Under the pieces are notes generated by a model. The model made no database searches, had not been told where the DNA came from, and saw nothing but the letters and a program-made list of their open reading frames with translations. 64,000 bases of DNA from Biomphalaria pfeifferi (taxonomy: Eukaryota), in NCBI GenBank assembly GCA_030265305.1, contig JASAOG010000080.1, positions 1,874,630-1,938,629 of the forward strand, read 5' to 3'. Numbering within the stretch: the stretch's first letter is position 1; each line of letters opens with the position of its first letter. Position numbers and translations under genes: made by a program. This document shows positions 1 through 64,000 of this stretch, one piece after another.

Positions 1-1431
1 CTCGGCTGACCGTTGTAACTCGTCATGGTTGACCACTCTTCTAGCGCTGGCCTGGGGCGATTTGCGTCGGCTGACTACACACACACCACTACCCCTCTCT
101 GTGCCACCACCAGGTTTATAACAATATCCTACCCACTGCCAACCCCCATCAACCTGCGGAAGGTTTGGGCTAGGATGTAAGTTATCTTCAACTCTTTAGG
201 AACATCTGAAACATGTAAAGCAATTTTGTGTTTCATGTATTTCATGACATCCTATTTTTATTGTTACAAAACAATTGGGCTACTACAGAAATCTTTGGAT
301 GACAAAAAGATCAAGATCCTAGAAAGAAACACACCAAACTTTTTATTTTCAAATTCTTTTACTAAAAGTTTTAGTTAGGGAAAGGAAAGGGGGTTGACTA
401 CACAAGGAAATTACACATAAAAAATAAAATGCTTAAAAGCTGAAGTATAATCTTGTACTTTTCAATATTGTAACATATGTTGGCTTAAAAAACAACAACA
501 TGTTGAGTCAATATTGCGAATAAAAAAATTGATTTTGGTACATTTTATTGCTGATGCTGTGGTTTCGACCATGAAAATATCTTAGTTGTCCTAGAGATGC
601 TAGATTAAGGTAAGAGGTAAAGGTTACATTTTCCTATTTTTGTCAAGAGCAAGTGGTAGAATTAGTGATGAGTGATAAATCAATCAGGGCCCTAATATAT
701 AAATATATAATATATATATATTGGCCTCCTTCAGTCATAGAACGACCATGGTTTATCTCAAACACTTTTTCCTATGGCTGTGGAGCCTTATTTGGAGAGA
801 CTTTCCCGTCCACATATATAGCAAGTCAATTTGTTTTTCACTTTTGGTGGTAGAGGAGCAGGCCATTTTTTAATATATAATAGATCTTATGACCTAGATA
901 TCGGTATAGATAGATCTAAGAAAATTGTAAACATAATTAAAAATTATACTTGATTATCAAGCTAGGCTATATCATTGGATTATGATAAGATTTTTATTGA
1001 ATTAATTGAATCGATGATTGATTATGAAGGCCGTGTTATACTTGATACTAGACTAATCTCTCTAGTGACTCTAGATTCCCCTAGCGGGCCCTAGCCCGCT
1101 AGGGCTAGGCTAGAATGACTTAGGGCTTAGATCTAGATAGATGAAGATTAGTTCAGTGAGTGAGTTTAGATCTTTAACTTAGTTATGTTATAAAAATATA
1201 AATATATACTTTATTATATAGTAACAATATAGTTATATACTAATATAGTAGTATTCTTAGTAGATCTTCTACTAGTTCTAGATTCTACTACTAGTACAGT
1301 TACTATAGTAGTAAGTTACTAAGTAACTAGACTCTTATCTACATATTCATTTCATTATCATATTCTACATTTAGAATAGTCTTAGACGTCTTAGTGACTT
1401 AGTACTCTTACTGAGTTACTGATTTTTTTTT

Positions 1432-3989
1432 GGCAAGATCCTGTTTCAGTTCATTTATTTACCGTTGCTATCACGGCAACAGGCGGCCACTTTTTGCCAG
1501 ATGGACTTCGTTACTGATGCAAAAATAAAACAAAAAATAAAATTGAGGAAGTTTTTTTTGCTGCCAACTAAAAAATATAATTTTGATAAATAAATATAGA
1601 TGGGTTAGTAAGTGTAGACCTATTTTATTTCATCAGAACATATATTTTCATTTTAATATATCGAGAATCTATAGCATTTCTATACATTTGTATGTGTTTT
1701 GTAGCTCAAGTTTGTTAATAATAAAATGTTTATGTTCTGTCTTTCTCTGGCAATTATTTAATAAACTTTAAAAAAATCATCTCATGTTTCTTTTTTCCAA
1801 TTTGCTAATGGTTCAATTAATATTGCGTGTGTGTGTGTCACCGATGATTTTCCCTATTATCCTATACGTGGACTTTTTTGTTTACATTTTTTTACAATTA
1901 ATACGGGTATTTGAAAATAAAATATTTTAAAATTTTACTTACCGATTATCCATTAGCCTATCGTGATTAATGCCGGCCCCCCTACTTTCTCATTCTGGAC
2001 TTGGGACCTGAGATGAACTCCAATTGGTGACAAGGCAGGGAGACCTAGGTCTCCCGTAGTGCCCTCGTAAGGAACTCTGCTGTTTGGCGTAGTGCCTCAT
2101 AGCTTCCATACAAACATAGTGAACCACTGTATACGTCTTACCGCAGCTCGCTGAGCTGCGAACACTCTTGCAAGACGTGAGCCACCGTCTCTTCTGATTC
2201 CCCGCAGTGTCGGCAACAGGCATCAAAATTTGGCTGGAACCGGGCGAAGTACGCACCTATGGGGCAGTGTCCCGTACACCACTGCGCTATTGTTGTTTGT
2301 TCCGACCTTTTTAGCCTCCACCACAAGTCCTCTCGATTTGGGCGACGCATGTGCTGCCAGAATCCCCTGGCAGTGTTGGAATCATCCCAGGATTTCAACC
2401 ATTTTTCATGTACCCACTCTCGTATAACTGTGGTAGCCTATTGGAAGGTACTTGGTGACTCGAAAGTGGGCACGGCCAGCGCTCCTTCTCGTGCTAGAGC
2501 ATCAGCCACGGCATTGCCCCTCACGCCGCAGTGCAAGGGCACCCACTGCATAAAGATGACAGCTCCAATAAATAGGCGGATGTTATTTGCGGCGGCTAAT
2601 GCCTCTTCCACCAATTTGGACTTTCCCCCTAAGCCAGCCATGGCTTGGAGGCAGGACTGGGAATCGGTAACTATTACAACAGTTGTCGCAACGGTTATCT
2701 TTTCGTGCAGTTTTTGGAGCAGGTAATTGAGTGTATTGGTTAATTCGTTAATTCTGCATCAAAGCTACATGTGGCGAGGCTTGTCTAGTTCGTGTTCTGG
2801 GTAACAGATATAGGCCCCATACCCAGCTCTTACGGAGTCCTTCATGACCGACCCGTCTGTGTAACAGTAGATGGAATCGGCCGGGTAGGTCTTTAGTGTG
2901 TCCAATGCCATTTTTCCGAGTAAATCCGGGTGTGTGTGTCGTTTTGAGGCCCCCTCCAACCCGTGTATAGTGAAATTTATGGGAGGGATGTGCTGTCTCC
3001 TCCAGGGCGGGCACGTGCTTATCCGTCGGATTGGGACCCGGTCAGTGGAGAGGCCAGCTTGAGCACTCAAATTTGACGCGCGGTGCATAAATGATGTCCA
3101 TTTTATCCTGTTTTTTACTCTCCACTGAGTGACTAATGTATGGGTCGGGAGCCCTGGTTCGCCCCTTTGGTAGCGTTCCAGGGCCGTTAGCACGGCGCGC
3201 TCTCTCCTCAGGCTGAGAGGAGCCACGTTGGACACGATTTCTGCAGCGGAAGTTGGGCTCATTCTATAGGTAGCCGCAAATGAATCTGAGAGCCTGGGCC
3301 TGTACACGGTCACCCACCTCTTTCAGCCCCATCTTCTCCCCCCCCCGCCGGCCCGCTCCCGCAGTTTCACCCATTTCAGCTTCAGTGACTCTAGTCTAGA
3401 GGCTAGATTACAGACAGTCATTGTACCTGGTATATATCTATCAAAGTTAATAAATATTTATGACATTCTTTTCTATAAGGACATAAGCTGTGTATAGCGT
3501 GTTCTAGATACTATGCAACAAGCCACGTAAAACACAACAATTATTTCAACTTTGTTAAAAAATATTACAAGTTGTCAGCACCTTAAATCGTTATCTAAAC
3601 ATTTAAAATGTATCATATTCATCTATACAATAATCCCATCATATCTATTTAAATTCAATTTTTATAGCATAAAAAATCGGTACCTAGATTTACGCTTTTT
3701 CGTGTTATTACTGTCATTCTAATTTAAGAATATTAATGTATACCCCCCCCCCCCCTTTTTTTAATACTTCAAACAATATAGCATATATTCCTATTAATTC
3801 TATTTGTTTTATTTTCTCTCTCTTCCTAACATGTTTTAGCTCACTGTATTAAAAATCAACTAGGTTATCCCCCCTTAGAAATATTTCTTTTAGTCTTGAT
3901 CCAACAGCTAGACAACGCAATAAAAATCTGGCCTGCACCAATATGGCTGCCTAGAGATGTAAATAAATGAACTGAAACAGGATCTTGCC
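1432..3989. mobile_element. Non-autonomous TIR DNA-transposon-like element (2558 bp), hAT-like by TSD length. It has 31-bp perfect terminal inverted repeats (GGCAAGATCCTGTTTCAGTTCATTTATTTAC / its reverse complement) and a flanking 8-bp T-run as putative TSD
   Basis: 1432-1462 and 3959-3989 are exact reverse complements. Both outer flanks are T8-9 runs on the same strand, consistent with a direct duplication of TTTTTTTT. The inner approximately 80 bp on each side is also related but diverged. The interior encodes no transposase; instead it carries a GC-rich LINE fragment. Confidence 0.55.
1976..3390 (-). mobile_element. 5'-truncated non-LTR retrotransposon fragment (I/R1/LOA-like ORF2 C-terminus: RNase H domain plus CCHC-type Cys motif), GC-rich, decayed
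   Basis: The minus-strand ORFs carry YTDGS...AGYG (the RNase H DxG block), QWVPLHCGVRGNAVADALAREGA, and ...TGHCPIGAYFARFQ...CCRHCGESEETVAHVLQEC (a post-RNH Cys-His motif). Frameshifts between the ORFs show it is a pseudo-copy. The plus-strand 155-aa ORF at 2259-2726 is an antisense shadow. Confidence 0.7.
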
Positions 3990-4567
3990 TTTTTTTTACT
4001 CTTAGGAGTTAGGTCGAGTTGTGTCTAGAATCTAGAAATAACCAACCTGCTTTATATGGTGCTTATAATAGGGTTGTGCGTCAGGTGGAAGTTTTTTAAC
4101 GACTCGAAGTAAATATTTATAGAGTTGTAGGGGAGTTTTGGTGGTCATACTAAGACACTGGCACCGTCTTCGATTTGTAAATCTGCACATGTATGTAAAT
4201 TATTAAAATCTTATGACTTAAAAGTATAGAAAAATGCATCTGTTTATTAAAAGGTAATTTAGAGTGGTTTCCCAAATTGAGAGCTAGGCATGACACAAGT
4301 TTCCCCAAACTATAACTATACTCAGTATACTGGTAAAACTAGAGCTGTATTTTTTATGTTTAAATTTTATTTATATATACTATTGTGTTTAAAAAAAAGT
4401 ATTTAAGGCAAATAAAATATAAATACGAAAATGAGGCTGCATAAAAAAGTAGGGACGCTATAGGTAAAATAAAAAATGGCGACGTAAACAAAAGCACGTT
4501 ACTATTTTTTTTTCATGTAAAATTAATAGAGGTATTTAACATTGTTTTAATAAAATCATCACCTACC

Positions 4568-5240
4568 ATGGCCCTAGACCAGACAACCAAGCTACTTCTA
4601 GAAAAAGAAATGCTTCCATTTCTGACGCCATCCGCGCGACCCGACGTTAAATCAATTGCTGTTCGATATTTTTTGGAAATGACGGGTTCGAAAGAAGGAC
4701 GAGACTTCATTGCAGAAGGAAACACATTTATCCCAGCCATAATTTCACTAACTACAGACACTCAGCTGGATGCTGCTAAGGACGCTTTTCTCACACTTAT
4801 CAATCTGTCTTCAGAAGATACAATATCCTGGAAACTTATGCACAATGATGCTACATCCACATTTATAATGGACTTGCTACAAAAAATTCTACAACCTGAC
4901 TTTAAATTTGCTGATGAGGCTTGTAGTATTGTTTCCAATGTCACTAGAATACCATCTTGTGCTAAACATTTAGCAGAGCAGGTGCTTGCAGATAATTCAA
5001 AAGTTACTATTGAAAAGATAGTATCTGTTTTGTGTCAAATAAATTATAACAAACATGCAGCACTCCATTATTTGGGACTTATTTTGTCAAATCTAACTCA
5101 AGTTTCAGAAATACGTAAAATAATAATGGACAAAGAAAAAAGAATAATACAAAAGCTATTACCTTTTACAGAGTATGCTGATTCTTTGACACGTAGAGGT
5201 GGCATCTTAGGAACTTTAAAAAACTGCTGCTTTGAATATG
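4568..5240 (+). CDS. HGH1: HGH1 (FAM203/brain protein 16) homolog, coding exon 1 (ATG at 4568; donor GT at 5241)
   Basis: A 228-aa ORF aligns by eye to human HGH1: KLLPFL..AR.D....AVR..L..TG and RRGG..GTL.NCCFE. The exon ends ...CCFEY|gtaggc in phase 1, which joins exon 2 to give the conserved continuation D-YHQWLL. Confidence 0.88.
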
Positions 5241-5822
5241 GTAGGCTATTTTAAGTTAAAATTTGCATTTATTATTATATAATATATATTCTTAAATATC
5301 TGTGGATACATAAACATACATGTTACTACTTTAGACAACTTTTGAATTAATTGTAATATGTAAGAAAAATTTGTTTTAATATTATATTTATTTATTGTCA
5401 TGGAAGCTTAGTCTTGGTGGTTTTCATATCTCTGGAACTCTGCTCTGAGGGAAATCCTTTAAGGTGATTTATATCTTGTTTGCCTATTATAATCCTTTTC
5501 CAGAGTCCAATTTTAACAAGTCTGCAGCAGTCAGTTGTGTTTTTATCACTCTTTACACCAAGAATGTTCTAACTGTATAAATTGTAGATTATTGTCTTGT
5601 TATTTGTGCCATATTTCCTGTCTGATAGATGGCTCTAACTTTCTGACATTCAATTCTCATTCCATATATTTTATAAACACCTACCACGCTGGAAAAGGAA
5701 ATGCTACCATTTTTGTCAAAATTTGAATGGAGATTACTGGAATTTTTGTGTCTTCTGGCACCATTAGAAATGTATTTAGATCTTGACAAAATGTTTTTTA
5801 AGAGGATAATATTTTATTGCAG

Positions 5823-6013
5823 ATTATCACCAATGGCTTCTTAGTGAAGACGTTGACTTACTGACAAGACTGCTACTGCCTCTAGCTGGAGGAGAGGAAC
5901 TAGATGAAGATGACATGGACAAGCTGCCAATTGATCTTCAATATCTTCCACCAGACAAAAAAAGGGAGTCGGACCCTGACCTCAGGACTATGTTGATTGA
6001 GTCTATAATGCAG
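5823..6013 (+). CDS. HGH1: HGH1 homolog, coding exon 2
   Basis: The acceptor is ttttattgcag|ATTATCACC and the donor is ATGCAG|gtaaat. The translation (D)YHQWLLSEDVDLLTRLLLPLAGGEELDEDDMDKLPIDLQYLPPDKKRESDPDLRTMLIESIMQ matches the human HGH1 segment EWLLGPEVDILPFLLLPLAGPE..LPVDLQYLPPDKQREPDADIRKMLVEAIM. Confidence 0.88.
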
Positions 6014-6931
6014 GTAAATATTTTCACATAAGTAATAGGGTTATACACGTTGCTAGATAGGCCAAAGATAGTGACTGGTTAAACTAAAATGCAAACAGAG
6101 CAGTATAGAAATGGATGACCTTCTATTTAAATTTTTTTAAGATATCAGTCACATATTCTATAAATGGGCAAAGGCCATTTCTTAAGTTGTTTGATACTGA
6201 GCTTTTAAATAAATACAATGGTTTTGTTTCCTGAAAACTTTGTGTTTTGTTTTTAGCAATTGTGTAGTTCATTCCAGCTATTTGGGCTGAACAGAGGTAA
6301 CTATGTGATGAAATAGAATGGTGGAGTACATATAGTTAAAGAGAGCACTTTCCTTTGCATTATCAATTAGTATTATTGCTTTGACTCTTAAAAAGAATTG
6401 TAAGAGTACATTGTATTATTTTATTCCTTTAATACAATTTAAAATTATCATGGTTAAAAAAATGAGCCTAACTATTCAGTAGTTATAGTAAGTGACTTAG
6501 AATTAAACTTAGAAACAATAACATAAATAAAAAATAACATATCACTAGAATCGTTTAGGATAGCTTTAATATTGAAACATAGACTAACAACCATGCAATA
6601 TTAACCATCTTGCCTAAACTTAGCAAACTGAACTGTAGTATCCTTGAACTTTTTCATGTGCTCATCAACATGTTTGACGACAAATTCTTTCCATATAATT
6701 CATGTATCGGCTATGCTGACCATTTATACAACAAAATTTATTTACATTTTGCACGTAAACCACTAATGCCTAACTTATTACAGCATTAAAGAGAAAAAAA
6801 ATGCTATTATGTATTTCAAACATATTCTTTGTATTTTTTTTTTTTTTTACATCAACAGCTTTAAAAACAACAAATTATGAAAAATAATGAAAGCATCAAT
6901 TCTATTAAAAATCTTTTTTTATTCTGTTTAG

Positions 6932-7225
6932 CTTTGTTCCACCAAATGTGGACGCTTGTTTATCAAAGAAAAAAATGCCTATGTCATACTAAGAGAACTT
7001 CACAAATGGGAGAAAGACCCAAAAGCTAAACTGGCATGTCAAAATCTGTGTGAACTCCTCATATCTGATGAGCCAGAGCAAGGCATGGAGGATTTACACC
7101 AAGTGGAGGTTCCAGCTCATTTACAGCAGAAGTTTAATGAACTTGACTTAGCATTACTGAAGACATTTGAAGAAGAGGACAAAGCTAAGGATAATTCAAA
7201 TGATTGTCAACAAAGCTTAAAATAA
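6932..7225 (+). CDS. HGH1: HGH1 homolog, terminal coding exon (stop TAA 7223-7225)
   Basis: The acceptor is tattctgtttag|CTTTGTTCC. The translation LCSTKCGRLFIKEKNAYVILRELHKWEKDPKAKLACQNLCELLISDEPEQGMEDLHQVEVPAHLQQ... matches the human HGH1 C-terminus (GAYLILRELHSWEPEPDVRTACEKLIQVLIGDEPERGMENLLEVQVP). An AATAAA overlaps the stop. Confidence 0.88.
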   Translation, partial: LCSTKCGRLFIKEKNAYVILRELHKWEKDPKAKLACQNLCELLISDEPEQGMEDLHQVEVPAHLQQKFNELDLALLKTFEEEDKAKDNSNDCQQSLK

Positions 7226-8345
7226 AAGAATATTTATCATCTAGCACCTTTTTTCTTTGTTACAGATCTGTTGACCATTTGTTGTTTTTTTTTTTGTACT
7301 TTTTTTTTTCAAAAATGTATTTTTAAAAGACATTAAATTCTTTGACTCATCTTTTCATAATGAGTAACAATACACATCACAAATTAATTTACTAACACAA
7401 CAATACTGTTAACTACTCTTTAATATTTACAACTATGAATGACTCTTTTCGTTGCACTACTTCTTAAAGTGACATATCATATACTGTGTAGAACTCATAC
7501 TTTTCATCAATGTAGTAGGCTTGACCTGGTAGTTCTTGTTGATTTAGCAGCATACATACAGCCAGTTGATGCAAACTCTGGGAGTGGTAGCTTTTGGGTT
7601 AGTTGTGGGTATTATACTATTTATAGAGTAACAAAAAGTATGTATTAAAAAACAAATATGAGTAATAATTTAGCAGGATGACTGAACAACTATAACACCA
7701 TTACAAGATTGTCATTACAGCACTGCATAAATTTACTTTCTTTCTACCACATACAGTAACTTAAAAGACACAGCAAAGATAAATGACCCCCAATAAACAA
7801 ACAGGTTAGGCATACGGATCATGTTCTACATAAGAACAAAGACTTCATAACTTGTATTAACCTGGAAACAAAAAAAATGCAAAAGTCTCTTTTAAAGATA
7901 ACTGTGAAAAATTTGGAAGAAAGACATCTTTTTTACAATTGATATATCTACAAGGGAGATGCTGAGAAGATATCAACAAAGACTGCTGGCCGTTCAATAT
8001 GACAAAATTTGGAAATTAGATGTTAAGTATTTATGTCATACTGGTTATAGTTTTACATAAATTTTCACAATTAAACTAATGCAAAAAAGAATAATCTTTG
8101 TTAACATATTCTTGAAATTGTGAGAAAGAATATAAATGCAAAATAAAGATATATATATTAAAAAAAAAAAAGATTAAGTTCATAGTAATTTTTTTTTTTT
8201 TTTACATTTCAGTTGACTTTACTTAACAGCTAAAAAATCAAAACATAGTTCACCTGTAAACTATCCTACATACAAATTTATTACAAAAGTTATTTGAATA
8301 AAAAAAACAAGTATATATACACAATTTACATGCAACAAATATATT

Positions 8346-8396
8346 TCATGTTGTTACATCTGTACCATTTGCTGCTGTTGGTTCTGGGCTATGCTT
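8346..8396 (-). CDS. MED19: MED19 homolog, terminal coding exon (…KHSPEPTAANGTDVTT*, stop TGA at 8346-8348)
   Basis: Minus-strand acceptor tttcatttacag|AAGCATAGCCCAGAA. HSPEP aligns to the human MED19 C-terminal HSPDHPG that follows the poly-K stretch. The phase is consistent with the preceding exon. TTTATT on the plus strand at about 8277 gives an AATAAA on the minus strand about 65 nt past the stop. Confidence 0.75.
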   Translation of the reverse strand, partial: KHSPEPTAANGTDVTT

Positions 8397-8733
8397 CTGT
8401 AAATGAAAATAAAACATACCAAAGCAACTTAATATTAATATATTTTTTTTTTTACAAAATCTTATTGTTCTGATATTAGAATATAAGGTTAAATTGTTTG
8501 AACTGAACAATTATAAACCTAGAAAATTACAAGTAAACAATGAATTGAGAAAAAAGAAACTGAAATAATGGTAAAGGATTGAAATTAACTATATGAGTGT
8601 CTCTGGTACATTTTTGCAGGGTTTGTTTGTTTATGTGTCCAGTGCAGACACAATGGAAAGACCTATGTGAGCGTAATGAACTTTGTAATTATATTTACAC
8701 TTGTGAAAAGAAGATAAACTTGTCTAAAAATAC

Positions 8734-8887
8734 CTTCTTTTTTTTCTTGTCTTTCTTTCTCTTTTTCTTTGAATCTTTTTGGTCATCTTCTTTTTTTGGT
8801 CTTTTGGTTTTCTTAGTCTCTGGCTCACCTGTTGCACTGTCTGCTGTCAAATTAGCATTGGATGCTTCAAAGCCGTAAAATTGTAAT
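8734..8887 (-). CDS. MED19: MED19 homolog, lysine-rich penultimate exon
   Basis: Minus-strand translation (R)LQFYGFEASNANLTADSATGEPETKKTKRPKKEDDQKDSKKKRKKDKKKKK, with donor AAGAAG|gtattt. It corresponds to the human MED19 basic tail (KKKNKHKHK...DHKKKKKKKEEDPDRKRKKKEKKKKKN). The exon is 154 nt and enters in phase 2. Confidence 0.72.
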
Positions 8888-9138
8888 CTTCCAATTTATA
8901 AATAGTAACTATGACTTTGACCTACGTAAACATAATTGTACTTGCAAGATTTCTATTATTCTATGTTACGTGTTATACATGATGCTATCTAAACAAAAAA
9001 TGGGACAGCCTACAAACAAATTTGTTACATTAGTTGTTTTTTTTAAACATAACACTTGAGCATAGTAAGACAGATTCAATGGTATTATTTTTTTTTTTTT
9101 AAATTAAAAAAAAAAAAATTCAAACAAAAAATTACTTA

Positions 9139-9245
9139 CTCTGAGATAACTGTAAAGTGCTTCCTTTTTCTGAATCTTTAATTTTCTTTTTGTGCCTTTT
9201 CTTCTTTTGTGTCATTTGATTCATAAGTTGATACTGTTCTGGAAG
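9139..9245 (-). CDS. MED19: MED19 homolog, coding exon (LPEQYQLMNQMTQKKKRHKKKIKDSEKGSTLQLSQ)
   Basis: Acceptor caatatag|CTTCCAGAACAG and strong donor CAGAG|gtaagt. LPEQYQLM matches the human MED19 motif GPLPEQCRLMH. Confidence 0.8.
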
Positions 9246-9586
9246 CTATATTGTAAGTAATATTTAAATACATAAGTTTTTCATATTTCAGAAATGCTGA
9301 TAAATAACAGGTGGAATCACAAATTAATGCCAGTTACCCGGCTTACTCATGTCTAATTTTTAACACTCAATAGAATTTTAAGCATTTTTGGGAAAAAAAA
9401 ATTAAACAGCTGTCAACATAGTAATATTACTTTGACAGAATTTTTTTCCTCTATTAAGTTTCAGTTTTCAATTTTTTTTTTACCATTCTTGTTTTTCTCA
9501 GGGAGTTTTTAAATTTAAAATAAAATTTAAAATTCTAAAAACAACTTGATATATATTTTATGTCATATTAAAAAACAACAACTTAC

Positions 9587-9677
9587 AGGACCAGGATGTA
9601 ATCTAAATCCTGACAGTGCTGAGCCTGAGAGTTGAGTCAACTCTTTTCCAGTGATTGGTGTTTTTTCTATAAGTGAT
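9587..9677 (-). CDS. MED19: MED19 homolog, coding exon (SLIEKTPITGKELTQLSGSALSGFRLHPGP)
   Basis: Acceptor ctttaag|A and donor GGTCCT|gtaagt. It matches human MED19 SLIEKPPI...GFRLHTGP. The phase (AG+A=R) is consistent with the upstream exon. Confidence 0.82.
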
Positions 9678-10707
9678 CTTAAAGAACTAGTAAAAAGAAT
9701 TTAAAAAATTAATTAGAATTAGAATTAATTACACAATTAAAAAAAAATTATTTTTTTTAATGCAAAATGTACAATAAGCAGATGCTCTTTCCTCCATGAA
9801 AATTCAATACTTGTAACATGGAATGGATTTCCTGAACTTAAAAGAATAAGTATTTATTATTATGGACACAAAATAAAAAAGTAATTTAGCAGCTTTGGTA
9901 AATTTAGAAAATAAAAATATAATATTTACAGTTCTTGTATCTCACAAGCTAGTTGAAACTATAGTTTGTATTATTACACAGCCTGGTACATATATTTAAG
10001 AAAAATGTCTATCTTTTAAGTTCAATAGTTATCACTGGAAAAAAGAATATTTAATAAGTCATTTTAAAGAGCTATAAACAAAATACCAAAAAGTTTACTT
10101 TTAATGGAAAAAACATTGTTAACATTCGCATTATTAAAATGTAGAAGAAAAAAGGGACAAAGCTGAAAGAAATGGCTATGCATATTGGGACCAGTTACAA
10201 AGCACGCTCACTTTGTAGATAAACAATCCTGGTTCCAATGGCCTTATCACCAATCATATTTGGAGGCATAGAAATGCAGTGCTAAGCCATCAGTCCTCTT
10301 AGATAAAAGTAGCTGTCTTCAGTGATCATGATGGACAAACAACAAACATAATGAAGGAGGATAATAGGATGCGAATCCCATTTGTAAAGCCATTTGCATA
10401 CAATATGAAGGAAGAGTCATAAATTTAAATCTTAGTGAAGGTTGGGACTTCTTACTTTGAGATCTTAAGGTAACCCTGAGTTCATCTAGTGCTAATAGTT
10501 ATCTGACATTTGTGGAAAGTAGAGGCTGTAGATGCAATGCAAGCTACATGAGACCTTTATAAAAAATTAGTTATGAACAGAGGTAAGAAACTTTAAACAT
10601 CCAATTGGCGGTTTAGCTATGAATCATGATCACAACAACAAAACATAAAACCTATTTACATTCTTAGTTACAAGTCTTGAAAATTAAAAGTGGTTATTCA
10701 GACAAAC

Positions 10708-10864
10708 CTGTTATCCTGTATTCCGGGTGAGTCTATATTACCAGGAAGATGCGGAAGAAAAGCGCTGAGTTCTTCTTTCACTTTTTTATTTAAAAATCTG
10801 TTGTATGAATGTTCTAAATTGTAGTAGTTCAATAAGTTGGTACTGCCAGTTATTTCTGCTTCAT
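10708..10864 (-). CDS. MED19: MED19 homolog, conserved core exon ((D)EAEITGSTNLLNYYNLEHSYNRFLNKKVKEELSAFLPHLPGNIDSPGIQDN)
   Basis: Acceptor tattgcag|AT and donor AACAG|gtttgt. It aligns near-colinearly with the human MED19 segment TGSTNLITHYNLEQAYNKFCGKKVKEKLSNFLPDLPGMIDLPGSHDN. Confidence 0.85.
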
Positions 10865-11313
10865 CTGCAATATTGAGAAATAATATACTGATACATATAT
10901 AAAACAAAATTTTAGTAAGGAGTAAAGTCTATAGTATAGTAGAATCTATATAATTTACTTTAGATCTAGATCTATAGAGTGCTTTATCCTTACTAGATCT
11001 ATGTGAATTTACTTTTGTGTTAAAAGCAAAAAAATGCATTTGTAAAATTCATATCTTGTGACTATTAAATTATAAAATTTTATAATAATAATAAAAAAAT
11101 AAATAAAAAAATCTTAGAGGTTCTTATATTTTGAACACTCCATCGAATTCTCCTTTCTGAACGGATCGCTTTTTTTTGTTTGTAATTCATTTGTTATTAT
11201 GTTTGGAGCTAAAAACGACGTTTCGTGACTGCGCATGTCCAATTTTAGATAAGTTCCGGTAATTTTCTTCCGTTTTTCCAAAGCAGATGGCAGTTATTTA
11301 GATTCTTGGTAAC

Positions 11314-11362
11314 CATGTATGTAAAGCTGTTGTTTTAACCTCCTCCGGCAATTCATACCCAT
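11314..11362 (-). CDS. MED19: Tentative MED19 first coding exon (MGMNCRRRLKQQLYIH + 1 nt; ATG = revcomp of 11360-11362)
   Basis: An in-frame ATG sits on the minus strand, and a 1-nt overhang (G) joins the next exon in the correct phase to give ...HDEAEITGSTNLL. The donor (gttacc) is weak, and the N-terminal residues are not conserved relative to human MED19. A CpG-containing patch at about 11200-11240 may belong to the promoter or 5'UTR. Treat this exon as a hypothesis. Confidence 0.22.
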
Positions 11363-14300
11363 ATAAGGGATGAAGGCTATATTATGAGCCTGTTTGATAG
11401 TAAGCTGATGGGCATATCAAAATAAGCTTCCAAACATCTTTAGAAAGACATTCCAATCACATTTATACCATTTTAGCTGTTAAAAAAAATTTAAAAAGGG
11501 GGTGTCCAAACAAATAATAATGAATTCAGCTCATTCTCCTTTTTGAACACAGCAAAATCGTAATAAGAAATATTATTGGGATTAATAAATCTATGATTTT
11601 TTTCAATGAATAAACATGACCTAGATCGAGATATCTAGAATACATAACTTATGAATGAAAGAAAAAGTGCGGGCTACTAATTTGAAGCCAGAGACCATGC
11701 CCACTGCATGTGAGCATGCAAGATAAGCTGGCGGTGAGGAGAGGTAGTGTCACAAACTATCCAACAGTCAGTGGAAGGAAGGGGGAGAGAGTCATGAAAA
11801 GAATTATAAGCATCTATGGGATGGAGGGGATGTTAAGGTAACACAAAATGAACATCCAAATGATGAAAACAAGAAGAGGGTCCTAGGATGGGAGTTAAAA
11901 GAAAGACAGAGAGAAAACACAAGTAGCCTAGTAGAAAATATCATGTTTATTAAATTAAAATAATTAATTTATAGCTCTATAATCTATATAAATTTATTTC
12001 TGTCTGTTTCTTTACATAGATTATATAGTATTTAAATAAATAAACTATTTACGATATATATATATAGAGAGAGAGTATATGAGGAAATAGACTATAAATA
12101 TTGCAAAAATGAATCTACTTCTTTTACTACAATCTAAATAATTTTTAAGTAACACAGATATAATTTATTAGCAATTACATAGTGGTGTTCAACACTTGTG
12201 CTCACTGTTCAACTAAAGGAGAAAGCTCAAAAACTGCGTTCAAAATAGGAGCATGAAGTGACCCAATTTATTTTAAAATAAAATCTTGACTATGGGTGGT
12301 AATACAAAGGAACACATCTATTTTTATTGTCCTTTAGTTAAAGAATATAATTCTGCTTTCAGTTTTTTTGTAAGTTAAACCTTCACAAAATAAAAAATTG
12401 ACGTAGTTCCGGAAAGTCAGTGTTCAGTTATAAGAATCTACCATATATGTCACTTATGAAGTTAACTTCAAGTCAAAAGTTGTTCAACTAGCCTCTACTA
12501 GGCTTCAGACACACAGTTCAAATTAAACTTTGTTATAACAAGTAAACTTTTACTCTATAGACCTACATCTAGATCAATGACTATGAGTTATAATATATAT
12601 ATATATATATGAGTCTATGAGCCAGTATGACTCTGTCAGAGTCTGTCTTGAGTAAACTTATACTTATTTAGCAGATAGATCATGATCAGATAGATCTAGA
12701 ATCTAGTTATTACCCGGAATGTCTTTTACTAAATAAAATGACCCAGTATGAATAACTGCTGGAGTCTTGCCAGGTGCAAGGCTTATTGTAGTTTTTAAAG
12801 TTCCTGAAGAATCTTGTCGTGGATATGCCGGCGATCTAGAACCACGATCTCTAGGACTAGATCGCGGAGAAGATTGCATCGCATCAGGTCTTCTTATCAT
12901 ATCTGCCATATTTAATGTTTTTGTTTATAAGACGTTGTTCCGAGACTAGCTTTTGAAACAACCAGTGCAGGTAGAGATCTAGATCTACTATTTATACGTA
13001 TTACGCACAACTACAACATGTTTCTTTACTTCATATCAATTACTTGGTGGCACTTTGTCTAATTAAAGAATACGGAAAATGGTAATACTGAAGAAGAATA
13101 GTTTTAGAACCTAGTCTAGATCTTGACAATGCCTAAAGAAAAAAAACTCAGAAAATCTAGATATAGATTAGAACTAGAACAACGGGATAGTCTAGAGCAC
13201 AAGGATGAGGAATAAGCATAGATCACAGACATATATATCTTGTTGCACAGACCTATATATACACAGACATTTGGAATAGAATCAAATTAGCTCCCTTTAT
13301 TACTGACCGTCGCCACCCATCTCAGTCTTGCGAGAGAGGTCTGGGTAGGATGTGCTAATCTTCTTCTAAAACAAACAAACAAATCTAGACTACTTTAATT
13401 GATATTGGCTATAGCAAGCTTTTGTGCAAAATAGGGAGGAGGCGTACAAGATAGGGGTCATCTCTCATGATACTATCATCTCACCTGTCACACATTAATT
13501 TTCGTCGCAAGAGTGCTGTGACAGTTCTCATAACCTATTCCCTCCACTCTTTCCGGTCAGCAGCTGTTCTTAGCAGAATATCAATGAAAAAGAGAGCGCG
13601 GTCTATTCTTTCACGTTGCTCAATCAGCTTCTTTGTGCTCCTTGAAGGATGACATTTGGGAGTCATGTCTTACAATATGATCGAAATAGCTCAGCTTTTG
13701 TCACTTCACAGTATTGGTAATGAAGAGTTCCTCATTTTAGCCAGACTTAGTGTTGACTCGTAAAAGTACAAACGCATTTGTTTTCTTATATCCTGACATC
13801 TAATACCTATCAGATTTACTCTTTACTCACAAAGGCTTTATGCCTTCTTTCAGCTTCAGTATTCAACGTTTACAGCCATATATGGGCACTGTTACCACCA
13901 GCGAAGAATACATATTTTATTTAGCTTGGAAACTCATGTCACCTAACTCTTCCGGATTTTCCCACAACTTAATAATGACAGTGGAATGTCCATACGTGAC
14001 GTTGCTCGAACCAGGTAGATTTCCACAAGTTACTAAGGGCATAGCTAAGATACACTAACTTCATACGTGGCGACTGGGTGATGTTGGATGAGACAAGATG
14101 GCCATCACGAGAAAAACATTTTCTTCTCTGAAAAAAAAAGAAGATTTCATTGAAAATGGCGTATCACTCTTACTAAACAAGGAAACATTTAAAAGTCTTT
14201 TTTGAATGGAAACCAGCTGCAGAAAGAATAATTAAAGCCAAATGTTTATCCAATTTGTAATATGTCCACATCATAATGCGTTATGCTTCCACCATCCTTG

Positions 14301-14369
14301 CAAATGATACTGATAAAAATATATTTTAGGATTACCTGCAAAGTATAGGAGATTAAATACCCATAAAAG

Positions 14370-14625
14370 ATGTATTGATCGTTTGGGGGACTTAAATACT
14401 AAAGTGGGAAGTGACAAGTGAGAAAGAGAAAATTATGGGCACCCATGGCACAATAAATGAAAATGAAATGTTCGCAGAATTTTGTACATTTAATGATCTG
14501 GTGATAGAAGGCAGCAATTTTCCCCACAAAAGATACCACAAAGTGACATGGGTCTCGCCACACAATAAGACTGAAAAGAAAATTGACCACATTATCCCAC
14601 GTGGCATCTGAAATATGGCAGGGTT
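14370..14625 (+). mobile_element. LINE APE-type endonuclease domain fragment (…LGDLNTKVGSD… NFPHKRYHKVTWVSPHNKTEKKIDHII)
   Basis: It carries the GDxNxxxG block and the FxHKxxHKxTWxSPxxKTxxxIDHI(L/I) motif that characterise L2/CR1/RTE endonucleases. It is a short isolated fragment. Confidence 0.6.
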
Positions 14626-14639
14626 TAGTTCCTTTTCTG

Positions 14640-14830
14640 CAAAATAAAACAAAATTATTTAATTAATTAGTATTAATTAACGAATTGGTTAATTTTTTGA
14701 TTGATTCGTGTCTTGTTAAGTACAATGAATAATTGTGCAAAATTTCAACTTGATCCGAGAATGGGAAATGGGAGAAAAATATGTTCAAACTTTTTACCAG
14801 ACAGACAGTAAGTTAATATAAGCTTCGTAA
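14640..14830 (+). repeat. Interspersed repeat family C (…AATTAATTGA.TAAT…TGTCTTGT.TATG.CAATGAATAATTGTGC.AA.TTTCAACTTGAT.CGAGAATGGG…TTTACCAGACAGACAG.GAGTT), an unclassified non-autonomous element
   Basis: Copies or partials lie at 14640-14830, 22200-22330, 44200-44350, 44440-44625, 59560-59690 and 59800-59870, with extensive shared blocks. No coding capacity is present. Confidence 0.5.
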
Positions 14831-15099
14831 AAGTGCTCAACAGACCCAAAACTACTAAATCCTACGGTTCTAGACGTATAAATAAAACTAGACATAAACA
14901 TAGATGGAAGAACAACGAAGAAATACGGAATGCATGTGATGAACATCAACGGGAAGAACAGGCCTGATTCAGATAGGAAACATCTTGTGACGACCCAATA
15001 GCAACACTTAGAATAATTGTAGAACAATGTGTCGAATGGTAATCTCTACTTTATGCAACATGCGTTGACTTTGATATTTTTACAGATATTGTTATAGTA

Positions 15100-15215
15100 T
15101 TAGTCGGGTGAACGAAATGTCTGGTAAACGAATTGTCGCGTAAACTAAAAGTCGTGAACGATTTGTTGGTGAACGAAATGTCAGTGAACGAATTGTCGTG
15201 GAACCTAGAGGTCCG
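15100..15215. repeat. Degenerate tandem repeat built from GTGAACGAAATGTC / GTAAACGAATTGTCG units
   Basis: GAACGA(A/T)(A/T)TGTC(G/T) units are iterated. On the minus strand this reads as the repetitive SFT peptide of a spurious ORF. Confidence 0.7.
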
Positions 15216-17446
15216 GAAAGAGCTGGGAAGCAAGTGACGGTGGTGAGTGGTGTATTTTTACTGAGGCCCTAGGGTCCAAGAGGAGCACAATGAACAGATG
15301 ATGATGATGAAATAATAGCATTTAGAAACTAAATAAAAATGTATAACATTTCGTATCCTAGTAATTATGTTGAATAACGTTTCTTTGGGAGACTTACGCC
15401 CTAGTGTTCTACTATGTAAGCCATCATGTATACATATTAAAATATTCATAGCAAGTAAGCTTACAAGGGAAACGTCTTTTTTTTTTAGAAACTTATAAAT
15501 CATCGCGATGCGAAAATTAAACATTCCCTTTTTTTTTTCTCACCCCCAAAATGTAGGTCTCAACACATGTATGAGATGAGGACGAAAATGTTAATCGATG
15601 GATGAACACTCATTACAACGAAAGATCGATGTTAAAACACACCCAGCACTACTTCCACACGTATGTTTCATAGCGATGGCTGCCTAGACGTGTAGTATGC
15701 ACCTCTTACTGCCGTCTCAATGGTCCCGGATTTGAACCCTGCTCATTACCCCCCCCCACCTTCCCCAGCCGTTCTGCGGGAGCTGTGGACCAGTGTGTAA
15801 TTATCTTCAATACTGAAGGAACATCTGAAAATGTAAAACAAGTATGCATGGGTGCTATGGAGTGTGTAAGTGTGTGTTTCCATGGTGACGATTGAAGAGG
15901 TTAGCGATTGGTTGTGAATGATGCAACATAGGTGGCATTGTCGTCATTTGGTCTGAGTTGAGACAGACTACTCCAGAAGATGAGACTGAAAGGCTGTGTT
16001 ATTGTAGCGAGTTAGATTTTGCTAAAAGATATTATTACTAAAGTCTGCTACATTTATTTCACTTATCACAAGTTGATTTTGTCTATATTATAAAGTTCAA
16101 TTTAGTTTTGTTCACAAAAGGAAGTTATTTAAGTGTTGTTTTTTTTTACGTTTAGCCTACTAGTTATATTATGCCTACAACGGTTTAGTTGTCTACCATC
16201 AGTTTGGTGCTACAAGTCAACGACCGGTAACAGCTATGGGGCAAATCAATACATTTTAGAAAAGGCTATCAGGCTTCATGTCCTCTTGGACTCATGTCAA
16301 AACACAAATAAAAAAAAAGTCAGCGGCGTGGCTTTAACAAAACAAGGAAGAAAGTAGAAAAAAAAACAACTCAATGGGACTCCAATAAATATATGGGTGA
16401 GATTCACACTGAATGAGACTCTTAAGATGGCTATAGTGACCAATCTAAAAGTCTTCGTGACAAAGATATATATATATATATCATATTAAATATATTAAGG
16501 AAACCTTCTTGCAGTGCAACATACTTTCTTGTATTGGCTTAGTGGCTTCAATAGAATTAATATTACACCTAATGCATGTGAATATGTTTGCCTTTTCTTC
16601 CATTCATTCATTCATTCAAAACATACTCAATTCTTTCTCATTGACGTAACAGCACTATTTCTTTGACCTGACCTTCCCCTTTACCTATCCCTTAGTCTGC
16701 AGGATCGTTGGAGCACCACATAAGGTCTGTGGACCGTCTTTCTACATTCCTCTCTGTCGTTTGCCTTGGATAGAACCTCTTTCAATCAATTCCATTTTTA
16801 AATTTAAAACATAATTTGTCCCAATCAATCGTAATTGGTTTTCTTTTTAAAAAGTTTTACCCTTTCATGTTGCCTATAATCTTACCCTCTCCCCCCTCCC
16901 CCCCCCTCCCCGTACTAAATCGTTTAAAATTAATCGCTCACCAAGTTCAGATTTAATGGCACGTCACGTGACCCAACACTCGCCAAGGGAGATGAGCACA
17001 TTAAGCAGATTGCTGTTGTAGCTTTTCATACATGACGGATATTTGTCCCATTAGTGACAAGTGTAGGCCTGTGTTCACGAAGCTTATTTACTGTTGTGAT
17101 ATATTTAGATAGACAAGATAGGTCTGGATGAACATTACCGTGATATGTTTAATTAGACATAGGTTCAGACTTCAGTTCGCAGAAATCATTGCTGGTAAGT
17201 TGTTGAATTATTCTGTTCCTAATAATAAAATGCTGCGATAAGAGATAGAATGATATTTAAATATTTGTTGCTTAAATAGAAAGTGAAGTACCAATTGATG
17301 TGATCTATGGGGAGATGATGTGTGGGTCGTCTGTTTCTATGGCCTACCCAACCAATATCAGGTATCCATTGGGTGGACTCGAGATGTCCTAAAAAATACA
17401 AAACAATTTTTAAAAAATTCCTCAGCGGGATTCGATCCCGAGACAC

Positions 17447-17762
17447 TTTGGTTCCTATCTTATCTTATATAATACAGACGTCACTTCAAAAAAGAAGATG
17501 ATTACATCCTACGCGTCATGCATCTTAACCAATGACTTAAATTCTGCCAAGTTACTGGTTTTCCTGGCTGGCTCAGGCAACCCATTCCATGCTCTTATAG
17601 CACTAAGGAAGAAGGAGCATTTGTACAAATTTGTCCTAGCATATGGAACGAGGAATATTCCTCAATCTTTGTGTCTGAGTTGAATTTTAGATTTTGTTTT
17701 TGTATTTGAAGATTATGGTTCAGTGTTTTATGTATAATTGCTACTTTACTTTTGAGTCTCAA
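17447..17762 (-). mobile_element. CR1-like LINE 3'-terminal fragment (5'-truncated), copy 1, ending in a GATAA-type microsatellite
   Basis: Shares the sequence tcttatcttatataatacagacg...gaagatgattacatcctacg...ttgtatttgaagattatggttcagtgttttatgtataattgctactttactttt with 32948-33295, 33566-34075 and 63487-64000. Read on the minus strand, the longer copies encode the conserved CR1/L2 ORF2 C-terminus (…VRPIIEYASSVWDP…IKKLEQTQNRAVRF…). Confidence 0.75.
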
Positions 17763-18127
17763 ACATCACTACTCAGCTACCGCGCACATAAGGAACCGGA
17801 GATTATTTCGAATAGATTTTCTTGCTATAATTAATGTATTCTAGAAAAAATGGCTTACATTTCTTAAGAAAAAAAATGGCTTACATTTCTTAAGAAAAAA
17901 AAATTTGTTCGCGACTCACCTAAATATAATATGGGCCATAATATGGCTATCAGATCAATCACGTTCAGGTATTCATGTCGAAAGTGCCACATTAGGTAAG
18001 AGAAACTTGAAAAAAAAAAAGCTTTAGCGCTCCCTCCCTAAACATGTCAGTACTTTACACCTATTTAAACTGTTGGAAACAACCTTAATACAAAGCTCTG
18101 GAGATAATAGCTTAGAATCAGTAATTA

Positions 18128-18372
18128 AAATGAGGCGCGGTTTCTGAGCGGTAAAGCGCTTGGCCTCCGAACCGGGGACCGATGTTCGGATCCTGGTGAA
18201 AACTGGGATTTTTAATTTCGGGATCTTCGGGTCTACCCAGCTCTAAGGGGTACCTGACATTAGTTGGGAAAAAGTAAAGGCGGTTGGTTGTCGTGCTGGC
18301 CACATAACACCCTTGTTAACCGTAGGTCACAAAAAACAGGCCACAAGGTCTGAAAGGGGAACTTTTTACTTA
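18128..18372 (+). mobile_element. tRNA-derived SINE, family A (tRNA-like head with GCTGAGCGGTAAAGCGCTTGG A-box region; body …AGTTGGGAAAAGTAAAGGCGGTTG…GCTGGCCAC(A/T)TGACACCC…AGGTCTGAAAGGGGAACTTT)
   Basis: This approximately 250-bp unit recurs at 38628-38882 (-), 42893-43112 (-), 45586-45860 (+), 45862-46012 (+, head only), 51741-51995 (-), 52942-53243 (-) and 58893-59112 (+). Fragments lie at 43621-43662, 57866-57905 and 62403-62445. Confidence 0.75.
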
Positions 18373-18570
18373 CAGTATTTAGAAATATTGCTTTAATACA
18401 ATCTTGATAAGTCTTCGTATCCTCGAGAAAATATTATAAATAAGGTGATCGGATAGGCTTGGTTTTTGTATGGTAACTACATTTATAGTCCTCCCCCACC
18501 CACCCACCACCAATTAGGCCTACGCTTTTTTTCTTTGGTTGTAATCTGTTCTTATTTGACTTTTCAGAAG

Positions 18571-19989
18571 ATGTCTATCCAGCGAGTACTGCTTCGATTA
18601 CTGAGATTTTCACTACCGATTCTTTTTGTATTTCTACTTCTGAGCGGGTCTTTTATTATTAGTTTTGTAAGAAACAAGCTTTGGGCCTTTCGACTTAAAA
18701 CGCCGTTGGTGCCATACAATGAACTGGAAAGGAGTCACGTTTCCAGGGAGCTCGTGCTGAAACAGTTCCAAAACGACATTGAAATTGTTTGGGCTCAGCG
18801 GGAAAGAGGGCCCAAGCTGAAAGACCACTGCTTGAAGTCAAAACTGGACGTCATTTGCACGGATGTTCAATACAATATAGACATTGCGCAAGGCATGGGG
18901 TTGTCTATCCCCGAGAGCAACGTGTCGATTTCAGGAAATATAACTGCCAACTATAAGGTTCTTCCACCCGTTTCCAATATTACGAAAATAGTTTCTTCGG
19001 TGAATCCTGGGTATTTACGGAAAAACCTGTGCTACAACGTTTCCAGAACTCGACAACTAGTGAAAAGGACAGTCGACGCAAACTTCTGTCCGCGTTTACT
19101 CAAACTCTTTGAAGACATCACAATAAAGGCTGAGCCGTATTTACTGCTTCTATTCACTTGGTGGCCTGACTACTTGGTGGACGTCGACAAGTTCAGCAGA
19201 AAGCTGCTACTGGAAAACTGCAAGCGGGTTCGACCATTCGTCAAAACCATCATCTTTACGGACAGCAGGATGACTATGGCTAACGCCAACGCCATGAACT
19301 TCACTTGTCTTCCGGTGCCGGATTACAGTTCTGGAGGCCTTCCAATTTTTCAAAATATGGCCAAGGTTGTGATGGAAAAGTTTAGCGCCACGTTTTACGG
19401 CTACGTCAAGGCCACAAGTGTATTCGACGCGTCCTTTCTAGAGTCACTCTTAGGCGTCAAAGAGATCCTAGTCAAGTCCTCGCAGAACGAAAAATCTAAA
19501 TCTAACCGATTTTCCAACTCAAAGCCTATCGCAATGTACGGGGAAGCCATGTATTACCAAAAGCTCAGTAGCGCTGCGGACTTGTACGAGCTTAACCTGC
19601 TGGCCTACACTAGAGGGAGCTACGAGTGGGAAAACCATCAGGCCTCTTTCGTTTATTTCGTGTTTACCAAGCAAGACATGTCAGACGTTCCACCTTTAAT
19701 CATCGACGACGACGCCCTGGTTCCGTTTTTGATAGAGCGTTCTAGAACGCTGGGCCACCTGGTGATAAACGTTGGCCGAACTGTAACAGCTCTGTACACA
19801 TCCCACAATGCCACCAGGTCAGAGTGGAACCGGAAGTACATTAAAGAGCTACCACGGGATTCACTTTACAACAAGAATCTCGCCATGAAGTATTTCAGTT
19901 CGAAAGTAATGAATAGTTCCCATGAATCTCATGATCTCTACAGCACATTCAACATAGATGGCAAAATTGTTTTTAAAGGATGGGCTTGA
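18571..19989 (+). CDS. Intronless ORF (472 aa from the first ATG) with predicted type II membrane topology and an N-glycosylation-site-rich luminal domain; family not recognised
   Basis: This is the longest ORF in the window, and the track starts it at a non-ATG TTG at 18466. From the first ATG it reads MSIQRVLLRLLRFSLPILFVFLLLSGSFIISFV... The N-terminus is a short basic cytoplasmic tail followed by one hydrophobic signal-anchor and then a large domain with many N-x-S/T sites (NVS, NIT, NVS, NFT, NAT) and acidic DxD-like motifs (VDVDKF, IIDDDAL). The region is clearly GC-richer than its AT-rich surroundings. It shows no RT, transposase or other TE signature. A ttttcag sits immediately 5' of the ATG, so an upstream non-coding exon is possible. 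Confidence 0.6.
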   Translation: MSIQRVLLRLLRFSLPILFVFLLLSGSFIISFVRNKLWAFRLKTPLVPYNELERSHVSRELVLKQFQNDIEIVWAQRERGPKLKDHCLKSKLDVICTDVQYNIDIAQGMGLSIPESNVSISGNITANYKVLPPVSNITKIVSSVNPGYLRKNLCYNVSRTRQLVKRTVDANFCPRLLKLFEDITIKAEPYLLLLFTWWPDYLVDVDKFSRKLLLENCKRVRPFVKTIIFTDSRMTMANANAMNFTCLPVPDYSSGGLPIFQNMAKVVMEKFSATFYGYVKATSVFDASFLESLLGVKEILVKSSQNEKSKSNRFSNSKPIAMYGEAMYYQKLSSAADLYELNLLAYTRGSYEWENHQASFVYFVFTKQDMSDVPPLIIDDDALVPFLIERSRTLGHLVINVGRTVTALYTSHNATRSEWNRKYIKELPRDSLYNKNLAMKYFSSKVMNSSHESHDLYSTFNIDGKIVFKGWA

Positions 19990-20584
19990 CGGAACATTAG
20001 TAATTTAAGACGTTTATAAACCAAAACACTTATGTGGAGATAATCACATTTAGTAGTGCAGTTATTTTCTGCTTTTGCGCGCGTGATTTATTTAAACGTG
20101 TAAATATGAGTGTGTTTACAAATGAGATAGAGCTGATTTAAGATTATAAAAAAGAATATGAAAGTAATCTCCGGTTACACATTTTGTTCACTCAAATGTA
20201 TGCATATGTCTTCTTTTATGAAATCTAAATTCATGGAATAAAAAAAAGGGGGAGGGAAATCTTCTATTTCAGAAATATTATTGTATTTTACTGTAAAGAA
20301 GGGAGTGTAATACTTCACTCTTTGGTGTCTAGTACTCTATGGCTCTGTGACAATGCAGTAGCTTCCCAAAGAGCGATTGTTTACTAGTTGCCCTGCCTGT
20401 CTTTGTAGACAAAAAAGTTGCCCGGAAACCACTTTGTTGACACCTCAATATAAAATGTATTGTGGGCATTTGTGGGAGGTAATGGGCCATCATTCACACG
20501 GAAGTAGATTTATTAGTTATGTCCCTTAATCTTTTTTCTTATTTATTTATTTATTATTTCTGTTTTTATCACTTTGTTTGGGAT

Positions 20585-20752
20585 GTAATGGAAGGCTGCT
20601 TGGTCGTGAGGTATGCGCGCTGGACTGTCTTTCGTTGTCTCGATGGTCCCAGGTTCATACCCTGCCCGCTGCCATCCCCCGTCGTCCTGCGGGAGGCTTG
20701 GACTAGGAAGTAAATTACCTTCAACTCTGAGGGGACGTCCAAAACAAGTCAA
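20585..20752 (+). mobile_element. tRNA-derived SINE, family B (…GCTGCTTGGTCGTG.GGT.TGCGCGCTGGACTGTC…GATGGTCCC.GGTTCAAACCCTGCCCGCT.CCATCCCCC.TCGTCCTGCGGGAGG.TTGGACTAGGAAGTAAA.TA.CTTCAACTCTGA.G..ACATCC.AAACA.GT)
   Basis: Recurs at 96-232, 15672-15840, 48693-48838, 54843-55015 and 61436-61525, all on the plus strand. It has a B-box-like GGTTCAAACCC and a shared 3' domain TTCAA(C/T)TCTGAAGGAACATC(T/C)(G/A)AAACATGT. Confidence 0.72.
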
Positions 20753-21254
20753 ACATTAGACAGGCATCCTTGCAATACATTATCTAGCCTCATCTAGTCT
20801 GTATGGAAATATTTTGTATGAAAGCTGGTTCTATATCACTAGGCCTATTAAAAAGTCTTAGAAACCAAAAGTTATTTCGTCTCAACGCTTATCAATCTTA
20901 TATAAAATGTATATGTGCTTTGTTAACTAATTTTTAATAATATTGAGTTTTAATCGTTATAAACCTATAGAGCTCAGCAAAATGGAATATGTTTACCGCA
21001 CCCCAATTCCTTCATACCGACGAAACAAATCCTGGTTACATATATATATATATATATATATCATAGTTTTTTTTTAACGTCTAAATATTTATAGACTACT
21101 ATATAGTGCATCAAATCTTCGATTTTCAAAATTCTACTATAAAATGTAAATACGAATTTTAAAGGTTTAATACTTGAAACTAGTTAAAACACTACAACTT
21201 TATAAATACAAAAACAAATAACCTAGTAAGATCATAATCATTATCTTTCCTTTG

Positions 21255-21504
21255 CGTTCCGCGTGGAACATAGGGCCTCAGTAAAAAAAAAAAAAAAAAA
21301 AAAAAGCTACTCTCCACAGTCTTTTGCTAGTTTTTTAATGGCTTCCCAGCTCTTTCCTGTCCTCTCGGCTTCATCTAGTGCACTGCGTCGCCACGTTCTT
21401 TTTGGTCTTCCTCTACGTCTTGTTCCCTGTGGGTTCCACTCTAAGGCCTGCCTAGCTCTGTTGCTGGTATCTTTTCTAAGGGTGTGACCAATCCATCTCC
21501 ACAT
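21255..21504 (-). mobile_element. RTE/CR1-like LINE tail fragment (…WRWIGHTLRKDTSNRARQALEWNPQGTRRRGRPKRTWRRSALDEAERTGKSWEAIKKLAKDCGE). Related short copies lie at 46440-46640 (+) and 15236-15300
   Basis: Minus-strand ORF 21307-21504. It shares the SWxExKKLAxDCGEWR...tactgagg..caaagg end sequence with the 46500-46620 and 15236-15300 copies. It is bordered by an A23 run. Confidence 0.6.
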
Positions 21505-22436
21505 CCTCTCTACGATCCAACCTAGTAAGATAGAAATAAAAATAAAGGCACATTTCTAATTCCATATGCTAGGACAAACTCGTATACATGCTCCTTCTTT
21601 CTTAGTGCTATTAGACCATGGTACTGGTTGCCTGAATCATATATGAAAACCAACGACTTGGTAGAGTTTAAGTCCCTAATTAACATTCACTAGATCAAAA
21701 CCTGAAGGCGCCTTGATGCCTAACGATTTTTTTTAGGGACGCCAATAACTTTGTAAATATTCTAATTATGCTTTAAAAAAAAGTATCACACAAAATACTT
21801 AACACTTTATTGCAACAGTAAATAAAGTCTGTTCATGTCTTTAACAATTGTTCAAATTAACTAATGGACTTCAGATAGTGCATCTTCGATCTAGACAATG
21901 TAAAAGACGGGAGCAGATATTGATTATGACCAGAAGAAATATATATGACATTATCAGCTCATAAAGCATTTCGTCTGATATCTTAACAGGTCCGACCTTA
22001 CGTCGTACGATATTACATTCATTTTCTCTCCTCCCCTTTCCCCCCCCCCCCCCTATCTATTTTTCTACGTGTTTATCACTAACCCCCAATCCCCCCCCCC
22101 CCCCATCACATACGTCTGTCACATTCCTTTAAATCCTTCGATTAGTGAGAAAAAAAATGACACTCGTAAAATCTGATATAGGAAGGACAATTTTATTACT
22201 AAGCATACCACTTGGTTACTCTCTAACAAATTGGTTCACGTCTTGTCTATGTCAATGAATAATTGTGCGAAGTTTCAACTTGATACGAGAATGGGTGTGG
22301 CAGAATACCAGACAGACAGTGAGTTGATGTATGCTTTGTAAAAAGTTTGATGCTTTATTGCAATTTAGTAGCCAATTATCAAATTGTGCTTCAATATACA
22401 ATTATTTCGTTAGTTGTTTGGAAATTCACGTAGATC

Positions 22437-22527
22437 AGTTATACCTTGTAATACAGAAAATCAAGTTATACCTTGCAATACAGAAAATCAAGTTATACCT
22501 TGTAATACAGAAAATCAAGTTATATTC
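22437..22527. repeat. Minisatellite, 31-bp unit (CAGTTATACCTTGTAATACAGAAAATCAAGT), about 3 copies
   Basis: Direct tandem repetition is visible in the sequence. Confidence 0.85.
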
Positions 22528-25155
22528 AAGTATTTTCTTTTTTTGATTATCTTACCCGAAATCCTCGATCGATAGTCTTAGAGTCTTAGTAGAGTTCAGG
22601 ACTATCGATTCGTTACATTTTTTTTCTCCAATTTGTCTTTCCCTTGACTAGTTTTACTGGGAGTCTCCCTACGTGAAAAGTATATAAAACTGCAACCCTA
22701 TCGAACAATTCATAGCGGTTCAATTAAGTTCCATACAGCGAGGTGTCTCCGTAAATCTGACCCTCGGAATGCTAATTACTCGAACACATAGATCAAGATA
22801 TGATCAAAGATATAGTAGAGACTTTTATTTCTATGTATCATAGAAAAAAAAATTGCTTGTGCTTGGGGGGGGGGTACAAAATAGTGGTAAAAGGTGCCGG
22901 GTGGGGAATAGCGAGACCTCAAGGCACGGCGCCTAGATTCCACTGTAATTAAAAGTCTCAAATTTCCCTTTGTCGCAAAAAAAAAATAAAAAAATTGGCT
23001 AGAATTTCGCTACTCAGAAACTCAGAAATCGTATTCACCACCTTGCACCCCCCCCCCTTCGGGCGCCAATGTGTAGAGCCTAGTATATGCATTGATGCAT
23101 TTTCTAACACTTCCAATTCCCACGTTTTTGTTAATATCATAGGCATTTCAAAGTCATGTAAACACTGCTTAAAATAATCTTTATCAAATACTAACAGATA
23201 ATTCTAATCAAAAATTTTAACGCACGTATCGTAGACAAAAAATCAATAGGCTTTGATCCCTAATTTCTTAAATATTGATCAGTTTTTGGTTTGTTATCGG
23301 TAAATTTGAAATCAAGATATACGACTCAGTAGCCAATCAGCGTTAATACAAGAAACAGGCATTACTAGAAATAACAAAACATTGTCAATTTCTGTGTCCC
23401 GTTAAACTATAGAATATAGACCTTGGAGAATTTCCCCGTCACAAAACATGACAATCTTGTGAAAATGGAAATCAGTGTTAGCCTTTTATTAGTTGTACTG
23501 AAGCACCGAAATAAGATAAGATACTTTTTATTGGTCCTATCAAATGGAAATTCAGTTTTGACTACAACTGACCACCTCAGCGTAACTCCTGTAACAATAA
23601 CGATTTAGATGCGAATACGAACAACATTCACACACGAAACACATACACACTCACAACTAGCGCTTCATGAATTCAATGTACTTCTCAGTGACGACCAATG
23701 AGTGTGGAAGAATTCTTGATTTATAAAAAAAACAAAAAAACAAAAACAAAAAACGGACGAACTGTATCAGAAATCTCTGGAAATTGTATGTGGTTATATG
23801 TGAGCTTTTTTTTTTTTTTTTTGTATAAATTTCAACGTAAATAAATAAATTAATCCTCAACTTGCCAGGTATTGCCTATTGGTCACATCTGTGGCCGGGC
23901 AAAAGGCTCTGTAAAGTTTTGTTTCATATGAGTAAGGGAAAAATTTTGTCGTTATTTATTTGTTCATAAAGGTAAACTTATAAATTAGAACAGGTCTCGT
24001 GCTGTCTACAGTATTAATAAAACGAAACGAATTATATTCTTTATTTTTAAACTCTGTGCATATTTGTATATCTCTGTGCCTTTATCGTTCATGTGAATAG
24101 ATTTTATTTTGTCGACACGTCTGTTTCTTTCATACGATACCCTTATGAACAAGATCAATTGAGCTAGTAGTCTGTTAAAATTTAATCAACTGCAACGCTG
24201 ATTGCTTACCCCTGAAAGTCGGAGCTTATAATCTCTATTGAAAGAATAAAATTTGTCAAATGCATAAGGGAGACAATCTTGGCCCCCACAACAAACTTAC
24301 GTGTCAAACTCAAGCAGACGACTTACAAAGACAAACATTTTTTTTTTTACAGCGGCAGTGCTATCTATAGCCTGGGAAAAAACTCGTAGCGGTTTGTATA
24401 GCGTTTGAACTGTATATATTAAAATAATAATAAAAAAAAAACACAGACATAAATCATCTACATACATACTTTTTTTCATTAGCATGTTGTATTTTGTTCA
24501 TACATGTATATGCTTTAGAAGTGGAATTCTGTTGGCAAGTATTTTTTTTTTAAATTCAGGGCATCGCATGTATCGAATGGAACGCTTGAATAGAATATTT
24601 GATTGGGGCTTCACTAGTATCAGCTTAGGAGGGGCAAAAGCGGTGTAATTTATTGATACTGTAAGGCTAGCTGTGTCAATAGCGAACATAAATACTGGGT
24701 TACCCACAAAGCTTAAGATTTAATTCTGTTTTTATTAGATCTAGTGTCTGTGTGACAGTGTGTATGACTATATAGGACATGTTGCGGAGTACAGTGTAAG
24801 CTACACACTTAGGAACTGAAGATTTAGTTGTTTTTTTTTTAATGTATGTAAGATAGTTATTGTCTAGGCACGGTTAAATCAAACATTTTTCAACACAGTT
24901 TGGATATTTTTGTTTTAAAAAGTGTGATGTGCTGTGGTCTCAGACTTTATTCCTTCTATACTGCCGTTGCGAAGTGCAACGATTCAGTTGGATTTTAATG
25001 GAGTCCTAGCCATCAGGATATGTAGGTTTCTTTTCCTTAATAAAACTTTACATTACTAAATAAACTCATTTAATAATATGACGTGCGGATTTATTTTTTT
25101 TTTGGAGTGCCTGCTTTAAAAAGAACTATTTTGTTGTCTCTATTGTTTACTAAAA

Positions 25156-25254
25156 ACCTGTTTACTATAGACCAACACATTTCCTGTTTACTATAGACCA
25201 ACACATTTTCCTGTTTACTATTGACCAACACATTTCCTGTTTACTATAGACGTT
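25156..25254. repeat. Minisatellite, about 28-bp unit (CCTGTTTACTATAGACCAACACATTT), about 3.5 copies
   Basis: Direct tandem repetition is visible in the sequence. Confidence 0.85.
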
Positions 25255-25642
25255 CACCGTTAAAAACAAGCAAACAGCAAAACAAAACATTATTCTTCCA
25301 AATTATTTCCCTTTGGAAGAGAAGTAACTCCACTTTCCAGGATTGACGTCTGTTCCAATGAAAAGATTTATTATCGCATACGTACAAGCAGCACCCCCAC
25401 CCCTCTCCATGCAACTTTGCTTTTATTACATGTAATTCAGGTGTATAGAGCTGTCTACTATGTAGACTGTTATGTTCCCACTCTTTATGTTTGTTATTTA
25501 TGTTTGTATGTAGGCTAAAATTGTAATCTAAACAAGAGAGAAGTGAACAACTAAATTGGCAAACTGAAATAAAGTTTATAAAATAAATTTTAAATAAAGA
25601 CGTGGAGTAGTGCCCACTTTTCAAAAATACCTAATACCAGTG

Positions 25643-25838
25643 GCGTAGCTAGGAATTTGCCATCATTTGGGGACCCGAGGGACTTGGCCTCATTGGGGTT
25701 CCCCAGCATTTTGAGTAATATTTAATGTAAAAAAAAACAATTTCGAACACTCATTTGGGGAACCCCTCTCAAATAGGGCCCCGGGGGATTTTCAAATTCT
25801 CCCCCTCTCCTTCACCCTGGCTACGCCACTGCCAAATA
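25643..25838. mobile_element. hAT-like MITE (about 196 bp) with 14-bp TIRs CAGTGGCGTAGCTAGG / CCTGGCTACGCCACTG and an 8-bp TSD (cctaatac / ccaaatac, 7 of 8 matching)
   Basis: The ends are perfect terminal inverted repeats, and CAGTG conforms to the hAT terminal consensus YARNG. Two further copies lie at 47254-47437 and 49383-49555. Confidence 0.65.
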
Positions 25839-27254
25839 CTTTCAAAGGGTAGGACTAACAATTATTTTGTTTTGTTGGTTTTAGCTTTGTCTTGGCTTGG
25901 CGTACAAAAGTGTTAGTTGGCGTTGCATGGTTTCAAACTTGTGTGCGGTAGGGTCTACTTGTTAAACCTAAACAATGAACAGAGATCATATGAATACATC
26001 CCAGAATCCAAATTTTGTTGTTATCAAGTACGGAGGTAAGTTGGAAATACTTAGCATGAAGCAGGTATAAGGTTACGGTTGTAGAGCCATTGATTGCCGA
26101 GACTATGGTCATGGATTTACATGCTGATATAAATTGGTCATGTACATATCTATTTGGTAGCTATCAAGTTGGTTGGAATAGTGGGGATTAGTAATAGCCT
26201 ACGTCCTAGTATTTTCAGAACAATATCCGATGACCAAAATACCAGAACAATATCCGATGACCAAACTACCACCGTGTTGCCAGAGAAACTTGTTTATGAA
26301 AAGAAAAACAAGGTTACAAACACAGTTTGTGTGGAAACACATACTGAAAATCGGCCCCCGAAGTGGTCCACCCAGGCAGGTAAAATTAAGGCAGGTTTCA
26401 TTTTATGAGATTGATATACATAATGGAGAAAAAAGGTTAACAGATCTCGTGTGGTGCCCCAGCGGTCCAGCAGACCAAAGGATAGGTGAAAGTGAATGTA
26501 AAGTTAGATCTGAACCTGGCCTAACAGATGTCTTATAATGAATATCTAATTGATCTAATTGTTTTGTTAAGAGCCAATTTCTTATTCCTCAAAAATACAA
26601 CATTTCCGTAAAAAATGTGTTCTATAGTAGTCGTAACACTGCAGTTCACGCGATAATATGAAAAGCTACTTATTAATTGTTGTTTTAAATTATGTCTGAC
26701 TTATATGCATACTAAATAGATTTTTTCTCTTTAAAAAAGTAAGAATTTTTGTGAGTGTATGGTTAAATATAGTACTTAGTATAACAAAAATTACATAATT
26801 ATTCGATGCTGGATACTTGCGGGACATTTAGTAGCCTACAATTATAAAAAAAAATTTTGACAAATAATCTACAACTGTTTGCATAAATATGTTAAAAATA
26901 TGGCAGATAGTAGTCCCCTCTAATAAAAAGCCTCAAGTGTTTGTTACTAATAATAGTAAATAGTTGTAAAAGTGGTGTCTTTTTATGAAAAAACTGCTTG
27001 CATAAGTGATTTACAAATTAGATTTTTCGCTTTCAGAATAGAAAAAAGTAGCCGTTGCATCAGAACTTTGAATGGTCTAAAATATTGTGATGTCGGATTT
27101 TCAAGACAGGCCACACAAAACTAATATCGTCTTTTCCCCTTTCGGAGGCCGCTAAAAAACAGAATTCTCTCTTTACGAGATAAATCATCTTAAATCATGA
27201 AACTAATAAATGTCCCGCAAGTATCCAGCATCGAATAATATCGTATTCTTTGCT

Positions 27255-28085
27255 CTGAAGTAGTATCAGCGGTGAAAGTCCTGAAAATAAAAAAAGGGAA
27301 AATCAGCCGGAGTTGACAACATTCTTGGTGAGTTTCTTTACGCTTGAGGAGAAACCATGATGAACGCACTTTTTAAGATTTTCAACAAGATCTGGCAGCC
27401 AGGAGATGACCCAAGTCGTGGACCCAATCACCCATCATCATTCTTGTAAAAAGAGGCAATTTACAACTTTGTCAAAACTACTGCACCATCAGTCCAATAA
27501 GCCATCTCGGCAAAGTCACGTTAAAAACTATATTAAACCTGCGAAAACCGATAGACAAAATTATATCAGAAGCACAAGCCGTTTTTAGACAAGGTCGCAG
27601 CACAACAGAACAAATCCTAAACCTCAGGATTCTCTGCGAGAAATACCTTTTACACCAACAGAATCTTTTTAATGTCTTTATTGATTTCAAGAATGTTTAT
27701 GACAGAATACAGCATATAAATAGGCGGCAATGTAAATAAAACATAAAAAAAGTAATTCAGAACAATCAGGCTACTAGTGCTACTAGGCTACTACTTCAAC
27801 AATAACATTGGGGGCTGGTTTAAAACCACAGTTGGAATGAGACAAGGCTGCCTACTTTCACCAACTCTTTTCAATATTTGAAGGGATAATGGAAAATGCT
27901 CTCGAAGGCTACGAAGGTATTGTAAGCATTGAAAGAAGAAGAATTACCAACATGCGCTTCGTGGACGACATGGTTTAGTAGGTGCAGAAGAAGAACTAGC
28001 TGACTTAGCGATGCCCATAGACTATACTTCCGCAGCATATGGTGGGTTTGGCACAGAAGAATAAATGACGGACAAAAACAACTCG
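27255..28085 (+). mobile_element. RTE-like LINE reverse-transcriptase fragment, riddled with stop codons
   Basis: Conceptual translation gives PGVDNILGEFL...LFKIFNKIWQPGDDPSRG (RT domain 0/1), ...QGRSTTEQILNLRIL (QxGFRxGRST), FIDFKNVYDRI (FxDxxKAFD), and ...ITNMRFVDDMV (xRYADD). Multiple in-frame stops indicate an old pseudocopy. Confidence 0.65.
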
Positions 28086-29849
28086 TAGACCGATTTAGAT
28101 GTATGTCTTGTACACTGAAGACATAGCAAACATACAGTAAAATATAGTCTCAAATTACATATGGGTATAACTCGGTATAAGCCTAAATGGTTAGACCAAG
28201 ATGTACATACAACATCAAAGTCTAAATACTAGATCTAAAAATAAATAAATGTTATAGTGTCAACCAGTGTTCTTTTATAAGAACATAAGAAATGGAACAT
28301 CAGAAACCTTATATAAATTAATGACAAAGTACTTTTCTAAAAATCAATTAGTTGTTCTTGTGACAGGTTAGCGAAAGTGACGTGTGTTTGGCGCGTTTAA
28401 TGTCTAGGGGATGATTAATTTTGAAACTATCACACACCAACCCGTCAGCATATAAATCGGGAGCAGGCACGCAACGAGACAAGCAATGAAAGAAAGATAC
28501 AAAGTTAAAATTGAAGAATATTTATTTACATAAATATTTACATAGAAGAATAAAAAGGGGGAGGGTTTGCATCTATCTCTAATCAATAATATATCTAATC
28601 ATCACTCTTGCACTTAATAGGAGAGTATGTCACTTTGTCTTCTGAACTTAGCTGGTTGTCCTGCTTGGGTCGCAGCTGGCTGAGTCCTGTCTTGAGGTTC
28701 TGCATCTGGAGAAGGCGCTCTAGCGGGTAGAAGGACGCCGGAAATTCAGTTCTTGTGGAGTCTCAATCCAAAATTCTGATATCTGTAGTGGGCACAGTAG
28801 GGCGGGTGGCCGGCTACCATGGGCACAAGTGTACTGCGGACATAGCTGATCTGCCGTGGGCAGCGTAATTAACAGTGAGAAATACACAATGCACTAATTA
28901 AATATAAATGAAATAATAAAATACACTTCATAATATCCAGTGAGAAATATACACAAAGTAATTAAGTGGAACTGTGATTAAGTTCGGCTTACCACCAGGT
29001 ATTCCTCTAAGAGTAAGAATAAATGAAGTGGTCCAGACTCGATTGCTCAACGAGAATGAGAAAATGAGAGGGTCTGGCTTGATTTAATCTACCTTATAAA
29101 GGCCTGGAAAATGTGGGAGGAAACAGGAAATGTCCTAGGCTAAGAATTATCTTACACGTGGGTGAAGTCCAACAAGAGTCGCACCTTGGAGTGTCACGAG
29201 GCGGGTTGACCCAAGTAATCTCTTTGATCAAAGACAGACATTGGAGAGGGGGGGGGAAGAGTGGTTTGTATTCCACCCAAGGTGGAGTCAACCGCGACCG
29301 TCAGACATCCGGCGGGTAAGATCAAAGAGACTGTGTGTTTATCTTTACCCCGGTCAAGGGAAGATAAGTGAAAAGCCGCCAAGGTGGTGGACTCAGTCTA
29401 GTGAGACGAGGAAAAGGTGGGGTGGGTGAAGAAATTGGGGATAGGATGGGGAAATAATTAAAATAAAATGAATAAATAATAATAAATAATAATTAATGAT
29501 AGTTAATGCTGTGATAAAATGAGTAACTCTGACAGCAAGCTTTTGACTTGTCACAGTTCTACATAAAATAAACAAACAAACATTGTTTTAAACGTTTCGC
29601 TCGTCTCCTTGCCATAAAAAAATCAAAGCAATTAAACAGAGCAGATCTACACACTGGTTCTTAAAAACCCGTACCTACACTGTGGTTGAAAAAATACATT
29701 TATAAGATGAACATGTGAGCAGGTCAGGGTGGCGCTACTGAGTGAGGCCCTATTCTGTTATCTGCTACTCAACATTTGTTCATTTTTTTTAGTAGTAGGC
29801 AGATGGTAGCTCTACTGGGTGGGCCCAATCTGTGCACCTCGGTCTGCGA

Positions 29850-30420
29850 CCAAAGGGCTATAGTAGCCTAACCAACCAGACAGCACAATTAAACTAAACT
29901 AAACGAAACTAGCTAACTAAAGATAAAAATAATAAACTGAAATTTTAAAAGGAACTTATATACACTTTTTTTTACAACCAATTTACAAAGCAATAAAAAT
30001 ATAGGTGAATACGAAAATGAAAATAAACTTAGAAATAAACAAAAACTATATATACGCACTACTAAATAATTAATCAACCCTACTTAACTGAACTTAACAA
30101 CTCCACTAACCAAAACCCTCTGCCGCCTCTGGATCTATGTTGCTAAATCTACAACTACAAGCACTAACAAACTATTACTAACTAAACCAACCATCAAATA
30201 ACCTAAATTACCCCAACACTAAACAGTAAGCTACTAGCAGCAGTAAAGCAGAACTACAGCAGACAGGCAGTAAGGCAGCCGAAATAATGGCAGTTAGGCA
30301 GTAATAAAACAACAGCTATAGGGCAACAGTAATAACTGCGGCAGACAGGAATTATAGCAGGTAGTCCACACAGAGCACGTCCACACAGGAACAAGACTAA
30401 AAATAGCTTTCTAACTCACT
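29850..30420. repeat. Strand-asymmetric A/C-rich low-complexity block (AACTAAAC, CAGCAG and GGCAG iterations; nearly T-free on the plus strand)
   Basis: The composition is visibly skewed over about 570 bp: runs of aactaaactaaac...ccaaaaccctctgccgcc...cagtaaagcagaactacagcagacaggcagtaaggcag. Confidence 0.6.
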
Positions 30421-31007
30421 GCTTGGTCACACAGACCAGCTAATCAAGCTTCTGACCAGCGGTCAACACCGGAAAAGGGACAAGACACGGCAGCATCCGT
30501 TCTATTTATAGAGCCAGGTCATGACTCGTCTACACTAACTTTAAAGTTAAAGAGCTGGCGGGAGACAGGCATGCACTCAGCACTAGCCTAGATTGTTTCC
30601 AAAAATTAAAATACAGATATAAATAGATAAAAAATTAGATCTAGGAGCGCCTGCTCACAAACAGTTAACATTCAATATTGGGCCTTTTTTGTCTAGTACA
30701 TGTTCGCAATTCAATAAATGAATTAATTTACATGCTGGTTTTCTAAAAATAAAGATAGTCCAGGGACTACAGGGACAAGTGATGCCGGCAGAGTGGACAG
30801 TGTCCACGTTGGTTTTGCCTTTTAAGTGCGTACACATTTAGGGGAAAAGATCAAGAAATATCCTACCTCACAACACAAATAAATGCCGAAAAAAAACTCA
30901 AATTATGACAATTAGCCAACAAGGATTTAAAGGGACATCTGTTTGAGAATATAAGATAAAAATGCAACGGTTATATATATATATATGTGTGTGTTTTTGT
31001 GTTGCAG

Positions 31008-31094
31008 ACGATAAAGAAGCTCTACTCAACCCCAGGTGTCCGACACAGACGTTTGTTCAATGCATCAGAAGAATCTGTGATTGTGACAATGACA
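31008..31094 (+). CDS. Tentative gene X, exon A (…DKEALLNPRCPTQTFVQCIRRICDCDND)
   Basis: Acceptor tttgtgttgcag| and donor ACA|gtaaga. It is 87 nt with an open frame, and phase 2 in and phase 1 out match the downstream exons. The segment is Cys-rich (C-x7-C-x4-C-x-C). Confidence 0.3.
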
Positions 31095-31859
31095 GTAAGA
31101 GTTTGTTTTAAGACGTATTGGAATTTGAATAGTGGCACATTCATGATAGCCTAGATAATTATAAATCTTTAAATAATTAAATTGTAAGCAGACTTGTTGC
31201 TTCTAGTAATGGTCGTGTGTCGTCATAAAGAGAAGAAAACAACTGTATTTCAATGATATTCAAGTCTGCTATTTTAGTGCTTTTTTTTTGTTGAAGTAGT
31301 CAACAGGCATGTCTAAACCTGGAAAGATAAATTCACCATAATTTACAATTGAAAATTCTTGCTTAGAAAACAAGCAAGCTGAGGTGATGAAATTGTAGTC
31401 AAACGGAATTTCCATTTGAATAAACAAATATCTTATCTATCTTATCTTTGTGGTACCAATATCAAGAATATCTTTTTAACTAGTTATAGCTTTTCAAAAT
31501 CATAACTTGGCAATGAGAAATTCTATAAAGTAGTAAAATAGCCACACTTTAAATATGTGTTTTACCTCCCTCCCTCCTTTTTTTACAAAGATATATCAAC
31601 TCACTCTGCCTGTAATCTACATGTTATTTCTCCCGCACCCAATCTCGGATCAAGTTGAAATTTTGTACTACAGGGACATGTGATGCATCCTTGTACCTGA
31701 CAAAAAAAAAAAAAGAAAAAAGAACCAATAATAAAGCAAAATAACCAATTAGTTAATGAACTATTGCTAATTAATTATTTTCATTTCACTTTTTTAAAAA
31801 AGTGGTACTTGATTTGGTTGATCTTGACGGACAAATAAAAAACTTACCAATGTCTTCAG

Positions 31860-31919
31860 AAGATTATGCATCAGATTACGTCACCGGAAGAGAGACTTAC
31901 GTTGTCATACGTGTGGAAA
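31860..31919 (+). CDS. Tentative gene X, exon B ((K)DYASDYVTGRETYVVIRVE)
   Basis: Acceptor tgtcttcag|A and donor GAAA|gtaagt. It is 60 nt and keeps the phase. Confidence 0.32.
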
Positions 31920-32402
31920 GTAAGTTTTGTTTCGTTTTACTGATTCATACGATTTTTGTTGACTGAATTACGAAAGACACTTTTCATTGTAATGAATTTA
32001 AAAATAAAAAGGAATGCAGCAAATGAAAAGGGGGGGGGGGGAAATGTGGTAGGAAAGATAACACAGGCAATATTTTTAAAAACTAATTTAATTCTATTGC
32101 AAATGTGTGTGTTTGTGTGAAAATATGAACATATTTTCCATATGTGAATGTGTAAATACACACATGCGCACAAGAAATAATCCTAATCTCTGGCATCAAG
32201 AACAATTATAATTCGTTTGAATTTGAAAATATAATATAATATAATCTAAATTAATACCTAAGGCTGCACAGGATTAAATATATAAATCTTTATTGATGTT
32301 ACAGTTAAACATAAAGTTCGTGTGTTGTTACAGTATTATACTGAATGGGGGTGGCGGGTATGTGTACCATTGTGTATAATTATTTCTATGATAAACTTTC
32401 AG

Positions 32403-32477
32403 AGGAAGGTGAAAACGGACCAAACCGATATATTTCTTTACTAAATCATTTAGACAAGATCAACCCAGATTTACTTG
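32403..32477 (+). CDS. Tentative gene X, exon C ((K)EGENGPNRYISLLNHLDKINPDLL)
   Basis: Acceptor aaactttcag|AG and donor CTTG|gtaagt. It is 75 nt and keeps the phase. A 220-bp TA-flanked MITE begins 13 bp into the following intron. Confidence 0.35.
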
Positions 32478-32489
32478 GTAAGTGATTAC

Positions 32490-32712
32490 AGTAGAACGTC
32501 GTTTATCCGACTCAATTGGGACCGGACACCGTTCGGATACGCGATTGTTCGGATAACCGAAAACCGAAGCGATCCATGCAGTATATGCAACCGGACACTA
32601 TACGAATACATGTACATGTGGTTGATAAAAAAAACAAAAAAAAAAAAAAAAAACTGGTCCGGATATTTGACGCTCCGGATAATAAACGTTCGGATAAACG
32701 ACGTTCTACTGT
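32490..32712. mobile_element. Tc1/mariner-like MITE (about 220 bp) with 23-bp perfect TIR ACAGTAGAACGTCGTTTATCCGA, internal TCCGGATA subrepeats, and a putative TA TSD
   Basis: 32491-32513 is the exact reverse complement of 32690-32712. The flanks are ...tta and tat.... It lies 13 bp downstream of the donor site of tentative gene X exon C. Confidence 0.55.
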
Positions 32713-32947
32713 ATGCACACTGTTAAGGTGGATTATTATATTACATATATTATGAGATAAAAGAGTCAGCATGTAAAGTTAGATCTGGAATGCCATCAAA
32801 TCCTTTTTATCAAAGTGATATCTATGGTGCTCGATGGCAAAGTTTTGGTCTGTGGAGTTGAGTGTTGTGTGTATCACTTGCACATTTTAATCAAGGTTTT
32901 TAAGGTGGCAACCTAATTCATCCAGATGAAAATGGTCAGGTCTACTT

Positions 32948-33295
32948 GATATTTATCTTATCTTATCTTATTTTATATAATACAGACGTTACTTCAAAAA
33001 GAAGATGATTACGTCCTACGGGTCATGCATATTAACCAATGACTTAAATTCTGCCAAGTCACTGGTTTTCCTGGCTAGCTCAGGCAACCCATTCCATGCC
33101 CTAATAACACTAGATAAGAAGGGGTATTTGTACAAATTTGTCCTAGCATATGGAACGAGGAATGTGTATTTTTTTTTTTTGTGTCTTTCAGAGTAATTTA
33201 TTAAATTTTGTTTTTGTATTTGAAGATTATGGTTCAGTGTTTTATGTATAATTGTTACTTTACTTTTAAGTCTTCTGTCCTGAAATACAAAAATG
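32948..33295 (-). mobile_element. CR1-like LINE 3'-terminal fragment, copy 2
   Basis: Same family as 17447-17762. It begins with (TCTTA)n on the plus strand, which is the 3' microsatellite tail on the minus strand. Confidence 0.75.
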
Positions 33296-33565
33296 AAAGG
33301 TAGGCATTATGCTGGCTACTTAACTTTTTGTTGGACCTCCAAGTGTAAAAAGGGGAAATTTATTTTCTAAAAACAATCTTACCCTTGATTTGTTAGCTAA
33401 AAGTACTCCATCAGAACAGGTCAATTTTTCTTAGGCCTGTATTAAGTAAACTCAAGCATCAGACCATGAGTGCAGTGGTGGCAAGACAGATGCCAAAGTA
33501 ACTCTTGATATCCATATATGATTAGTTTCATAGTTTGTTGCCACAGCTCAGTATGGGAGAAAAAA

Positions 33566-34075
33566 AAAAGAAGATGATTACATCCTACGGGTCATGCTTC
33601 TAGTCATGCATGTTAACCGATGACCAAAATTCTGACAAGTAACTAATTTTTCTGGCTGGATCAGGCGTCTCATATTATGCACTAATAGCACTAGAAAGAA
33701 GGAGCATTTGTACAAATTTGTTTGAATGTGCCTTTATCTTTGAGTCTTTCTGAGTATTTTTATTAGGTTTTGTTTTTATATTTGAAGGTTATGGTTCAGT
33801 GTTTTATGTAAAATTGCTACTTTACTTTTATGTCTTCTATTCTGAAGGTTTTCCAAATTTAGTGATTTTACTACAGGTGTTACTCTAGTCAAATGTGAAT
33901 ATTCGTTTGTGTTGAATCTTACTGTTCCATTTTGTGTCTGTTCCAGTTTCTTAATGTTTTCTTGAGTTGAGGATGCATGTTCTATTATTGGCCTAACCAA
34001 AGTTAAATAATATTTTAATTTTATGTTCTTATTTGATTTATAGAAACTTTTAAAAATAAACCATAATGCTTTGCT
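33566..34075 (-). mobile_element. CR1-like LINE 3'-terminal fragment, copy 3 (longer; encodes …TLVRPIIEHASS.QENIKKLEQTQNGTVRF.TNEYSHLTRVTPVVKSLNLENLQNRRHKSKVAIL…)
   Basis: Minus-strand ORF 33776-34123 carries the canonical CR1-clade ORF2 C-terminal motif. It abuts the L2 element on the plus strand. Confidence 0.78.
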
Positions 34076-36735
34076 TAGTTTAGCCAAATATGTAACAATA
34101 AGACCTGACAGCTCACCGTACACTACCTTTGAGATGTGCGAGTTTCACCTCTCCCACCACAGTAGAACACGGATTTTTATTGTCTTGTACCGCCCACCAC
34201 CAAGCAAGAGAAAAGTTTTCATCGAAGAATTTCAAAACCTTCTTGACAGTCACATAGCAACAAAAGATCTATTTGCCATAGACGATGTGAACTTGCATTT
34301 CGACTGTGAAAATGAGACATAAACGGTGTTACTGAAAAATGCACTAAAGGATCGCAACTTAGACCAACTGATAAACGTTCCAACACACGTCAAAGGTCAT
34401 ACTCTTGACTGGATTGTTACAAATGCAAGTGAACTTATAGCCAAACTCAATGTCTTATACCGTGGCTTGTCAGGTCATTTTCTTGTACACTTTGAAATGC
34501 GCCTATCAAAAACAAAAAGGCCAAGGAAAAACGTGACTTCACGTAAACTTAAAGCCATAGACATTGCCTCCTTTAAAATGGGCGTAACCTCTTTGCTGTT
34601 GCAACAGAGCAACACAGACGTTCTCAGCAATTACAGTTCTTGCTTGAAAAAGTTGCTGGATAGCCATGCAGCTTTTGTCACTCGTACAGTCTCAGTTAGG
34701 CCATCTGCACCCTGAATGACGGAAGACGTAAAGATTGCCCAAACTTATTCGCCGACGTGCCGAAAGTACATTTCAAAAGACAGGTCTGACGATACATCGA
34801 CAAATCTACATCCTAGAAAATAACAAGGTAAACCGCATGATTAGGGACGTAAAAGCTAGTCATATTCGACACAAAATCGAAACTTCTGATTCTTCAAAGG
34901 AGCTGTTTAGGATCACCGCTGAAATGTTAGGGGGAGCTAATAACGAACGTTTGCCGTCATCTATCCCAGCATCTGAACTCCCTGATTCCTTCAATAGATT
35001 CTTCATTGGCAAGATTGAACTGATTAGAAATGACATGTCATCCCTCTCATCACAGCTTGACCACTCTCCAATCTTTCAAAATTCTCCTTTTTGCGAGTTT
35101 CAGCGTGTCTCTGTAGATAATGTCAAAAGTATTATTTTAAAGATGGCAAATAAGTCATGTGACATTGATCCCATTCCAACTTCCTTGCTCCTTGAATGTT
35201 TAGATGAGCTTGTACCCACAATTACTAACATTGTGAACTCTTCACTGACTTCAGGCATTGTACCACATCAGTTTAAGCATGCACTTGTCAGGCCCTTATT
35301 AAAGAAATCCAGTCTTGAACCGGAATGTCTAAAAAAAAACTATCGCCCGGTATCAAATCTTCCCTTCCTGTCAAAGCGTCTGGATTACATCGTGTTAGCA
35401 CAAATTCTTTCTCATCTTGAACAGTACTGTCTCTTGGAAGAATTTCAATCTGCATATAGGAAGTGCCGCAGCGCAGACACAGCAGTGGTCAGGGTACTAA
35501 ACGACTTACTTCACAATTCCGACATGGGCCACATATCAATACTTTCCATGCTGGACTTGTCCGCAGCCTTTGATACGCTAGGCCATGAAATTATGATGGC
35601 CAGATTCTCTGCCCTTTTGGTTTAGCAGGAATAGTTTTAAAGTGGCTTACATCCTACCTGACTGAACGCACCCAAAGTGTCGTTGTTTATCAACAAGCTT
35701 ACTTTTGAAGTACGAAGTACCCCAAGGATCAGTTCTAGGCCCAGTACTGTTCACTATGTATACATATCCACTCAGCGGTGTCATACGGCCAATCGGCATC
35801 TTATACCACTTCTTTGCCGATGACTCACAGTTATACGATTCCTCAGTACCCTCAGAGGTGTCGCAACTGGCAGAGAAAATCAGTGGTACCGTTGCAAGGG
35901 TGAGCGATTGAATGGTTGAGAATAAACTCAAGATGAACGAAGACAAGACAGAAATAATTAAGATTGGCACTCGAAACAACGTCTCAAAAGTCGAGAGCAC
36001 AGATTCTCTTTTTATCACGAACTGCCAGATTCCTTTTGTCCATGTAGTGCGGAATTTTGGTATTTTCTTCGACTCAACACTATCCTTTAACCCACACATA
36101 AGTCAGCTCTGCAAGGGTCTTTATCTGCAGCTGCGCAAATTAGGCCGGATCCGACCATATTTAACAACGGAGTCAACAAACAAGCTAGCTGTGGCATTCA
36201 TACTTTCCCGCCTTGACTACTGCAACGCCGTGCTAGCAGGTATACCCGATGACAAAATAGAATAGCAATAGTCCTTAGAAAAACAAGACGAGATTCTGCT
36301 ACTACGCTCTTGCGCACTCTCCATTGGCTTTCCGTGAAAGCGAGAATCGATTACAAGGTGGCCACACTTAGTCATCAGTGTATATATAACAGTGAGATGC
36401 CCTTGTACCTTAGCGAACTAATCACTCCATATATCCCTCAGAGAGCCCTACGCTCAAAGGACTCATCGCTTCTAGTGGTGCCACGTTTCTCCCTCAAAAG
36501 ATACGGTCTTTTTCAGTGCACGGCCCAAAGGTTTGGAACTCACTCGCCATTGATTTCAGACAGACAGCATGCTCACTTCTTTCAAGAAGAACATTAAGAC
36601 CTACCTGTTTAAAACCTTTTTAGATTAATTTGTCGTTTTAGCTCTCGTGTTTGTAATGTTATTACAGCGCCTTGAGCCTACATTTTGTTTGTTAACAGCA
36701 CTTTATAAATAAACTTATTATTATTTTGTTTTTGA
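34076..36735 (+). mobile_element. L2-type LINE, 5'-truncated and frameshifted (distal APE endonuclease, reverse transcriptase, L2 C-terminal domain, 3'UTR)
   Basis: Successive ORFs in shifting frames carry VLYRPP..., PTHVKGHTLDWIVTN (EN), YRPVSNLPFLSKRLDYIV...QSAYRKCRSADTAV...LDLSAAFDTLGHEI (RT motifs), RNFGIFFDSTLSFNPHISQLCKG...LRKLGRIRPYL, and LHWLSVKARIDYKVATLSHQC...SLKRYG..TAQRFGTHSPL...FKKNIKTYLFKTF (the L2 tail). Confidence 0.8.
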
Positions 36736-36891
36736 TAGTTTCATTATCAATTTAATGTGTAATGGACTGGACAATTTTTGTTATGTGAACACTTTCTGTA
36801 ATGAAAATAAGATTATTGCCAAGCAAAATAATGAGCAGTGAAAGAATAATTTAATAGAATAAAAAATAACATTCCAATTTTGTTTTTGCAG

Positions 36892-36927
36892 TCAAACTAA
36901 ATGACCTTTCAAGGCCTGAAAGAAGTG
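36892..36927 (+). CDS. Tentative gene X, exon D ((V)KLNDLSRPERS)
   Basis: Acceptor tttgtttttgcag|TC and donor AGTG|gtaaga. It is 36 nt and keeps the phase. It lies just 3' of the L2 LINE insertion. Confidence 0.3.
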
Positions 36928-37055
36928 GTAAGAGATTCAAGAAAACTTCGGTCCGAGGAAGGAAGCCAATAGCAAGATAGACAGACAAGATTGTTATTTA
37001 ATTAGTCTAGAATATATAGACCTATATTGTTGAATAAAAAAAAACACCCTTTCAG

Positions 37056-37120
37056 GGAAAGAAAGCCTTGAACGACAACCAAAGCTATTTACTGTATTTT
37101 CACTCTTGAAACACTTTTAA
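37056..37120 (+). CDS. Tentative gene X, terminal exon ((G)KESLERQPKLFTVFSLLKHF*, TAA at 37118-37120)
   Basis: Acceptor caccctttcag|GG, in phase with exon D and ending in a stop. AATAAA-like signals follow at about 37170-37200. The product was not recognised. Confidence 0.3.
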
Positions 37121-39794
37121 CATTTCATTTTAAAGCCAAAGTAAATTTCAATTCATTTATATTTCAATTTATTATAATAAATATGCATAAACCAAAATAT
37201 AACAGTGCAGATATTATACCGTAACAGTATCTATAAAATTTCAATTCATGTTAACCAGCAATAAAATTTGGTAATATCTATAATTGTTTCAACATAAACA
37301 AACAAGGAAAGTTACTCTCATCATAAAAAATACAGCAGTCTCTTTTTTTATTTTCCCTGTTTCTCTTATCAAATGTAAAAAAAAAAAATTTGTGTAGGGT
37401 GAAAGAAGGTGGAGGCACAAGAAAAGAAATTCTATTTGCACTATTGCAGTTTCACTGAGACAAGCATTATGTGCCTCATAATGACCCTGGTTATGTCTGG
37501 TCTTAAGTAGAATACCTACATTAATGTAATACGTTTACGACATGTACCAATGTAGTTTTCAGTTAAAATCAATTGTAGAAATAAAATATTTAGAGCCGAA
37601 AAAAACACCAACAAATGTGTAGACTTTTGAATAAATACCAACAAGTTTTGAGATTATCTCAGTAATAACAATTGCCAAAAAAAATGTATTTTTTAAATGT
37701 TCATCATAGAACTCAGTGTAAATCAATAATAAAAATAATAATAAAGTAGATTTTTCTAACATCAAAAATTACACATGGATAAATTGGCTATATCCCACAA
37801 CAATTGTTTCAATAATTTGATCACACAAATATTGTTTTGTACACAAACATTGCAACAATAAATGTATTTTTTTTTTTACAAAGTACAGACAGTGATCTTG
37901 CTGGGTACTGGTCTATATTGTGATAAGTTCATGAAATGGTTTTAGATGATGATTCTAAGGATTGACTGAACTGTAAGCAAAGGGAAGGGAGGCACCATTT
38001 CTTCGGTGTACATTCTTTTGCCATTTAAGTAATTGTATGTATATATATTTTCACATTTTTAAAGCAATCAAATATCACATATATATATATGTATATGATA
38101 TTTGATTGCTTCTTTTAAAATGGGAATATATATATATACATTAACTTAAATGTTTACTAAATGTTTTTACAAATACATGTGTGAATATATATATATATCG
38201 CATGTAACCACATTTAGTAGTGTCTATTCTTATAATAATACTTTTAATGTCTATATTAAACGTATTAAAGCATAAGACTCATGCATAATATTACGCATAA
38301 TATTATTATCATTTAGCTACTATGTATATTTTTGTAAGCAGTGGGGATTCTGTTAATGATTTTAAATTGTTTTGAAGATAGATTTGATTCAATTTATTTT
38401 GTATTCCCCTTAAAAGACTATTTTATAACGTAAGGGTCAATGTTTCTATTTTAACTAAAATAATGTGCATAATGTCAGAAAATAAAGACAAGTACATGAT
38501 GTTTTCAAAACATCGACAAATCTGGTTTTACCTATATGACCATTATACATATTTATTAAATTAAGAACGAAAAATTAATTTCATTGATATGTTTACAACC
38601 TAGTTCTTATATAACTAAGTAAAGTTCCTCTTTCAGACTTTGCAATCTAAGGGGCAGATGATGTAAAGGTCATCTGTTACTATGCTCCATGGTTAACAAG
38701 GGTGTCATGTGGCCAGCACAAAGACCAACATCCTTAATTTTTCCCAAACTAATGTCAAGTACCCATTAGAGCTGGATTGTCTCAGACACTCCTTATAAAT
38801 ATAAAAAATCCCAGTCTTCAAACCTGGAACCCCTCAGTTCAGAAGCCAAACACTCAACCACTCAGCCGCCATGCCTCCTTTAAATAGATACATTGAGAGA
38901 AATGATGGCATTGATTTATTTTACCACAAAACAATATGCTTTGTTATCATACTAGTCTTAAGCCTGAACAAATACAATTATTTTGGGATAACATAATAAA
39001 TATACAAGCATAGAGTAAGCAGTTTTACCTGATTGTATATTATGAATACATGTAAGACAGATAAGAATGCTACTTTTGTAGACCAGTATAGAAAAAAACA
39101 AAGCAGCTTAATAATTTGTTCCTTACTGGAAGTCAAGATCTATAAATGGACTGATACAAGTCAACATGACAGATCTAATCAGATCCAAAGCTTGTAAAGT
39201 AAACAATAACATTTAGCAAAACATTCAAAACATTGTTTACTGCACATGTCAAATAGATACAAATATTTAACTAACAATGTACTCCAAAGAAAAAAAAATG
39301 TAACATATGGTCATTCCTTTAAATATACAGTTGTTATGTACTGTTTCTAACATAATCACCATGCAATAAAAATAGTTAATATTTGTGCTACTACAATGAA
39401 AAAAATACTATTATGGTCATGGTGTTACACATTTTTGTTTACATTTGTACTTATTTTATTGAATAAATTCTTGGTATATACACACCAATAGAGACGCTGC
39501 CTGAAAAAAAAAAAGATTATTTTGCGAATTATTAATTAAACATAAACTCTTTTAAATAACACAATATATTATAATTATGAACAAAATGAGTCAATGAAAA
39601 AAAGACATCTGATTTATGCTGAACAAAATGACAAAAGTTTATAAGCTTTCTGAGAAAAATATGCGCAATTTAAATTTTCTTTATTGCATGACTAGTTTTT
39701 ATCAGTGTGTGGCACTACTGCTAAAGAATATTAATTTACAATTTAATAAAAAAACATTTTTCTTTTAGAGATGAAAAAAAAAAAGATTATAAAT

Positions 39795-40215
39795 GAAATT
39801 TTATAAATCCAATCAAGCAACACCACCTGCGCTGGCTTGGACATGTTTGCCAGATGGGGGACAATGGCATCCCGAAAATCATTCTGTACGGGCAACTTGC
39901 ATCTGGCTCAAGAAATACTGGTCGCCCCCACCTCCGTTATGTAGATGTGATAAAAAGGGATTTAAAATCAGTAAACATTGATACTGACCATTGGGAAGAC
40001 ATAGCCTTAGACCACAGTAGTTGGAGAGACGGTGACCAAGAAAGCTATAGACAGCGAGAAAACATGGGCCTCGATTCTTGAAAAGCGTGCCACAAGAAAA
40101 ATGGCCAGCTCCTCTACCACCAAAGCGAACTCCACCTTGACATGCAATATATGTGGACGGGAGTGTCTCTCCAAAATAGGGCTCCACAGCCATATGCAAA
40201 AGTGTTCGAGATGAA
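39795..40215 (+). mobile_element. LINE ORF2 3'-end fragment with a C-terminal C2H2 zinc finger (…LAWTCLPDG.NGIPKIILYGQLASGSRNTGRPHLRYVDVIKRDLKSVNIDTDHWEDIALDHSSWR…CNICGRECLSKIGLHSHMQKC)
   Basis: It carries the widely conserved LINE tail (…RxKDxxKRDLKxxxIDxxxWExLAxDRxxWR) followed by a C2H2 finger. A frameshift separates the two parts. The copy at 56565-57290 (-) is related. Confidence 0.65.
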
Positions 40216-42560
40216 CCATAGTCGTTTCACGACTGAAGGAGGCCAATGATAAATCCTATCACTCAAAACATATTAACAAAGGCCATTATTTCTAAATTAG
40301 AGTTAACTATGTACAAAACAAACAAACTCAGCAGAAAATTTAAAAAAAGCAGCATACAAATTTAAACAAATTGGGAGTAAAAAGAAGAATTGATAATTTT
40401 TTAGAACAATTTGAAATCAAGATTTGTTTGCTATTTAATTAGCCTGACACTTATCAGATGGTTAAAGAACAAATGTACTGCTTCAGTCAGGGGAACAATA
40501 CGGAAACTCTTCAGTAAGAGATTCATGGCATCACACATGACAGTTATGACAGTTACAAACGAGCCTAGTGTGTGAAGTCAGTCCTGAACTGTTGAACCCA
40601 GTGCCAATTGTACAGTATTGGCTGCTATTTATTCAACTATTAAAGTGTTACGTTACTTTGAAGCCCTGAGCTGTCAAGTTCTTTAAGTTGGTGGTGTATG
40701 GTGCAGTTTGCAGAGAGCCTGGATAGTGAGATTCGTAACAATATATAATATAAATTTATCACACTGAAATCTTCCCATTGACTAGTTATAAATACAAATA
40801 TTTGGCTTTGATTAAAAGACAGAGCAAAAACAAAAAAAACCCACAATCCTTCAGCATTATATAATGAAAAATTCTAAAAGTTCTACAGCTATTTTACACA
40901 TATTTTAAAGACGTTGACATTAATAGAATAAAAATATACTTAAAACTCATGGGTGATTTGGAAACGTCTAGCAGGTTTCTGCAGCCGAAAAAAAAACAAT
41001 TTCAAAGAGCATACATTGACCAAACAAGTCAAGCTGCATTACTATCCTCACTGATGCATTCATTTCTATTTCTTAATGTTTGATATTGTTCAACCATGTT
41101 AATGTTGTACTAAATAACAAATATATAAATTGTTCTTCATAAGTAAATTTATACTTATAATTACTACAAGAAATAGATAATACAATTTTTTTTTGGGTTA
41201 CATTCTAAAGAATTTATGCCAAGCACTTTCTTTTGATATATTATTTTTGATTAATAAAGTGAACATTCTATTTTTACTATATTAGGATACAGACCAAAAC
41301 ATGAATACAAGCTTTCTATCATGTTGTTTAATTTAACAAATTCATTAAAATTTAATATAACTTTATATCTAAATGGCTAAAAAGAGTTGTATTACAATAA
41401 TCTCTCAAATATGTTTGTGCCATCTGAAAATTTTTTTTTCTCTTTCATAATTGGAAGGTGTACAAAAACTATAATTTAGTAGTTAGGAAAATCATATGTA
41501 CAAACAAAATAAATAAAAATGTAACTGTAAATCAATATTTACATGAACAAAATAAAAGAGAGAAACAGTGAATAAAGAATAATTGGGGGCAAAAGCCTTC
41601 ATTCATTTTTTTCAGGAGTAGAATGTCATGATTGTGTGGAGCTGTCATTTATAAATTAATATCACCAGATGTCAACTGACAGCACTAATTTGCACAGAAA
41701 AACCCTCACGTTTTTAAAGGAGAAGTTAAATATAGTTCAAAAGATTTTTCTTTTTTAGTTGCAAGCCATTTTCTCCTGTAAACTGTAATAAATATTAAAA
41801 TTAGATTGGCTTATTTTCAATTCCTAATGTCATTAGATACTATATTTAAAATGAATAATGTTTTAGCTGATAATGTAATAACTTGGTGGGGGGGGGGGGG
41901 GGTATAATTTTTTTTTTACATTTAGTTATAAGAACTTTCAGATATTACATAACTAAGGGGAGAGAGGGGTAAAGAAATTTGTTGTGATTTGTTAATAGGT
42001 GGGGGTCTGAAAATTTGTTACTTAACAGAACAAAAATTATAAAAAAAAAAATAACAAGTACAGTAGTCCCTTGACGTTTGTGGATCCAACCCTCATGTAA
42101 AAGGCTATACAACAGGTTTTAAAAAAAAATAATGGAAAAAAATACTCTGTGGTTTTTATGAATACCCCCGACTTTTCTGGCACCATCTGATATGCACAGT
42201 GCATGGGAAAACAAACTGAATAAATCAACGCCAAACTTTCCAGATGCTAAATGGTGGATATATCATTATCAAAAGCTTCTATTAATACTATGTTGAAAAA
42301 TGTAATTTGGAAAAATGATAATAAATAAATAAATCTTTAGTAAAATTATAATTTTCTTGTTGTGGAAATTGAGTTTTGTTACAATTTGTAAGAACGGGGA
42401 TGGGGGTTAAAAAGTGATTTTTGGCATTATGTAATATCTGAAAGTTCCAGATGTAACAATTTAGTCTGCTGTTCACAAATACAATGTATGTTCTGTGCAA
42501 TCTACATTCTGGGTCAAGTTTTGTCAGTAGCTGTTACCATTAAAGATCCTATCTATGTCG

Positions 42561-42773
42561 TCATGCAGTTATGTCACTATGTACAGGGACAGACTTGGCA
42601 ACACTTGAGACGCTGGCCAGGATATCTTTTATACAACACTCCACCAGTGAGACATATTTTTTTCTCTCGTCTTCCAGGTTGTGGTAAGTGTGCACATACT
42701 CCTTAGCATTTTTGGTCAGAGTGACATAAGCATCTGGACACTGTGTCAGAGATTCAGCCTTCTCTATGAATTC
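42561..42773 (-). CDS. GLT1D1: GLT1D1 homolog, terminal coding exon (EFIEKAESLTQCPDAYVTLTKNAKEYVHTYHNLEDERKKYVSLVECCIKDILASVSSVAKSVPVHSDITA*)
   Basis: Minus-strand acceptor tgtttag|GAATTC. It aligns to the human GLT1D1 C-terminus [43 protein letters not shown]. Every codon was checked down to the TGA at 42561-42563. Confidence 0.85.
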   Translation of the reverse strand, partial: EFIEKAESLTQCPDAYVTLTKNAKEYVHTYHNLEDERKKYVSLVECCIKDILASVSSVAKSVPVHSDITA

Positions 42774-43245
42774 CTAAACATTGGCAAAAAAAAAAAAGAA
42801 AAATGCTCAGCAAACGTTAAAACATATTCAATAGATAAGAACATCTGTTAATGCCTGTATAGGTAATTCTATAAAAATAAAAGTAATCTATAGGGCAGAT
42901 GATGTAAAACAGGGTCGACAATGACGTCAAGGGGACAGCACAATAACTGACCACCTTTTATTGTCCAAATGTTAGGTTCCCATTAGAGATGGGTGGACTT
43001 GAGGGAGGGGGGGGGGGGGGGGGGGGGGGGGGCTTAAAATTTCAAAATTCCAGTCTTCACCAAGATTCAAACCAGAGTCCCCTTGGTTTGGAAAACTAGC
43101 ATCAGCCTCCATGTATTTAGATATCAATGCTTTATGTAGCTTATGCAGCAAAATAATGAAAAATGCTTAATCTAATTAATTACAATTTTTTGTTGTAAGA
43201 TCTATTTATACAAAATTAACTTTTATGACATTTGGATCCTGGTAC

Positions 43246-43344
43246 CTGAGGTGAATCATACAAAAGACCTGTGACTCCATCCTGTATTATTGCTTTATTG
43301 CCTGGTATATTTCTTGCAAGGACTGGTACACCGATGTGCATAGC
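43246..43344 (-). CDS. GLT1D1: GLT1D1 homolog, coding exon ([33 protein letters not shown])
   Basis: Acceptor ttttag|GCTATG and donor CCTCAG|gtacca. It is 99 nt in phase 0/0 and is near-identical in pattern to human [33 protein letters not shown]. Confidence 0.88.
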
Positions 43345-43699
43345 CTAAAATCCCAAAAGAATATAATATATAAATATACATGTTATGTTAATGAATGGAA
43401 TATACAGTACTGATCATTATACTGAAAAGTGAAATACTTGAAATAAATTTGGTTAAAAGATATTTCTAATTTCAAAATTTAACTGATAAAAATTGTAATC
43501 GATAAAAAAAAATTTAAATTATATATTAGGCCAATATAAATGAACAGTCTACTAAAAAGAAATAAATTGACTGCAACATACCCTATAAATAAATTAATTA
43601 AATTGACCAACTGTTTTTTTTTTTTTTTTTTTTTAGAAGCCAAGCACTTTACCACTCAGCCAATGTGCTTATGACAATGTTGAATGAAAAAAAAATCAC

Positions 43700-43820
43700 C
43701 TCAAGTATGGCTAGACACATCCCTTCACTATCTGAGGTATTGACTACAGCAAATGACTGTGACATGATGGCATGGGTGTCTTCCATTGGAAGTCCTGGAA
43801 TGTACACAACTCCTGGTCTC
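43700..43820 (-). CDS. GLT1D1: GLT1D1 homolog, coding exon ((x)RPGVVYIPGLPMEDTHAIMSQSFAVVNTSDSEGMCLAILE)
   Basis: Acceptor ttgcctcacag|G and donor CTTGAG|gtgatt. It matches human ...[40 protein letters not shown], which is the GT1 family C-terminal nucleotide-sugar binding region. Confidence 0.88.
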
Positions 43821-44947
43821 CTGTGAGGCAACAGTGACACAGGTTAAATATAGAGTGATAAGGATTACTTATATAAAAGTAAATGATAAACAGCTATACC
43901 TCAACTCTATATTTATACATAAATATTTATTTATATTATATTTATTATTTATTTATACACAAAAAAGCGTAATAAGTGTTTATGGGAAAATGTAAAAAAA
44001 ATTAATCCGGTTTGAAATGTAAGAGAAATTCCAAAAAACTAAAATATACATGTTGCTATTGGAGATGTAGGCTTACATCATGAATTATCACACACAAAAA
44101 AATCTAACAAATAAAAATATCAAAAAATCCTTTTTTCAAAAAACACATTAAAAGGGGGAAGAAGTCTGCGTTGAAAACTATATCTATCAATAATGTACGG
44201 GTTATTTCCCTTATTTGGTATTAATAAAAAAAAAATAATTACCAATAATTAATTGACTAATAGGGTGTTTTTCTTTCTTATTGATTAATGTTTTTTTTAG
44301 GTACAATAAATAGTGTTTAAAGTATCAACTTGATTGGAAAATGGGTGAGGGAGAAATAGCCTTAATTATTTAAGGGGACAAAACACAAATTTAGCCAAAT
44401 CTGAATACTGAAGGATTAGTTTCACTTGTTAGTACAAATATAATTAATTACAAGTAATTAATTGACTAATTGGTTACTTTTTATTTTATTGATTCATGTC
44501 TTGTCTATGCCAATGATTAATTGATCAAAGCTTCAAAATGATTCCAGAATGGTTGTGGGAGAAATAACGTGTTCACACTTTTTACCAGACAAACAGACAG
44601 AGTTAGTTGATTTAGGCTTTGTGAAAATTGCTGAACTTTGAAGTGTAAAACTAATATTTACTTGTTTACAGCTGGTTCAAACACAGTAGAACAGTAGTGT
44701 TCATCTAACTGAAAATGTAATAGTCTTATTTAGTGTAATGAAATGTATAAAAAGTTTTCTATAAAATATTTTCAAAATGAAATTACAAAACAAAATCAAC
44801 AACAGCACTCTGACAAGATCACAAGTACTAATAGATCATGATTTTTTTAAATGAATTAGTTAACCAACACCAGCAAATAATCTAGGTGAATACATAGTCT
44901 TCTATGACAAGAAGCAATGTAAATATGATGTTCCACAGTTTGACAAA

Positions 44948-44998
44948 CCTTTGGTCCCACAATCAGCAACAAAATTCTTTTATCTCTTGCATGCCATT
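44948..44998 (-). CDS. GLT1D1: GLT1D1 homolog, coding exon ((E)WHARDKRILLLIVGPK…); 3' boundary unresolved
   Basis: Acceptor ccttacag|AATGGCATG joins the previous exon as FQ-EWH and matches human SEWHQEEPNVHLVIVGPE. No candidate donor (CCAAAG|gtttgt, or later GT sites down to about 44855) gives the phase-2 exit that the next exon requires, unless a 47-nt micro-intron and a 35-nt mini-exon are invoked. The end coordinate is therefore approximate. Confidence 0.5.
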
Positions 44999-45585
44999 CT
45001 GTAAGGTGATAAACAAAATGTTTATGGGTTAAAATAAAACAAAGAATATAATATAGATATGACTTTTAGTGTTACGTGCACAGCATAGTGGGAATGTGGA
45101 ATGAAGCGAATGCGTATTGGAAGAGAAGGATCCAAATATGGAGTAATGTAAACAAGGTTATTATTGACATATTATTATTTGTTGAATCAAGATTACAGTC
45201 CTCATAATCTACTTTAGGTGAGTATGCTTGGTGTATGATTAAGAGTCTCATCTGCTCGCAACAATTAGTAATATCAGATGTAGTTATGGTGTATATTAAC
45301 ATGAATATTTTTTCTTTGAAGGAACATCTGTAACTTATAAAATAATTTAATAATATTTAAATAAAAAGTCAAGCTCCAATAAGGGAGTTAACAATAATAG
45401 AGAGATTAAAGATGGTGTTTGCAGAAAAAATAGTATAAAAAACTGAAAGGAAAAATAAGTATGTAATTGTTGAGTTGTTGTTAAATAAAGACTGCATAAT
45501 TTCAATCCAAGGACTTTACTTGCTACCTAAAAATAACACTAGAGACTATGCATGAGGGAGAAATTGGGGGGGGGGGGGGGTGCAC

Positions 45586-46012
45586 TGGCTGAGTGGTTAA
45601 GCGCTTGGCTTCCAAACCTGGAGGTCCTAGGTTCTAATTTCGGTGAAGACTGGAATTTTGAATTTCTAGATTTTTAGGGCGCCCGAGTCCATCCAACTCT
45701 GATGGTCCCTGACTTTAGTTGGGGAAAGTAAAGGCGGTTGTTCGCTATGCTGGCCACTTGACACCCTGATCGTTAAATGTTTGATAAAGAAACTGATGAC
45801 CTTAACACCATCACCCCTATAGACCGAACAGGCTGAAAGAGGAACTTTACTATAAAAGGAGGTGTGGTGGCTGAGAGGTAAAGTGCTTGGTTTCCAAACC
45901 TGGGTTCAATTCTTGTGAAGACTGGGAAATTTAATTTCGGGATCTTTGGGCACCTCTGAGTCCACAGTATTTTACCCTCAGGAATCCCCAAACAAGTTGG
46001 CCTTATAATTTA
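45586..46012 (+). mobile_element. Two tandemly adjacent SINE family A copies (a full copy followed by a head-only partial copy), preceded by a G14 run
   Basis: 45586-45860 and 45862-46012 both begin with the tRNA-like head GG(T/A)GG(C/T)TGAG(T/A)GGTTAAG.GCTTGG.TTCCAAACCTGG. They lie inside a GLT1D1 intron on the opposite strand. Confidence 0.72.
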
Positions 46013-46013
46013 C

Positions 46014-46178
46014 CTTGAAAAGTAGGAATTAGGTAAGTTGAGTTCTTCACTGGCCTAATTCCTCCAATCAATGAGAAGACTACAGGTTTTTGAAATGAAG
46101 AGGTCATCAGACTATTGACTTCTGGTTGACTGAACAAGTAACTCATCAAGTTGAAACTAGACACACAGGTATGGACAG
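46014..46178 (-). CDS. GLT1D1: GLT1D1 homolog, coding exon ((A)VHTCVSSFNLMSYLFSQPEVNSLMTSSFQKPVVFSLIGGIRPVKNSTYLIPTFQ)
   Basis: Acceptor gctgtacag|CT and donor TTTCAAG|gtaaat. It is 165 nt, with 54 codons counted, and it aligns to human [50 protein letters not shown]. It is flanked by SINE copies within the intron. Confidence 0.82.
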
Positions 46179-46934
46179 CTGTACAGCATCAACAATAAAA
46201 TATAAGTTTCTTTTTGGATTATCTCTAAAAAAAAAAGCCTTCAAAGTAAAATAAAGTAACAGTAATCACCACTAAAATGTGATTTTAATGTTTGAAAACG
46301 GGTCAATGTTCAAGTGTAAGTCAATAATTAAGATAAGACAAAACTCATTGTTCAAGACAATGAAAGCTAAAGATTGAAAATGTGTGTGCGTGTGTTATAA
46401 AGTAAGGGAGATCACTATAAATTTTAAATGTGATTCTTTCTTTCCTTGGAAGTGTTCTTATGAAAAACATCATTCAAACTCTGTGGTAGATAGGAGTCAC
46501 AAGCTTAACCACTGTTATAAAACTCTGGCGGGAAGCCATTAAAAAACTAGCAAGAGACTGTGGAGAGTGGCGTGTTTCTACTGAGGTTCTAAGAGGAACG
46601 CAAAGGAAAGATGATGATGATAGCAATCTGGCAGTCTCAGAGCAAATCACAAGACCAGTTAAGCCACCCAGCTAACCCCACCATAAGAAAAACAAATAAA
46701 ATAACATGAAAAAAAATAAGTTCAACTCTTTATCTATTAGTTGCATTCATATGCAGCAAGATTAGTTAACATCTAACTAACACAGTAAAGAAACTAAAGA
46801 ATGAAGTGTTTTTATAATAACATCCAGATGTCTACTAAAAGTGAAGCAAAGAAAGTAAAAAAACAGAAGATTTGAGACACAACAAAGCCAGCTCAACAGA
46901 AAGAATACTGGTAACATGTTGAGTCATAAGTCTG

Positions 46935-47026
46935 TCCCACTCACCTTGTGGAATGAGGGCAAGTTTGGACAGTGAGATATTTGGCCATAGCGCTAGAGCC
47001 TTGTCTTGTATAGTTGAACTAAAACA
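46935..47026 (-). CDS. GLT1D1: GLT1D1 homolog, coding exon ((K)FVVCFSSTIQDKALALWPNISLSKLALIPQ(G))
   Basis: Acceptor ctaaag|G and donor CCACAAG|gtgagtgg. It matches human (R)[30 protein letters not shown]. Confidence 0.82.
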
Positions 47027-47253
47027 CACCACAAACCTTTAGTTAAAGAATAAAATATTGTAACATTGAGTTAAGAAACAAACATGATAAAAAAAATAAA
47101 TTAAAATGAAGTTCTGAATCTATTTTGTAATAGAACATCAACTATCTTCCAGTTTTAAAAAAATCTGATATTTTTTTAAAGCAAATGTTGTATATCCTTT
47201 AATAAATAAAATTAAAGAACATTCAACCCAAAAAGAATATTTATAGCCAGTGA

Positions 47254-47437
47254 CGTAGTTAGGGATTTTTAGGCCTGGGGGGCTTGACCTCTTTAAAGGC
47301 TCCTGCATTTTGACATTGGTTATCATTACATGAGATAATGGCATAATATTTAATGTAAAAAACAATTTCGGACACTCATTTGGGTTCATGGGGATTTTCA
47401 AATTTGGACCTCCCCTAACCCTAGCTAAAGCAATGTT
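47254..47437. mobile_element. hAT-like MITE, copy 2 (flanked by TTTATAGC direct repeats)
   Basis: Same family as 25643-25838 (tagggatttttaggcc...aaatgagtgtccgaaattgtttttacattaaatatt...). An 8-bp TSD is visible on both flanks. It lies inside a GLT1D1 intron. Confidence 0.6.
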
Positions 47438-47629
47438 TATAGCATACAATATCCCATAATTCCTACAGAGATATATGAACTGATCTTCCCACAATCAACA
47501 GCTTTCTAAACTGCTAGCCTCACAACCAGCCAGCAGTGGACATAATGCCGCTATGCACTGCAACAATGTACAACCAATTGACCACATGGACATCTAAATT
47601 TTCTACAACAAACAATCCACTCTTCTCAC

Positions 47630-47735
47630 TTGGCTTTTGTGATCACCTCAGTCATGATGTCAAGGGAGTGGGAGTCTTTGCTGAACTCATTGATGTCTGT
47701 GCCGCCAAGGATGACGATGTAAGGCAGGTTACTCG
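47630..47735 (-). CDS. GLT1D1: GLT1D1 homolog, coding exon ((A)SNLPYIVILGGTDINEFSKDSHSLDIMTEVITKA)
   Basis: Acceptor tgtttccag|CG and donor GCCAA|gtgaga. It matches human [33 protein letters not shown]. Confidence 0.82.
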
Positions 47736-48839
47736 CTGGAAACAAACGATCACATGATTAATTCCAGTCCAAAAATGTGCCAATAAAAGTAGCCCACAAC
47801 TTACATGACTCAGTTTCACAAAGAAGGAAATAGGGAAGGAATAATAAAAAAATATGGGCCATAAGTGGACAACTAATGGCCGAAGTCTGCCAGTGAAATA
47901 TGAAGAAAAAATAAAATAAAGATGGCTAATCAATGATAGTGCATTTTTGGAGCAAGATCTATTTGCGATTATTTGACCTGCTCTATAAAAAAGATACATT
48001 TTAGGATCAAGGTCTAACTGTAGTTATGCAATCTACCTATTGCCAATATCTGATAATAGTCAGTTGAAATGGCTTGAGTAGATAGAAGGTGTTTTTTTTT
48101 TACATGCAGAATCTCACTGCAAGAAGACAGAGCTTTGGAAGTATACAATGAGATCGGAGCAGTTTTTGGTGGTATATTACAAAATGCTATTTACTATTCA
48201 ATTGATTGGCATTTGTACAAAAATAGAGTTCATCCATCATTCATGATATGATGATGACCACTTTGGTCATCCAGGAGGCTAAGGACTTTGCACTACAGTA
48301 TTATGTCTCTTTGTTGGCTGGTGAGATCTATGTGATTGTTAGTCTGCCCACTGGATAGGCTATTCCAGCCTGTGTCAATTGCCTTGATTGTCTTCTCTGG
48401 TGCTTTTCTGAGGATTTACTTACCATTGAAATAGGAAATTATTTTTTAAATTACTTTTTAGGTTTTATTTCTGTATTTGTAAGTTTATTTCAATCTTATT
48501 ATTAAAAGTTTGTTACTTTGCTTTTTATTTTTCTTGAATGATTTTGTTTCCAATTTACAAGATTCTACTAATCATGTCAATACACTACATGGTTCATACA
48601 ACTTTTGTGAAAATGAATTCCAGACATTTTCCAGACATTAATCTATGTTTTCCAGACTCACTAACAGTAAAATGCATATCTACCTGAGCTTGTGGTATGC
48701 GCTCTGGACTGTAATATTCATGGTCTTGGGTTCAAACCCTACTTAGAACTAACCCCTGCGTCCTGCAGTGGGAGGTGTTTCAACTAGGATGTAATGATAA
48801 TCTTCAATTCTGAAGGAACATCCAAAACATGTTTTAAAA

Positions 48840-50350
48840 AAAGTCACTAATCTTGCAGCACCTAGACTTAGGCAACTCAATAATATATAGATCTAGTTAG
48901 TATATAGCCTAATAGAGCTAACTTAGTTGTAAAATCTATTTCTAAATCCCAAAGAATTTTTATATAGATTTTCAGTGGCTTAAACATTAGATACTGGTTA
49001 AAATGCAAAGAATTAGTCTTAGACTTCAGGTCTATCAAGCCTAGGTAGGTTAATTACCTCTAGTCGAGTCTAGTATAATTCTTTTGGAAGAGATAGCCTA
49101 AAGATCTAGAATCTAGCGAGTTACTGTATTGAAATTTAATGTGTAATAGTGGACTACTTGTCTTATATCTAGATCTAGTTCCCAATCATAATATGTCAAT
49201 ATTCAATATTGATTTGATTGTGTTTTTTAACTGTATAAATATTGATATCTAGTCTAGATCTAAACTAAATTAAATGTATATCATACTACTAATACTAGAT
49301 TATCTACTATAATCTGTATTCTAATTTAAGAATGCTAGATCTAAATCAGAACCTAGATCAAGACAAAATCTAGTAGGGTGACGTAGTTAGGGATTTTTAG
49401 GCCTGGGGGGCTTGACCTCTTTAAAGGCCCCTGCATTTTGACATTCGTTATCATGACATGAGATAATGGCATAATATTTAATGTAAAAAACAATTTCGGA
49501 CACTCATTTGGGGGCCCCCTCCAGTGGGGGTCATGGGGATTTTCAAATTTGGACCTAGTCTTTTAGTTTTTAAGTTTAGACTCAAGATCTACATGCCTAA
49601 TATAAATATAACTTCCCGACTCACGTTAACAAATTCAAGCGTCCATTAATATTAGTGTCTAGAACTTTAAATCTAAACATTTCTAATTCGATAATCATTA
49701 GATTAGTTTTGGATTTAGATCTAGAAAGTAGTCTAATAACTAATTCCAGACAATGAATTGTAAATCTAAATATAAAACAAATCTAGTTAAAATAGATTTT
49801 CTAGATCCAGAATCCAAGCTGCACATAGGTCTAAACGTTTTTTTTTTTGTTTTTTTTTGTAATTTGCTCTAAGCATCAGATTTTGTTTCAACTTTGAAAA
49901 AGTTTCATTGACCTTGAGTCTAGACCTAGGTGCTAGACCTAGCGTTATAATAACTACATTGATTTTAAATAACTTAGACATATAATCTAGCCTAATCGCT
50001 AGTGAATGTCGTGGATTCATGTTTCGTTTTTTTTTGTATAGAATACTAGATCTAGAACTAGAATATATGTAGATCTAGCGAAAGTCTGTATTAAAATTAA
50101 TTAAAGCTTCCTTAGCCGCGAATTGGTTCTGGATTAGATCTAGACTCTATATCTATATAGAAAGTTTGATTGATCATGGCCATGGGTGTGCTCTGCAATC
50201 GACTGAATGACCAGTTGTTTTATTTTCAAAAAATGAAAGCCGTGATCGCGCGTGCTTTCAACCATGACATATATATAGATCTAATAATCTAGCCCCTATG
50301 TCCAACTAGATCTACCCATCTAGCGTTTTACCGGTCCACATTTTTTTATG
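48840..50350. repeat. CTAG-palindrome-rich low-complexity tract (dense TCTAGA / AGATCT / CTAGATCTAG words) inside a GLT1D1 intron. Similar tracts lie at 890-1400, 12540-13220, 62000-62120 and 63190-63440
   Basis: Words such as tagatctag, ctagatcta and ctagtag are visibly over-represented on an AT-rich background. The tract carries local hairpins, for example the perfect 11-bp-stem palindrome CCCTAGCGGGC-ccta-GCCCGCTAGGG near 1080-1110. Confidence 0.55.
49383..49555. mobile_element. hAT-like MITE, copy 3 (partial)
   Basis: Near-identical to 47254-47437 over about 170 bp. It sits in the CTAG-rich part of the GLT1D1 intron. Confidence 0.55.
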
Positions 50351-50553
50351 ACATCGGATTTTTAATTTTTGTTTTCAAATTCCAGACTTTTCCCAGACAT
50401 TTAAAAAATCGCCTAGAAAAGTAGCGATTTACCAGATTTTTCCAGGTCTGAAATTTTATTTTTGAAACTCCAGACTTTCCAGACTGCGTACAAACCCTGA
50501 CACTAGCAATATATCATTGTCTAAACCCAATTGACAGCAGATCAACAACTCAC

Positions 50554-50702
50554 CTTTCATAAAAGCTCCAGTTCTAAGAGCATGTATTCCGATCAGTATT
50601 CCAATATTATCTTCATCCACCATGCGAACAAACTCATCATGGTTCTGAAACAGTTTAGGGTCCTCCAGATGGCACTTGTAGCCAATAGACTTGAGATGAT
50701 TT
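50554..50702 (-). CDS. GLT1D1: GLT1D1 homolog, coding exon ((x)NHLKSIGYKCHLEDPKLFQNHDEFVRMVDEDNIGILIGIHALRTGAFMK(G)); the most 5' exon identified
   Basis: Acceptor ttgtgtctatag|A and donor ATGAAAG|gtgagt. It matches human (R)[51 protein letters not shown]. The N-terminal exon, expected to carry M...TGN..TA, was not located. The region immediately upstream is occupied by I/R1-like LINE fragments. Confidence 0.8.
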
Positions 50703-51740
50703 CTATAGACACAAGGGAAGAAACAAATCAGACACAAGGAAATAGAATAAGAACACATGCTTGCAAGCTAAAAATAAGGATGAGCGAGTTTTGCCCTTGT
50801 GGAGCATAATCAGAGAATGCTGACCATGACTTTAAAAGCTGCATACTCTATCAAGAGGTCTGAAGAAGACACCTGACCCAAAAATCCCCCTACAGAACAA
50901 AAACTATATGGAGAATTGCCAGATCTGGAAACCACAGCACAGGTAATCGCAGATATAAGAGTACTCATCTGAACCCTCTAACATAAAAATGAAGAAGAAG
51001 ACACAATAAATGAAACAAATCTCCCAGACAGCTATGTTTATAATTAGAGAGACTTGTTACAAAAAGCAAAACAAAGCAAAAACCTTCACACCCAAAAATT
51101 TCTATAGTTGATAAAAGAAAAACTGGCCCAGAAATGTATTTTTCACATGAAAGCAATAATAAGATACTGATATGTTGTGTGAATTGTAGAAAAAAAGATG
51201 AATATATTAAATTTTAACTTTTTTTTTCTTTTGTTGTTGAAAGAATAAAACAAGCTCTATTAAAATTTGTATGTAATGTTGTTTCAATCAGAAATTCTTT
51301 TAAAATTATTTTGCTCTTTCCACTTAAGCAATTTCATTCTATCAATTATCTTTATTTAGCTAAAATACTTAATTTACAGTTACAAATGTTACCTGTACTT
51401 CTTTTACCTTATTCTTTTGATTGTACAATAGTTCCCTCCCCTCTTGGCAAGGGGAGACAACAAAATCAATGTGTGAGGCATTCCTCTTGGAAATCTGGAC
51501 AGAAAATGTCATGGTTAGTCTGCAGTGACACAAACACAAATACTTTCTGTTTGAATGTTAAACTATTTTTTTTAAAACCTGGTCAGTTTTCAGCAAATTT
51601 TAATCTGCCGCTCACAGTCCAATCACAACGTTCATTGCACACCATGGTCAGAAATTGATTCATGAGCTACTTTAGGGCCATCAGAACTTGGGAAATTAAC
51701 ACACCGACATCACCTTTGCATTTATAGAATTTGTGGGAGA

Positions 51741-51995
51741 AAGACTTCGATCTCCCTGATACTGATTAAGTTTTCCTTTCACACCTTGCAATCTATAGGC
51801 AGATGACGTAAAGGTCATCTGTTTCTGTGGTCCACGGTTAACAAAGGGTGTCATGTGGCCAGCACAATAAACAACCACCTTTAATTTTCCCCAACTAATG
51901 TCAGGTACTGATTAGAGCTGGGTGGATTGAGAGCCACCCAAAGATCCCGAATATAAAAATCCCAGTCTTCACTAGGGTTTGAACCCGGGAAAACA
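51741..51995 (-). mobile_element. SINE family A copy (minus orientation). A further copy lies at 52942-53243 (-)
   Basis: Matches the family A consensus (gcagatgacgtaaaggtcatctg...gtgtcatgtggccagcacaa...ccaactaatgtcaggtac...). Confidence 0.7.
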
Positions 51996-52099
51996 ATATC
52001 AGCGGTAGGTGTCCAAATAAACAAAATGGTATGAGGCCGGAATAACAAAAACACAACAACATGAAGCCCCCCCCCCCCCCTAGAGTTTAGAATAAATGA

Positions 52100-52440
52100 A
52101 AATTGGACCAGCTCACATCCCAATTACAAGAAAAAGGATACCCCTATTATAAGCTATCTCGACATGACCAACGCATAATTTTTCGACTCAGAACCGAACA
52201 CACCGGAATGAGACAACATATGTTCCAGAAGCTAAAAGTCGGGACAAGTGAAACCTGCCCTTGTGACGCATCATCAGAGAATGCTGACCATGTCTTTCAA
52301 AGCTATATCAAGATCAAGAGGCCCACAGCCCTCCTATAGAAGAAAAACTATACAGAGTACTGCTTGATCTGGAAACCACTGCGTGGTTCATCTCAGATAC
52401 ATGATTACTGATCTGAACCCCCGACATGTAAAATGAGAAC
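52100..52440 (+). mobile_element. Non-LTR retrotransposon fragment (post-RNase H CCHC region: …IFRLRTEHTGMRQHMFQKLKVGTSETCPCDASSENADHVFQSY…). A diverged duplicate lies at 50711-50990 (+)
   Basis: ORF 52103-52339 is duplicated as a diverged copy at 50711-50990 (…RIRTHACKLKIRMSEFCPCGA…). It belongs to the same domain class as the 2138-2398 (-) copy. Both sit in the upstream region and intron of GLT1D1. Confidence 0.55.
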
Positions 52441-53959
52441 GAAGAAGAATAAGTCATTTGGTAAACGAGCAGGACAATTCATTATGATCAGATTACAGTA
52501 CAATTTATTAACATTTACAAGCTCACTTCTCCTTTGTTTACCCCTGTCAGACGGATTAACCGACCGCAACTCGTAAATAAAATCTTTAACGCTCGATCTG
52601 ACATTAAACACTGTTAATTGATTTAGGATTAACTTGGACATAGAACAAGACTCGATAAAATAATACCACATCAATGGTAAAGACCAAGTGGACAGAAAGT
52701 ACAAAAAGATTACAAAAAAAAAAAAAAAACAACAAAAAAACAACAACATCGAATCGCGTTCTTTTGATTTTAGAGGCCGGAAGGGGAAAAGCTGTTGTTA
52801 GTTTTGTGTGGTCCATCCGTCCCATTTAGATCACAGAAACTAGATACTGATATCACAATATAGTAGATCTTGCAGTGTTCTGGCACAACGTACACCTTTT
52901 TTTTAATTAACAAACTACAAGAAAGTAAGTTTTTATAATTCTTGTCAACGGGGCATGAGTTCGAATCCTACCATGTAGGGCAGATAATGTTGAGGTCATC
53001 TGTTTCTTTAAAAGAAGTTCCCCTTTCAGTCCTTGCAATCTATAAGGCAGATGATGTAAAGGTCACATGTGGCCAACACAATGACCAACCACCTTTACTT
53101 TTCCTCAACTAATGTCAGGTACCCATTAGGCGCCTTAAAAATCCCGAAAAGCAAAATACAAGTCTTAACGAGATTCGAACCTAGAAGCCCAGGTTCAGAA
53201 GAAAAGCGCTTTACCACTCAGCCACCGTGCTGCATGATAATTAGAAAAAAAAAAGAAATATTTTAATATGCTATATATATTTTCTAATACTTATAATAGT
53301 TAAACTTTGAACACCTACAAAACTGCTCAAGTTTTTTTTTTTGGAGGGGAGGGGGTAACAGGGATTTAGCAAAGGCTTCGGCAAATCAAGTGAAATTAAA
53401 AGGGCTAGACAGCACTTCGGAACAGAACACGTACTTATAGAAAGGGAGAGGTGTCAGTGTGGGACTGAAGCCCACTAAACAACAATGTGAAGCTTATCTT
53501 AAATCAAAGATGGGCTATTGTCTGTAGGTATAAACACGTGCATTCAATGTTGGCTCAATTCTCCATTACCATTTGATCCCGCTCTGTAGAAACTAATCCC
53601 ATTACTTTCAACGTCCTCGTTCCTTCTTCACTGGCGATTCGCAAAGCCCAATACAAAGACAAACCAAGAGCACGTGGAATTATTGATGTAGTCAAAGGCA
53701 AAGTCAGTCAAACAAAATAATAGTTTATACCGCATCTCCCCCTCCCAGCCCTTTGTTTTTTGTCCGAAGTTAAAAACAAATAATGATGCCCAATTCAAAT
53801 ACAAATAGATCACGTGAGCTAATGATCTACCAGTATAACGCTGAAGTTCAAGACACGCAACAGGTGGAAATCTATACATACAAGTATCACAATGAGCTGG
53901 CGATGGGGAGGAGGTCTCAACGTTAGCTCAACGGAGGGAAACTGTTTGAAAGGATGAGC

Positions 53960-54010
53960 CTGATATGGTCACAGGTTGAAAAGCGAGATCTCGGCCAATG
54001 TTCGGCGGCG
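53960..54010 (-). promoter_or_regulatory. CpG-containing patch with a CCAAT box (on the minus strand: …CGCGCCGCCGAACATTGGCCGAGATCTCGC…), candidate promoter-proximal element for the GLT1D1 homolog. Speculative
   Basis: It is one of the few CpG-dense stretches in an otherwise CpG-poor window. It carries CCAAT in the minus orientation and lies about 3.3 kb upstream of the most 5' GLT1D1 exon found. This placement is inference only. Confidence 0.15.
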
Positions 54011-56564
54011 CGGTTTAAAAAAAAAGCGTCTTTGCCCATGTAATATATCCAACTGCTTAACAGTAATTACATTTCAATAAAAGCAGCGTGCTTTTCGCGG
54101 ATTATTAGTACTGTATAACAGGATTACAAAGAGAGTTCGTGTGGAAACACAAACTCAGTAACGTCCCAGGGCAGATTTCAATATTTTCAACAGTAATATC
54201 AGAAATCATTAACACAAACTATCAATAACTACAGCCCATCGTCAGTCCATACAAAATAGACGTGTATAGCGAAAGTGTTACCGCATATATACATAATGCT
54301 AGAAATATTATTACATTGTTAATATTCATATGTATTCAATGAAATGATTGTTATGAACATATTGTTCAGGGTGAACCTGGCGGATGTTTTATAAATATCG
54401 AACGAGTAGCAGAAAGGCACACAAAAAGACTATTATGATAAGTAGCAATAATACATACAACACCAAATCAGCGTTAGTCATACTGTAAGTTCTAATATAC
54501 TGCAAGGGACTTATGGACAAGCAAAAAACAAAACAAAAAAGATTGGGGGAACTATGTCCGTACTTTGTGGAGAAACAAAACTAATACAAAAGATATAAGG
54601 GGGACAAACACATTAGCAATGACGAAGAAAATATTCGTTGTACAGAGAAACTGTGGCGACACTGCAGACACAAAACTATGACAGTATAGACAGTATGGAG
54701 AGGGCCTCACAAACTAACCTAACAGTTGGTGAATCATGAACAAGTGTAATACTCAGCTACATTGAGGTACAAAAGAAAGAGAAAAGGTTTGTATTTAAGA
54801 ACAATTAAAACTGATTTGATTAATTAATTAATTAATAAGCAAATGTATTGGATGGCTGCCTAGTCGTGCGGTTTGTGCGCTGGACTGTCGTTTGGATGTA
54901 TCGATGGTCCCGGGTTCAAACCCTGCCCGCTCCCATCCCCCATCGTCCTGCGGGAGGTTTGGACTAGGAAGTAAACTATCTTTAACTCTGAAGAAACATC
55001 CGAAACATGTACAACGTACAACAAACATTTTATTAAAGATAACTAAACAAATTACAGTGTAAGGGATGTCAAAAAAAAACAACAAAAAAACAACAACACA
55101 AAACAACTAAATACGACCCAGAGGTCAATGGAAGTCTACCCACCAACAGTAACAGGTTATTTAAAATGTAATTGACACCAGACGCCAATGAGACTGTATT
55201 GGTTTCAAAAGTTGTTTTTTTTTTTTCCCAACGTTGTCCTAAAATATTTTAATAATTAATGAATTTTTGTAGCTTGTAGCGAAGTTTCAAATTAAACAAA
55301 CAAACAACAAAAGCTAAGAAGTTTAAATACAGACACTCAGCCTGCACCCCACTCGCCCACCACCCCAAAAAAATGTTTGTTTTTACTATACCATCATACA
55401 TTATGATATCTGCCTAGGGCTTGCCGCCCCTAATGCGCTGGAGGATCTAAGTAAGTCAGTAAGATACAAACCTATGAGAAACAATCTGAAACTCGTCCAT
55501 TGTTCGTTCTATTATCGAAATTCGTCTACAAGTAAAACAAAATTACAGATCAGGAACTCGATCTAGAAGTAACATTATGTAATCCTTAGAAACCCCCAAG
55601 CAGTTTTTGGCTCAAAAGTCACTACGTCATACGTGGGAAATAATACATTTTTAAAAACACATTATGGTGTGAGAAATAAACACGCACATATATATGTATA
55701 AGATCAACAAGAGTGTCAAGTTCAGGTTAAACCGGGACACTTTTAATCGACGTGTAGTTGGCCTATCAGAATAAGCGTCACGAGTCAGCGACTTCTGCCA
55801 ACCGACCGAACTTGGCGAGGATCTTAGAATATGGGCTACTTTTATTAGCCTGCGTGTTGAACTTCGGTCACCGCTGAAGGGGATCTAAATAACTTGACAC
55901 GAGGTCACGCTTAGCTGACACCGACCTCTATAATTCGGCCTAATATTTATACAGAGAGAAAAAAAAAATAAAGGGCTATCATTGCAACAAATCTCTGATT
56001 TGACCGAAAATATAGATTGAAACTATGAGGAAATAAAAGCTTTAAGAGATTCGTATCAAAATTTTTTTTTTCAATTGAAAAGTGTGGTTCTATGTTTTGC
56101 TCGTCTTATGCTCCTGATTCAAAGATAAGCTTAGTAGACCTAAGTTTGTGTCCAGTAGCCTGTCAAGTTCAGTTGTTTAACCTTCATTATGTCGGTGAAG
56201 TAACCAAAACTTAAAAGTCTTGAAATATCCACTTCAAAAACAAAACAAGAAAAACCAAGTGGAGACTATTTGACGGGACAAAGTAATGCAGTGTTTCTCA
56301 ATTTATTACCAGTGACGACCCTTCTTAGCCAGCCTAGGGAGCTCTGTAGGCTCCCACAGTGGAGTTTGGGAAGTTTTAAAGAATATAACTAAAAAGAAAA
56401 GAATCTATTATTATAAAACAATTTTATCTTTTTTTTTTTCATATATATAAGTACAATAAGTTTGGACTAGAATTTGGTGATTTAATATCATTAAACCTCT
56501 ACTCCATTAGTTCTTTTGTCGTAGAAATCTTCAAAGTGGTTTTGTATACAAGAAAAGGTTTTTA

Positions 56565-57290
56565 TGGAGAATGTTATGGGGAGGCAGCAGGTTTTCCCTC
56601 CATCTAGCAAAAGGGGGTCTTGCGGAGCGCTGAAAGCTTCCGAAGCGCTGTCCAGGGCGGGGCCCCAACGCCATCAGTTTTCCAGCATTTTGAGCTTTAG
56701 AAATTCTTTTTCTAGCGACAACGTCTTTTTATCATTATATATATATTGCTCCTTGTGTCTCGGAAGACAATGGATGCACCCAGGTGAGTCAATAGCTTTG
56801 GATTCGTCTTGAGACGGGGCAAACTCTGGTGTGACTGATCAAGCCGATTCTGGAGTGGCAGAGTTCGTGCATGTCTATGCATCTGTCCTAGGGCTAGCTG
56901 ACAGGGCAGCTTTCTTCTTCTTTCTCTTGGCTGGTGCAGCCTTCGTTTCTTTTGCACTCGGCGAAGTTCGTACCAGCAGGTCACAGACTGTCTCCGTGAT
57001 GTCTGTCTTGGGCTGTCTCCTCCAACATACTTTGGTCGATGCCCGTGGCTCTCATGTCTCGCTTACAGACATCTCTGTAGGTTAGTCTTGGGCGGAGCTT
57101 GGGTCTGACTCCATTTGCAAGCTCAGCGTATAGTATGTCTTTAAGTATTCTTCCATCTGGCATGCGAGTGACATGACCGAGCCAGCGTAGTCTTCTCTGT
57201 GTAAGAAGAGCATAGATGCTGTGCATATTGGCCCGTTTCAGAACATCCTGGTTGGAGACATGACCCTGCAGGATATGCACATTATGCGCC
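56565..57290 (-). mobile_element. LINE ORF2 3'-end fragment (…LRWLGHVTRMPDGRILKDILYAELANGVRPKLRPRLTYRDVCKRDMRATGIDQSMLEETAQDR…), same family as 39795-40215
   Basis: Minus-strand ORFs 56981-57280 and 56712-56984. It is followed on the plus strand by a (TA)13 microsatellite at 57340-57366. Confidence 0.62.
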
Positions 57291-57340
57291 GCAGGCAGCG
57301 TAAGTAGAAGCTATTTAATCTGTGTTCTTGACGCATGTCA

Positions 57341-57372
<32 letters not shown>

Positions 57373-60300
57373 AAAAGGTGGAACGGACCGATATTGAAAT
57401 GTTTTCTTGTGCAGATATGTCTTATCCAGATATCTCTGTCTGTCTAGGTTATTTTAGTCTCGTATCCTGGTAGTTGCAGGTCAAATTAGTCTAATAAAGA
57501 TGCAGCATTGACTAATGCTATGATGCGAAGGTCATTTAAGGTGTATATAACACACGTACGCCTGTAATGAGCCTGATCTTCGTAAGATCAGCTTGGTCTT
57601 ATCGCTGATGTATGCGCTTGTCACACAAAAGCTGCTAACATAACGACGTACTACAGGCAAAAGAATTTCCAGGATTCTGAAACAAGTAGATCGAGAAGAA
57701 TCACGTTAGCGGAGACGTTTCGAAGTGTTTTCTTCCAGTTCATATTGTCGCAGACGACTCTCCCTTAAACGGAAGAAGAAACAATGTCCCTTACTTAAAA
57801 TAGTGTACTTTTCGAAACATTGGGATTAATGCTATTTTAAATGTACTTGGATAATATTAAAACCTAGATTCATACAAAGTTCCTCTTTCAGGCCTTGCGA
57901 TCTTTAAGTTTAAAGTACGAATCTGCATGTAATTTCGTAGGCAGGTTCTTTTTACCCCCAGGACGCTCAATAAGAACCGATTATGACAGATTCGCTATCT
58001 GACGTTTGCTATTCGCGAAAAACCGCGAGCTTTTTAAAAACTCCTTTGTATTTTATTTTCGGTATTTCGCCAAAAAAAAGAACGCAGTCTATACATAAAG
58101 CATTAAAAAAATGTCACACAAATTTCGTATTTTTAAAGCAATTTATTTCTTTTTTACTAAGTTTACTTATTTGTACTGTCTTGCGTTTTTTCCGCTTCTT
58201 TTTAGACGCCTATATAAAAAAACAAAACCAATCCTAATAGCATTAAAAATAATTTTGACCGGGGAAAAGGGGGGGGGGGGGGTGGAAGCGGATAAGTGAA
58301 AGGGCTACTGAAATTAACGGGCCCAAAATATGAGAGCGTGTATGTGTCAGGGGCGCATTGTGAAGCGGGTATTTTTAAATCAAGTAAAAAGTCAATGTCG
58401 GAGAAATACGATGCGCAAGTTAAAAATAAAAAAAAAAGCAAAATGGGGGTTCCAGAGAGTGAACGCCTTAAGAAACAATATAAGGCCTGGGAACAAATCA
58501 ACAGGCGTAGACGGTATGTACTATAATTATGTAAGAAAATACAGAGCGTTCAAAAACTCGTTCCTTCCTTACTCGGTCAGACTCCATCAACGCCACACTT
58601 CGATCAGAAAACTAGAAAAGGACCAAGATGCCTGTGTGTAGTCGCTGAATGAACTCTTTTATGTTGTGTCTGTTCTACTTATGTGTATCTTTCTGTTGTG
58701 TTGTCTGTATATGAGAAAAGAGTCCTTATAATCACAACAAATTTCCATAAGGATCAATAAAGCAGTCTTAGTCTTACTAATTAGAATCTGTTAATATATT
58801 TTTTTATATAATAGTCAATTGTTGGTAGTTTTTTATAAGTTTAGGATGTTTCCTCAGAAATGAAGATTATTCTTGTTATTATCCTACAGGCGAGGCACGG
58901 TTGCTGAGCGGTAAAGCGCTTGTCTTCCGAACTGGAGATCCCAGGTTCAAATCCTGGGATTTTTTAATTTCAGGATCTTTGGGAGCCTCTGAGTCCACTC
59001 AGCTCTAATGGGTCGTTGTGCTGGTCACATTACACCCTCGTAAACCGTAGACCACAGAAACAGATGATCTTTACATCATCTGCCCTACAGACCACAAGGT
59101 CTGAAAGGACTACTTTACTTTTCCTTCTTTTATCCTACAGGATGGTTGGGGATGGACGCCTGCAAGATTTGAACTCACGACTGTCATGAAGAGTCCGAAG
59201 AGCATACCACGTGACCAGGTGACCATCCTACTAGCAGTTAAATTCAATTCTGCTTTTGAAAGATTCTATAGTTGACATACACACACATACACAACTAGCC
59301 TGAAATATTTCCAAGGTTAGATACATTTCTAATCATTAACAATCATTTGCATGAAGTCTAAAACGTTATTTCAAATCACATTTTTATTATAAATTCTGAT
59401 TAAAAGAATACAATCTAAAATATTACCAACAACAAATTGATATTCCAGTTTACTACAGTCCTTCTTATATATATAGAATTGTTGATTTCTACAAATGTCT
59501 GCTTAAAAATCCCAAATTCTTGTATAATTGTTATAAGGCTGTATATCAACTCACTCTGTCTGTCTGGTAAAAAGTATGTACACGTATTTCTAACAAATTA
59601 GTCAATTAATTAATGGTAATTAATTTTTTGGTTTAATACCAACAAGGGAAACAAAATCCTTCAGTATTCACAGATATGGCTAGATTAGTTGGGTTTAGTC
59701 CTCATAATAAATTGTTAAAGCTATTTCTCTCTCATGCATTCATTCTCCAATCAAATTTATACTTTGAAAAATTATTTATGGCACCTAACAAAACACGAAT
59801 CAATTTTTAAAAATACCCAATTAGTATATTAATTATTTGGTAATTAATTATTTTGTTTGATATTGAATAAGGAAATAGCTTGAACATTATTAATAGATAT
59901 AGTTTTCAGGGTGGACATCTTCCCCTTTAGATAAGGAGATTTTTTTTTTTTTTAAAAAGGATCTTTTATATTTTTCTTGTTAAATTATTTTATCAATTTG
60001 ACTATTCCATAATTATCTTTTTGTTTAGTAAAGTACCCCTGGCACACATATATAACCTGAAAACTTTTCAAATTTGACAGTAATAAGTTTCTGATTTCTT
60101 CAGCATTCCATCCCCTCATGCAATCATTGAACTGAATAACAAAGTAACATCCTATTTTGAAAATAAAGACTAGTAACACATTTTCAGAAAGAGAAAATTA
60201 CCACGAATATCTTAATATGTGGAACTTATTAAAGACAACTCCAAGAGAAAACTTTGGCTATAAGAACTATTGTGTTCCTAAAGTTGAGAATAAAATATTA

Positions 60301-63300
60301 AAATTTGTAGTGTTCAGAAAAATATATAATACTGTCTCTAAATTAATGTTTCAATTTCAAGTTTTGAATACTTTGGTAAAGTTATATGAGATCTTAAATG
60401 ACCATAAGTTAGGAAAGTATCATAAGAATCTTTATATTGTATGTCTCCAGTGGAGCCTGTCACTAAAAGGCTAAAAACCAAAAAGAATTGATTGATTAAA
60501 ATACTGTCATTCCATTTTCATATTGAACTTGGAATATAAAAACCCTAAACCAAATTTGACTGGAATCAGAGGTTAGGTAAGTTGACTACACCGAATAGAC
60601 TGATCAAATTGTGCCATAAAGCTTAAAAGAAAAATATTGGACTCTGATTTATAATAGTTAAAATAGTTGTTGTTTGAATAATACTGTAGATATTTTTTAA
60701 GCCGTAACTAACCTTCTAGTAATATATGTCTGTCTCACATGTAGTCCATGTAGTTTTTTTAATTCTCATGTTTATGGAATAAGAAAGAATAGCTTCTATT
60801 GGCATTCAAATAAATAAAGCAAACCTGAAAAAAAAAATGAAAACAAAACTTGGTTAGTTTTGTTATTTGTCATAAAGGATATTTGACAAGTTATCTGTCT
60901 TTGAAATCACATAATCCAGAGCCAGCTTAGAAACACATTGATCACATTTATGTTGACTTCTAGGTTACATACATATTTTCTTTAACAGCTTTATAAGTAA
61001 ATATTGTTTACTTTTGGAGTGTTGCTAATAGACAGTAACAGATAAACACAAAAAAACAGACAAGAGACAAATAGCAACAATGGTGTCAGCCAAACGTAAA
61101 TTAAGATGCTGGTAGGGTCTACTTTGGACACATGCTACGAAATGCACACACAATTTATTTTAGTCCCTCAACAGCTGTGCTCACAATATTGTTTGTTTGA
61201 AAACAAAAACCTCAACACCTTACTTTAAAAATAGACTTAGCATACAATACAAAAGCCTCTAGAACAAAGCTTATCATTTTCAACAAAGCAGTTAGAAAAC
61301 CTAACAGTATGCTCAAAGATGGCTGGTGCTATAAAGTATGAATAAAGTTTCTGCATAATGTGTTGAAAGTAGTATGTGTAACTGACTAATTAAAAGGTAA
61401 TCTTCAAGGCAGGACAGTATAAACACACTCAGAACAATGCACTCTAGACTGTTGCTCGATAATCTCAATGGTCCCAGGTTCTTACCGGATACCCCCTCAC
61501 CCACAAATTTCCACAGATTGGACCTTAAAAAATGCCCACTGAGCATGCTTTTAGCATGACTTTATTAGGTGTATTATGTGACTTTATCATAATTCCGCAC
61601 TATCTCAGCTATGTTCTGAAATTAGCGCAGACAAAAAGAAACCAGTGGAATGTTTAACAGAAAGCAAATGTTTCTCATTACTAACACATGAAGACTTAGG
61701 CATTAAAAGGGCTAACAAACTTAAGAATTTTTAGTTACTGATGCTGAGTAAATAAACCAGTGGCCATTCTTACTTTTCATATACCTCAAACAATGTATAC
61801 AAGTACCTATTTTGTGTGTGTGATGTTTTAACATTTTTTTTTCATACCTGGATATGACAAAGATTATTACACAAATTCTCAAGCTCAAATGAACATTGCG
61901 CATACCTAGTGCATAGAGCTTGTTCAAGTTATGAGTCCACACATCAATGCATTACTGAATAGACTGGACCACCCTAGTAGATCTACTGTAGAATGGCTAC
62001 CAACTACGGAATTAAAAGTTAAAATGTTAAAAGTATTAAGTATAAATCTAGAGATCTAGATTAGAAGATTTCTAGATTTCTAGTCTAAATTTAGATCAAA
62101 TCTACATAATCTAGATCAGTGTTTGCCAAACTTTTATTTTTATTCACGTAGACTCCTTGTCATGTTTTTCAGTTTTCGGTAGACCCCCCCTCCTCTGCTT
62201 AGCTAATTATGCTCTTTTGAAAATTCATAAACTTAAAATGTGTTTTTTTTAAACTGATTTCTAATTTATATACATTTATAAATGAAATTCAAATTAAAGC
62301 AAAGTAAAATAAAATTTAATATGCATTGCATCAATTCAGCAAACTAAAATTAAATTCCTGTTAGTGGGCAGTGTTGATAATAAAATTTCAATATATATAT
62401 ATATTTGGAAGCCAAACACTTCACCGATCTGCCACCAAGTCCCCTGGTTTTATGGCAGGGGTGGCCAACCTATGGTGCATCCCCCTAAAGTGGCATATTG
62501 CACAATTACAATTTAAGCTTTTCATTATTAGAAAAAAATGAAGATAATTTTAACATTAATAAAGACATTATTTGCCTTAAGTCACTCTTGGGAAAAACCA
62601 GATGGTCAGAGATATTTAAGGAAGCAATTCATGTCTAGGAAATCATCAATTGAAAAAAGTTAACTAAAGTAAACTAAGCCCTCAATGACTGGTAGAGCTC
62701 TGGAACTGTAATCTTGCTTATGCCTGTCATATACTGATCTGAGCAAGCATTTTATTCATGAAAATGATGAAAAACAAAAAGAGGTCATAAAATTAACTCT
62801 CAATATTACAGATTTGTGACAGCAAAGCAAATTTGAAAAGTAGCTAAAGCTAGTTATACATATTGTCCGTATGTGTATTTTTAAAAAATTTAAAGTTCTT
62901 ACAGTGTGTATAAATTATAATTTGTCCATAGTTAATACAGAAATAATAAATTAAAATCATAAATGCAAACTAGAAATGCTAACCAAGAAAGACTTAATAA
63001 GTATATACGTTGTTTTTTTTTCTTAAATCCCCTCCGCTTCTATACAAATATGTACAAATTACCAAACATACACTTTAAAGGACGGAAACTTGTAAAATTC
63101 TAAGTGGGGCATCAGAACCAAAAGTTTAAAAAATTGGCGCATGGAACCAAAAGGTTGGCCACCCCAGTTTTATGGTGTCTTACTTAAAACCTTGTTGTTA
63201 GATCTAGAAATATATATATATCATTTCTATCTAGAAATCTAAATCTACCTATATCTCTGTAAAAGTAAAAATATAAATTTAATTTATATAAGAGAATCTA

Positions 63301-63486
63301 GCTAGATCTAGATTTATGATCTAATCTATATAGATCTAGATGAGTAGATCTACGTAGATCTAGTTATATATTAACTTTTATATATTCTAGTATTCTAGAT
63401 TATTTGACTCTGCCTACCCTATTGACTCTAGATCTAGAATTTTAAAAAAATCATGTCCAGTCAATTACAAGTTGCCCAGGCCCAGT

Positions 63487-64000
63487 GAGTGTTACTGTTA
63501 TCTTATATAATACAGACATTACTTCAAAAAAGAAGATGATTAGGTCCTAAACATCATGCATTTAGTCATGCATATTAACCAATGATCTAAATTCTGCCAA
63601 ATCATTGGTTTTCCTGGCTAGCTCAGGCAACCCATTCCATGCTTTAATAGCGCTACAAATTTGTCCTATTCCTAGCATATGGAACAAGGAATGTGCCTTT
63701 ATCTTTGTGTCTTTCTGAGTATTTTATTCAATTTTGTTTTTGTATTTGAAGATTATGGTTCATTGTTTTATATAATTGCTACTTTACTTTTAAGTCTTCT
63801 ATCCTCAAGGCTTTCTAAATATAGTGATTTTACTAAAGGTGTTACTCTAGTCAAATGTGAATATTCATTTGTTATGAATCTCACTGCTCTATTTTGTGTC
63901 TGTTCCAGTTTCTTAATGTTTTCTTGAGTTGAGGGGTCCCAAACAGAGGATGCATATTCTATTATTGGCCTAACCAAGGTTAAATAACATTTTAGTTTTA
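63487..64000 (-). mobile_element. CR1-like LINE 3'-terminal fragment, copy 4 (runs off the window end)
   Basis: Minus-strand ORF 63768-63977 reads MVRPIIEYASSVWDPSTQENIKKLEQTQNRAVRFITNEYSHLTRVTPLVKSLYLESLEDRRLKSKVAII, and its nucleotide sequence matches the other three copies. Confidence 0.78.

Follow-up and report, generated by a model that had tools for sequence, protein, structure and literature searches.

A segment of 2,558 bp (1432-3989) within the B. pfeifferi window, by which we mean the whole 64-kb stretch of DNA analyzed here, is probably a copy of a non-autonomous class II DNA transposon with terminal inverted repeats (TIRs), inside which a fragment of a LINE is nested. An earlier note, made from the same DNA, had proposed that the segment may be a DNA transposon of the non-autonomous kind, with a target-site duplication (TSD) of 8 bp and a LINE fragment, and this reading is supported by the TIRs, by the T8 flanks and by the empty orthologous sites reported below, its ambiguous part being the length of the TSD. 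The features on which the analysis is based are collected in Table 1.

Table 1. Coordinates of the element, its flanks and the neighboring exons in the window
Feature	Position	Strand	Remarks
Left T9 run	1423..1431	.	Left copy of the putative 8-bp TSD plus one T
Left TIR	1432..1462	+	GGCAAGATCCTGTTTCAGTTCATTTATTTAC, begins 5'-GG; perfect 31-nt inverted repeat
Left AT-rich non-coding arm	1463..1949	.	27% GC; inner boundary approximate, +/-30 bp
5'-truncated, decayed I-superfamily-type LINE fragment	1950..3337	-	Both boundaries approximate
Zinc-binding (CCHC) region, zf-RVT	2153..2338	-	Pfam; motif CRHCGESEETVAHVLQEC readable
RNase H domain	2480..2872	-	Pfam RNase_H, E=4.4e-11, 43.6 bits, profile 4-140 of 141
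Right non-coding arm	3338..3958	.	34% GC overall, 29% from 3431 on
Right TIR	3959..3989	-	Perfect 31-nt inverted repeat
Right T8 run	3990..3997	.	Right copy of the putative 8-bp TSD
Coding part of exon 1, LYR-motif (Complex1_LYR) gene	4047..4148	-	Pfam Complex1_LYR, E=8.4e-6
HGH1 exon 1	4568..5239	+	Divergently transcribed from the LYR gene

Termini, flanks and the orthologous intron

The two ends of the segment, when compared directly, are exact reverse complements of each other at 31 of 31 positions, and a search of the 64-kb window for the 31-mer with up to three mismatches returns these two sites only, with none in 100 shuffles, which corroborates the perfect 31-bp TIRs described previously. 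The element terminus reads GGCAAG, with GG at 1432-1433 and CC at 3988-3989, and the runs of eight to nine T that had been noted outside both TIRs are indeed present, abutting the two TIR ends on the same strand. The empirical probability of finding identical 8-nt flanks at the spacing of the element is 6.5e-5 in the window, and that of two T8 runs abutting it is ~6e-6, for a putative TSD that is a T homopolymer and whose true length may be anywhere from 0 to 8 nt (9 with one mismatch). The further claim that some 50 bp inside each TIR are related is weakly favored by local alignment (score 26 against 18.3+/-3.3 in shuffles, of which 8 in 300 score as high; p ~0.03), whereas blastn at word size 7 detects no inverted repeat past the 31-mer. 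Foldback elements, with which this one shares inverted termini and the absence of a transposase, possess long inverted arms that are internally repetitive, with subrepeats. The element has neither long inverted arms nor tandem subrepeats; only 31 nt are repeated in inverted orientation, the arms being otherwise unrelated, and the foldback-like structure once offered as an alternative was consequently discarded (no inverted repeat beyond 31 nt with blastn at word size 7, and a marginal local alignment).

The element is located ~50-58 nt into intron 1 of the LYR-motif gene, the splice donor GT of which lies at 4046-4045 and for which orthologous 72-aa gene models are present in B. glabrata and Bulinus. 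In the adjacent HGH1 exon 1, identity reaches 100% with the HGH1 of B. pfeifferi (P0055) and 99% with that of B. glabrata, which marks the window as B. pfeifferi-type DNA. Neither Bulinus truncatus nor any of three B. glabrata assemblies has the 2.56 kb in its orthologous intron: positions 1356-3996 of the window (2,640 bp) are represented by just 60-123 bp in the three B. glabrata assemblies, the flanks of these empty sites being 89-94% identical to the window, and no TIR-like sequence is found in the whole Bulinus LYR gene, which measures 2.1 kb in all. T-runs do occur in the empty alleles about as far from exon 1 (T11 in B. glabrata, T6 in Bulinus). The insertion site is a hypervariable low-complexity stretch, in which the three B. 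glabrata alleles differ mutually by 17-60-bp indels and MAFFT leaves the T-runs unaligned to each other, and the empty site is not base-exact. The check for an empty site in related species suggested in the earlier note has thus yielded the missing 2.56 kb and a nearby T-run in three B. glabrata assemblies and Bulinus, but not a site exact to the base. The absence of the 2.56 kb from the B. glabrata and Bulinus truncatus intron lends independent support to the transposon reading, and the element can be regarded as a lineage-specific insertion with a putative 8-bp duplication.

Two origins that do not involve a transposon were weighed against this evidence. It is very improbable that the block represents a one-off insertion, for instance filler left by break repair or a segment brought in from another part of the genome, whose inverted-repeat ends arose by accident and whose T-runs reflect local low complexity. 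Its single copy in all the DNA examined and its hypervariable, indel-prone site are in line with such an event, but the 31-nt TIRs lie exactly at the block ends and each abuts the same 8-mer, for which the joint chance is far below 1e-6, and such an arrangement is what integration by a transposase canonically leaves behind. The second origin is a retroposed copy, in which an RNA would have been inserted minus-wise by the LINE machinery, with T9 as the poly(A) tail seen on the plus strand and an A-rich target duplication. LINE endonucleases often cut T/A-rich targets, a preference with which the T/A-rich flanks agree, and the minus strand reads A8-insert-A9. Such an origin is nevertheless hardly credible, since the LINE 3' end lies ~500 bp within the block and not at its end, the supposed tail would consist of a few A at most, and both ends of the RNA would have to coincide precisely with the outermost bases of a perfect 31-nt inverted repeat.

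On the preferred reading as a TIR transposon, an autonomous relative would have provided a DDE transposase in trans, which recognized the TIRs and cut the element out of its donor site. Integration would have proceeded by 8-bp staggered cuts in the T-run ~50 bp inside intron 1 of the LYR-motif gene, and eight T would have been duplicated through gap fill-in, presumably once the African (B. pfeifferi-type) lineage and B. glabrata had diverged, and in the former. A clean insertion with an 8-bp TSD would imply an empty allele of the form ...CTGA-T(8-9)-ACTCTTAGG...

Interior of the element and the presumably nested LINE

The central part of the element differs markedly in composition from its arms (52% GC versus 27% and 34%) and comprises, on the minus strand, the C-terminal tail of a LINE ORF2, a stop codon at 2045-2047 and ~75-100 nt of 3'UTR. 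It represents only the last ~1.3 kb of a LINE, devoid of reverse transcriptase (RT) and endonuclease, and it can be followed in one reading frame that is interrupted by four in-frame stops and by at least one frameshift, near 3270. The RNase_H match, which corresponds to residues 148-278 of the stitched translation 3313->2048, exceeds the gathering score, and the zf-RVT match falls under it both in the stitched translation (E=0.004) and in a single ORF (E=0.00029). The GC-rich, minus-strand LINE ORF2 fragment reported in the earlier note is therefore substantiated by both its domains and its composition. The succession of RNase H and CCHC zinc region is that of I-superfamily ORF2 proteins, the RT being missing through 5' truncation. 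A B. glabrata LINE-type protein is 58% identical to the fragment over 411 aa, residues 77-472 of P0056 match 3274-2051 at 58% in tblastn, P0062 is 90% identical over 2665-2417, and P0059, also a relative, carries both RVT_1 and RNase_H; in addition, a 3'UTR motif at 1970-2011 is common to another LINE fragment. With the I-superfamily LINEs of Biomphalaria (Nimbus/BgI, Ingi-type) the fragment hence shares the RNase H-then-CCHC ORF2 C-terminus and 58-90% identity to B. glabrata LINE-derived proteins; it differs from them in the loss of endonuclease and RT, the latter being the domain by which clades are classified, and in its stops and frameshift. A DIRS or Penelope-like element with inverted termini was also considered and rejected, because the RNase H/zf-RVT tail is LINE-type and the inverted repeat extends over only 31 nt. 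Among the classified repeats of B. glabrata, LINEs, with Nimbus among them, rank first in abundance (PMC5440852).

The GC-rich center is most simply explained as a dead-on-arrival product of target-primed reverse transcription nested in the element. The earlier note had allowed for an element that either captured or was invaded by a LINE fragment, and invasion fits better than capture because what is left is a LINE 3' end, 5'-truncated in the classic manner, with stop codon and 3'UTR still in place. A related LINE has left a comparable 5'-truncated fragment nested in a Biomphalaria Merlin element, and this independent case suggests that LINE nesting is common in the Biomphalaria genome. When the 8-mers common to both LINE borders were compared, neither a TSD nor an A-rich tail could be demonstrated around the nested LINE. 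The only two shared 8-mers were rejected as a LINE TSD: GCCGGCCC, at 1972 and 3347, belongs to the LINE 3'UTR according to the comparison with another LINE fragment, and AAATATTT, at 1920 and 3452, is a palindrome of A and T only that is expected by chance.

Gap-repair filler and transduplication are the usual origin of internally rearranged non-autonomous elements, and the LINE fragment could in principle be filler DNA from abortive double-strand-gap repair after excision, or the result of transduplication, instead of a nested retrotransposition. The want of a flanking TSD or A-rich tail and the unexplained origin of 3338-3430 beside the 5' junction speak for such a process, which we nonetheless deem unlikely: the fragment, once truncated at its 5' side, continues past the ORF2 stop into the 3'UTR, exactly as incomplete target-primed reverse transcription leaves it, a randomly captured piece is not expected to stop at the LINE 3' end, and a second Biomphalaria DNA transposon has the same kind of 3'-anchored LINE fragment. 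With nested retrotransposition as the preferred explanation, the element would have been an AT-rich sequence of ~1.1-1.2 kb before the LINE arrived, and the nesting could have taken place either before or after its own arrival at the locus.

The remainder of the interior agrees with the earlier claim that no transposase ORF is present. The ORFs of the arms are all short and contain no Pfam domains, and tblastn of 82 Merlin transposases against the element produces no significant match. The best of these matches are weak (E >= 0.003 before correction for the 82 queries) and were dismissed as transposase remnants, since they fall within the LINE coding region and are already explained by LINE homology. 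Searches for Rfam families in the element and for tandem repeats gave nothing relevant, the left arm having no Rfam match and the arms no tandem subrepeats, and neither arm has a relative elsewhere in the window or among the fetched loci. The right arm contains a C13T7 run at 3743-3765.

Superfamily assignment and other copies

Three classes, hAT, P and Merlin, had been put forward for the element. Elements of the hAT superfamily start with 5'-YARNG and generate 8-bp TSDs, and those of the P superfamily start with 5'-CA, generate 7-8-bp TSDs and encode a THAP-domain transposase; the Drosophila P element combines 31-nt TIRs with an 8-bp duplication, and P and hAT alike typically give rise to non-autonomous copies with internal deletions or filler. 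The element, with termini GG...CC, departs from the CA...TG of P and, starting with GGCAAG, from the YARNG of hAT, although an 8-bp TSD is possible, and it contains no remnant of a THAP or hAT transposase; only its geometry of 31-nt TIR and 8-bp TSD agrees with that of P. The 5'-GG terminus thus favors Merlin among the three and disfavors hAT and P. In published Merlin families the TIRs measure 24-462 bp and begin with 5'-GG, and the TSDs are 8-9 bp long (PMC8101967). Terminal 5'-GG, a 31-nt TIR and an 8-bp duplication are hence best fitted by the IS1016/IS1595-related Merlin superfamily, to which the element may belong, at somewhat less than even odds.

The comparison with Merlin elements of Biomphalaria bears on this assignment in both directions. 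The element begins with the 5'-GG of Merlin, its TIR length lies in the published range, and its T9/T8 flanks permit a TSD of 8 bp, in a homopolymer where any length up to 8 looks alike. It contains, however, neither an ORF nor a remnant of a DDE_Tnp_IS1595 transposase, and its TIRs do not match those of an autonomous Merlin. Five Biomphalaria Merlin loci encode an identical 301-aa DDE_Tnp_IS1595 ORF, and the 6.9-kb B. glabrata copies are 97-99.6% identical, with 8-bp TSDs and GG termini, so that Merlin looks, from these sequences, to have been recently active in Biomphalaria. The element TIR was not found, with up to eight mismatches, in the five B. glabrata Merlin loci, which represent one Biomphalaria Merlin family. 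Two related gastropod-type Merlin TIRs likewise begin with GGCA, yet the element TIR shares just GGYA/GGCA with four Merlin TIRs and does not have their inner GGTCCC/GGACCC motif; beyond GGYA it is unrelated both to the Biomphalaria Merlin TIR GGTAAAACTTTACATCGCAGGACCCT and to those of the two related families (GGCACT...GGTCCC).

This dissimilarity past GGYA leaves some room for a non-autonomous TIR transposon of another superfamily (hAT, P, short-TIR MULE, Sola3, Novosib, Zisupton or PIF/Harbinger), which is possible but rather doubtful. The T-homopolymer TSD is ambiguous in length and could hide a shorter duplication within the T-run, the geometry is that of the Drosophila P element, and a hAT family of ~1,000 copies is reported for B. 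glabrata (PMC5440852). Against this, the element starts with the GG that is conserved at Merlin termini, and not with YARNG or CA, and it carries no transposase of any kind by which to decide.

The hallmark of a transposon family is the presence of many dispersed copies with the same termini and different TSDs. No second copy of the TIR occurs in the 64-kb window together with ~131 kb of B. glabrata (~195 kb of Biomphalaria), nor in 22 kb of Bulinus. In metagenome, viral and prokaryotic genome collections, the outermost 20 nt of the TIR have no genuine relative, the 15 matches obtained being all prokaryotic coding sequence that does not extend past 20-21 nt and hence attributable to chance, and TIR 15-mers gave a single irrelevant match in literature full text. 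It is possible, if less than likely, that the element is the first representative encountered of an undescribed non-autonomous family, perhaps mobilized by Merlin, that has been transposing in African Biomphalaria since the split from B. glabrata.

Significance

As a textbook nested-transposon insertion, the element is of little general significance. Were it to belong to such an undescribed family, class II elements would be active, or lately so, in snails that transmit schistosomes. This would run counter to the B. glabrata genome paper of 2017, which reported neither recent activity of DNA transposons nor an intact transposase. Taken together with the intact multi-copy Merlin of B. glabrata, the element hints that cut-and-paste transposons were mobile later than that first genome paper concluded. 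Unclassified repeat elements make up 17.6% of the B. glabrata genome (PMC5440852), and the TIRs reported here would define a new repeat-library entry if the family proved to be multi-copy. At a more practical level, an insertion ~50 bp from an exon-intron junction, beside the bidirectional HGH1/LYR promoter, may provide a presence/absence marker for Biomphalaria species or populations. At the same locus, one B. glabrata allele harbors an unrelated 5.3-kb insertion ~100 bp off.

Ends of the element and its insertion site

The 2,558-bp element at 1432-3989 is bounded by the perfect inverted repeat claimed in the earlier note, 3959-3989 being the exact reverse complement of 1432-1462 (GGCAAGATCCTGTTTCAGTTCATTTATTTAC), and the same-strand runs of T described outside this repeat are likewise present (T9 at 1423-1431, T8 at 3990-3997). 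At up to three mismatches, the 31-mer occurs within the 64-kb window only at the two element ends, and in none of 100 dinucleotide-preserving shuffles. The window holds 52 runs of at least eight T, the chance of both ends abutting one is about 6e-6, and for an identical 8-mer flank of any sequence at the element's spacing the empirical probability is 6.5e-5. The further kinship of some 50 bp claimed inside each terminal inverted repeat (TIR) is weak: its local alignment score of 26, against 18.3+/-3.3 for shuffled sequence, was reached by 8 of 300 shuffles, and blastn (word size 7) returned nothing besides the 31-mer.

The exon at 4568-5239 codes for HGH1 (100% identity to the Biomphalaria pfeifferi protein, 99% to B. 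glabrata), which places the window in B. pfeifferi or in an African species very closely related to it. On the minus strand, 4148-4047 is exon 1 of a gene for a LYR-motif protein of 72 aa (Pfam Complex1_LYR, E=8.4e-6), for which orthologous gene models exist. The splice donor of this exon is at 4046-4045, which puts the right T8 about 50 nt into intron 1 and makes the element intronic. The two genes stand head to head (4148-4568), an arrangement kept in B. glabrata and Bulinus, and the mere 420 bp or so between their start codons suggests that they share a bidirectional promoter.

The orthologous locus of three B. glabrata assemblies (L001-L003) and the LYR gene of Bulinus truncatus were used for comparison. 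The B. glabrata flanks are 89-94% identical to the window, the 2,640 bp of window 1356-3996 are represented by just 60-123 bp in the three assemblies, and the entire LYR gene of Bulinus truncatus spans 2.1 kb and has no TIR-like sequence. Given its absence from both, the element was, on this sequence comparison, inserted in the lineage of B. pfeifferi rather than deleted from B. glabrata, and we regard it as a real feature, now carrying a nested dead LINE fragment, that entered the intron after the split of the two species. The empty-site comparison proposed earlier bears out the absence of the element from all four sequences, but the insertion point lies within a low-complexity, indel-prone stretch (TCTTAG/ACTAG motifs) that precludes an exact reconstruction of the empty site, because the three B. 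glabrata alleles differ among themselves. The T-runs of the window and of the B. glabrata alleles were left unpaired in the MAFFT alignment. The empty alleles nonetheless have a run of T similarly far from exon 1 (T11 at ~67 nt in B. glabrata, T6 at ~50 nt in Bulinus), as would be predicted if the element had entered a T-run already in place and duplicated 8 bp of it.

LYR intron 1 is hypervariable and of low complexity over its initial ~150 bp (TCTTAG/ACTAG motifs plus the T-run), with indel differences of 17-60 bp among the three B. glabrata alleles and two independent large insertions in different lineages. At L001:3881-9210 (B. glabrata GCA_025434165.1), an LTR-retrotransposon-like insertion of 5.3 kb lies ~100 bp from the element's site; it has terminal direct repeats of ~350 bp (100% identical over 300 nt, then 91% over 57 nt), a 691-aa gag-like ORF (zf-CCHC, SCAN) and an unusually long flanking duplication of 42 bp, and is missing from the other two assemblies.

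Coordinates of the element's interior and of other features
Feature	Window position	B. glabrata position	Description
Left arm	1463 to ~1949		27% GC
Central block	~1950-3337		52% GC
Right arm	~3338 to 3958		34% GC (29% from 3431 on)
Homopolymer runs, right arm	3743-3765		C13, then T7 immediately
Hypervariable stretch	1357-1431 and 3998-4020	L001-L003 around 9240-9400	low complexity
510-aa ORF	18457-19986		apparently single exon; N-terminal hydrophobic segment; no Pfam match

A LINE fragment inside a probable non-autonomous transposon

The arms hold only short ORFs, with no Pfam or Rfam match and no notable tandem repeats, and neither a transposase nor a remnant of one was found in the element, in line with the lack of transposase claimed earlier. 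The central block is a single minus-strand frame, 3313 to 2048, with four in-frame stops and a frameshift near 3270. Its stitched translation matches Pfam RNase_H over the full length of the domain (43.6 bits, E=4.4e-11, exceeding the gathering score) and, below the Pfam threshold, a zf-RVT zinc region that includes CRHCGESEETVAHVLQEC, which upholds the claim of a LINE RNase H and CCHC fragment on this strand. The translation shares 58% identity with the B. glabrata LINE-type protein P0056 across 411 residues, and 90% across 83 residues with the RNase H portion of P0062, a chimeric B. glabrata gene model; in relatives reaching further upstream, such as P0059, RVT_1 precedes RNase H, and both reverse transcriptase (RT) and endonuclease are absent from the element's fragment. 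From these similarities, the central block is read as the 5'-truncated 3' end of an I-superfamily-type LINE. The fragment, in sense orientation relative to the LYR gene, still has the stop codon of ORF2 (2045-2047) and some of the 3'UTR, in which a 43-nt motif (1970-2011) is shared with another LINE fragment.

P0062, annotated in UniRef as 'reverse transcriptase domain-containing protein', joins its RNase H tail to an RT segment, so this gene model is stitched from transposable element fragments. A second LINE remnant at 34323-36600, whose 297-aa open frame matches RVT_1 (E=7e-8), has no DNA-level kinship with the element's fragment.

The earlier note suggested that the element may have captured a LINE fragment or been invaded by one. 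Given its anchoring at the 3' end of the LINE and its 5' truncation, the piece is best explained by nested, dead-on-arrival insertion into a DNA transposon; without it, the AT-rich element would measure about 1.1-1.2 kb. Neither a duplication nor a tail was found at the borders of the piece, and capture via gap repair is for this reason kept as a minority alternative to nested insertion. Two candidate duplications were rejected: GCCGGCCC, an 8-mer at both LINE borders, lies within the LINE 3'UTR, and AAATATTT, a palindrome of A and T only, would be expected by chance.

Taken together, the perfect short TIRs, the abutting direct repeat, the missing coding capacity and the lineage-specific presence form the signature of a non-autonomous cut-and-paste TIR DNA transposon, of which the element would be a copy mobilised in trans. 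Going by the established behaviour of DDE transposons, a transposase would have bound the element, excised it and integrated it at a staggered cut. The element is ordinary in kind. No further copies were found in ~195 kb of Biomphalaria DNA (the window plus ~131 kb of B. glabrata) or in 22 kb of Bulinus. Matches to the TIR in metagenome, viral and prokaryotic collections were only 20-21 nt long, lay in bacterial genes and were dismissed as chance.

Possible affinity to Merlin

The terminal GG of the element differs from the termini of hAT (YARNG) and P (CA) transposons and agrees with those of Merlin. In Merlin families described in the literature, the TIRs measure 24-462 bp, 5'-GG is conserved at the terminus and the duplications are 8-9 bp long (PMC8101967). 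A protein search with a B. glabrata Merlin protein from the supplement of that work gave as best match P0069, a 301-aa DDE_Tnp_IS1595 protein encoded identically at five B. glabrata loci (L019-L023). The elements there are 6.9 kb long (e.g. L020:1612-8496), are 97-99.6% identical, keep an intact ORF, end in GGTAAAACTTTACATCGCAGGACCCT and are flanked by clean 8-bp duplications (GGTTTCAA, GTTAGTAG and GTATAGAT). The identical intact ORF, the similarity of the copies and these duplications indicate that Merlin is present in Biomphalaria and looks recently active, in contrast with the 2017 B. glabrata genome paper, which detected no intact transposase and considered DNA transposable elements not recent (PMC5440852).

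The TIR of the five B. glabrata Merlin loci differs from that of the element. Two related families start GGCACT...GGTCCC; the element has GGCA alone in common with these, its TIR being devoid of the inner GGTCCC motif. In view of both differences, Merlin is a tentative assignment and our best guess, somewhat short of an even bet.

The B. glabrata Merlin element at L020 itself contains a ~300-bp 5'-truncated LINE 3' fragment (3606-3876), 78% identical to window 2051-2323, and a 43-nt piece with the same LINE 3'UTR motif (~7934-7976). Nested fragments of this LINE group thus seem common in DNA transposons.

Follow-up and report, generated by a model that had tools for sequence, protein, structure and literature searches.

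The closest described relatives of the gene analysed here are the GLT1D1 proteins of Biomphalaria snails. GenBank entry KAK0054165.1 is the glycosyltransferase 1 domain-containing protein 1-like isoform X1 of Biomphalaria pfeifferi, and RNA-seq data and PASA transcript alignments went into the annotation of this species (PMC10075465). The corresponding isoform X1 of the GLT1D1-like protein of Biomphalaria glabrata (XP_013062194.2 / KAK6967565.1) is encoded at a locus designated L001. Vertebrate GLT1D1 proteins (Papio, human) are colinear with the snail protein over the full length, with an identity of about 36%, and the human protein reportedly glycosylates PD-L1 (PMC7191186). The G-N..T..R, GGTD, and EX7E motifs are present in both vertebrate and snail proteins, whereas an N-terminal extension of 13 residues, derived from an extra 5' coding exon and the start of exon 2 (E2), is found in the snail only, and the C-terminal tail of the snail protein is longer. 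The bacterial retaining glycosyltransferases of the GT4 family BshA (5d00/2jjm), MshA (3c4q), and SenB (8jjq) have the GT-B fold with two Rossmann domains in common with snail GLT1D1, but the sequence identity is just 15–18%.

We analysed a 64,000-nucleotide stretch of B. pfeifferi DNA (contig JASAOG010000080.1), referred to as the window. A complete GLT1D1 orthologue was located by tblastn with orthologous proteins on the minus strand at positions 42561–55500 (Table 1). The gene model contains 11 coding exons with consistent phases and introns that are all of the GT-AG type. The joined exons form a stop-free open reading frame of 1158 nt encoding 385 residues, and the coding sequence spans 12.9 kb of the genome. 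The translation is identical to KAK0054165.1 at 385/385 positions, and thus there is no difference from the deposited protein. None of the repeat intervals overlaps a GLT1D1 exon. As judged from sequence, the region almost certainly holds an intact, functional Biomphalaria GLT1D1 orthologue with 11 coding exons, the 385-residue product of which would be a GT-B (GT4-type) glycosyltransferase. The locus is an ordinary gene with repeat-rich introns and a product that is already in GenBank, and the biological import of this conserved glycosyltransferase gene is small.

The original prediction described a GLT1D1 homologue with eight colinear exons, and these exons were recovered on the minus strand by tblastn with orthologues. 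The boundaries predicted for E3 (50554–50702) and the end of the coding sequence at 42561 are both exact, and the part of the gene said to exceed 8 kb, from E3 to E11, measures 8142 bp. This part contains nine coding exons instead of the eight counted previously, because E8 (44662–44708) was overlooked, and E1 is located outside the interval 42561–54010 to which the prediction applied. E8 is a necessary component of the model, since the phases of E7 and E9 do not match without it. The E8 peptide LDEHYCSTVFEPAVN followed by K was aligned by tblastn with an E-value of 9e-6 and an identity of 16/17.

Table 1. Coding exons of GLT1D1, intron repeats, and CpG-rich regions (positions in the window)
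Feature	Position	Strand	Description
E1, first coding exon	55472-55500	-	ATG 55498-55500; MDEFQIVSH plus AG; donor GT
E2	51408-51494	-	(R)FPRGMPHTLILLSPLAKRGGNYCTIKRI plus AG; acceptor AG, donor GT; phase 2 at both ends
E3, first exon of earlier reading	50554-50702	-	acceptor in phase 2; tblastn, splice sites
E4	47630-47735	-	tblastn with orthologues, splice sites
E5	46945-47036	-	tblastn with orthologues, splice sites
E6	46014-46178	-	acceptor is upstream ACAG, giving AVHTCVSSF...
E7	44949-44998	-	tblastn with orthologues, splice sites
E8, internal 47-nt exon (LDEHYCSTVFEPAVNK)	44662-44708	-	tblastn, phase
E9	43700-43820	-	carries first Glu of EX7E motif
E10	43246-43344	-	tblastn with orthologues, splice sites
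E11, last coding exon	42561-42773	-	stop TGA 42561-42563
LINE 3' tail fragment 1	50729-51009	+	intron 2, antisense to gene; degenerate ORF2 C-terminal Cys/His, stops
LINE 3' tail fragment 2	52100-52460	+	intron 1, antisense to gene
Putatively tRNA-derived SINE copy	51768-51989	-	intron 1; seven-copy family alignment
SINE copy	53015-53243	-	intron 1
SINE copy	45586-45851	+	intron 6; partial copy beside, 45853-45965
Partial SINE fragment	42926-43032	-	intron 10; then 30-nt G run
Non-autonomous hAT-like DNA element, 1912 bp	48588-50499		intron 3; ends CAGGGTTTGTAC and GTATGAACCATG
CpG-rich patch (earlier CpG/CCAAT patch)	53900-54199		intron 1; CpG o/e 1.27-1.39
CpG-rich region directly upstream of E1 ATG	55501-56000		CpG o/e 1.1-1.3

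The 5' exon that the original prediction had failed to locate is E2, which was identified by tblastn with an E-value of 2e-14. The aligned residues (30/30) are all identical in B. glabrata and in Bulinus truncatus. The exon is positioned 705 bp upstream of E3 and is flanked by the two LINE fragments. E2 encodes the segment GGNYCTIKR and thereby holds the N-terminal G-N..T..R motif (G30/N31/T34/R37) of metazoan GLT1D1. In an alignment of 33 metazoan orthologues, no variation occurs at G30, and at least 90% of the sequences conserve N31, T34, and R37. An exon upstream of E3 had been forecast to end with two nucleotides, AG, and its discovery in this phase had been named as the observation that would resolve the question of the missing first exon; E2 ends in AG, which settles the matter. 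The suggestion that the exon was missing or displaced, or that the gene was truncated at its 5' end, thus does not hold. The exon seemed to be missing only because exons of such small size (87, 29, and 47 nt) are difficult to spot by eye amid repeats. The general lesson is that exons of 29–87 nt situated between repeat fragments are easily overlooked by visual inspection, and that the proteins of close relatives should be checked before an apparent 5' truncation is ascribed to disruption by a transposable element.

The gene of B. glabrata that encodes isoform X1 is likewise divided into these 11 exons, whose lengths and splice dinucleotides agree with those of B. pfeifferi. The proteins of the two species align without gaps, with an identity of 97.9–98.2% (7–8 amino-acid substitutions). 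The coding sequences are 98.4% identical, in comparison with about 75–95% for the introns; the identity is 86/87 nt in E2 and 149/149 nt in E3. The coding differences comprise 10 synonymous and 8 non-synonymous changes, which correspond to a dN/dS of 0.225, a value based on 18 substitutions only. A GLT1D1 gene cut short at its 5' end by a transposable element, or a pseudogene, might be envisaged from the LINE fragments on either side of E2, one of which adjoins the E3 acceptor region, and from the 1.9-kb element located 54 bp from the E3 donor. However, the open reading frame is complete, the splice sites are all canonical, and the LINE fragments predate the separation of two species in both of which the gene is intact. 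We therefore assign a negligible probability to truncation or pseudogenization, and reject both on the basis of the exon structure shared with B. glabrata, the higher identity of the coding sequence than of the introns, and the low dN/dS.

The proposal that the first exon lies beyond both LINE fragments fails for E2, which is between them, but is correct for E1. The peptide encoded by E1 is identical to the N-terminus of the B. glabrata protein at 10/11 residues in a tblastn alignment, and the exon is identical at 28/29 nt. The E1 ATG is preceded by an in-frame stop 14 codons upstream, with no ATG between them, and it has A at position -3 and G at position +4. The N-terminal pattern MD(E)F..IS.RF is common to the independently annotated proteins of Bulinus and Lymnaea, and is looser in that of Physella. 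The E1 ATG, which is the annotated start, is a candidate for the dominant start codon. It is not proven as such, because residues 1–10, encoded by E1, are modelled with low confidence (pLDDT 55) in the AlphaFold2 structure of the B. glabrata protein, which is 98% identical, and because most metazoan orthologues begin at a methionine aligned with M14. The latter is the ancestral methionine, encoded inside E2 by the ATG at 51479–51481, and it corresponds exactly to the start of the 371-residue RefSeq isoform X2 of B. glabrata.

These same features of the orthologues, of isoform X2, and of the predicted structure lend some weight to an arrangement in which the main protein starts at M14, E1 is a 5' untranslated or minor-isoform exon, and transcription may begin at an alternative promoter, for example at 53.9–54.2 kb, where the CpG observed/expected ratio reaches 1.3–1.4. 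We consider this arrangement rather unlikely, given the sharing of the E1 peptide among snail genera, the good context of its ATG after an in-frame stop, and the near-identity of the exon in B. glabrata. Furthermore, the CpG-rich patch of intron 1 has an identity of 91% to B. glabrata, equal to the intron average, and it does not stand out in a sliding-window comparison of intron 1 of the two species. No site matching the donor consensus at 8/9 or more positions emerged from a scan of positions 51495–56200, but the scan is uninformative because the true donor of E1 (TAG|GTTTGT) is also weak. The choice between the two methionines bears only on which isoform is used, and either is consistent with the gene being intact.

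The same patch had been put forward as the possible location of the coding first exon, near positions 53960–54010, because it is rich in CpG and one of its strands has a CCAAT box. The GLT1D1 orthologues of four snails gave no tblastn alignment there at E < 1, and all 385 residues are accounted for elsewhere, which makes a coding exon at this position very improbable. A non-coding alternative first exon at the patch would fall under the rather unlikely arrangement described above. The sequence that immediately precedes the E1 ATG is likely to represent the core promoter and 5' untranslated region of GLT1D1, as suggested by its CpG enrichment and by the 92–96% identity of positions 55500–55900 to B. 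glabrata. The intron 1 patch may act as an alternative promoter giving a transcript that lacks E1 and starts at M14, comparable to the 371-residue isoform X2; separately, the hAT-like insertion may have altered the efficiency of splicing relative to B. glabrata. Taken jointly, these two conjectures are quite unlikely.

The assignment of the protein to its family is consistent across searches. The best homology match is from Biomphalaria (E = 2e-208), vertebrate proteins are matched with E-values of about 1e-55 at 92–95% coverage, and each of the best 120 matches with a source name is a GLT1D1 or a glycosyltransferase family 1 protein. The Pfam domain Glycos_transf_1 (PF00534) covers residues 184–340 with a score of 78 bits, relative to the cutoff of 26.4 (E = 8e-22). 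The EX7E motif is contained in the sequence SEGMCLAILE of the C-terminal domain, its residues E274 and E282 occupy invariant alignment columns, and the junction of E9 and E10 falls within it. From these sequence features, snail GLT1D1 is a predicted glycosyltransferase encoded by a conserved gene of the housekeeping type. According to the AlphaFold2 model (mean pLDDT of 90.6), the protein has the GT-B architecture with two Rossmann-like domains. E2 encodes strand 1 (residues 15–22), the glycine loop, and helix 1 (residues 30–43) of the model. The N-terminal Rossmann domain would thus start in exon 2, and the C-terminal Glycos_transf_1 domain would bear the EX7E motif. The top Foldseek matches to the model are GT4 enzymes, among them BshA, MshA, TreT, and SenB, with TM-scores of about 0.7; those of the bacterial GT4 enzymes range from 0.63 to 0.73, with a probability of 1.00, and the profile match has an E-value of 7e-15.

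The introns are rich in debris of LINEs, SINEs, and DNA transposons, and the SINEs, LINE tail, and CTAG-rich tract predicted in them are all present. The description of the introns as saturated with transposable elements goes further than the evidence: repeats make up at least 38% of intron bases in the whole gene and at least 45% in the part from E3 to E11, where both values are lower bounds obtained from evidence within the window. The introns have gathered ordinary repeat debris, namely two 5'-truncated antisense LINE tails, SINEs, and a hAT-like element, and the exons and splice sites are untouched.

The two LINE-like fragments, originally placed at 50711–50990 and 52100–52440, are real. 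They are 70.7% identical to each other over 246 nt (50765–51009 and 52229–52452), and both encode a degenerate ORF2 tail (RLRTGH...C.C...H...C) that matches P0127, an intact LINE-type C-terminal open reading frame, with E-values of 2e-19 and 2e-8; fragment 2 is 49% identical to it. The fragments represent about 250–360 bp of the 3' tail, without the reverse transcriptase, of a putative I/R1-like clade. The 5'-truncated end of fragment 1 is the one next to the E3 acceptor region. Pfam gave one sub-cutoff DUF6901 match and nothing meaningful for the LINE fragments, and a Pfam scan of selected open reading frames of the gene region detected no transposable-element domains. The sole match to the LINE-tail peptide in a homology search was one ENA protein of 146 residues, which gives no clade. 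Both LINE tails occupy orthologous intron positions in B. glabrata (L001 15318–15555 for fragment 1 and 13761–14107 for fragment 2), which indicates that they are older than the split of the two species.

The SINE copies belong to a putatively tRNA-derived family; in reverse complement, the consensus of seven copies reads ...TnGCTGAGnGGT...AGGTTCnAATC, and contains A-box-like and B-box-like motifs. Neither ARAGORN nor Rfam matched the SINE head in the region, and the head is thus too degenerate to be recognized by either tool. When introns 4, 6, and 8 were scanned for the inverted repeats of MITE termini, only low-complexity matches were obtained, and the predicted hAT-like MITEs other than the element of intron 3 are putative.

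The locus provides a clean, small case of the turnover of transposable elements in introns, seen here in a pair of schistosome vectors: the LINE tails are present in both snails, and the hAT-like insertion is species-specific, with an empty site that can be identified. Introns 1, 3, and 8 of B. glabrata contain additional sequence, of which a third LINE tail is part. The 1.9-kb hAT-like element of intron 3 is missing in that species; in B. pfeifferi it follows the E3 donor at a distance of 54 bp. The criterion used for hAT elements was a target-site duplication of 8 bp and short terminal inverted repeats starting with CAG. The terminal repeats CAGGGTTTGTAC and CATGGTTCATAC agree at 9 of 12 positions, and the duplication around the element is perfect over 6 bp only (TAGTGT), or 6/8 if taken as 8 bp. 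The insertion is supported by the empty site of B. glabrata, which has a single TAGTAT. No transposase is present in the element, which contains nested repeats and subterminal TCTGGAAA repeats. The CTAG-rich tract is located within it, with about 19 CTAG per kb in comparison with the window mean of 3.9 per kb.

The GLT1D1 gene of the Biomphalaria pfeifferi window is intact, conserved, and already annotated. The window as a whole consists of AT-rich eukaryotic sequence. The eight colinear minus-strand exons of the original prediction were recovered by tblastn with a human GLT1D1 query, taken as a lead only, and again with database orthologues. Inspection of the splice sites showed that the predicted coordinates of exon E3 were exact. 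The acceptor of E3 (TATAG/A) is in phase 2, and the upstream exon therefore has to end with two nucleotides. The stop codon of the coding sequence, TGA, occupies 42561-42563. With these eight exons only, no in-frame splicing is possible: E7 ends in phase 0, and E9 starts in phase 2. The best database match of the concatenated eight-exon peptide is Biomphalaria glabrata GLT1D1-like isoform X1 (385 aa, E = 2e-208), followed by proteins from Bulinus, Lymnaea, and Physella, and then by GLT1D1 from across Metazoa. Compared to the eight-exon peptide, the orthologues contain 38 residues ahead of E3 and 16 additional residues in the middle of the protein.

Searches with snail orthologue proteins placed three further exons, E1, E2, and E8, in the window (Table). 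E2 has a CAG acceptor, and its 3' end reads ATA AG/GTAAAAG, so that its last two nucleotides, AG, and the initial base of E3 together make up an arginine codon. The original prediction had named as decisive a first exon in this phase, ending in AG or CG, and E2 is such an exon. The 5' exon, which was thought to be missing or displaced, is thus present as E1 and E2, identified by tblastn and splice phases; its apparent loss arose from the unaided reading of short exons amid repeats.

Coordinates of features in the window and in the orthologous B. glabrata locus (L001)
Feature	Position	Strand	Description
E1	55472-55500	minus	MDEFQIVSHRF; 10/11 identical (tblastn)
E2	51408-51494	minus	RFPRGMPHTLILLSPLAKRGGNYCTIKRIR; 30/30 identical to B. 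glabrata and Bulinus, E = 2e-14 (tblastn)
E3	50554-50702	minus	
E8	44662-44708	minus	LDEHYCSTVFEPAVNK; 16/17 identical (tblastn)
hAT-like element	48588-50499		1912 bp, intron 3
LINE tail 1	about 50729-51009	plus	antisense to GLT1D1
LINE tail 2	about 52100-52460	plus	antisense to GLT1D1
CpG-rich stretch	55.5-56.0 kb		directly upstream of E1
CpG/CCAAT patch	53.9-54.2 kb		CpG-rich, inside intron 1
Extra B. glabrata segment, intron 1	L001 12633-13290		no counterpart at window ~52870
Extra B. glabrata segment, intron 3	L001 16367-16574		no counterpart at window ~48010
Extra B. glabrata segment, intron 8	L001 20343-21670		no counterpart at window ~44370
Run of 30 G	43003-43032		poly-C in gene sense, intron 10
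507-aa ORF	18466-19989	plus	uninterrupted
228-aa ORF	4568-5254	plus	Pfam DUF383, E = 5e-29
Larger LINE piece	34735-35625	plus	
Larger LINE piece	2765-3313	minus	
Weak LINE-tail match	2126-2338		just downstream of YTDGS ORF
Il2rg-matching gene	L001 29127-33600	minus	syntenic window region about 33000-36000

All eleven exons have AG/GT boundaries and consistent phases, and together form a 1158-nt ORF of 385 codons without internal stops. The translation matches GenBank KAK0054165.1, the GLT1D1-like isoform X1 of B. pfeifferi, at 385 of 385 positions, and aligns gap-free with the B. glabrata protein at 97.9% identity. The B. pfeifferi annotation was made with RNA-seq and transcript alignments (PMC10075465). 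The B. glabrata locus contains the same eleven exons, with identical lengths and matching splice dinucleotides, which when spliced translate exactly to the GLT1D1-like protein P0001. The coding sequences of the two species are 98.4% identical, and the surrounding introns mostly 75-95%. The 10 synonymous and 8 non-synonymous differences give a dN/dS of 0.225, the direction of which is clear despite the small numbers and argues for a functional gene. Truncation of the 5' end by a transposable element (TE), or decay into a pseudogene, had been considered; both are rejected in view of the complete, conserved ORF with eleven canonical exons, together with the dN/dS.

The protein matches Pfam Glycos_transf_1 (E = 8e-22). 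Across 33 aligned metazoan orthologues, Gly30 and the EX7E glutamates Glu274 and Glu282 are invariant, and Asn31, Thr34, and Arg37 are at least 90% conserved; Gly30, Asn31, Thr34, and Arg37 are all encoded by E2. In the AlphaFold2 model of the B. glabrata protein, which is 98% identical to the window product (mean pLDDT 90.6), E2 encodes strand 15-22 and helix 30-43, and is thus predicted to provide the N-terminal Rossmann domain with its first strand, Gly loop, and first helix. The predicted fold resembles the GT4 enzymes BshA, MshA, TreT, and SenB (Foldseek, TM about 0.7), in accord with a profile search of PDB sequences. The selenosugar synthase SenB (8jjn/8jjq/8fbx) matches GLT1D1 in profile and predicted fold about as well as BshA, and this likeness could be a lead to the GLT1D1 substrate.

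Most orthologues start with the methionine aligned to Met14, the ATG of which (51479-51481) is inside E2, and RefSeq B. glabrata isoform X2 (371 aa) starts at the equivalent residue. E1 and the beginning of E2 encode a 13-residue extension that is common to the Bulinus and Lymnaea proteins and looser in that of Physella. The ATG of E1 is flanked by A at -3 and G at +4, and is preceded by an in-frame stop with no ATG in between. Residues 1-10 of the AlphaFold2 model have low confidence. Both the E1 ATG and Met14 may be used as starts. The CpG/CCAAT patch, near which a coding first exon had been proposed, exhibits no GLT1D1 coding similarity in tblastn with orthologue proteins, and no unusual conservation relative to B. 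glabrata was found there.

The repeats described previously were largely verified, including two LINE fragments, putative SINEs, and the CTAG-rich tract, which lies within a hAT-like element; the I/R1 clade label was not confirmed. Both LINE fragments (70.7% identical to each other) correspond to the C-terminal Cys/His tail of ORF2, interrupted by stops and frameshifts, with the encoded end EKLYG.L.DLETTA.FI, and match the intact 146-aa database tail P0127. Both occupy orthologous positions in B. glabrata and are therefore older than the species split, and E2 has persisted between them. The putative SINE family (roughly 200-260 bp) is represented by four copies within the gene and by others in the rest of the window. 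Its consensus, when reverse-complemented, contains A-box-like and B-box-like motifs, and ARAGORN and Rfam searches of the region did not recognise it. The run of 30 G follows immediately after a partial SINE fragment.

The hAT-like element has the ends CAGGGTTTGTAC and GTATGAACCATG, subterminal repeats TCTGGAAA, and a flanking TAGTGT duplication. It is inserted just 54 bp beyond the E3 donor, on the downstream side, and is specific to the species of the window: the corresponding B. glabrata site is cleanly empty, with one TAGTAT (L001 15789-15792). The extra B. glabrata segment in intron 3 carries a third LINE tail (L001 16412-16576). The presence of extra sequence in each species indicates turnover of intron repeats in both lineages. 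Of the 11.8 kb of intron, repeats constitute at least 38%, and 45% in the E3-E11 part, a lower bound counting only repeats demonstrable from the window itself; none of these intervals overlaps any of the eleven exons. These figures justify calling the introns TE-rich, but not "TE-saturated".

Elsewhere in the window, the 507-aa ORF is located where the GC content rises locally to 44%. The N-terminal segment of its product is hydrophobic, Pfam gave no match, and the ORF may be an intronless gene. The DUF383 ORF probably represents one exon of a conserved gene next to GLT1D1 or elsewhere nearby. One of the two larger LINE pieces is a reverse transcriptase fragment (Pfam RVT_1, E = 7e-8), and the other is an ORF without a Pfam match, in which a YTDGS motif resembling that of RNase H was read by eye. 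The gene downstream of GLT1D1 in B. glabrata has a Pfam Il2rg match.
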